From assembly GCA_030167145.1 (NCBI GenBank), contig CP126532.1, forward strand, positions 4,770,001-4,802,000: a stretch of DNA of 32,000 bases, in the 5' to 3' direction. This document shows positions 1 to 32,000 of the stretch, in pieces (within the stretch, counting starts at the first letter, position 1; every line of letters starts with the position of its first letter). This stretch comes from Ktedonobacterales bacterium. GTDB taxonomy: Bacteria; Chloroflexota; Ktedonobacteria; Ktedonobacterales; JADMIN01. Made by a program: the position numbers and the translations under genes. The notes beneath the pieces are model-generated. The model was not told the DNA's origin. It saw only the letters and a list, made by a program, of their open reading frames with translations, and made no database searches.

Positions 1-251
1 GCGACGAGGTGTATGTGACAATAGACATAGATGCGTTCGATCCATCACTGGTTCCTGGGACGGGTACGCCTGAGCCAGGGGGCCTGGGTTGGTATGATGT
101 GATTGATCTGCTAGCGGCGCTCACGGCGCGGAAGCGGGTGGTCGGTTTCGATGTCGTGGAGTTGTCACCGCTTGTCGAAGGGCATGTAAGCCCTGTCGTA
201 GCGGCAAAGCTCGTGTATAAATTGATCGGAATGACGACGGTAGCGCAATAG
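1..251 (+). CDS. Ureohydrolase (agmatinase/arginase family), C-terminal fragment; 5' end lies outside the window
   Basis: The reading frame is open from the window edge (codons D-E precede the GTG at 9). The translation VYVTIDIDAFDPSLVPGTGTPEPGGLGWYDVIDLL...VVGFDVVELSP carries the DxDxxDP and GxD(V/I)VE metal-binding motifs typical of agmatinase/arginase proteins. Stop TAG at 249-251. Confidence 0.7.
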   Translation, partial: DEVYVTIDIDAFDPSLVPGTGTPEPGGLGWYDVIDLLAALTARKRVVGFDVVELSPLVEGHVSPVVAAKLVYKLIGMTTVAQ

Positions 252-1203
252 CTCGTGCATAAGCTGATCGGAATGACGACTTTAGCATAGCGGCAACTCG
301 CTTCAGCGGTGGAGCGGTTGGCATCGGTTCGTCAACGACTCCACTTACGAGTATGTGGTCATCCAGTGTGTTTCCCGCCGGCATGCTTGCGGTTGCGTCG
401 CGTGGCGAAAAGATTGGGGCATTGGGCGCTGGCTCGTTTGCTCGCGTTATGGGCATGAGGGGTGGTGGTTGAGGAAGTGGTCCGTCATGTACGGGGCGAG
501 CCATAGGGCGAGCTAGGGGGGCTTGTGCTGACGTATGGCGCTGGATGTGTAGGACACGGCGCACCCAGGCGCGCTGGCCAGATGTGAGGCCAACGCCGCC
601 CAGATAGCCGGCGAGCAGGACCGCTGCGGCGATGCCATAGGCGCTGAGCGCGAGCCACGTGCGGTTGTTCCAATGAAGCTCTGACAGCACGACCGGTGCG
701 GCGAATCGCAGCGCATAGAAGAAGATCAGTCCAGTGATGAGACAGAGGAGGAAGCCTGGCGGCAGAAAGATCCGCCGCCAGCCGCGCTGGTGAGCGCCAA
801 TGGCGAGCATGAGCAATGCGCACACAAGCATGAGATACACGCCACATATCAGCGCGGTGCGGCCAAGCAAGTTGAGCGCGCCAAATGATGCGATGACGCG
901 CTCGGAATGGCCAGTGGCAAAGAAATTGCCCAGGTCGAGGAGGAGTCGCACGAATGCGACGGTAGCCCAGCAGCCAACAGCTACGACCATCAGCAGAGGC
1001 GCAAGCAAGATGAGCGCAATGCTAACCGACAGCAGTCTGGTCAACCAGGGCCAGATGTACATCCTGCGGGGCTTGAATTTCGCGCCTGGTTCGGGAAGCT
1101 TATCAGCGGAATCTGGAGAGGGGGCTGGTGAGCGCGGCGCGGCGGCCACGTAGAGGTCATCGGTTTGTACGCTTTCTGGGGTCCACTGATTCGAGATGTC
1201 CAC
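121..1203 (-). CDS. Hypothetical polytopic membrane protein with a Pro/Ala-rich C-terminal tail
   Basis: 360-codon ORF. The GTG start at 1203 is preceded by GAGGGAG 7 nt upstream. The central ~170 residues form several long hydrophobic helices (e.g. LLSVSIALILLAPLLMVVAVGCWATVAFV, ALICGVYLMLVCALLMLAIGA, GFLLCLITGLIFFYAL, WLALSAYGIAAAVLLAGYLGGVGL). No family recognised. The last 131 nt overlap the convergent agmatinase gene, so the tail may be partly fortuitous. Confidence 0.55.
   Translation of the reverse strand: MDISNQWTPESVQTDDLYVAAAPRSPAPSPDSADKLPEPGAKFKPRRMYIWPWLTRLLSVSIALILLAPLLMVVAVGCWATVAFVRLLLDLGNFFATGHSERVIASFGALNLLGRTALICGVYLMLVCALLMLAIGAHQRGWRRIFLPPGFLLCLITGLIFFYALRFAAPVVLSELHWNNRTWLALSAYGIAAAVLLAGYLGGVGLTSGQRAWVRRVLHIQRHTSAQAPLARPMARPVHDGPLPQPPPLMPITRANEPAPNAPIFSPRDATASMPAGNTLDDHILVSGVVDEPMPTAPPLKRVAAMLKSSFRSAYARAIALPSSFRSIYTRALPLRQGLHALRQAVTTPRHRNRPPASAP
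209..290. repeat. Imperfect tandem duplication (~40 nt x2) of the agmatinase 3' end
   Basis: gctcgtgtataaattgatcggaatgacgacggtagcgcaatag (209-251) is followed directly by gctcgtgcataagctgatcggaatgacgactttagcatag (251-290). Copy 2 starts at the last base of the stop codon. Confidence 0.8.
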
Positions 1204-1361
1204 GGGATGGCTCCCTCGCCGCGCTGCGGTGCATATCGGGCAGCGATCACGACCTGCCGCGCCATCTAATACACGAATGAGCCAGGCAATGTGTTACGAT
1301 GTATCATGCCAGCAATGGCGCTGGTGTGACGAATTACCACCGCGAGAGGCTCAGGCGCCCA

Positions 1362-2801
1362 ATGAGCATGTCCGATAGTCCTATATCCAGTACCCCCGCA
1401 TCTTCTCTGGCGAAGGGTGTGGCCGCGCCCCGGCGCGACGCGCATGCACGGCGTGCGGCCCCACGTGCGACCAATGTTGAAACGGGCACGTCAACTCTGC
1501 TCACCGTGCCAGAGGAGATGATACATAACGAAGCGAACACACCTGACCTGGCTGCGCCGCGACGAATGCCAGGCATCACCGATATATGGCGCGCACAGGA
1601 AGTGATTCGCCCGCATGTGTATCACACGCCACTGTTGCCATCACGCACGCTCAGTGCCATGAGTGGCGCGAATGTCTGGCTGAAAGCGGAGAATCTCCAG
1701 CGGTCGGGGGCATACAAGATTCGTGGGGCGACGTATAAGCTGTCGCGGCTGACGCCAGAGGAACGCGAGCGCGGGGTGATTACCGCTTCAGCGGGCAATC
1801 ACGCGCAAGGCGTTGCCATCGCGGCCGCCGCGCTGGATATTCCCTGCACTATCGTGATGCCGGTGGGGGCGCCACTGGCGAAGGTGACGGCAACACGTGG
1901 ATATGGCGCGTCGGTAGTGCTGTCCGGCGAAACCTACAATGAATCCTACGAAAAGGCATGTGAACTTCAGCGCGAGACTGGCGCGACATTTATTCACGCG
2001 TTCGACGACCCGGATATCATCGCGGGGCAAGGTACGCTCGGCCTGGAGATTCTGGCCGACTTGCCCGACGTGCAGGCGATTGTCGTCGCCGTCGGTGGCG
2101 GTGGTGTGATCTCGGGCATCGCCACAGCGGTGAAGGCGCTCAAGCCTGACGTGCGTATCATAGGAGTAGAGGCGAGCGGGGCTGCTTCGATGCGCGCGGC
2201 GCTCGACGCGGGGCATCTGGTGACGTTGCCCGGTGTGGGCACGATTGCCGACGGCATCCAGACGAAGACGGCGGGAACCTATACCTATGAGATTGTACGC
2301 GCGCTGGTGGATGAGGTGATGACCGTTGACGATGAGGAGATCATTCACGCCGTATTGCTGTTGATGGAGCGCTGCAAATTGTTGGTGGAAGGCGCTGGGG
2401 CAGCTAGTGTAGCGGCGCTGCTCAGCGGGCGGCTATCGCTTGGTGGCCAGCGCACGGTGGCGCTGCTCAGCGGCGGCAATATTGATATGAACCTGATTGG
2501 ACGATTCATTCAACATGGGCTGGCGGCGCAAGGACGTTATCTGGTGATCCATACGCTGCTGCCGGACCGACCGGGTGAGTTGTTGCGGCTGCTGTCGCTG
2601 ATTGCGGCGCGGAACGTGAACGTGCTGGATGTGGAGCACCACCGGACAGGACCACGGCTACTTATCCAGCAAGTGGAAGTGGTAATGACGTTGGAAACAC
2701 GCGACCGCCCCCACTGCGAGGAATTGCTGGCGCTGTTGCGCGAGCAAGGCTATGCGGTGGCAGAGGCCCAGCCAACGTTTGGACTTGAATCCGGAAAATA
2801 G
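1362..2801 (+). CDS. ilvA: Threonine ammonia-lyase (threonine dehydratase), PLP-dependent, with a C-terminal ACT-like regulatory domain
   Basis: Motifs LKAENLQRSGAYKIRGA (PLP-lysine region), ASAGNHAQGVA and VAVGGGGVISG, plus a C-terminal ~80-aa ACT-like segment. The start is uncertain: the track ORF begins at 1299. I chose ATG 1362, which has GAGAGG ~12 nt upstream. Homology to the family only begins near ATG 1566. Confidence 0.85.
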   Translation: MSMSDSPISSTPASSLAKGVAAPRRDAHARRAAPRATNVETGTSTLLTVPEEMIHNEANTPDLAAPRRMPGITDIWRAQEVIRPHVYHTPLLPSRTLSAMSGANVWLKAENLQRSGAYKIRGATYKLSRLTPEERERGVITASAGNHAQGVAIAAAALDIPCTIVMPVGAPLAKVTATRGYGASVVLSGETYNESYEKACELQRETGATFIHAFDDPDIIAGQGTLGLEILADLPDVQAIVVAVGGGGVISGIATAVKALKPDVRIIGVEASGAASMRAALDAGHLVTLPGVGTIADGIQTKTAGTYTYEIVRALVDEVMTVDDEEIIHAVLLLMERCKLLVEGAGAASVAALLSGRLSLGGQRTVALLSGGNIDMNLIGRFIQHGLAAQGRYLVIHTLLPDRPGELLRLLSLIAARNVNVLDVEHHRTGPRLLIQQVEVVMTLETRDRPHCEELLALLREQGYAVAEAQPTFGLESGK

Positions 2802-2838
2802 CTGATAAAAATAGCTGATAAGTGAGCAAGGGTGGTCA

Positions 2839-3471
2839 TCAGACAGGCATGGCGAGAACCGCATCAAAGGCATGGCGCAGCGCCCAGGTGAAGGCGTCCA
2901 CATCTTGCGGGCTGGCTGGATAGTCGGAAAATTCGCGCTCGACCGCAGTGCGAAGTTGACCCATGGCTTTGGCGTGGTTGGTGATACCGCGCACAGCCGG
3001 GGCGGCAAGCAGTGAGTGCGCGGTCGCCCAATAAATGGCGGCACAGCCCGCGATGTTGCTGGCGTTGTAGCGAGGAGCGCCCACATTGATCGCCGCCGCG
3101 AGCACGTGATGTATCTCTTCCATGCTATGGACCGCGGCCAGATCGGGAAGGTCCAAGAGGGTGACGGCGCGAAGCTCAAGGGAATCTAAGCGAGAAGGAA
3201 CAATAGCGTCGAGCGGTATGAGGGATTGGAGGTCGGTGAGAAGTAGCGCGGCGCGCTGCCATCCCCGCAGGTTTGGATCGGCGATGAGAATCGTGTGTAG
3301 TGCGAGATGCAGTGTGGTATATACCGATTCTGTGGCATCGAAACGGTTTTCGCTCCGCAAGGTACGGGCATAAGCATCCGCGGCGAGGGCTGCCGCTTTG
3401 ATGGCGGCGAGTGGGTGCAATGAACTAGGAAGTGGCGCTCCTGTGGGTGTGGTCACCTGGCGCATGTCCAT
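2839..3471 (-). CDS. Hypothetical protein (predicted all-alpha, no recognised family)
   Basis: The ORF runs to 3528, but ATG 3471 is preceded by GGGAGGA 5 nt upstream, giving a 210-aa product. It is divergent from the 3711-5219 operon. Confidence 0.6.
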   Translation of the reverse strand: MDMRQVTTPTGAPLPSSLHPLAAIKAAALAADAYARTLRSENRFDATESVYTTLHLALHTILIADPNLRGWQRAALLLTDLQSLIPLDAIVPSRLDSLELRAVTLLDLPDLAAVHSMEEIHHVLAAAINVGAPRYNASNIAGCAAIYWATAHSLLAAPAVRGITNHAKAMGQLRTAVEREFSDYPASPQDVDAFTWALRHAFDAVLAMPV

Positions 3472-3710
3472 GGGAATCCTCCCTATACGGGGCAGACGAG
3501 CAGGAGCGAGCTTTCCATTGCCGTACACGTGACACTGTCCACCCCATGCCTAACTATATACGACATGGAAGGTGATACGCTAGCGGGAACAGGGAGGCGC
3601 GCATTGCACGAAGTGGCGCACTGGCGCGTGAAAGTAGCTACAATCTGTTGGGAGTGTGACCACTGCGACACGATTGCTTCCATGAGATGAGCGCGTTGTA
3701 GAAGGCGGGC

Positions 3711-4463
3711 GTGATGGGCATTGGCTCTATGTCTGAGCAGCAGACGGCGACATCGCGACAGTCCGAGCCGCCATCGCTTCCAATCGGCGCGCGCCGTCTT
3801 ACCGCGCTGGATAGGGCGTTCCTGGGATTGCTGTTGCTTATGGTCGCCGGGCATCTCATGGCGGCGCGACTGGCGGTGGGCTGGTGGAGCGCGGCGGCGC
3901 TTGATGGTGTGGCGGCGATCTATCTGCTGGCAATGTCGGCGCGGCGCGAGTGGCGTGTGCTGCTGGCGCGGCTCTTTCTGCTGGGGCTGGTGGCAGGTGT
4001 ACTGGAACTGGCAACCGATGCGGCGGGAGAGCGTTTCGCCCATTCGTTGGTATATCCCGCCGGTGAGCCATCACTGTGGGTGTCGCCCGTGTATATGCCG
4101 TTTTCGTGGGCCATCGTGCTGACGCAACTGGGCTATCTTGGCTGGCGTCTGCGGGGGCTTGTGCCGCCGCTGCGTTTGTGGGTGGCGATGGCGCTGACTG
4201 GGGTGGTAGGTATGCTGATGGTGCCGTTCTACGAAGAGATGGCGTATTATGCGGGATGGTGGCACTATGCGTCGGTATGGCGGATTGGGCATACGCCGCT
4301 GTATGTGCTGCTGTTCGAGGGGGCCATCGCGGCGATTCTGCCAGTGCTACTTTCGCCACGGCTGACGCAGCGCCCGCTACGGTTCGCGGCGCTGTTGGGA
4401 GCAATCGTCGGCGTCTGGATGCCAGTAGCGGCACTACTTTCGTGGCTGGCAATTGGCCACTAA
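3711..4463 (+). CDS. Hypothetical integral membrane protein (~7 TM); faint resemblance to the DUF422/CruF-type 'carotenoid biosynthesis protein' family
   Basis: Starts at GTG 3711 or ATG 3714, with GAAGG ~9 nt upstream. The sequence is hydrophobic throughout. The patterns LELATDAAGERFAHSLVYP...PVYMPFSWAIV and FYEEMAYYAGWWHY resemble that family only by memory. The stop at 4461-4463 is followed by the SD of the next gene. Confidence 0.7.
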   Translation: MMGIGSMSEQQTATSRQSEPPSLPIGARRLTALDRAFLGLLLLMVAGHLMAARLAVGWWSAAALDGVAAIYLLAMSARREWRVLLARLFLLGLVAGVLELATDAAGERFAHSLVYPAGEPSLWVSPVYMPFSWAIVLTQLGYLGWRLRGLVPPLRLWVAMALTGVVGMLMVPFYEEMAYYAGWWHYASVWRIGHTPLYVLLFEGAIAAILPVLLSPRLTQRPLRFAALLGAIVGVWMPVAALLSWLAIGH

Positions 4464-4475
4464 GGAGGAGGTATC

Positions 4476-5219
4476 GTGAGCGTATCCCTGACAGTGCTCC
4501 ATGTGCGCGATGCTGATCCGTTGATGGTGGAGCAGGCGCTTGAGACGATTTTCGCGAAGGACGGGTGCCCGCAGACGCTACGCCTCGAAGGAACCTATTC
4601 GGCTGTATTGGGCCGTGTAACGGACCCGGACCTGGAGGCAAGGTACCGCTATCTTATCCTGCGCCCGCATGAGGCAGCGTGGACACCAGTGCTGGAGCTA
4701 GGAAACCGGACGGTCAATATAGACGTGGAGCTTTCGCGGGCGCTGAATGGCTGCGCGGTCTTCACGACTTTCGTGTATGGCGATGTGGTATCGGGCTATC
4801 GGATGGCGCGCAACGGGGTTGAGACCGATCAGTATGTGAGCGATCCAACGTATTTTCAATATCTGGAGGATGAGACGAGCACGGATCCGGTAAGAACTAA
4901 CAGCATTGCGGGAGACCAAGGGCATCCCGAACGATTCGCGGACCTGCTACCTAGCGGAACGACGCCAGAGGAGTTCGAGCGGGTGGTGTTGCGGCCAGGA
5001 TGGTGGGAAGAGCATCAGGCTCGCTATGATGAACCTGGCACAACCCACGACACCCGCGAGGACGATGCGGAGGACGAATGGGTAGATGAGGTGGACCGCA
5101 TGCGCTGTATGGCGCTGGCGCTGGAGTTGTGGGGGTCGAGCGACTATCCATTCGCGCAGGAGCCTGAAGACATACCTAATGCGATGGCGGGGCCAGCGAT
5201 TGCGCTGGCATTCGTGTAG
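4476..5219 (+). CDS. Hypothetical acidic cytoplasmic protein, translationally linked to the preceding membrane protein
   Basis: GTG start at 4476, with GGAGGAGG 5 nt upstream and immediately after the upstream stop codon. 247 aa with an Asp/Glu-rich C-terminal half. No family recognised. Confidence 0.7.
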   Translation: MSVSLTVLHVRDADPLMVEQALETIFAKDGCPQTLRLEGTYSAVLGRVTDPDLEARYRYLILRPHEAAWTPVLELGNRTVNIDVELSRALNGCAVFTTFVYGDVVSGYRMARNGVETDQYVSDPTYFQYLEDETSTDPVRTNSIAGDQGHPERFADLLPSGTTPEEFERVVLRPGWWEEHQARYDEPGTTHDTREDDAEDEWVDEVDRMRCMALALELWGSSDYPFAQEPEDIPNAMAGPAIALAFV

Positions 5220-5464
5220 CCGCGCCTGACAGGCGCGTGCGGCGGCACGTGGGCTTGAGGGGCATGACACTCGTGTGCTGGCGCGAAGCTTGCCATGCTG
5301 GTATGCTGTGTCTGCTGTGCTTGCCATGCTTGGGCAGAAATGCGTAGGAAGTACCAGAATAATCTGTGTCCTGTGCTTAGTACGTTACGATGCTAGGGAT
5401 TGTCGCGTTGGTCTGGAACATTCAGGCGTGGTGGCAGGATGAATGGCCCACGCGCGTTGCCTGA

Positions 5465-5494
5465 TTGTACGGGCCTATGTCATAGTGTTATGGT
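5465..5494 (+). promoter_or_regulatory. Candidate sigma70-type promoter (TTGTAC - 18 nt - TGtTATGGT)
   Basis: -35-like TTGTAC at 5465-5470 and an extended -10 TGTTATGGT at 5486-5494. It would give a ~230-nt leader before the GtrA-family gene. Confidence 0.3.
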
Positions 5495-5729
5495 ACACAA
5501 ACGAGGACTTGACGAAGTTGCGCTTGCACAGAGCCGATGCGGGAGAAAATAAGCAATGGGCGGCGTGGAGAGCAACGGGCAGTCATGGGCGCCCGGCCGG
5601 TGGGTCGCCTTTCGGTCTGGGATGATAAGCGCTGGTGATCCGATACAGGTACAGACGCCGGAACCGGCGACGCCTCGCGAAGGAGCGCGCCAGGGCGCGG
5701 TAGAGAGTGCAAACGAGGTTGGAGGATAC

Positions 5730-6335
5730 ATGGCGAATCCAGTGTTGGGAAGTGAGCCTGCGGAACTTGGGGAGCAGGGGATGGCGGGGGATGAAGCGCA
5801 GATGGCGATGGCGCCAGAGCGGAGTTATCATCCGACACGCTGGCCGTTAGTAAATCGTGCGCTGGATCTCGTGGAGTCTATGTTTCCTGGCAAGGCGGGG
5901 TTCGTTCAGCGATTGGTCAGCTATCTCATCGTCGGTGGCGGGGCCGCCGTGGTGAACTTGATTGTTTTCACCATCATGTTCTATCACGTGCCGCTGCCGT
6001 TCAGTGATAAGACCACATTGGGGCACACCGCACACTATCTGACGGCGTTTTTGGTTGGCACTGAGGTCTCGATCTTTGCGAATTTTATTCCGAACGACTA
6101 TCTCACCTTCCGTCACCTGGCAGGACATCAGCGGTCGTGGATCGCTCGCTGCGCACGCTTTCACATTACGTGCATCGCCGGTACGCTGCTAACGCTAGCG
6201 ATTTCGTTTACGCTTCACTTCGCTGGGCTGAATGCGACTGTCGGACAGGCTATCGCGCTGATTGTGGTAACGGCCTTCAACTTCACATTTCATCACTTGT
6301 TCACCTATCGCCATGTGAAGCCCGCAGAGGAATAA
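5730..6335 (+). CDS. GtrA-family membrane protein (polyisoprenol-linked sugar translocation family)
   Basis: ATG 5730 is preceded by GGAGG 4 nt upstream. Four TM helices show typical GtrA patterns (LVSYLIVGGGAAVVNLIVF..., FIPNDYLTFRH, VVTAFNFTFHHLFTYRH). The upstream in-frame extension to 5556 looks non-coding. Confidence 0.8.
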   Translation: MANPVLGSEPAELGEQGMAGDEAQMAMAPERSYHPTRWPLVNRALDLVESMFPGKAGFVQRLVSYLIVGGGAAVVNLIVFTIMFYHVPLPFSDKTTLGHTAHYLTAFLVGTEVSIFANFIPNDYLTFRHLAGHQRSWIARCARFHITCIAGTLLTLAISFTLHFAGLNATVGQAIALIVVTAFNFTFHHLFTYRHVKPAEE

Positions 6336-6399
6336 ATAAGTTGCAGTCAGCAATGCTTGCAGGTGGTTTCTGCTAAGGCGCTCTGTGAGAACACATGCC

Positions 6400-8016
6400 T
6401 CAGTACGGGTTGTTGCTGTCAGCGCAAGTGACTGGCAAACGGCCTTGTGCCTGCGCGCGACCGAAGATGACGTTCACCGCTGCCGCGAGAGCAGGCTCCG
6501 AATATTCATAGGTGGCGAGGAAGGTTCCTATTTCTGGCAAGACACATGCATCGTATGGATCGCAGACGGCGATGCCGATAGTGGGTCGGCCCACACCTGC
6601 GATACGGCGCATGATGCCGAGTTGCTCTGGGCGCCGGTGCGCGTTCAGCGTCACGAGCAGCACCGCGCGAGCAGCGCCAGCGATACGCAGCGTCGCATCT
6701 ATCTGCTCGGTTGTGGGGTGGGGAGCGAGGGTGACGAGGCTGGTATTCGGGTGTTCGTGACGTATCGCATCTAGCAGCGACGAAGGCTCAAAGGCAATGT
6801 CAACCGCGTCGTTGATCGCATCCGGGGGTTGGACGATGATGGCCAGCGGTTCATCAGCGCTGATATGCAGTGGAAGGAGCGAGGCTTTATCTCGGACCAG
6901 GGTGGTTGACGCCGCATACGCCTGGTCGCGGAGCGCTGCGTGTGGCCGACTTCCTACGATAGTGAGCGCGTCAGTTGTGGGCAAGTTGTCCCAGGCGAGA
7001 TACCGCTGTTTCAGGCGCATTATCCGCTCAGCCGCCTGGCGAAAAGCGTCTAGCGTCAGTTCGCCTGATGCGACCGCTGCTCGCACGGCGGCAATGCTGG
7101 CGCGCTGTACCTGAATTCGATGCGAGACAAGTACGATATCTGTGCCCGCGCGCAGTGCCAGCACGGACGCTCGCGGAGCGCCGATGGTCGTGGCAATGGC
7201 GTCCATCTCGAAGCAATCGGAGATGGCCACGCCAGAGAATCCGAGGCGCTCGCGCAAGAGTCCCTGTATGATGTCGGGTGAGATGGTCGCGGGCACGGGG
7301 TCGCCAGGTATGAGGGCGGGCAATGCGACGTGGCCGATCATAACACAGTCAGCGCCAGCTTCTATCCCCATCTGGAAAGGAACCAGTTCCAGTGCGTCCA
7401 GGCGTTCGCGTGACGCAGAGATGACAGGCAGCGCGCGGTGTGAATCTGTCGCGGTATCCCCATGACCGGGGAAGTGCTTCAGCGTGGCGATGATGCCTGC
7501 CGCATGGTAGCCGCGCAGCGCTGCTGCGCCCAGACGTGCGACCATCCGCGGGTTTTCGCCGAAGGAACGGATGCCAATGACAGGATTGGCGGGATTGTTG
7601 TTGACATCCACCACAGGAGCCAGATTCATGTTGACGCCGAGAGCGCGCAACTCCTCACCAGTGGCTTGCGCTACGTCGTAGGTGAGTTGTTCTGAGTCAA
7701 TCGCGCCCAACGCCATGTTGCCCGGGAAAATGGTGCTGCCCGACCCAAGCCGCCGGACCAGCCCATTTTCTTGATCGGTGGCGATGAGTAGTGGATAGGG
7801 ATGTCCCGCCTCTTTGGCGGCCTGCTGCAAATCATGTGTGAGCGCGAGCAGTTGATGCGGACTTTCGATATTGCGCGAGAACAGAATCACGCCGCCGATG
7901 TGATGATTTTGGATTAGGTCTATCATCTCTGGAGAGGGCGTTGTGCCATGAAAGCCAACCATGAACGTTTGGCCAATGAGGTGATCGAGTGGCGTTTGCG
8001 CGCTGAAGATGGTCAT
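6400..8016 (-). CDS. Glycoside hydrolase family 3 beta-N-acetylhexosaminidase (NagZ-like, two-domain form)
   Basis: Motifs: GQTFMVGFHG, IGGVILFSRNI, LIATDQENGLVRRL, GVNMNLAPVVDV and the NagZ-type KHFPGHGDTATDSH. ATG 8016 has AGAGAGGA upstream. The track's extension to 8280 is a different gene remnant read in another frame. Confidence 0.85.
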   Translation of the reverse strand: MTIFSAQTPLDHLIGQTFMVGFHGTTPSPEMIDLIQNHHIGGVILFSRNIESPHQLLALTHDLQQAAKEAGHPYPLLIATDQENGLVRRLGSGSTIFPGNMALGAIDSEQLTYDVAQATGEELRALGVNMNLAPVVDVNNNPANPVIGIRSFGENPRMVARLGAAALRGYHAAGIIATLKHFPGHGDTATDSHRALPVISASRERLDALELVPFQMGIEAGADCVMIGHVALPALIPGDPVPATISPDIIQGLLRERLGFSGVAISDCFEMDAIATTIGAPRASVLALRAGTDIVLVSHRIQVQRASIAAVRAAVASGELTLDAFRQAAERIMRLKQRYLAWDNLPTTDALTIVGSRPHAALRDQAYAASTTLVRDKASLLPLHISADEPLAIIVQPPDAINDAVDIAFEPSSLLDAIRHEHPNTSLVTLAPHPTTEQIDATLRIAGAARAVLLVTLNAHRRPEQLGIMRRIAGVGRPTIGIAVCDPYDACVLPEIGTFLATYEYSEPALAAAVNVIFGRAQAQGRLPVTCADSNNPY

Positions 8017-8017
8017 T

Positions 8018-8341
8018 CTAGTTCCTCTCTCGATGCGTGGCGGCACGGGCATGGGCAACGGCCGCCGCAGGGTCAGAAACGATGCTGGCTTGCCCTGTTG
8101 ACCGGACGCGCCGGATGCGGCGCAGCACAGCCGCACGAAATGCCGCTTCATGCACAAGCGGGCCGCCACCCAGCGCCAGGGGCACATCATGGGTGAGACC
8201 CAGTTGATCGCAAACGGTGACTGCGGCTTGCGCGAGCTCGGTAGCTGCGCGGCGCACCCTACCGCGTGCGATGGAGTCACCAGCGTATGCGGCGAGCAGT
8301 GTGAGCGATGCGATGAGCAGCCACCAGCTACGACGCCGGAA
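8018..8341 (-). pseudogene. 3' remnant (about 105 codons) of a BadF/BadG/BcrA/BcrD-type ATPase (N-acetylglucosamine-kinase-like) gene
   Basis: The open frame from the stop at 8342-8344 reads ...AAYAGDSIARGRVRRAATELAQAAVTVCDQLGLTHDVPLALGGGPLVHEAAFRAAVLRRI...SIVSDPAAAVAHA. This is the pattern of the C-terminal third of BadF-type sugar kinases. There is no ATG, and only 47 nt separate it from the rsmI stop, so about 200 N-terminal codons are missing. Its TAG lies 1 nt before the GH3 ATG. Confidence 0.5.
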
Positions 8342-8388
8342 CTATAGCGTTAGGCCATCACAACATGTCACATCATGGGCGCTTTGCG

Positions 8389-9261
8389 TCATTCCTCGTC
8401 ATGTTCGGCTTTTTCTTCAGAGAGGTGGAGCGCAAGGGCATAGGCTTCACGGCGGGTTAATCCGAGTTCTCTGGCGACCCGCGCGGCGGCTTCGCGGGTG
8501 GCAAGTCCGTGGCTAAGGAGGTCACCCAGACGATCGCGGGCAAGGTCTTCGACGGAATGGGACTCGTCGGGAGCGGTTGTGGGTGTGACGAGTGCGCCGG
8601 AGATGACCAGGGTGAACTCACCCCGCGGGGTGAGTTCACCGCTGGCGAAGCGCGCACGGATGGCGGCGAGCGAGCCTCGGAGCCAGTCTTCGTGCAGCTT
8701 GGTTAGCTCACGGGCGATGGCGATTTCACGGTCGCCGAGCATGGCAAGCAGATCGTCGAGGCAGCTCAGCAGGCGATGTGGCGCTTCGTAGAGGATAAGC
8801 GTATAGGGCGACATGCGCACCTGTTCGAGCAAGGTGCGGCGATCGGTAGATTTGCGTGGGAGGAAACCCAGGAAGGTAAAATTGTCGGTGGGTAGACCCG
8901 ATGCGATGAGCGCGGCAATGGCGGCGGTGGGTCCGGGAATCGGGATCACTGGATAGCCAGCAGCGATAGCGGCGCGCACGAGATCCTGGCCAGGATCGGA
9001 GACGGCGGGAGTGCCAGCATCGGAGACTAGCGCGACATCGCCGGTTGCGAGCGCGGATAGAATGATGTCACGCTGCGCCTGAGGGCTATGCTCGTGGTAG
9101 CTGATGGTGGACGTGGAGATGTTGAAGTGGGTGAGTAGTTTGCGGGTGTGGCGAGTGTCCTCGGCGGCGATGAGCGGAACCTCGCGCAGGATGCGGAGCG
9201 CGCGCAGGGTGATGTCTTCGAGATTCCCTATAGGGGTGGCAACAAGGTAGAGCGTACCCAT
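8389..9261 (-). CDS. rsmI: 16S rRNA (cytidine1402-2'-O)-methyltransferase
   Basis: The N-terminus GTLYLVATPIGNLEDITLRALRILREVPLIAAEDTRHTRKLL is the RsmI signature, in a tetrapyrrole-methylase fold. ATG 9261 lies 4 nt after the dtd stop. Confidence 0.9.
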   Translation of the reverse strand: MGTLYLVATPIGNLEDITLRALRILREVPLIAAEDTRHTRKLLTHFNISTSTISYHEHSPQAQRDIILSALATGDVALVSDAGTPAVSDPGQDLVRAAIAAGYPVIPIPGPTAAIAALIASGLPTDNFTFLGFLPRKSTDRRTLLEQVRMSPYTLILYEAPHRLLSCLDDLLAMLGDREIAIARELTKLHEDWLRGSLAAIRARFASGELTPRGEFTLVISGALVTPTTAPDESHSVEDLARDRLGDLLSHGLATREAAARVARELGLTRREAYALALHLSEEKAEHDEE

Positions 9262-9265
9262 GTGC

Positions 9266-9721
9266 TCACGACCACATGGCGGTGTCGAGCCAGATAGTGA
9301 CTGGCCCATCGTTGACCAACTCTATTTGCATATCCGCGCCGAAGCGGCCACCTTGCACGGGCACACCGAGGGCGCGCAGTTCCTCCATCACTTGCTCGAT
9401 TAGCGGCGCGGCAACATCTGGGGGCGCGGCACGAGTGAAACCCGGACGGCGGCCACGACGCACATCGGCGTAGAGGGTGAATTGCGAGACGACCAGCGCC
9501 CCGCCGCCAATGTCGCGTAGCGAGCGGTTGATTTTGCCCTGGCCATCGGCGAAGATACGCAATCCAGCAATCTTATCGGCCATCAATTGCGCCTGGGCCT
9601 CGCTATCGTCCAGGCCAACGCCGAGCAATACCACGAGACCCGGTGCGGGATCCAGCTTCCCGATAGTCTCGCCATGTACGATGACGCGCCCGCTTGTCGC
9701 GCGTTGCAAGGCGGCGCGCAT
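9266..9721 (-). CDS. dtd: D-aminoacyl-tRNA deacylase
   Basis: 151 aa with the SQFTLYAD and NDGPVT(I/L) motifs. ATG at 9721. Confidence 0.9.
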   Translation of the reverse strand: MRAALQRATSGRVIVHGETIGKLDPAPGLVVLLGVGLDDSEAQAQLMADKIAGLRIFADGQGKINRSLRDIGGGALVVSQFTLYADVRRGRRPGFTRAAPPDVAAPLIEQVMEELRALGVPVQGGRFGADMQIELVNDGPVTIWLDTAMWS

Positions 9722-9727
9722 AGGTGG

Positions 9728-10054
9728 TTACTCTGCTTTCGCCGCCGTCGTGGCGGCAGGCTTAGTGGCTTCGGATGCGGCGCTGCTGCTGTCACCCGTG
9801 GCTGCGCTGGCGGTGGCTGCGGCGCCGGCATCCGTGGACGAGGCGGATTCCGGCGCGGGCTTGGCGGTGGATGCGGCACTTTTGTTGTCCGTGCTGTAGA
9901 AACCACCGCCTTTAAAGACGAGGCCAACCGGATAGATAATACGATGCACTGGCGCGCCACATGTGGGGCAGACCGCAATTGGCTCATCAGTGATCTTCTG
10001 CCAGGCTTCGAAGCGGGCGCCACAAGATTCGCACTTATAATCATACATCGGCAT
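9728..10054 (-). CDS. FmdB-family zinc-ribbon protein with an Ala/Ser/Thr-rich tail
   Basis: MPMYDYKCESCGARFE...AVCPTCGAPV (CxxC...CxxC). AGGAGG lies 12 nt upstream of ATG 10054. Confidence 0.8.
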   Translation of the reverse strand: MPMYDYKCESCGARFEAWQKITDEPIAVCPTCGAPVHRIIYPVGLVFKGGGFYSTDNKSAASTAKPAPESASSTDAGAAATASAATGDSSSAASEATKPAATTAAKAE

Positions 10055-10174
10055 AGAGTTTTCGGAACCTCCTGAACATAGCATAGCACGCGGGCGGGGA
10101 CGGGCAATGTGTGCCGGCTACACATGGGCCATCGCATGACTACCCACGCGGGTGAGCGCGCACCCTATGACATA

Positions 10175-10203
10175 ATTATAGCATTTGGGCGCAGAGCATG
10201 AAC
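10175..10203 (-). promoter_or_regulatory. Candidate promoter of the fmdB-dtd-rsmI-GH3 operon (extended -10 TGCTATAAT)
   Basis: The minus strand reads GTTCAT - 17 nt - TATAAT, with TGc immediately upstream of the -10 box. It lies ~110 nt upstream of the fmdB-family start. Confidence 0.4.
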
Positions 10204-10222
10204 ATACTCCTGACATCTTGGC

Positions 10223-10732
10223 TCAGACTCCGCTGGACGGCTGCGTTTCCTGCTTCAGGCGCACCAATTCGCTAGCGAGGAGATCGGTCCGCGGCCAGTC
10301 CATCTGGTTGGCCGCAACATAAGAATAGCGGATGATGCCAGACGGATCAATGATGAACGCGCTGGGATGCGCGATGCGAAAAGCGTCATAGCTGAGCGCG
10401 TTGTAGACATCATACGCCTGCATGACGGAGCGATGAGTATCGCTGAGCAGTGGAAACGGCAACGGATTACGCGCGAGAAACGCGGCGGTATCATCGGTAT
10501 CCTGCGCGACGATGCCAATCAGTGCCGCGCCCTGGCTGGTGAGTTTAGCGTGTTCGGAGCGCAACTGCGCCCAATGCCTGCGGCAGTTGGGTCACTGGGT
10601 GCCCCGAAAGAAGAAAAGGACGACCCACTGGCCGCGCAACGTGCTCAGGCGCACCGATAAGCCATCGGAAGCAGGGAGGGTGAAGTCTGGCGCGGGGGTT
10701 CCGGCTGCAAGGCCCTTCTTGGAGTTTGGCAT
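10223..10732 (-). CDS. Peroxiredoxin-like (AhpC/TSA-redoxin family) thiol:disulfide oxidoreductase with an in-frame TGA (10592-10594) at the first Cys of the CxxC motif; candidate selenoprotein, otherwise a nonsense pseudogene
   Basis: Track ORFs 10592-10786 and 10223-10564 share one frame. The joined translation is MPNSKKGLAAGTPAPDFTLPASDGLSVRLSTLRGQWVVLFFFRGTQ-[TGA]-PNCRRHWAQLRSEHAKLTSQGAALIGIVAQD...PFPLLSD...PSAFIIDPSGIIRY. The total of 169 codons is typical for the family. ATG 10732 has GGAGA/GAGG upstream. Confidence 0.6.
10562..10589 (-). other. SECIS-like stem-loop immediately 3' of the in-frame TGA
   Basis: mRNA sense: UGA-CC-CAACUGC-c-GC[AGGCAUUGG]GC-GCAGUUG. That is 7 perfect bp, a bulged C, 2 more bp and a 9-nt apical loop containing GG and U. 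Confidence 0.45.
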
Positions 10733-10777
10733 GCCTCGTATATCTCCATCTAACACTAAAGGCAAACAGAGCGCAGC

Positions 10778-10811
10778 GTACATCATCTAGAGAGGGTACA
10801 TCATCCAGAGA
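10778..10811. repeat. Tandem direct repeat (16 nt x2, period 18) in a divergent promoter region; candidate operator
   Basis: gtacatcatctagaga (10778-10793) and gtacatcatccagaga (10796-10811), with one mismatch. They lie 46-79 nt upstream of the peroxiredoxin-like ATG. Confidence 0.7.
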
Positions 10812-10888
10812 TAGTATGGTAGCTGCGGGCACTGACGCAAATCGCAGGGCTTGCCCGCTCATCCGCCAGGAATGCTCGATGTGCGCGA

Positions 10889-10918
10889 TTGTTCGTCCTT
10901 GAACCTTGTATCTATATT
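10889..10918 (+). promoter_or_regulatory. Candidate promoter for the GNAT gene (TTGTTC - 18 nt - TATATT)
   Basis: The hexamers sit at 10889-10894 and 10913-10918, ~60 nt upstream of ATG 10980. Confidence 0.3.
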
Positions 10919-10979
10919 GTTCGTAGAGCAACAGGCAGATATTGCATGGGTGGGTCGCGAACAGGTCGGGGAGGGCGTC

Positions 10980-11867
10980 ATGTCTACAGGGAGCGAACGG
11001 GGAGTCGTGGGTAGGTCCGCGCTGAGCGCAGCAGAGGTGACGGCGATATCCGCGCTGCGCGACCGATGCAACCGTGTTGATGGGCTGGATCTGAAGCTCG
11101 AACTGGAAGCGCGGCGCGATGACGCGGATCCTGGCCAGGTGAGTGCGTTTCTCTATTATGAAGATGCTGTGCTTGTGGGTTGCTGCACGCTCGATGGCCG
11201 CACGGAGGTGGAGATCTGTGGCATGGTGGACCCAGAGCAGCGGCATCGCGGAATCGGTCGAGCGCTGCTGGCCGCTGCGAAGGCTGAGTGTATGCGACGC
11301 GGAACACGACGCATCATGCTCATCTGCGAAGATGCTTCTGCGGGAGGCAAAGCGTTCGTGGCCGCGCATGGCGGGCAGCCTCTCTTTGCGGAACATCGTA
11401 TGGAACTGGAGACGCTTTCGCCGCAGGCAGCGGGACGCACCAACATGGATCCCGTGGAGATCCATGTGGCGCAACGCAGCGATCTGGAGGCGATGGCGCG
11501 CACGCAGGCCGCCATCTTTGCGGATTCAGTGGATTACGTACGATGGAGTATTGAGCGGGACATGGATGACCCGAATACGATCTTCTATCTGGCACTGGCA
11601 CAGGGCTTGAGGCCAATCAGTAGCCTCAAGGTGATTTTCGCACCACCACGCGCGTTTATCTATGCGTTCGGAGTTGTGCCGCAAGAGCGCGGTCGTGGAT
11701 ACGGTGGCCTGATGCTCACGCGAGTAATCGAACTGCTTCAGGCCGCTGGTTGGCGGAAGGTGGCATTGGAGGTGGACGTGGACAATGCTCCAGCGCTGGC
11801 GCTCTACACCGCGCGAGGATTCCACATCACAACGACATATGGGTATTACGAGCTAGCAGAGCCATAA
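10980..11867 (+). CDS. GNAT-family N-acetyltransferase with two tandem GNAT domains (MshD-like architecture)
   Basis: Two acetyl-CoA-binding Q/RxxGxG/A motifs (QRHRGIGRALL and QERGRGYGGLM) and the C-terminal NAPALALYTARGF. ATG 10980 has GGGGAGGG 5 nt upstream. The track start at 10851 is unlikely. Confidence 0.8.
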   Translation: MSTGSERGVVGRSALSAAEVTAISALRDRCNRVDGLDLKLELEARRDDADPGQVSAFLYYEDAVLVGCCTLDGRTEVEICGMVDPEQRHRGIGRALLAAAKAECMRRGTRRIMLICEDASAGGKAFVAAHGGQPLFAEHRMELETLSPQAAGRTNMDPVEIHVAQRSDLEAMARTQAAIFADSVDYVRWSIERDMDDPNTIFYLALAQGLRPISSLKVIFAPPRAFIYAFGVVPQERGRGYGGLMLTRVIELLQAAGWRKVALEVDVDNAPALALYTARGFHITTTYGYYELAEP

Positions 11868-11890
11868 AGAAAAATTTATGGCTAACCATA

Positions 11891-11919
11891 TTGCGTAGTT
11901 AGAGAAGGAATGCTATCAT
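11891..11919 (+). promoter_or_regulatory. Candidate secG promoter (TTGCGT - 17 nt - TATCAT with TGc extended -10)
   Basis: TTGCGT at 11891-11896 and TGCTATCAT at 11911-11919, ~75 nt upstream of the secG start. Confidence 0.4.
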
Positions 11920-11993
11920 AACGTAAAGGGCTGACGCAAAGCGCCCTGGCCGCCAGGAGTAGCGCAGCATCTCAGCGAAAAAGGGGTTGGATT

Positions 11994-12239
11994 GTGACGT
12001 TTCTTTCAGCCTATCGCCAGTACTTCGAGATCGTCCAGATTATCGTGGCGATTGCGTTGACGGCTTCGATTCTGCTCCAGGTGCGTGGGGCGGGGCTTGG
12101 CAGCGTCTTCGGTGGCACGGGCACGGTGTTCAAGACCAGGCGCGGCATTGACAAGTTGCTCTTTCGTTTCACGATTGTCTTCAGCATCTTGTTTGCCGTT
12201 GTCTGTGTTGTCACGGCGACGATCCCGACGCCGAAGTAG
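11994..12239 (+). CDS. secG: Preprotein translocase subunit SecG
   Basis: 81 aa with two TM helices flanking the Gly-rich loop LLQVRGAGLGSVFGGTG. GTG start with AAGGGG upstream. Confidence 0.8.
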   Translation: MTFLSAYRQYFEIVQIIVAIALTASILLQVRGAGLGSVFGGTGTVFKTRRGIDKLLFRFTIVFSILFAVVCVVTATIPTPK

Positions 12240-12344
12240 GCGCCTGCGCTCAAGCGTGGATATGGCTCTTTTTGGCGGCACTGGCGCTGCCTTGGCAGCA
12301 CTGGTGAGTGGTCTGATATCAGCGGTCAATAAGCCGAGCAACGA

Positions 12345-12379
12345 GGCCCGACTTCCGCGGAAGTTGGGCCTTCTTTGTG
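12345..12379 (+). terminator. Intrinsic terminator between the convergent secG and ferredoxin genes
   Basis: GGCCCGACTTCC-GC-GGAAGTTGGGCC, a 12-bp inverted repeat with one G-T pair whose 2-nt centre means the innermost pairs must open to form the loop, followed by TTCTTTGTG. An A-rich run on the other side could allow bidirectional use. Confidence 0.5.
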
Positions 12380-12440
12380 CGCGCCGGAAGTGTAGCCAGC
12401 TACATCTGTTTTATGTGTAGCGGCTCTGGCGGTATCGCGG

Positions 12441-12686
12441 TTAACGCTTGCGGAAATAGTCTGCATTGAGTTGGATGTAGCTTTTCCATTCTGCTGGTAC
12501 CGCGCCTTCGTCGAAAATTGCCGTCACGGGGCAGGCCGGCTCGCAAGCGCCGCAGTCAATGCACTCATCCGGGTCTATGTAATACATGTCGTCTTCTTCG
12601 AGGGCGTGGATGCAGTCCACTGGGCAGACATCCACGCAGGATGCGTCTTTGACGCCGACGCAGGGCTGAGTAATGACATATGTCAT
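12441..12686 (-). CDS. Ferredoxin, 7Fe ([3Fe-4S][4Fe-4S]) type
   Basis: MTYVITQPCVGVKDASCVDVCPVDCIH...CIDCGACEPACPV, the classic FdxA-type cysteine spacing. AGAGAGGA lies upstream of ATG 12686. Confidence 0.85.
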   Translation of the reverse strand: MTYVITQPCVGVKDASCVDVCPVDCIHALEEDDMYYIDPDECIDCGACEPACPVTAIFDEGAVPAEWKSYIQLNADYFRKR

Positions 12687-12967
12687 CAACAAAAGTCCTC
12701 TCTACACGCGCCAGGAATGTCGCAAGCGCATCCGTAGCATAGCGCCAGGAAGGCGAATCGTCAAAGCGACAAAGCGCTTCGCGGGTACTTCGCTGGTCAG
12801 GTACGCAGCGCGTGAATATTGGCAGATTGGGCTTCGCGTTTCGCTCCATTGCTACTACGGAGATATGCAGGCTCAGCGGAGGCGGGCAATGCTCGCCATT
12901 CCGCGCGAACACCTTCGCCCCACCTGGAGCGAAGCCCGTCAGCGAGGCGGGAAGGAGACAAGGTATT

Positions 12968-14029
12968 ATGGCCATCCGTGAGGCTCGCGAGGCTCGCGAG
13001 GCAAAGGCGACCCTGGCTGGATTGAGTCGCGAACAGCTCTTTGACATGCACTACAAGATGGTGCTGCTACGCCGGTTCGAGGAGAAAGCCGCTGAGGAGT
13101 ACACCCTCGGCAAGATTGGTGGGTTCCTGCATCTTTACATCGGTCAGGAAGCCAGTGGTGTTGGTACGTTCTCGGCGTTGCAGCCAGATGATTATGTGCT
13201 GAGCGCCTACCGCGAGCATGGCTATGCCATCCTCAAGGGGCTTGACCCCAAAGCGGTGATGGCGGAACTGTTTGGCAAGGCGACGGGAGGCAGTAAGGGC
13301 AAGGGCGGCTCCATGCATATGTGGAGCAACGAGCATCACTTGCTTGGCGGGCAGGCTATTGTCGGCGGACAACTGGTGATGGCAGCGGGCCTGGGCATCG
13401 CCATTCAGTATCAGAATGAGAAGCGGATCGCATTGGCGCTCTTCGGCGACGGTGCGGTAGATGAGGGCGCATTCCATGAGGCGCTGAATCTCGCATCCGT
13501 CTGGAAACTGCCGGTGGTCTTCCTCTGCGAGAACAATCAATATTCGATGGGCATGGCGGTTACGAAGGCCTGGGCGGTACCCTCGCTGGAGCCGCGTGCG
13601 GCTGGTTACGGCATGCCATATCTCAAAGTGGACGGCATGGATACGCTGGCTGTGCGCGAGGCGATGCTCGAAGCGCGCGAACGCGCGGTGAGCGGCGGCG
13701 GGCCGACACTGATCGAATCGCTGACGTATCGTTTCCGTGGCCACTCGATGGCTGATCCAGCATACTATCGAACGCGTGAAGAAGAAAAGCTCTGGAAAAC
13801 CACACGCGATCCCATCGCGCTCTTCGAGGATAAACTGAAAGAGGCGGGCCTGATGGCCGACCGCGACATCAGCGCCACGAACGACAGGGTGGACGCCGAA
13901 GTGGCTGAATATGCGCGGTTCGCAAATGAAAGCCCCGACCCGACGATTGACGATCTGTATGCGGATGTAACGGTTGACGGGCGTGGCGCTATCGCCTGGC
14001 GCACAAAGCCCAGCACCCCACGCGAATAA
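12968..14029 (+). CDS. pdhA: 2-oxoacid (pyruvate-type) dehydrogenase E1 component, alpha subunit (TPP-binding)
   Basis: MVLLRRFEEKAAEEYTLGKIGGFLHLYIGQEA, the TPP motif GDGAVDEGAFHEALN, and YRFRGHSMADP. ATG 12968 has GGAAGGAGA upstream. The track extension to 12812 looks non-coding. Substrate (pyruvate, acetoin or branched-chain) cannot be fixed from the sequence alone. Confidence 0.85.
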   Translation: MAIREAREAREAKATLAGLSREQLFDMHYKMVLLRRFEEKAAEEYTLGKIGGFLHLYIGQEASGVGTFSALQPDDYVLSAYREHGYAILKGLDPKAVMAELFGKATGGSKGKGGSMHMWSNEHHLLGGQAIVGGQLVMAAGLGIAIQYQNEKRIALALFGDGAVDEGAFHEALNLASVWKLPVVFLCENNQYSMGMAVTKAWAVPSLEPRAAGYGMPYLKVDGMDTLAVREAMLEARERAVSGGGPTLIESLTYRFRGHSMADPAYYRTREEEKLWKTTRDPIALFEDKLKEAGLMADRDISATNDRVDAEVAEYARFANESPDPTIDDLYADVTVDGRGAIAWRTKPSTPRE

Positions 14030-14077
14030 CGCCGTTTGGCGTGTGTCAAAGCGGAATAACCACCGAGGACCAGCTTC

Positions 14078-15130
14078 ATGGCAACAGCCAAAGAACCTGA
14101 GAGAAACGAGAAGAAGACGATGCGGACGATAACGTACCGCGAGGCGCTGCGCGAGGCGATTGCCGAGGAGATGCGGCGTGACGAGCGCATTTACATCCTG
14201 GGTGAGGATATTGCCGGGTACGGCGGCACCTATGGTGTGACCAAGGGGCTAATCGAAGAATTTGGCGAGAAGCGCGTGAAAGATACGCCGCTCGCCGAAG
14301 AGGTTATCGCGGGCGCGGCGATTGGCTCCGCGCTTGGCGGCCTTCGGCCCATTGCTGAACTGATGACCATGAACTTCAGTTTGCTGGCTAGCGATCAGAT
14401 CATCAACAGCCTGGCGAAGTTCCGCTATATGTTCGGCGGCCAGGCCAAGCTGCCGGTGGTGATCCGCATGCCCGCGGGCGGAGGCGCACAGCGCGGGGCG
14501 CAGCACTCGCAGATGCTCGAAAGTCTCTACGCGCACATCCCTGGCCTGAAGCTCGTGATGCCGGCCACGCCATACGACGCCAAGGGCATGCTCAAAGCCA
14601 GCCTGCGGCAGGATGACCCGATTCTCTTCATCGAGCATGAGTTGCTCTATAACGTCAAGGGCGAGGTGCCGGATCTCGGTGTACACTACACCGTGCCGCT
14701 AGATCAAGGTATTGTGCGCCGCGAGGGGAAAGACGTCACCATCGTGACCTTCTCACGCATGGTGCATATCTGCTCGCAAGCGGCGGAGGATCTGGCGAAG
14801 GAAGGCATCGAGGCTGAGGTGATTGATCTGCGCGCGATTCGCCCGATTGACCTGGATCTGGTGCTCGATTCGGTGCGGAAAACCAACCGTGTGGTAATAG
14901 CCGAGGAAGGCTGGAAGTATTACGGCACGGGGCAGGGCATTGCCGCATTGATCTACGAATACGCCTTCGACTGGCTCGACGCGCCGATTGCCCACGTTAC
15001 CGGCAAAGATGTGCCTATGCCCTACTCCAAGGTACTTGAGCGTGCGGCGTTGCCGGGCAAGGCTGAGGTGATCGCCGCTGTGAAGGCGTTGGTTCCCGCG
15101 CGGGCGACCGCCGGAGTTGGTGCGCGATAG
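14078..15130 (+). CDS. pdhB: 2-oxoacid (pyruvate-type) dehydrogenase E1 component, beta subunit
   Basis: ITYREALREAIAEEMRRDERIYILGEDI..., DTPLAEEVIAG and PVVIRMPAGGG, a typical transketolase-like E1beta. Confidence 0.9.
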   Translation: MATAKEPERNEKKTMRTITYREALREAIAEEMRRDERIYILGEDIAGYGGTYGVTKGLIEEFGEKRVKDTPLAEEVIAGAAIGSALGGLRPIAELMTMNFSLLASDQIINSLAKFRYMFGGQAKLPVVIRMPAGGGAQRGAQHSQMLESLYAHIPGLKLVMPATPYDAKGMLKASLRQDDPILFIEHELLYNVKGEVPDLGVHYTVPLDQGIVRREGKDVTIVTFSRMVHICSQAAEDLAKEGIEAEVIDLRAIRPIDLDLVLDSVRKTNRVVIAEEGWKYYGTGQGIAALIYEYAFDWLDAPIAHVTGKDVPMPYSKVLERAALPGKAEVIAAVKALVPARATAGVGAR

Positions 15131-15144
15131 GGAGCGATGAAGCG

Positions 15145-16482
15145 ATGCATACCGTGGTGATGCCCAAGCTGGGCGACACGATGGAAGAGGGCAAGATCCT
15201 CACATGGCTCAAAAAAGAGGGCGATACGGTCCAGAAAGGCGACGCGCTGGCGGAGATTGAAACCGAGAAGGTGAATATCGAAGTCGAGGCGTTCTCGGCA
15301 GGCATTCTGCGCAAGATTCTCGCACCCGCTGGCACGACCATACCAGTTGGCGACCCCATCGCGCTGACCGGCACAGCGGATGAGCCGCTGCCGGCCACGG
15401 CGACCGCTCAAGCCTCCGCGACTGCCGCGCAGACAACGCCTGCGGCTGGTGCGGGCAATCCTGCTACACTGACGGAGCAATCTGGACAGGCCAACGTAGC
15501 TCCGGAGCAGGTGCTGCCCGCTGTGGCCCAGCCACAACCCGTGGCTGCGCAGGTGATGGCGGGCACGAATGGCTATGTGGCCTCCGCGCCGACACAGACG
15601 AATGCCCATGGCGCGCGGATCTTCATCAGCCCGATTGCCCGGCGCATCGCCGCTGAGCACGACCTGGACATCAGCGCCATCGCAGGCACCGGCCCAGGCG
15701 GACGCATCCAGCGCGAAGATGTCGAGGCCGCACTGGTGCGGCAGCAGCAGGTACCCGCACAACCCGTTGCGCCTGTTGCGGCGGGGCAGGCGGTTGAGGC
15801 GGTGCCGCTGAGCGCAATGCGCAAGACTATCGCTAAGCGTTTGCAGCAGAGCATGCAGACCGCGCCGCACTTCTACGTGACGATGGCGATTGACACCACC
15901 AAGCTTGGCGGCTTCCGCGAGACGATCAACGAGTACGCCGCGATGCAACCGCAGCCGATAAAGGTCAGTGTGAACGATCTGATCGTGAAAGCAGCGGCGA
16001 CGGCGCTGGAGCATATGCCAGCGGTCAACGTGTCATTCGATGGCGAGCGGCTGCTCTACAAGCGGCAGATCAACATCGGCGTGGCCGTTGCGCTCGACCA
16101 GGGCTTGATCGTCCCTGTGATCCGCGACGCCAACAAGCGTGGCGTGCTCGACATCGCCCGCGAAACGCGCAGGCTGGCGGATGCCGCGCGCACAGGCAAG
16201 CTGAAGCCGGAAGAGTTTCAGGGCGGTACCTTCTCGGTGAGCAACCTGGGCATGTTTGGTGTGGACGAGTTCACGGCGATCATCAATCCACCGGAGTCGT
16301 GCATCCTGGCGGTCGGCGCGATTGTGCCGACGCCGGTGGTCCACGAGGGACAGGTGGTAGTGCGCGACATCATGAAAGTGACGCTCTCGGTGGATCACCG
16401 TGCGCTGGATGGCGCGACCGCCGCGCGATTCCTCCAAGAGCTTCAGCGCTTGCTGGAGCAGCCAGTGGGGATGTTGCTGTAG
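15145..16482 (+). CDS. pdhC: Dihydrolipoamide acyltransferase (E2) with lipoyl, E1/E3-binding and catalytic domains
   Basis: Lipoyl motif EIETEKVNIEVEA, Ala/Pro-rich linkers, the PSBD segment ISPIARRIAAEHDLDISAIAGTGPGGRI, and the catalytic DHRALDG. Confidence 0.9.
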   Translation: MHTVVMPKLGDTMEEGKILTWLKKEGDTVQKGDALAEIETEKVNIEVEAFSAGILRKILAPAGTTIPVGDPIALTGTADEPLPATATAQASATAAQTTPAAGAGNPATLTEQSGQANVAPEQVLPAVAQPQPVAAQVMAGTNGYVASAPTQTNAHGARIFISPIARRIAAEHDLDISAIAGTGPGGRIQREDVEAALVRQQQVPAQPVAPVAAGQAVEAVPLSAMRKTIAKRLQQSMQTAPHFYVTMAIDTTKLGGFRETINEYAAMQPQPIKVSVNDLIVKAAATALEHMPAVNVSFDGERLLYKRQINIGVAVALDQGLIVPVIRDANKRGVLDIARETRRLADAARTGKLKPEEFQGGTFSVSNLGMFGVDEFTAIINPPESCILAVGAIVPTPVVHEGQVVVRDIMKVTLSVDHRALDGATAARFLQELQRLLEQPVGMLL

Positions 16483-16505
16483 GCGGAAGTACCTGGTAGC
16501 GATTA

Positions 16506-16553
16506 ATGACGATAGCTCACGCCGATTCGGCGCGGGCTATCGTCATATTTTGA
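16506..16553 (+). terminator. Intrinsic terminator after the dehydrogenase operon
   Basis: ATGACGATAGC...GCTATCGTCAT is an 11-bp stem enclosing an inner CGCCG-ATT-CGGCG hairpin, followed by ATTTTGA. Confidence 0.55.
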
Positions 16554-16730
16554 GATTAGCCATCGCGGTTGACCTGCGTTACTATCCTACCTGTTGCCGC
16601 CCAAAAAGCCTATGGCGGTTATCCATCCGGCGTGCTACGATTTTCTCGCAGGTCTGTTGTCGGCCATTCTGGCAGGGACATGTCGGGTCGTATGTAGTGC
16701 GTTCGCTGAAAAGCGGAGGATGGTGACGCA

Positions 16731-19700
16731 GTGGCCGACTTTGCTCATTTGCATGTGCATTCCGAATACAGCCTGCTCGATGGGCAGTCGCGCATCAAGA
16801 AGCTCATCGAAGCCACGAAGGCTGGCGGAATGGATGCGCTGGCGCTGACCGACCACGGCGGTATGTATGGCTCCATCGAGTTCTATAAGGCATGCATCGC
16901 GGCAGGCATCAAGCCAATCATTGGCGTCGAAGGATACAGTGTACCATCGCTTGAAGAGAAGACCGGGCGCTATGAATACAACCATCTGTTGCTGCTCGCC
17001 AAGAACCAGACTGGCTATCGCAATCTGCTGAAACTCACCAGCATCGCCCATACGCGCGGCTACCACTACCGCCCGCGTGTGGATAAGAAGCTGCTTGCCG
17101 AGCATGCGGAAGGATTGATTGTCACCTCTGGATGCCTCTCCGGCGAGATTCCTGAATTGCTGCTCAAAGGCGACCTCAACGGCGCACGCGCCGCTGTGCG
17201 TTGGTATCAGGATGCCTTTGGCCCTGAAAATTTCTACATCGAAGTGCAGGATCATGATGCCCCGGAGTCGCCGCAGAACAAGCTCAATCCGATGCTCTAC
17301 GACCTGCACCGCGAGACGGGCGCACCGCTGCTGGCTACCAATGATCTGCATTATGTCTCGGCCAAAGACGCTGAAGCGCAGGACATCTTACTCTGCGTGC
17401 AGACCGGCAAATCACTCGACGATCCCAAGCGCATGAAGTTCGATAGCTCGCAGTACTATCTGAAGACCCCGGAAGAGATGGCGCGTCTCTTCCCAGAGAT
17501 GCCAGAGGCGCTGAAAAACACGGTGCGCGTGGCTGAGGCATGCGAGGTAGAGATCGAGTTCGGCGCCAATCTGCTGCCGATCTATACCATCCCGTCGGGC
17601 TTCGATTCACCAGACGAGTATCTTTACCATCTGTGTCTCGAAGGGGTGAAAGAGCGTTTTGGCGCGATGAGCGAGGCTGTCCAGCAGAAGCTGGACTACG
17701 AGTTTGAGGTCATTCGCTCCAAGGGCTTCGTTTCGTACTTCCTGATCGTGTGGGACTACACGAATTACGCGCGCAGTCACGGCATGCGCTGCGTCGCGCG
17801 GGGGTCCGCCGCTGGCAGCCTCGTTGCCTATGTGCTAGGCATCACCAACGTAGACCCGCTGCGCTACGAACTGCTCTTCGAGCGGTTCCTCAATCCCGAA
17901 CGCATGAGCATGCCTGATATTGATATGGACTTCCCCGACGACCGGCGCGAAGAAGTGATTCGCTATGTGGCGGATAAGTATGGATGGGAAAAGGTCGGGC
18001 AAATCGTCACCTTCAATACGATGGCCGCCAGAGCCGCCGTGCGTGATGTGGGCCGCGTGATGGGCATGCAGAACGAAGCCGACCGGGTCGCCCGGCTGAT
18101 TCCCGCTGGCCCGAAGGTGACGATCTCCAGTTCATTGGATGGCGTCAGAGATCTGAAGCAACTCTACGATTCCAGCGTGCCGATTCGTAAGCTCATTGAT
18201 ATGGCGCGTGACCTGGAAGGCACGGTACGCGGAACGGGCATTCATGCCGCTGGCGTCATCGTCTCGCGCGATCCGCTTGATACGGTGGTGCCGTTGCAAC
18301 TGCGAGACTACAAAGATCCGAATCCCTGGCTCGTCTCGCAGTATGAGCAGGCACACCTGGAAGAACTTGGCCTGCTGAAGTTCGACTTCCTGGGTCTCTC
18401 GAACCTGACCATTCTGATGAACTGCCAGAGGTTCCTCAAGGAGACGCGCGACATAGAAATTGATCTGGATCGGCTCCCCCCTGACGATGCCAAGACCTAT
18501 GAACTGCTCGGCCAGGGCGAGACGACCGGCGTTTTCCAGCTCGAATCCGGCGCGATGCGGAGCTACATTAAGGAGCTTAAACCCACCTGCATCGAAGACG
18601 TGACGGCGATGGTTGCGCTCTACCGTCCCGGTCCGATGGACTCGATCCCGCAGTTCATCAAGTCCAAGCATGGCGAAGTTGAAATCAAGTATCTGCACCC
18701 AGCGCTTGAGCCACTTTTGCGCGAATCTTATGGCGTCATCGTGTATCAGGATCAGGTGTTGCTGATTGCGGTCCAGCTTGCGGGGTTCACCTGGGGCGAG
18801 GTGGATAAGTTCCGCAAGGCGATGTCGAAGAAGCTCGCCGAAGAGATGGCGAAGTATCGCGACAAGTTCATCAAGGGCTGCGCCGCCAACGGCATTGACG
18901 CCAAAATCGCTGATGAAATCTTCTCATTCATAGAACCGTTTGCTGGCTATGGGTTTAACAAGGCGCATGCGTGTGCCTATGCCTGGGTTGCCTATCAGAC
19001 GGCGTATCTGAAGGCGAACTATACAGCGGAGTTCATGGCGGCGACGCTCACCACCGAAGCTGGCGATGCCAAGAAAGTGGTCGCGGCGGTGGAAGAGTGC
19101 CGCAGAATGGGCGTTCCAATATTGCCACCTGACATCAATAAGAGCGAGTCGGGGTTCACCGTCGAGCGTGTGACAACCGAAGAGGGCGCAGCATGCGGGG
19201 GCGTGCGTTTCGGTCTGCTCGCAATCAAGAATGTCGGTTCTCGGCCCATTGATGAGTTATTGGAGGCGCGTCGCTCCGATGGTCCATTTACCTCCTTGGC
19301 GGATATTTTTGCACGTACCGATAGCAAGAATCTCACCCGTGGCGCCGTCGAGTGCCTGATCAAAGCTGGCGCGCTGGATAGCATGGGCAAGCGTAGCCAG
19401 TTGCTGCAAAACCTTGACCGCGCGATGAATCTTGGCCAGCAGCGCCGCAAGATGCGAGAGATTGGGCAAAACAGTCTGTTTGGTGGCATGACGGACGCTG
19501 GGGAGGACGACTTCACACTTCCCGATGCGCCAGAGTATCCACGGCAACAATTGCTCGATTGGGAAAAAGAACTGCTCAATCTCTATCTCTCTGCCCATCC
19601 ACTGGCGCATGTCGCGAACCTGCTCAAGCGCCGCGTCACCACCTACACCGCCTTGCTCAACGAAGAGTGGGCGGGCCAGCGGGTGACGCTCGGTGGGCGC

Positions 19701-20210
19701 GTTACCAGCGTGCGGCGCACCATGACGAAGCGCGGCGAGGCAATGGCTTTCGTGCAGCTCGAAGACATGCAGGGCGCTCTCGAAGTCGTCGTGTTTCCCA
19801 AGACGTTTGCTACCACCGCCGACCACTGGCACGAAGAGGCGGTGCTGCTGGTGACCGGTACAGTCCAGTTGCGCGACACCGATGCAAAACTCATCTGCGA
19901 TGAAGTTGAGGAGTTCGTGGCGAGCGAAGAGGATCTGAATCGCCGTGAATATCTGCTGCGCATCCGTATGGCGCGCGGTGCGAGTGATACGCTTGAGATC
20001 GCCCGTGTGGATCAGTTGCTTACGGCGCTCAGCCGCTATCCTGGTGATGATCGCTATGAACTAATTGTACGCAATGGTCGCTGGGAGGCCCGGCTGGCAC
20101 CCAAATCTGGTGAACAAGGGGTGAAGTTCTGCCCTGAGCTGATGCAACGGCTCGAAGAGATTCTGGGAGCGAATACGGTTGAGCCGTTGCTTGTCTCTAC
20201 TCAGGAATAA
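16731..20210 (+). CDS. dnaE: DNA polymerase III alpha subunit
   Basis: 1159 aa. The PHP domain FAHLHVHSEYSLLDG is followed by polymerase core motifs and a C-terminal OB fold. GTG start with GGAGGA 10 nt upstream. Confidence 0.95.
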   Translation: MADFAHLHVHSEYSLLDGQSRIKKLIEATKAGGMDALALTDHGGMYGSIEFYKACIAAGIKPIIGVEGYSVPSLEEKTGRYEYNHLLLLAKNQTGYRNLLKLTSIAHTRGYHYRPRVDKKLLAEHAEGLIVTSGCLSGEIPELLLKGDLNGARAAVRWYQDAFGPENFYIEVQDHDAPESPQNKLNPMLYDLHRETGAPLLATNDLHYVSAKDAEAQDILLCVQTGKSLDDPKRMKFDSSQYYLKTPEEMARLFPEMPEALKNTVRVAEACEVEIEFGANLLPIYTIPSGFDSPDEYLYHLCLEGVKERFGAMSEAVQQKLDYEFEVIRSKGFVSYFLIVWDYTNYARSHGMRCVARGSAAGSLVAYVLGITNVDPLRYELLFERFLNPERMSMPDIDMDFPDDRREEVIRYVADKYGWEKVGQIVTFNTMAARAAVRDVGRVMGMQNEADRVARLIPAGPKVTISSSLDGVRDLKQLYDSSVPIRKLIDMARDLEGTVRGTGIHAAGVIVSRDPLDTVVPLQLRDYKDPNPWLVSQYEQAHLEELGLLKFDFLGLSNLTILMNCQRFLKETRDIEIDLDRLPPDDAKTYELLGQGETTGVFQLESGAMRSYIKELKPTCIEDVTAMVALYRPGPMDSIPQFIKSKHGEVEIKYLHPALEPLLRESYGVIVYQDQVLLIAVQLAGFTWGEVDKFRKAMSKKLAEEMAKYRDKFIKGCAANGIDAKIADEIFSFIEPFAGYGFNKAHACAYAWVAYQTAYLKANYTAEFMAATLTTEAGDAKKVVAAVEECRRMGVPILPPDINKSESGFTVERVTTEEGAACGGVRFGLLAIKNVGSRPIDELLEARRSDGPFTSLADIFARTDSKNLTRGAVECLIKAGALDSMGKRSQLLQNLDRAMNLGQQRRKMREIGQNSLFGGMTDAGEDDFTLPDAPEYPRQQLLDWEKELLNLYLSAHPLAHVANLLKRRVTTYTALLNEEWAGQRVTLGGRVTSVRRTMTKRGEAMAFVQLEDMQGALEVVVFPKTFATTADHWHEEAVLLVTGTVQLRDTDAKLICDEVEEFVASEEDLNRREYLLRIRMARGASDTLEIARVDQLLTALSRYPGDDRYELIVRNGRWEARLAPKSGEQGVKFCPELMQRLEEILGANTVEPLLVSTQE

Positions 20211-20284
20211 GCAATCCATGCCGCTCAACCCAACTCATGTAGTAGTCGTATAGACTAGGAAATAGTGCCTGGCGGCAAGAGTTC

Positions 20285-20293
20285 TGCTATACT
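20285..20293 (+). promoter_or_regulatory. Candidate extended -10 element (TGCTATACT) upstream of the zinc-ribbon/PrsW gene
   Basis: TGcTATACT lies ~90 nt upstream of ATG 20384. There is no good -35 box. A GGGCCT...AGGCCC hairpin lies in the predicted leader. Confidence 0.3.
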
Positions 20294-20383
20294 CCATGCA
20301 CACTACGCCGCTGAAACGGGCCTCCACATGGGTAGGCCCACGGAACGGCACGATGACAGCGTTGGTAGCGAGAGGGCTAGGGC

Positions 20384-21991
20384 ATGGCGGATCGAATATT
20401 TTGTCGTAACTGCGGTAGCCCGGTGGAGGGCAGTGGCACACAATGCCGTGTCTGTGGCGCTGTGCTTTCCTCTAGCGGCGGCCCTACGCCTGCCGCTCCG
20501 CTGCCCGAAGCGCAGCCGCAACCTACCTCTGGGAATCCAGGGCAACCTGCCGCTCCAGGTATCTACCCGTATCCCTATGCCTATCCCCCGTATTATGGCG
20601 TGTATCCCTACGGACAATCACCAGCAGCGCCGCCCAACACACAGGGAGCAGGTGCGGTACCGGCTCCTGGGTATCCCGCGTATCCTCAAGGCGCGCCTCT
20701 GGGAGGTGGTTCCTACACGCCGTATTACTATGGTTATCCCTATGCCTACCCCTGGGCTTATACCATCCCAGTCAAGCCGCGACCAGCGCCGGGCGAAACC
20801 TATGCCAAGGTGGTGTCTGGCATTGTCATTGGCGCAGGAGTACTCTCAATCCTCTGCGCGTTGTTGGTAATCGGCCTCTCGGCGTTGATTGCCGCCGCTG
20901 GACAATTCGATAACCTGCCGGTGCAAGATTTGCTGCTCGTACCTGCCCTTACTGGCACTATCGGCGGTGGGATGGCAATCTACTATGGTATTCGCGGCAT
21001 CATGCGCCGCCCTTCACCGCGCTTTCGCCTTCCACATCCACTGCTGTTCGTCGGGCTGACGGCGGTGGTGCTCGTCGGTGAGATTGTGCTGTGGCATCTA
21101 GAATTGGGCAGTGGACCGGGACCATCTATTACCGACGTGCCATTAGTGTTGCTTTCTGGCGTGCTCCCTGCGCTGGCGATTCTCTCCTTCACAAGCTGGC
21201 GCCTGCGCATGCCCGCCACACGCCGACATGTCGTGATGTCCTTGCTCTATGGCCTTACGCTGGGGCCGCTGCTGGCGCTCATTCTAGAGATCATCGTCAG
21301 TATCATTCTGCGCTTGCTCCCCAGCGGAGCCTCATCGTTGAGCGCGAGCGATCCAGTCAACGTGATCCGGCTGCTGCTAGAGATTTCAGTTGCGGCGCCC
21401 ATTATCGAAGAAGGCGTGAAGCCGCTAGGCGCATTGCTCATCATGCCGCGCCTGCGCACTCCGGTCAGCGCGTTTCTCGTGGGACTTGCCGGTGGCATCG
21501 GCTTCGATATGTTCGAGACGACGTTCACCTACATCGGCAGCGGTCAGGCCGACTGGATTCAGGTCGCCCTTGTCCGCGTCGGCGCGGGTCTGCTTCATGG
21601 TCTGGGCGCTGGTATGGTAGCGCTGGGCTGGTACTATTTCATCAACGGCAAAGGTGTCAGCCGCCGCTGGCTGAAGGGCATCGGGTGCATGGCTTACGCT
21701 GTGGCGCAGCACGGGATCTTCAACGCGAGTTCCGTGCTGGTGGATGGCCTGCCAGAACCACTCCATGGCTGGCTAAATCAGGTATTCTATGTGGGCAAGC
21801 TGCCGATTGCGGTTATCGAACTCCCTTTCTTTGGACTTGATCTGTTGATTCTGGTGATGCTGATCTTTATTACCGGGCGGCTAATGCGCCCCTGGAATGG
21901 CGCATCAGGCCCGCCTGTGCCTGCCGCGATTCCTGCCGCGAATTCACCCACTACTGCCGAACCCGCCCCACTTGGAGGTACCGTTCGATGA
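20384..21991 (+). CDS. Zinc-ribbon / Tyr-Pro-rich linker / PrsW-family intramembrane protease fusion protein
   Basis: N-terminal CRNCGSPVEGSGTQCRVCG, then a ~110-aa Y/P/G/A low-complexity segment and about 8 TM helices. The helices carry PrsW-type motifs IIEEGVKPLG (EExxK) and AVAQHGIFNAS (HxxxN). Confidence 0.75.
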   Translation: MADRIFCRNCGSPVEGSGTQCRVCGAVLSSSGGPTPAAPLPEAQPQPTSGNPGQPAAPGIYPYPYAYPPYYGVYPYGQSPAAPPNTQGAGAVPAPGYPAYPQGAPLGGGSYTPYYYGYPYAYPWAYTIPVKPRPAPGETYAKVVSGIVIGAGVLSILCALLVIGLSALIAAAGQFDNLPVQDLLLVPALTGTIGGGMAIYYGIRGIMRRPSPRFRLPHPLLFVGLTAVVLVGEIVLWHLELGSGPGPSITDVPLVLLSGVLPALAILSFTSWRLRMPATRRHVVMSLLYGLTLGPLLALILEIIVSIILRLLPSGASSLSASDPVNVIRLLLEISVAAPIIEEGVKPLGALLIMPRLRTPVSAFLVGLAGGIGFDMFETTFTYIGSGQADWIQVALVRVGAGLLHGLGAGMVALGWYYFINGKGVSRRWLKGIGCMAYAVAQHGIFNASSVLVDGLPEPLHGWLNQVFYVGKLPIAVIELPFFGLDLLILVMLIFITGRLMRPWNGASGPPVPAAIPAANSPTTAEPAPLGGTVR

Positions 21992-22782
21992 TTTCCATGC
22001 CTCCATCCGTTGAGAGGACGACGCCGGTCCGTCCGATTCCAGCCGAAGAGATCCCACTCGCGAAGAATTCGCGCGGATTCTTCCCCAGCCGTTTCGCCAC
22101 AATCTTTGGCGTCGTGACCATCGCGGCAACCGTGATAGCGCTCATCCTCGCCGCAGGCGGCCCGCTATTGGTGAATCATGTCAGCAGCGATGTGCCCGCA
22201 GGCTGGACGTCGGTTTACGACGCGACGCCCAACGATCCCGCGAGCTGGCGAGCGCAGGAGGGTTGCAATATCACGGCCCAGGGACTCGACGCTCGCGGCG
22301 ACCAGAACCAGGACGGCTGTGGGTTTGTCCCCAGTCAGGAGAACGATCTGCTCAGCCAAGGTTTCATCTTGAAAGCGACACTCGCTCCCGATGGGTCATT
22401 AAAGGGCTATCAGGCGCCGTTCATCGCGATCAAGGGCGGTTCTGATGAGGTGTACGTGGTTTTTGAGCAATCGGGGGCATATACCGTTTGTATCAATGAT
22501 TGCCTGCGTAACACTCTGAACTTTACCAGCGCGTGGCATACCGACGGTTTCACGACGAATAGCATCGCGGTCGAATATCGTCCGGGCAGTGACGCACAAG
22601 GCTCGCGGATCGTGGTATATGCGAATGGGCAGCAAATCGAGGCCGTCGCGGCTGACATTAGCGGCAATCCAACCCTGGTCTTTGGCGCGCTACGCGAAGT
22701 TGACGGCATCTATGGTGAAGCGTTGTTTACACACTTGACGCTCTATTCGGCAAGCGGCAGCTCAAGCTCAAGCGGCAGCTAA
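21988..22782 (+). CDS. Hypothetical single-pass membrane-anchored protein with a beta-rich extracytoplasmic domain and a Ser-rich tail
   Basis: Its ATG overlaps the upstream stop (ATGA at 21988-21991). One N-terminal TM helix (FGVVTIAATVIALILAAGGPLLV). The ectodomain has alternating beta-like patterns (IAVEYRPGSDAQGSRIVVYANGQQIEAV). No family recognised with confidence. Confidence 0.7.
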   Translation: MISMPPSVERTTPVRPIPAEEIPLAKNSRGFFPSRFATIFGVVTIAATVIALILAAGGPLLVNHVSSDVPAGWTSVYDATPNDPASWRAQEGCNITAQGLDARGDQNQDGCGFVPSQENDLLSQGFILKATLAPDGSLKGYQAPFIAIKGGSDEVYVVFEQSGAYTVCINDCLRNTLNFTSAWHTDGFTTNSIAVEYRPGSDAQGSRIVVYANGQQIEAVAADISGNPTLVFGALREVDGIYGEALFTHLTLYSASGSSSSSGS

Positions 22783-22809
22783 GGGCGCGCACTGCAACGA
22801 CATTCTGCC

Positions 22810-24480
22810 TCAGCCCAGGGGTGCGACGAAGCTCTCGAAGGCTTCTGCGCCCCGCTCTTTTTCGGAGTTCCGCCGCCAGAGGAGCAGCGCGGGGAGGGTG
22901 CCAAGCAACGCGATTGCGGCCGCCGCCGCGAAGATGTCGGTCAGCACGGCGTGCAGGGCTACGTCGGGCGCGATATGCGCCGCAAGCGCCTGCTGGAAGC
23001 GTGTGATGCCCCAGGCCGTCAGTCCGGCTAGGCCAAGGATCATGCCGGTCATCCGCAACACTGTCACTACCGAGGAGGCGACGCCAGCCTGGGTATGCGG
23101 GCTGCCATTGAGTGCGCTGGTGCTGATTGGCGCGATGACCAGCCCGAAGCCAAGCCCCGCCGTGGTGGTGGCAACCGTAATCGCTCCCTGGTCTACAGTG
23201 GCTGGCCAGAGATGCATCAGCCAGAGGCCAAGCGCCGTCAGCAACACGCCAAGCGCAGCAGGCAGTGGACACCCAAACCGGCTGGACAGCCAGCCGCCAA
23301 GCAGCGCGCCCACTGGAATTAGCGCCGTCAAGCGCAGCAGCGCCAGCCCAGAAGTGAGCGCGTCCTTATTCTGTAATGCGCCCATGAAAATCGGGATCTC
23401 GACTAGCGCCACGATCAGCGCTGCACCGATGAGCAAGCTGAGCAGCGCGGAGGACGAAAGCGCGCGACTTCGGAACAGGCGCGGGTCTACGACTGGCCAG
23501 CGCAGTTTCAGTTCCAGCATGACGAACAGCGAGAACAAGACGAGCGCCGCGCCGAGTAGCGCTGGATTGACGCGCACCTCGGCACTCGCACTCAATGTTC
23601 CTACCTGCCCACTCTGCTGGCCTAACCCTATGGTCAAGCAGGTGAGCGATGCGCCGAAGAGCACCGCGCCCGCGAAGTCAATTGGTTCGCGCCGCCCACG
23701 CTGGCGCGGCAGCGAGAAGAACGCCGCCAGCAGCAGCACTGCGGCAATCGGGACGTTCAGATAGAAGATCCATACCCAGCCCCAGGCGTTGGTGATCGCG
23801 GCGCCCCAAAGCGGGCCAAGCACGCCACCAGCCTCCGTGACCGCGCCGATCAGGCCGAGCGCCAACCCCCGCCTGCTGCCCCCGAAGAGGTCGCTGGTGA
23901 CCGCCATACCGACAGGGACAAGTGCGCCGCCGCCCACTGCCTGCAAGAACCGCGCGGCAACCAGCACATCGAGGCCCGGCGAGGTGGTGTCAATGCCGAG
24001 GCGGCTCAGCGGGCCGAGCAGCGCCTGAACGACATTGTAGAACGGTGTCAAAATCGCGCCAGAGAGTGTGGTGTAATCTGGCGCGACTTGCGCGCCAAGC
24101 TGGGGCGCGGCTGCGCAGACCAGTGAGCCAGCCGCGAAGAGGACCAGGCAGAAGGCGAAGATGCGCCAGCGGCCAAAGACATCGGCGATACGCCCCATGA
24201 GCGGCATCGCGATGATGTAGCCAAGCAGATAGCCACTGACAATCCAGGCGGCGCGGTCGGGCTGGGTGATGGGCACACCCACATCGCCGACCATGTTCGT
24301 CAGCGCGGTGACCACCACCGTCTGATCTAGTGCGGTCAGGAAGACGGCCACACAAACGACTGCAAGCGCCATGCACCCCAGACGGGTAAGCTGGCCATCC
24401 GTGTTGCGTAGTGGGCGCTGGCGGCGCGTTACGAATGGAGTGTCGAATGTAGGGTCGGCTTGCTCGCTCGTCTGTGTCAT
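22810..24480 (-). CDS. MFS transporter, 14-TM drug:H+ antiporter (DHA2/P55-like)
   Basis: 556 aa. Motifs LDQTVVVTAL and MGRIADVFGRWRIF (MFS motif A region). About 14 hydrophobic segments. Confidence 0.9.
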   Translation of the reverse strand: MTQTSEQADPTFDTPFVTRRQRPLRNTDGQLTRLGCMALAVVCVAVFLTALDQTVVVTALTNMVGDVGVPITQPDRAAWIVSGYLLGYIIAMPLMGRIADVFGRWRIFAFCLVLFAAGSLVCAAAPQLGAQVAPDYTTLSGAILTPFYNVVQALLGPLSRLGIDTTSPGLDVLVAARFLQAVGGGALVPVGMAVTSDLFGGSRRGLALGLIGAVTEAGGVLGPLWGAAITNAWGWVWIFYLNVPIAAVLLLAAFFSLPRQRGRREPIDFAGAVLFGASLTCLTIGLGQQSGQVGTLSASAEVRVNPALLGAALVLFSLFVMLELKLRWPVVDPRLFRSRALSSSALLSLLIGAALIVALVEIPIFMGALQNKDALTSGLALLRLTALIPVGALLGGWLSSRFGCPLPAALGVLLTALGLWLMHLWPATVDQGAITVATTTAGLGFGLVIAPISTSALNGSPHTQAGVASSVVTVLRMTGMILGLAGLTAWGITRFQQALAAHIAPDVALHAVLTDIFAAAAAIALLGTLPALLLWRRNSEKERGAEAFESFVAPLG

Positions 24481-24504
24481 CGCCGCCTCATTTCCTGAGT
24501 CGTG

Positions 24505-25221
24505 CTAATCTAAGGGGGACTGGATGCTCACCGGCTGATCGAACTTGGAAAGGTAGAATGTCCGCACGGTAGCGCTGGTATCGCCAGTTAGCATCTGTCC
24601 GGTGAAGGCGATGGAATAGACCTGATTGTCGGATTTGCCGATACAGAATGTCGTTTGCTTTGGTTCGCCGATGACATTTGTGCCGAACAGCGGCTTCAAG
24701 TCTTGCTGCGAGAGCTGCCCGGATACTTTCCAGCAGGCTTGCCCATTTGCGCTGCCGTCTTGCGGCTGGCTGGGATTCTTCAGAGCCGTCAGCAGCCCGC
24801 CGATACCGTTCTGAGGATCGAAGACGGTCAGGAAGCTGCTGAATTGGGTGGTTTGCTCGAAGTTGCCAGTCAGCGGGTTGGTATACCACTCGTTCGACCC
24901 GATGATGACAAGATTGATCGTCGTCGAAGCGAAACCCGCATCCACCACTGCCGAGGCGCTAACTTTATCTGGTCGCTCGACATCGCCGGTCGCCGATGTG
25001 ACGCTGTAGCCACCGGTGGGCGGCTTGCCAGCGTGCTCGACCGTCATGACGAAGTGCAGTGTTTTGGTGCTGTTGAACTTTGTCTGAGCGTTCTTGAGAA
25101 GTGTGGTCGCGTTGGGCGCGTTTGGCCCACCGCAGGCCGCGAGGGCACATACCACCATCACCAGTATCGCTATCGCCATGCCCCCGCCCACGCCTCGCAC
25201 ATGAAACCGTTCGCGCCACAT
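24505..25221 (-). CDS. LppX/LprG (LprAFG) family lipoprotein
   Basis: Signal peptide MWRERFHVRGVGGGMAIAILVMVVCALAAC with lipobox LAAC. The mature part is colinear with LprG from memory (AQTKFNSTKTLHFVMTV..., ATGDV..., FDPQNGIGGLL..., WKVSGQLS..., YLSKFDQPVSIQSP). ATG 25221 has AGAGGGGG upstream. Confidence 0.75.
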   Translation of the reverse strand: MWRERFHVRGVGGGMAIAILVMVVCALAACGGPNAPNATTLLKNAQTKFNSTKTLHFVMTVEHAGKPPTGGYSVTSATGDVERPDKVSASAVVDAGFASTTINLVIIGSNEWYTNPLTGNFEQTTQFSSFLTVFDPQNGIGGLLTALKNPSQPQDGSANGQACWKVSGQLSQQDLKPLFGTNVIGEPKQTTFCIGKSDNQVYSIAFTGQMLTGDTSATVRTFYLSKFDQPVSIQSPLD

Positions 25222-25377
25222 GCCGATATACCCCCTCTGTATTCCCGCGACTCCGCACCCGACAATACCGGCGCGTTGACGCGCAACCTGCTCGCCGCTG
25301 CCATTATCACCGGCAAGTGGTGGCGCGTCAATGGCGTATATCCTCGTCAACCTGCATCGCAGGACGCCGGGCCGACT

Positions 25378-25704
25378 TTAGGCCAATTGGAGGAAGTTCA
25401 GAATCTGGCCGTCTGGGTCTTTGATGGCGAAGGTGCGGCCAAACGGCATGTCGGTGGGTGGGGTTACGACCTCAACTAACTGTGCCACGAGCGCGGCGAA
25501 GGTCGCGTCAGCGTCATCTACGTACCACCATAGCTCAGGCTCTTTGGCTGTTGTCGCGGTTTCCTGGCCCAGCGCCAGATATGCGCCTTGTCCGTTGGAT
25601 TGCGCGAACTGGACGAATGACGGCGCCTCAGCTTCGACGGCGAAGCCCAGCTTCTGCGTGTAGAAGGCGCGCGCCGCCGCTACGTCTGGCACGTGCAGAA
25701 ACAC
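25378..25704 (-). CDS. VOC (glyoxalase/bleomycin-resistance/dioxygenase) family protein; the 5' end may be frameshifted
   Basis: FLHVPDVAAARAFYTQKLGF...FAIKDPDGQILNFLQ. The only in-frame start is GTG 25704, which has no SD. A strong GGAGGA-10 nt-ATG (25757) is in a different frame. Confidence 0.6.
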   Translation of the reverse strand: MFLHVPDVAAARAFYTQKLGFAVEAEAPSFVQFAQSNGQGAYLALGQETATTAKEPELWWYVDDADATFAALVAQLVEVVTPPTDMPFGRTFAIKDPDGQILNFLQLA

Positions 25705-25855
25705 GAATTGTGCAGTCCGTTGGTGCTGATGCGTGTGTTCATGCTGGTGTCACTCATAATTGTGTGTTCCTCCGGTTCTCAATTACCTGTACGTTCGCGG
25801 ACGTTCACAGATGTTCCCACGTCCATCCTCAGTATGACCGGAGCGAGTGACAACC

Positions 25856-26824
25856 CTATGGCAACAGTGTTTTGGGGGTTAATGAATTCTCCAAAATTGC
25901 ATGGGCCTCATCGGCGACACGACGGAGAAAGGACGTCGGCTCCAGTACGCGCACATGTCGCCCCCAACTCAGCACCCATTGCAGGATCTCGTCTTCGCGA
26001 ACTACGTGCAGTGTCACGAGCAAGCCGTTGGGCGCATCTTCTTCGGCAATGGCGAAGAATGAGGGCGCTTCGCGTACCCAACGGGCGACCTCCTCGTCGA
26101 ACAGCAGGCGCACGTCAAAGCTGCCTGGCTCGAAGAGGTTGCGCCGCTGCATCTGAAAGTTTGCTGGGCGTATGAAATGCTCTTCCCCAATGGTCAAATC
26201 TTCGATGCGGTCCAGGCGAAAGTTGCGAATGCCGCGGCGCAGATGGCAATAGGCTGAGAGATACCAGGCGTTGCCAACGTGGGTAAGGGCGTAGGGATCG
26301 GCTTCGCGGAAGTTGGGGGTGCGGGTGGCGCTGGAGGGATGCCGTGTGTGATAGCGAAAGCGTACCGTGACGCGATCTAGAATGGCGCGCCGGAAGTGCT
26401 GAAGTTTGGTCGCCAGATCGGGCCGGACACCAATGCCGCCGACGATGAAGGTGATGCTGTTCCGCAGCGATGCGACCTCGTCGCGTCGCTTTTCCGGCAG
26501 AACGCCGGTGATCTTGCGACTGGCGGATTGCGCGGCGGCGCGGTACTGGGCGTCGAAGCTCTGCGCCATCACGTCCGCGCCAAGCAGCAGCATCATCGCC
26601 TCATCAGCGCCGAAGCTGAGCGGCGGCAGAAAATAGCCTTCTACCAGTGAGTAGCCCCGGCCAGGCATAGAGATAATGGGAACTCCCGCCTGGCCCAGCG
26701 CCTGAAGGTCGCGGTAGATGGTGCGCTTGCTGATCTCAAAAGTGAGGGCAAGGTCTTGGGCGCGCTGCCAGCGTTTCGCTTGAAGCTCTAGAACGATGGC
26801 GAGAAGCCGGTCCGTGCGATTCAT
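25856..26824 (-). CDS. YafY-family transcriptional regulator (HTH + WYL domain)
   Basis: N-terminal MNRTDRLLAIVLELQAKRWQRAQDLALTFEISKRTIYRDLQALGQAGVPI, and a WYL-domain segment GNAWYLSAYCHLRRGIRNFRLDRI. Confidence 0.85.
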   Translation of the reverse strand: MNRTDRLLAIVLELQAKRWQRAQDLALTFEISKRTIYRDLQALGQAGVPIISMPGRGYSLVEGYFLPPLSFGADEAMMLLLGADVMAQSFDAQYRAAAQSASRKITGVLPEKRRDEVASLRNSITFIVGGIGVRPDLATKLQHFRRAILDRVTVRFRYHTRHPSSATRTPNFREADPYALTHVGNAWYLSAYCHLRRGIRNFRLDRIEDLTIGEEHFIRPANFQMQRRNLFEPGSFDVRLLFDEEVARWVREAPSFFAIAEEDAPNGLLVTLHVVREDEILQWVLSWGRHVRVLEPTSFLRRVADEAHAILENSLTPKTLLP

Positions 26825-26848
26825 GAGCGCCTCGACATCAGCCGCCGA

Positions 26849-27619
26849 TTATTCCCACTTGAAGGTCAGCGCTGCGGCGGCCACCAGCACGATACTCCAG
26901 CCTACCAGCAGCAAAATGCTGCCTATTTGTACTGGCTGCCCACTCATCGTGGTGCGCAACGACTCGCTGAGCGCGGCTGGTGGCAGAATCGCCGCGAGTT
27001 GCGCTAGCCCTGGCGGCAAGTGATCTACGGGAAGGAAGATGCCGCCAATGGCAAGGAAGATGACATACAGGCCGTTCGCGCCAGCCAGCGTCGCCTCAGC
27101 GCGTAATGCGCCGGCCATCAGCATGCCCAGCGCGGAAAATGCGATTGTGCCCAGCAGGATGATTGGTAGTGCGCCCCAGATGGATCCCGCTGGTCGCCAG
27201 CCATAGAAGACAACGGCCAGCAGGATGAGCAGGACAATCTGGACTACTTCGAGCGCCAGCACCGAAAGCGTTTTGGCAACAAGCAATCCCCAGCGTGGCA
27301 GCGGTGAGCTGCCCAAACGTTTGAGCACGCCATAGTACCGCTCATACGCTGTGGCGATGCCCAGGCTCACCATGCCGGTCGAGATGATCGCCACGGCGAT
27401 GATACCCGGCAAGAGGAAGTTGATCTGGCTGCCCGCAATAGGCGGCACGGTAATCAGGCGACCGAAAAAGACCAGGAAGATGACAGGCAAGATGATCGTT
27501 ACCAGCAGCGATTCGCCCCGGCGGAGCGTCATCGTAAGCTCGGCGCGAGTCTGCGCCAGGATGCGCTGCGAGAGCGGAGCCGCGCCGGTGGTCGAGGAGG
27601 GTGATGATATGGCGCTCAC
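26849..27619 (-). CDS. ABC-2 type transporter permease
   Basis: 256 aa with six TM segments. Its GTG start overlaps the ATPase stop (GTGA). Confidence 0.85.
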   Translation of the reverse strand: MSAISSPSSTTGAAPLSQRILAQTRAELTMTLRRGESLLVTIILPVIFLVFFGRLITVPPIAGSQINFLLPGIIAVAIISTGMVSLGIATAYERYYGVLKRLGSSPLPRWGLLVAKTLSVLALEVVQIVLLILLAVVFYGWRPAGSIWGALPIILLGTIAFSALGMLMAGALRAEATLAGANGLYVIFLAIGGIFLPVDHLPPGLAQLAAILPPAALSESLRTTMSGQPVQIGSILLLVGWSIVLVAAAALTFKWE

Positions 27620-28599
27620 TCGCGAATTTCCTTTCCCGTGACCCGCAGGAAGACATCTTCAAGCGACGAGCGACCCACGCGCAATTCGATCAGGTCGGCG
27701 TTTTTCTCGCGCAGCATTTGGGTGAGCGCAACCAGCAGCGTGCGCGCATCGCCAGTTTCGATGACGTACTTCCCTGGGGCGGTCTCGCGTGCGCCGCGTG
27801 CGGCGTCTAGCTTGCCCAATGCGCCCACGTCCAGGCCGGGGGTCGCCGTAACGTAGACTTCGGTGGTCGTGGTAGATTGCTCACGGGTCAATCCGGCTGG
27901 CGTATCTAGCGCGATGAGGTCGCCGTTATCTATGATGGCGATGCGGTCGGCGAGACGCTCCGCCTCATCCATGAAATGTGTGGTGAGCAGGACGGTGGCG
28001 CCGCGTTCTTTCAGATTAGTGATGATGTCCCAGGTCGCGCGCCGCGCCTGCGGATCCATTCCCGTGGTTGGCTCATCCAGAAAGAGTAGTTTTGGTTTGC
28101 CGATCAGGGCGACGGCGAGCGCCAGGCGGCGTTTCTGCCCGCCGGAAAGCTGGCGGCAGCGTGTGCCTGCCGCATCGGTCAGGCCGACAAGGCGCAGCAA
28201 GTCCGTTGGATTTTCTGGTTCGGCGAAGAACTTGCCGAAGAGGTTCAGCACTTCCCCGGCGCGCAGACTCGGATATAAGCCATCCTGTTGGAGCATCACA
28301 CCGATCTGCGGCTTCAATGCCGTCGCGTCGCGCAGCGGGTCCAGCCCCAGCACACGCGCGCTGCCACCGTCGGCGGAGCGATAGCCTTCTAGGACCTCGA
28401 TGGTGCTGGTTTTGCCCGCGCCATTTGGCCCAAGCAGCGCGAAGACCTCGCCGCGCCGGACGGTGAAACTGAGGTTGCGCACGGCTACCTGTGCGCCGTA
28501 CCTCTTGACCAGCCCTGCCACCGCAATCGCGGTGTCCGTGCCTGCTTTGTCGCCTACCGGCGAGCGACCACTGGCGGCACGTGTATTCGCTGTACTCAT
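27616..28599 (-). CDS. ABC transporter ATP-binding protein (DrrA-like exporter ATPase)
   Basis: Walker A GPNGAGKTS, signature LSGGQKRRL, Walker B LLFLDEPTTGMD. ATG 28599 has GGAAGG upstream. Confidence 0.9.
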   Translation of the reverse strand: MSTANTRAASGRSPVGDKAGTDTAIAVAGLVKRYGAQVAVRNLSFTVRRGEVFALLGPNGAGKTSTIEVLEGYRSADGGSARVLGLDPLRDATALKPQIGVMLQQDGLYPSLRAGEVLNLFGKFFAEPENPTDLLRLVGLTDAAGTRCRQLSGGQKRRLALAVALIGKPKLLFLDEPTTGMDPQARRATWDIITNLKERGATVLLTTHFMDEAERLADRIAIIDNGDLIALDTPAGLTREQSTTTTEVYVTATPGLDVGALGKLDAARGARETAPGKYVIETGDARTLLVALTQMLREKNADLIELRVGRSSLEDVFLRVTGKEIRE

Positions 28600-28759
28600 T
28601 AAGCCTTCCAATAGGTAAAAGATACCGATGTGTAGCGCATTGGACCTAGCGCAAGCCTTGAGCGGCTTGCAGTATCCGCAATCTGTACGATACGCGCGGA
28701 TGCCGTATCATGCAAGGAAGTAGCACCGGCGGCGAAAAGACAAGCGCCTTGTGGTTCGT

Positions 28760-28789
28760 TTGACCCTCTCCCGAACACAAGCCTATAAT
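28760..28789 (+). promoter_or_regulatory. Near-consensus sigma70-type promoter for the thiolase-mutase operon (TTGACC - 18 nt - TATAAT)
   Basis: TTGACC at 28760-28765 and TATAAT at 28784-28789, ~118 nt upstream of ATG 28907. Confidence 0.5.
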
Positions 28790-28839
28790 GCGGAAGATGA
28801 GCCAGTTGTGGGCTAATGAGGTAGCCCAATGCTTTCGAT

Positions 28840-28859
28840 ACGTTGCCAGACGTTGCCAG
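28840..28859. repeat. Perfect tandem 10-mer (ACGTTGCCAG x2) in the thiolase leader
   Basis: acgttgccag at 28840-28849 is repeated exactly at 28850-28859. It is flanked by hairpins TGGGCTA/TAGCCCA (28809-28828) and GGCGCGC/GCGCGCC (28862-28881). Confidence 0.8.
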
Positions 28860-28906
28860 CGGGCGCGCAATGGAGCGCGCCGTGATATTGAGCAAAGGAG
28901 CCAGCC

Positions 28907-30094
28907 ATGGCAGAGCATGACCCTGTTCTCGTCAGTGCGGTGCGCACTCCGATAGGTCGTTTTTTAGGCGCACTCTCGCCGCTGAGCGCCACCGCGCTCG
29001 GCGCGATTGCCATTCGCGAGGCGCTCCAACGCGCAGGCGCGCCTGTGGAGCAGATTGATGAAGTCATCATGGGCAATGTTGTCACCGCTGGTGAGGGCCA
29101 GGCACCCGCGCGGCAAGCCGCGCTGCATGGGGGCATCCCCGACGACGTGCCTGCCGTAACGATCAATAAGGTATGTGGCTCCGGCCTCAAGGCGGTGATG
29201 CTGGCGGCGCAGGCGATTAAAGCTGGTGACGGCGATCTGTATGTCGCGGGCGGCATGGAGAGCATGAGCAATGCACCCTACCTGCTGCCCAAGGCGCGTA
29301 CTGGCTATCGCATGGGTGACGGCGCGCTCATCGATTCGGTGGTGCGAGACGGCCTGTGGTGTGCCTTCGAAGGCGTGCATATGGGCGAAGAGGCCGAAAT
29401 AGTCGCCGATAAGTACAGCATCAGCCGTGAGGCGCAGGATCAGTTCGCCTATAGCAGCCACATGAAGGCGCAGGCCGCGACTGAGGCTGGCCGCTTTCTT
29501 GACGAAATCGTGCCGGTTGAGATCAAGCAGAAGAAAGGGGCTGCCGTCGTCGTGGAGCGCGATGAGTCTATTCGCCCCGACACCAGCATTGAGGCGCTGA
29601 GCAAGCTGAGTCCGGCGTTCCGCAAAGACGGCGGTACTGTTACGGCGGGCAACGCCCCTGGCCTGAACGATGGCGCATCTGCGACGGTCGTCGCAAGCGA
29701 GGCAAAGGCGAAAGAGTTGGGGCTGCCTGTGCTGGCGCGGATCACCGGCTATGCCGCCGCCGCCATCACACCGAAGTATATCTTCGCCTGCCCGCCGCGT
29801 GCTGTACGAAAACTGCTCGACCGCACGGGCATGAAAATGAGCGATTTCGACGTGATTGAAGTGAATGAGGCCTTTGCGGCGCAAGTGTTGGCGAACGGCA
29901 AAGAACTGGATTGGGATTGGGAGCGCGTGAATCCTAATGGCGGCGCGGTGGCGCTCGGTCATCCCATTGGCGCGAGTGGCGCGCGCGTGCTGACGACGCT
30001 GCTCTATGAACTGCGTCGGCGCGGCGGCGGGCGTGGGCTGGCGACGCTCTGCCTGGGCGGCGGCGGCGCTGTAGCGCTCTCGATTGAGGTATAG
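28907..30094 (+). CDS. Acetyl-CoA C-acetyltransferase (thiolase II)
   Basis: [17 protein letters not shown], the active-site [28 protein letters not shown] and [17 protein letters not shown] lies 8 nt upstream of the ATG. Confidence 0.9.
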
Positions 30095-30116
30095 GCGGCA
30101 ACGGAGGAAAGTCACC

Positions 30117-31880
30117 ATGCTCGACCAGAAATCTCCCGCGACAGGGGCGGCTGAGGCGAACGGGACGGTCACATCCCCGCCGGAACAGGGCGATGGCGCG
30201 CTTTACGCAGCCGATGCCGTCGCGAAGGTCGCCGAGGCGCAGCGCCAGTGGGAAGCCACCAGCGTCGCGCAGAGTACGAAGCGAATGCCCGAACGAACCG
30301 CCGACTTCACCACGCAATCTGGCATGCCTATCAAACGACTGTACACCCCAGAGGATGTCGCCGGGCTAGATTATGCGCGCGACCTGAACTTCCCAGGCGA
30401 ATATCCGTATACACGCGGCGTGCAGCCGACGATGTATCGCGGCAAACCGTGGACGATGCGCATGTTTGCAGGCTTTGGCACCGCCGAGGAGACGAATGAG
30501 CGCTTCCACTATTTGCTGAATCAAGGGCAGATGGGCCTCTCGGTCGCCTTCGATATGGCGACGCTCTATGGCTACGATCACGACCACCCAATGGCGCTCG
30601 GAGAGTTCGGCAAGTGTGGCGTGGCGGTGTCGTCACTGGCCGACATGGAGATTCTTTTCCAGGGCATCCCGCTGGACAAAGTCACGACTTCGATGACTAT
30701 CAACAGTCCAGCGCCGGTGATCTGGGCGATGTATATCGCGGCGGCGGAGAAGCAGGGGGTGCCGATGGAGAAACTCGGCGGCACGCTCCAGAACGACATC
30801 CTGAAAGAATACATCGCGCAGAAGGAATTCCTCTTCCCCCCGGAGCCTTCGATGCGGCTGGTGGTAGATACCATCGAATTTGGCACACGCCACATGCCCC
30901 GCTGGAACACCGTCAGCATCAGCGGATACCACATTCGTGAGGCAGGCGCGACCGCCGTGCAAGAGTTGGCCTTCACGTTGGCGGACGGATTGGCCTATGT
31001 GGATGCGACGCTTGAGCGTGGCCTCAAGATTGACGAGTTCGCGCCCCGACTATCGTTCTTCTTCGACGTTCATAACGACTTCTTCGAGGAGATTGCCAAG
31101 TTCCGCGCTGCGCGTCGCATCTGGGCGCGTGAGATGCGCGAACACTATGACGCACAAGATCAGCGCTCGTGGATGCTACGGACGCACGCGCAAACTGCTG
31201 GTGTCTCGCTCACGGCCCAACAAGCGGAGATCAACGTCGCGCGTGTCGCCATCCAGGCGCTGGCGGCGGTGCTCGGTGGCACCAATTCGCTGCATACCAA
31301 CTCGCTCGATGAGGCGTTAGCGCTGCCCACGGAGAAAGCCGCGTTGATCGCGCTGCGCACGCAGCAGGTGATCGCGCATGAGAGTGGCATCACCAATACG
31401 GTGGATCCGCTCGCTGGCTCTTTCTTCATCGAAGCGCTGACCAATGAGACAGAGCGGCAAGCCACGGCATACATTCAGCAGATTCGCGAGCTGGGCGGCG
31501 TGTTGGAGTGTATTCGTAACGGCTTCTTCCAGAAGGAAATCGCCGAAGCGTCGTACCGACTCCAGCAGGAGGTCGAGGCAGGCGAGCGGATCATCGTTGG
31601 CGTCAACGATTATGTGATGGATGAGCAAACGCCGGTGCCGACTCTCTATGTGGATCCTGCCAAAGAGCGCATCCACCTGGAACGGTTGACCAGGGTGCGG
31701 AGCGAGCGCGACAACGAGCGGGTCGGCATGACACTCGCGGCGCTGGAAGCGGCAGCACGTGGCACAGAGAGCACGATGCCGTTCATTCTCGACGCGGTGC
31801 GCGCCTACGCTTCGCTTGGCGAAATCATGGGCGTCTTCCGCAAGGTCTTTGGTGACTACACCGAGGCAGTTGTGTACTAG
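30117..31880 (+). CDS. Adenosylcobalamin-dependent acyl-CoA mutase, large (substrate-binding) subunit without a B12-binding domain; active-site residues are isobutyryl-CoA-mutase-like (IcmA type)
   Basis: [71 protein letters not shown] and [18 protein letters not shown] lies 8 nt upstream of ATG 30117. The protein ends before any DxHxxG B12-binding domain. Confidence 0.9.
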
Positions 31881-32000
31881 GTGTGCCGTCCCTGGTTGTG
31901 GTGTCCGCCAGTCTGACGATTTCGCCACAAATGAACGAGGGCGACCAAGCGTACATTGCTGATCGCCCTCGTGCCGTGTAACCTGCGCTACTGCGCCCCT

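Follow-up and report, generated by a model that had tools for sequence, protein, structure and literature searches.

The locus considered here raises a simple question: does an in-frame TGA within a peroxiredoxin-like gene end translation, or does it stand for an amino acid? On the minus strand of the window, by which we mean the whole 32-kb stretch of DNA that was analysed, a single reading frame runs from 10786 to 10223 and has one internal stop, a TGA at 10594..10592 that lies in the context LRGQWVVLFFFRGTQ-TGA-PNCRRHWAQLRSEH (FFFRGTQ-TGA-PNCRR). Nine sense codons (PNCRRHWAQ, 10591..10565) lie between this TGA and the TTG at 10564, the first codon of a listed 113-amino acid ORF. An earlier reading made from the letters of the DNA (hereafter the sequence-only reading) had held that the two ORFs share a frame, parted by the TGA and nine sense codons, and had counted 169 codons for the joined gene; re-reading the sequence we find the same frame and the same length (46 codons, the predicted selenocysteine (Sec) codon and a further 122), with the terminal TGA stop at 10225..10223. 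We place the true start at the ATG at 10732..10730, because the N-terminus that follows it, MPN(P/S)KKGL, is kept in those orthologues whose sequence reaches the 5' end. Scanning 10050-10950 for promoters and terminators gave matches at chance level only. The features to which we refer below are as follows.

10223..10732, minus strand: complete Prx-like (AhpC/TSA-fold) gene with the predicted U47-P-N-C50 motif, delimited by the single frame, the Pfam match and the conserved N-terminus
10743..10747, minus strand: Shine-Dalgarno-like GGAGA, 10 nt 5' of the ATG at 10732, read by eye and of presumed function
10595..10732, minus strand: N-terminal 46 codons, which gene callers ignore or call as a separate small ORF; recognised by selection and from public records
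10592..10594, minus strand: in-frame TGA, predicted selenocysteine codon U47, from conservation and alignment with Cys
10583..10585, minus strand: Cys50 (TGC), second residue of UxxC and predicted resolving Cys, encoded by TGC in 14 of 14 orthologues
10554..10574, minus strand: predicted SECIS hairpin UUGGGCGC-AGUU-GCGC(U)CCGA, from its fold, synonymous constraint and recurrence across phyla
10364..10366, minus strand: Pro123 (CCC) in the block AHPSAF(I/L)ID, predicted from alignments as the cis-proline of a thioredoxin-fold active site
10223..10564, minus strand: 113-amino acid ORF from the TTG at 10564, publicly annotated as 'peroxiredoxin' (P0001) and lacking the redox motif

Our answer is that this is very probably one gene, whose product is a cytoplasmic Prx-like thiol:disulfide oxidoreductase of 169 residues and thioredoxin fold, with UGA-encoded Sec as the first residue of U47-P-N-C50. 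The conserved TGA, the Sec/Cys pair, the coding constraint before and after the stop and a SECIS-type hairpin all support the UxxC selenoprotein that had been put forward as a candidate.

We began from the identity of the residue that the TGA replaces. The joined protein matches Pfam AhpC-TSA (PF00578) with E = 1.4e-34 and a score of 119 bits (cut-off 26), and its more distant full-length homologues carry the block FFFRGTWCPxCR. Given that these homologues read RGTWCPxC, the TGA column corresponds to the first Cys of CxxC, and in the Cys-form gene L023 that column holds TGC. Aligning the joined protein with its Cys homologues had been suggested as a check on the claim that the TGA stands in for the first Cys of CxxC, and the claim bears out. 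The description of the site as the catalytic Cys position of a peroxiredoxin survives in part: the residue is the N-terminal one of a thioredoxin-type CxxC, but against the PrxQ/BCP structures 2ywn and 2cx3 it aligns with the conserved Thr of PxxxTxxC, and it is Cys50 that falls on the peroxidatic Cys. Across 14 distinct Ktedonobacterales-type orthologues (58-88% amino acid identity) the UxNC motif is present without exception; the residue before Sec is Gln in the window gene and Trp in 5 of the 14.

The TGA itself is equally constant. It occupies the same codon in all 14 orthologues, with the N-terminal half in frame, and recurs beyond this group in Terriglobia (L005, L020-L022) and Gemmatimonadaceae (L006/L013), relatives that belong to two further phyla. 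These sequences were drawn from independent JGI, ENA, NCBI and Logan assemblies and span three phyla. Close relatives with TGC or TGT at this codon would have spoken against selenocysteine, as the sequence-only reading had itself pointed out, and none was found among the readable relatives of at least 58% identity, all of which have TGA. To judge by these sequences, the Sec form is fixed in the Ktedonobacterales-type clade, in which Cys orthologues were not found. The two sides of the stop also evolve alike: in the 14 orthologues the 46 codons before the TGA have a pN/pS of 0.41 and the 100 codons after it one of 0.37, pS being ∼0.6 on each side, and the median dN/dS of 0.22 for the N-terminal 46 codons is the same as that of the C-terminal part. 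Equal purifying selection on both sides of the TGA indicates that both halves are translated, in line with the previous view that they are conserved and do not belong to a decayed pseudogene. A lone stop in an otherwise intact ORF does resemble the result of a new nonsense mutation or of a miscalled base; nevertheless, with the TGA shared down to 58% identity by independently assembled genes from three phyla, with selection undiminished on either side and with no Cys-codon orthologue within that range, we regard recent decay into a pseudogene, or a mistake of sequencing or assembly, at 10592-10594 as extremely improbable. Less probable still, to the point of being negligible, is an alternative genetic code that assigns TGA to Trp or Gly. 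Nothing beyond the in-frame TGA itself points that way, whereas TGA is the ordinary stop of 8 of the 25 confident genes in the window, the long genes for DnaE (1159 amino acids), methylmalonyl-CoA mutase and the pyruvate dehydrogenase-type E1/E2 have no in-frame TGA, and the codon aligns with Cys rather than with Trp or Gly.

Public annotation tells a different story, and on its account the possibility that the gene is truly split has to be considered. Among database relatives the 22 best (58-100% identity) are without exception fragments of 93-123 amino acids that start just 3' of the TGA; one of them, P0001 (113 amino acids, JGI contig Ga0494333_323), is 100% identical to the 113-amino acid ORF. 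A further match, P0156 (2081 amino acids), was spurious and driven by repeats, and was rejected. In JGI and NCBI records the N-terminal part is called as a separate AhpC-TSA fragment of 46-128 amino acids, so that every readable public record of the gene splits it into two 'peroxiredoxin' fragments, as expected by the sequence-only reading, which held that gene callers would split or truncate it. Among the nearest cluster representatives (50% identity), about 59% are apparently cut likewise. Taken at face value, this universal pair of gene calls, together with a TTG or ATG start a few codons 3' of the TGA in many relatives, would fit a TGA that terminates, a C-terminal piece of 113 residues begun at the TTG at 10564, with or without a 46-residue peptide, and an RNA element serving re-initiation. 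However, the called fragments begin at varied positions in the relatives (51, 54, 55 and 57), which is expected where a caller takes the first chance start codon and not a conserved initiation site, and the TTG at 10564 has no Shine-Dalgarno sequence before it and sits within the loop of the hairpin described below. The nine codons between TGA and TTG, moreover, stay in frame with no indel in all 19 Sec-form sequences, where they read as a conserved xNC(R/H)RHWAQ, and Cys50 is TGC in each of the 14 orthologues; the C-terminal piece alone would lack both the whole redox motif and the first β-α unit of the fold. A true split is thus very unlikely, and the 113-amino acid ORF is an artefact of the splitting of one gene.

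If UGA is read as Sec, a signal for its decoding would be expected to leave a trace in the coding sequence. The gene has a single minimum of synonymous diversity, and it lies directly 3' of the TGA: pS, whose median over the gene is 0.607, falls to 0.086 at codons 53-58, and whatever the window size the six lowest pS windows are all found just 3' of the TGA. Several codons there are invariant or nearly so (GCG, CAG and TTG in 14 of 14 orthologues, CGC in 13). This stretch can fold into a hairpin, 10574..10554, with a stem of 8 bp (4 upper and 4 lower) interrupted by one bulged U on the 3' side, and an apical loop AGUU at 10566..10563. The loop lies 25 nt past the UGA and the hairpin as a whole spans 18-38 nt past it. 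Its MFE is -10.9 kcal/mol (z = -2.0), and 8 of 200 shuffled sequences fold equally well; judged on folding alone, the hairpin is only moderately unusual.

The consensus model of the bacterial SECIS element (bSECIS; Zhang & Gladyshev 2005, as summarised in PMC13188914 Fig. 2) calls for an apical loop of 3-9 nt with a G in its first two positions, an upper stem of 4-16 bp, a distance of 16-37 nt from the UGA and an MFE of -7.5 kcal/mol or lower. With a 4-nt loop, G at position 2, 4 bp in the upper stem, 25 nt of spacing and -10.9 kcal/mol, the hairpin lies within all four published constraints, and we predict that it is the SECIS element of this gene. Like the E. coli fdhF-type and consensus elements it lies inside the ORF, 3' of the UGA, and has a small loop with G followed by U and a one-nucleotide stem bulge. 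The GU of the fdhF SECIS is at nt 23-24; here, by contrast, it is at nt 30-31 counted from the U of UGA, and the bulge is on the 3' side. No Rfam family matched the window at the gathering threshold, and relaxing the search to E up to 10 on 10400-10700 returned only a meaningless fiv_FSE (16.9 bits against a cut-off of 53).

Comparison across phyla adds to this picture. In the alignment of the hairpin 87.5% of the cells are paired, a value reached by none of 500 shuffles, and columns 8-24 pair as GC in eight sequences, UA in four and GU in two, a compensatory GC/UA exchange; because the hairpin is invariant in nucleotide sequence within the Ktedonobacterales clade, support from covariation comes from comparison with four Terriglobia sequences. 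The Terriglobia hairpin, CAACUGACUC-AGUUG-GAGUCAG(A)UUG, has the same loop on a stem of different sequence, with the register of the upper stem shifted by one nucleotide with respect to Ktedonobacterales. The loop and the lower three pairs are what the two have in common, the upper-stem register being different, and the structure in the Terriglobia register is a poor fit to the Ktedonobacterales sequences (64.7% of cells paired). In Gemmatimonadaceae the hairpin is GCAGCUC-GGU-GAGCUGC. The Cys-form L023, the sole Cys-form gene examined, has no such hairpin (-4.0 kcal/mol).

Two other structures can be drawn on the same RNA. One is a hairpin directly after the UGA (CCCAA.UGCC...GGCAUUGGG), found in the MFE fold of the 71 nt that start at the UGA, which we rejected as a SECIS element because its z is 0.10 and it is not conserved in L003, L004 and L010. 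The other, a long-range stem of CAACUGC (nt 6-12) with GCAGUUG (nt 27-33), is a possible alternative that would be mutually exclusive with the local hairpin. It can form in the Ktedonobacterales and Terriglobia sequences alike, but it leaves the synonymous constraint at nt 34-41 unexplained and, unlike the local hairpin, which stays intact there, keeps only 4-5 bp in L020 and L021, the UxxS variants.

A conserved UGA with a hairpin might also be recoded or read through by some means other than Sec, for instance by a near-cognate Trp or Cys tRNA stimulated by the hairpin, in a lineage that lacks the canonical selABCD machinery. In favour of such decoding across the clade, no sel gene (selA, selB or selD) is present within the 32-kb window, where ARAGORN finds no tRNA and hence no tRNA-Sec, and our search of the literature on Ktedonobacteria met no report of a selenoprotein, only a mention of a Cys-AhpC. 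In 8 of the 14 orthologues, in addition, the base after the UGA is C, and UGA-C is a weak termination context. Against it, the UGA aligns specifically with a redox Cys, the arrangement of TGA plus hairpin occurs in Terriglobia as well, and the hairpin suits the SelB-type SECIS model, its apical loop carrying a GU as far from the UGA as expected. If Cys were what is needed, TGC or TGT lies only one base away, yet the change has been made in none of the 14 orthologues. Selenoproteins are also documented in the phyla Acidobacteria and Chloroflexi (PMC1794560 Table 2). We therefore consider non-canonical decoding in a lineage devoid of selABCD to be very unlikely.

The Sec reading that we prefer places the protein among known selenoproteins. 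Prx-like thiol:disulfide oxidoreductases of PF00578 with UxxC or UxxU motifs are listed in PMC13188914 Table 1 as a family from Kryukov & Gladyshev 2004, and the GOS survey names it 'Prx-like 1, pfam00578, UxxC' (PMC2398784 Table 2); the sequence-only reading was thus right to call Prx-like UxxC proteins a known selenoprotein family. On the evidence of a PF00578 domain and a UxxC motif, which is the reviews' own definition, the predicted protein is assigned as a new member of this family known since 2004, whose published representative is WP_010940744.1 (Geobacter). It shares with the family the AhpC/TSA domain, Sec as the first residue of UxxC, Cys homologues with CxxC, and a SECIS-type hairpin inside the ORF whose small apical loop contains a G. 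For both, function is predicted only. What sets it apart from published reports on the family is its origin in a clade of Ktedonobacterales-type Chloroflexota, for which no selenoprotein report was found.

Whether the protein should be called a peroxiredoxin is a separate matter. Of the solved structures, those of canonical PrxQ/BCP proteins (such as PDB 2ywn, 2cx3 and 5enu) match it best (E = 5e-17 to 3e-16), and it has in common with these proteins the fold family and a Cys, Cys50, at the peroxidatic position. It nevertheless lacks three of the four residues of their signature: Arg43 stands in for the Pro of PxxxTxxC, Sec47 for the Thr and Pro123 for the catalytic Arg, represented by that of 2ywn, so that of PxxxTxxC plus Arg only the Cys is kept. 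The NCBIfam PrxQ models score far under their cut-offs (63.9 versus 260 and 62 versus 140). It also differs from the TxxU Prx selenoproteins, in which Sec is at the peroxidatic position; here Sec lies three residues upstream. Pro is found at the position of Pro123 in 42 of 46 full-length relatives, a single canonical Prx carrying Arg, and the AHPSAF(I/L)ID block around it is invariant across Sec and Cys forms.

At its active site the protein resembles E. coli CcmG. In BLASTP alignments ATW-C-PTC-R of CcmG aligns with GTQ-U-PNC-R here, and GAPETFLIDGNGIIRY with AHPSAFIIDPSGIIRY, pairing CPTC and GAPETFLID of CcmG with UPNC and AHPSAFIID; Cys50 falls on CcmG Cys83, and Pro123 on the Pro of GAPETFLID, which we take to be the active-site cis-proline. 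The combination that marks TlpA/ResA/CcmG proteins, WCxxC with a cis-Pro loop, is hence found by alignment, and ResA structures are matched at E = 2e-13. In contrast to the extracytoplasmic TlpA/ResA/CcmG (DsbE) proteins, however, the N-terminus (MPNSKKGLAAGTPAPDF) shows no signal peptide, membrane anchor or hydrophobic segment, from which the protein is probably cytoplasmic. The NCBIfam models for ResA (52.7 bits versus a cut-off of 170) and DsbE (23.5 versus 123) remain far below threshold, and the context of the gene within the window contains no cytochrome-maturation genes. With Sec at the Thr position and the Prx Arg replaced by a CcmG-like Pro, the protein looks like a cytoplasmic thiol:disulfide oxidoreductase.

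These features suggest how such an enzyme might be made and might work. The hairpin in the ORF, with its AGUU loop, would recruit SelB·GTP·Sec-tRNA(Sec) to the ribosome, and Sec would be inserted at the UGA in place of termination; if selenium or the machinery were absent, only the 46-residue peptide would result. In the folded protein the selenolate, which would cap the N-terminal end of the active-site helix, could attack a substrate in its oxidised form, be it a disulfide, a sulfenic acid or perhaps a peroxide, and form a selenenylsulfide with Cys50 that would then be re-reduced by a thioredoxin-type system.

The splitting of this gene in the databases amounts to a systematic annotation error that no NCBIfam model would rescue, the selenoprotein models all scoring under their cut-offs (SelL_rel_redox NF040769, 57.6 versus 120; PrxU NF040737, 45 versus 270; WAxxUGC_long NF041054, 23.1 versus 300). 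A milder interpretation, which we hold to be more likely than non-canonical decoding, is that RGxxUxNC plus AHPSAF defines a distinct, mostly Sec-containing subfamily that has not been modelled and that annotation pipelines miss. Were this so, the AGUU loop common to the phyla would suggest that the gene and its recoding signal were transferred horizontally as a unit. The known working of selenoproteins is left unaltered by the finding, which does provide a clean example of an RNA signal in a coding region that is directly visible as a local collapse of synonymous variation. It also implies that, in a class for which we found no published report of a selenoprotein, one group of soil bacteria, Chloroflexota of the Ktedonobacterales type, uses selenocysteine.

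On the minus strand, 10786..10223 reads as one frame whose sole internal stop is a TGA (FFFRGTQ-TGA-PNCRRHWAQLRSEH), with nine sense codons (PNCRRHWAQ) between this TGA and TTG 10564, the opening codon of a 113-aa ORF in the ORF-finder list; the sequence-only reading, which had joined two ORFs across one TGA and nine codons, is borne out on this point. ATG 10786 was rejected as the start since it lies upstream of a conserved start, ATG 10732, from which the gene therefore has 169 codons (46 + 1 + 122), the length given earlier for the joined product. With the stop written as Cys, the joined protein matches Pfam AhpC-TSA (E = 1.4e-34) and Redoxin (3e-23). A 309-aa ORF in a different frame (10545..11474, minus strand) overlaps the locus and looks spurious.

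10732..10730, minus strand: ATG, true start, with a conserved N-terminus (MPN(P/S)KKGL, kept among aligned orthologues) and GGAGA 10 nt 5' of it
10594..10592, minus strand: in-frame TGA

A search of 5.8 billion proteins with the Prx-like protein gave, as its best 22 matches (58-100% identity), fragments of 93-123 aa in every case, starting directly past the TGA position; full-length relatives, with the motif FFFRGTWCPxCR, appeared only at ~40% identity. The DNA of relatives was taken from GTDB genomes, JGI metagenomes, ENA, NCBI and Logan assemblies. Close relatives, inspected for TGC or TGT at this position, showed the opposite, with TGA at the identical codon in 14 of 14 distinct orthologues, whose N-terminal half is conserved in frame and whose shared block reads ...RG(T/V/L)x-TGA-(P/G/A)NC(R/H)RHWAQLRSE.... 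The same in-frame TGA occurs in the Terriglobia loci L005, L020, L021 and L022 (RGTW-TGA-PN(C/S)R) and, as RGMW-TGA-MNCR, in a Gemmatimonadaceae MAG (L006, identical to L013). The Terriglobia group mixes Sec forms (57-82% identity to L005) and Cys forms (39-62%, FLRGTWCPNC(K/R)K), and the Cys-form relative L023 has TGC at the Sec codon; this and the motif of the full-length homologues agree with the earlier assignment of the column to Cys/Sec. The TGA is thus a conserved, non-accidental stop codon.

Two of the Terriglobia Sec forms (L020:1330-1830 and L021:1300-1839) read RGTW-TGA-PN-S (TCA or AGC), a UxxS motif in which the resolving Cys is lost and the downstream hairpin intact; a UxxS 'peroxiredoxin-like family protein' has a separate entry in PMC13188914 Table 1. 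The N-terminal halves of L005 (2932-3070) and L021 (1200-1480) carry an extra in-frame stop and a frameshift, respectively; both loci come from very long contigs, and these lesions could be long-read assembly errors or real decay.

Across the 14 orthologues, mean pS and pN were 0.64 and 0.26 in the 46 codons upstream of the TGA (pN/pS 0.41, median dN/dS 0.22) and 0.61 and 0.23 in the 100 codons downstream (pN/pS 0.37, median dN/dS 0.23), which upholds the earlier argument from conservation of both halves against a decayed pseudogene. Both halves are evidently translated, because an untranslated region would not keep constraint, frame and zero indels over such divergence, and on the same grounds a pseudogene or sequencing error is ruled out. 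Reassignment of TGA to sense was also rejected, since TGA terminates 8 of the 25 confident genes in the window.

The sole synonymous-diversity minimum of the gene falls at codons 53-58 (HWAQLR; pS 0.086 against a gene median of 0.607), and the six lowest-pS windows, at sizes of 6, 10 and 13 codons, all begin at codons 48-55. In the stretch after the TGA, Ala is GCG in 14/14, Leu TTG in 14/14 and Arg CGC in 13/14, whereas four or five codons serve these residues in the rest of the gene. A hairpin is predicted here that accounts for 61% of the ensemble (z = -2.0; 8 of 200 shuffles fold equally well) and fits the published model of bacterial SECIS elements (PMC13188914 Fig. 2) in every constraint.

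10574..10554, minus strand: hairpin UUGGGCGC-AGUU-GCGC(U)CCGA, 8 bp, one bulged U, -10.9 kcal/mol

Published SECIS constraints and the values of the window hairpin
Apical loop: published 3-9 nt; window 4 nt
Upper stem: published at least 4 bp; window 4 bp, plus 4 bp under the bulge
Loop G: published in the first two positions, usually then G or U; window A-G-U-U
UGA-to-loop distance: published 16-37 nt; window 25 nt
MFE: published -7.5 kcal/mol or lower; window -10.9 kcal/mol

Pairing survives the few substitutions, CGC to CGU giving G-U in the orthologue L012 and C39 to U giving G-U in L003 and L010. The Terriglobia hairpin, CAACUGACUC-AGUUG-GAGUCAG(A)UUG, lies at equal distance from the UGA and has the same loop on another stem sequence, with A25 to G in L020 again allowing G-U; the gene from Gemmatimonadaceae carries GCAGCUC-GGU-GAGCUGC, 21 nt past the UGA, and in the Cys-form L023 a comparable hairpin is absent (-4.0 kcal/mol). 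On a gapless alignment, 87.5% of cells are paired, a value reached by 0 of 500 shuffles and compared with 28-54% in slid controls, and one pair occurs as GC (8 sequences), UA (4) or GU (2). The hairpin is invariant within the Ktedonobacterales clade and the upper stem in Terriglobia sits one nucleotide out of register, so that the covariation comes from four Terriglobia sequences only. A possible 7-bp long-range pairing of CAACUGC (nt 6-12, Asn-Cys codons) with GCAGUUG (nt 27-33, Gln-Leu codons), within 10594-10560 on the minus strand, is mutually exclusive with this hairpin and may represent, for example, an alternative conformer; in Terriglobia its counterpart has C-G in L005 and A-U in L022, a single change that looks compensatory. 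A hairpin directly behind the UGA, from the MFE fold of 71 nt, was rejected (z = 0.10, unconserved).

These observations also bear on whether the gene is genuinely split at the TGA, or the UGA recoded without Sec. Against either stand the nine-codon spacer, which stays in frame, indel-free and with its Cys, the agreement of the hairpin with the SelB-type SECIS model, and the absence, across 14 lineages, of the single-base step that would turn the TGA into a Cys codon; we consider a split gene very improbable, and non-Sec recoding equally so. The TGA observation is confirmed and the Sec interpretation well supported, making this with high probability a selenoprotein gene.

The best solved-structure matches of the protein are archaeal and bacterial PrxQ/BCP (2ywn, 2cx3 and 5enu; E ~1e-16), followed by ResA. 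Residue-by-residue alignment to these structures nevertheless shows three of the four signature residues of canonical peroxiredoxins to be missing: the Pro and Thr of PxxxTxxC correspond to Arg43 and Sec47, and the catalytic Arg to Pro123, within an invariant AHPSAF(I/L)ID block. Only Cys50 corresponds to a peroxiredoxin signature residue, the peroxidatic Cys; the earlier placement of the TGA at the catalytic Prx Cys thus holds for the first Cys of CxxC, but not for the peroxidatic position, since Sec aligns with the Thr. In E. coli CcmG, ATW-C-PTC-R aligns to GTQ-U-PNC-R and GAPETFLIDGNGIIRY to AHPSAFIIDPSGIIRY, the CcmG Pro opposite Pro123 being the cis-proline of the active site. A representative library of 1.84 billion proteins supplied 46 full-length relatives, of which 24 show CxxC and 42 carry Pro at position 123, where the only canonical Prx of the set (PGDNTPVCT) carries Arg. 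No signal peptide or membrane anchor was seen at the N-terminus. Given the missing Prx residues, the CcmG-like alignment, Pro123 in relatives and this N-terminus, we infer a cytoplasmic thioredoxin-type thiol:disulfide oxidoreductase on an AhpC/TSA scaffold, in which Sec47 would attack and Cys50 resolve; peroxidase activity via the selenolate is possible.

PMC13188914 Table 1 names 'Prx-like thiol:disulfide oxidoreductase' (PF00578, UxxC/UxxU) as a high-confidence predicted prokaryotic selenoprotein family and attributes it to Kryukov & Gladyshev 2004, and the GOS survey counted 225 Sec sequences of 'Prx-like 1, pfam00578, UxxC' (PMC2398784 Table 2). The window gene can be assigned to this known family because it has both defining features, the PF00578 domain and the UxxC motif; with the conserved TGA, the Cys of homologues and the SECIS-like hairpin, this sustains the original proposal of a UxxC Prx-like selenoprotein. 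Among the phyla with recorded Sec decoding are Chloroflexi and Acidobacteria (PMC1794560 Table 2); our literature search for Sec decoding specific to Ktedonobacteria found nothing.

Window 223..20564 is identical to a stretch of JGI metagenome contig Ga0494333_323 (5,069,600 bp), and G+C of the window is 60%. The closest genomic relatives are Ktedonobacterales MAGs, which makes a Ktedonobacterales-type member of the Chloroflexota the probable source. Housekeeping genes surround the Prx-like gene, and within the 32-kb window we found no tRNA and no selA, selB or selD.

9728-10084, minus strand: adjoining downstream gene, Zn-ribbon/FmdB-family protein in Cys form (CxxC...CxxC), long Ala/Ser/Thr-rich tail
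Downstream, same strand: Zn-ribbon/FmdB protein, D-Tyr-tRNA deacylase, RsmI
Upstream, divergent: acetyltransferase
Farther away: SecG, ferredoxin, 2-oxoacid dehydrogenase E1/E2, DnaE
Rest of the window: PrsW, MFS transporter, LprG-like, WYL regulator, ABC-2, thiolase, methylmalonyl-CoA mutase

Synteny of the Zn-ribbon/FmdB gene and the Prx-like gene extends to two relatives, L016, which shares the Zn-ribbon/dtd/rsmI neighbourhood, and L019, where the Zn-ribbon and dtd genes likewise lie downstream; the FmdB family includes UxxU selenoprotein members (PMC13188914 Table 1).

As had been anticipated, gene callers split or truncate the Prx-like gene, both in the JGI contig, where it is two ORFs of 128 and 113 aa ('peroxiredoxin'), and in the fragmentary best matches. 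The public call for the N-terminal piece (10595-10786, minus strand; L007:9634-10020), of 128 aa, begins far 5' of the conserved start. The joined protein passed none of the NCBIfam models (PrxQ 63.9 against 260, SelL_rel_redox 57.6 against 120, PrxU 45 against 270, ResA 52.7 against 170), so that the standard NCBI rules would fail to recover it. When clustered at 50% identity, the closest 149 representatives (P0153-P0301) include 92 short proteins, and in 88 of these (~59% of 149) the N-terminus maps past CxxC, with M, L or V as first residue and starts clustered at query residues 51, 54, 55 and 57 (4-10 residues past the Sec column). The other four start before the motif, three keeping Cys at the Sec column and P0217 having an unaligned N-terminus. 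P0156 (2081 aa, E = 7.6e-21) was set aside as spurious, with 14 repeated weak matches in a highly repetitive Ser/Thr/Asn-rich surface-type protein. This start pattern, at the protein level, indicates that these 88 short representatives are probably Sec forms and suggests that most public entries of the subfamily are truncated selenoprotein calls; splitting is the rule here. The window gene is, in all likelihood, a genuine but ordinary selenoprotein gene, new to a known family and wrongly annotated as two ORFs, and its chief value lies in the annotation and in the extension of Sec use to a Ktedonobacterales-type lineage.
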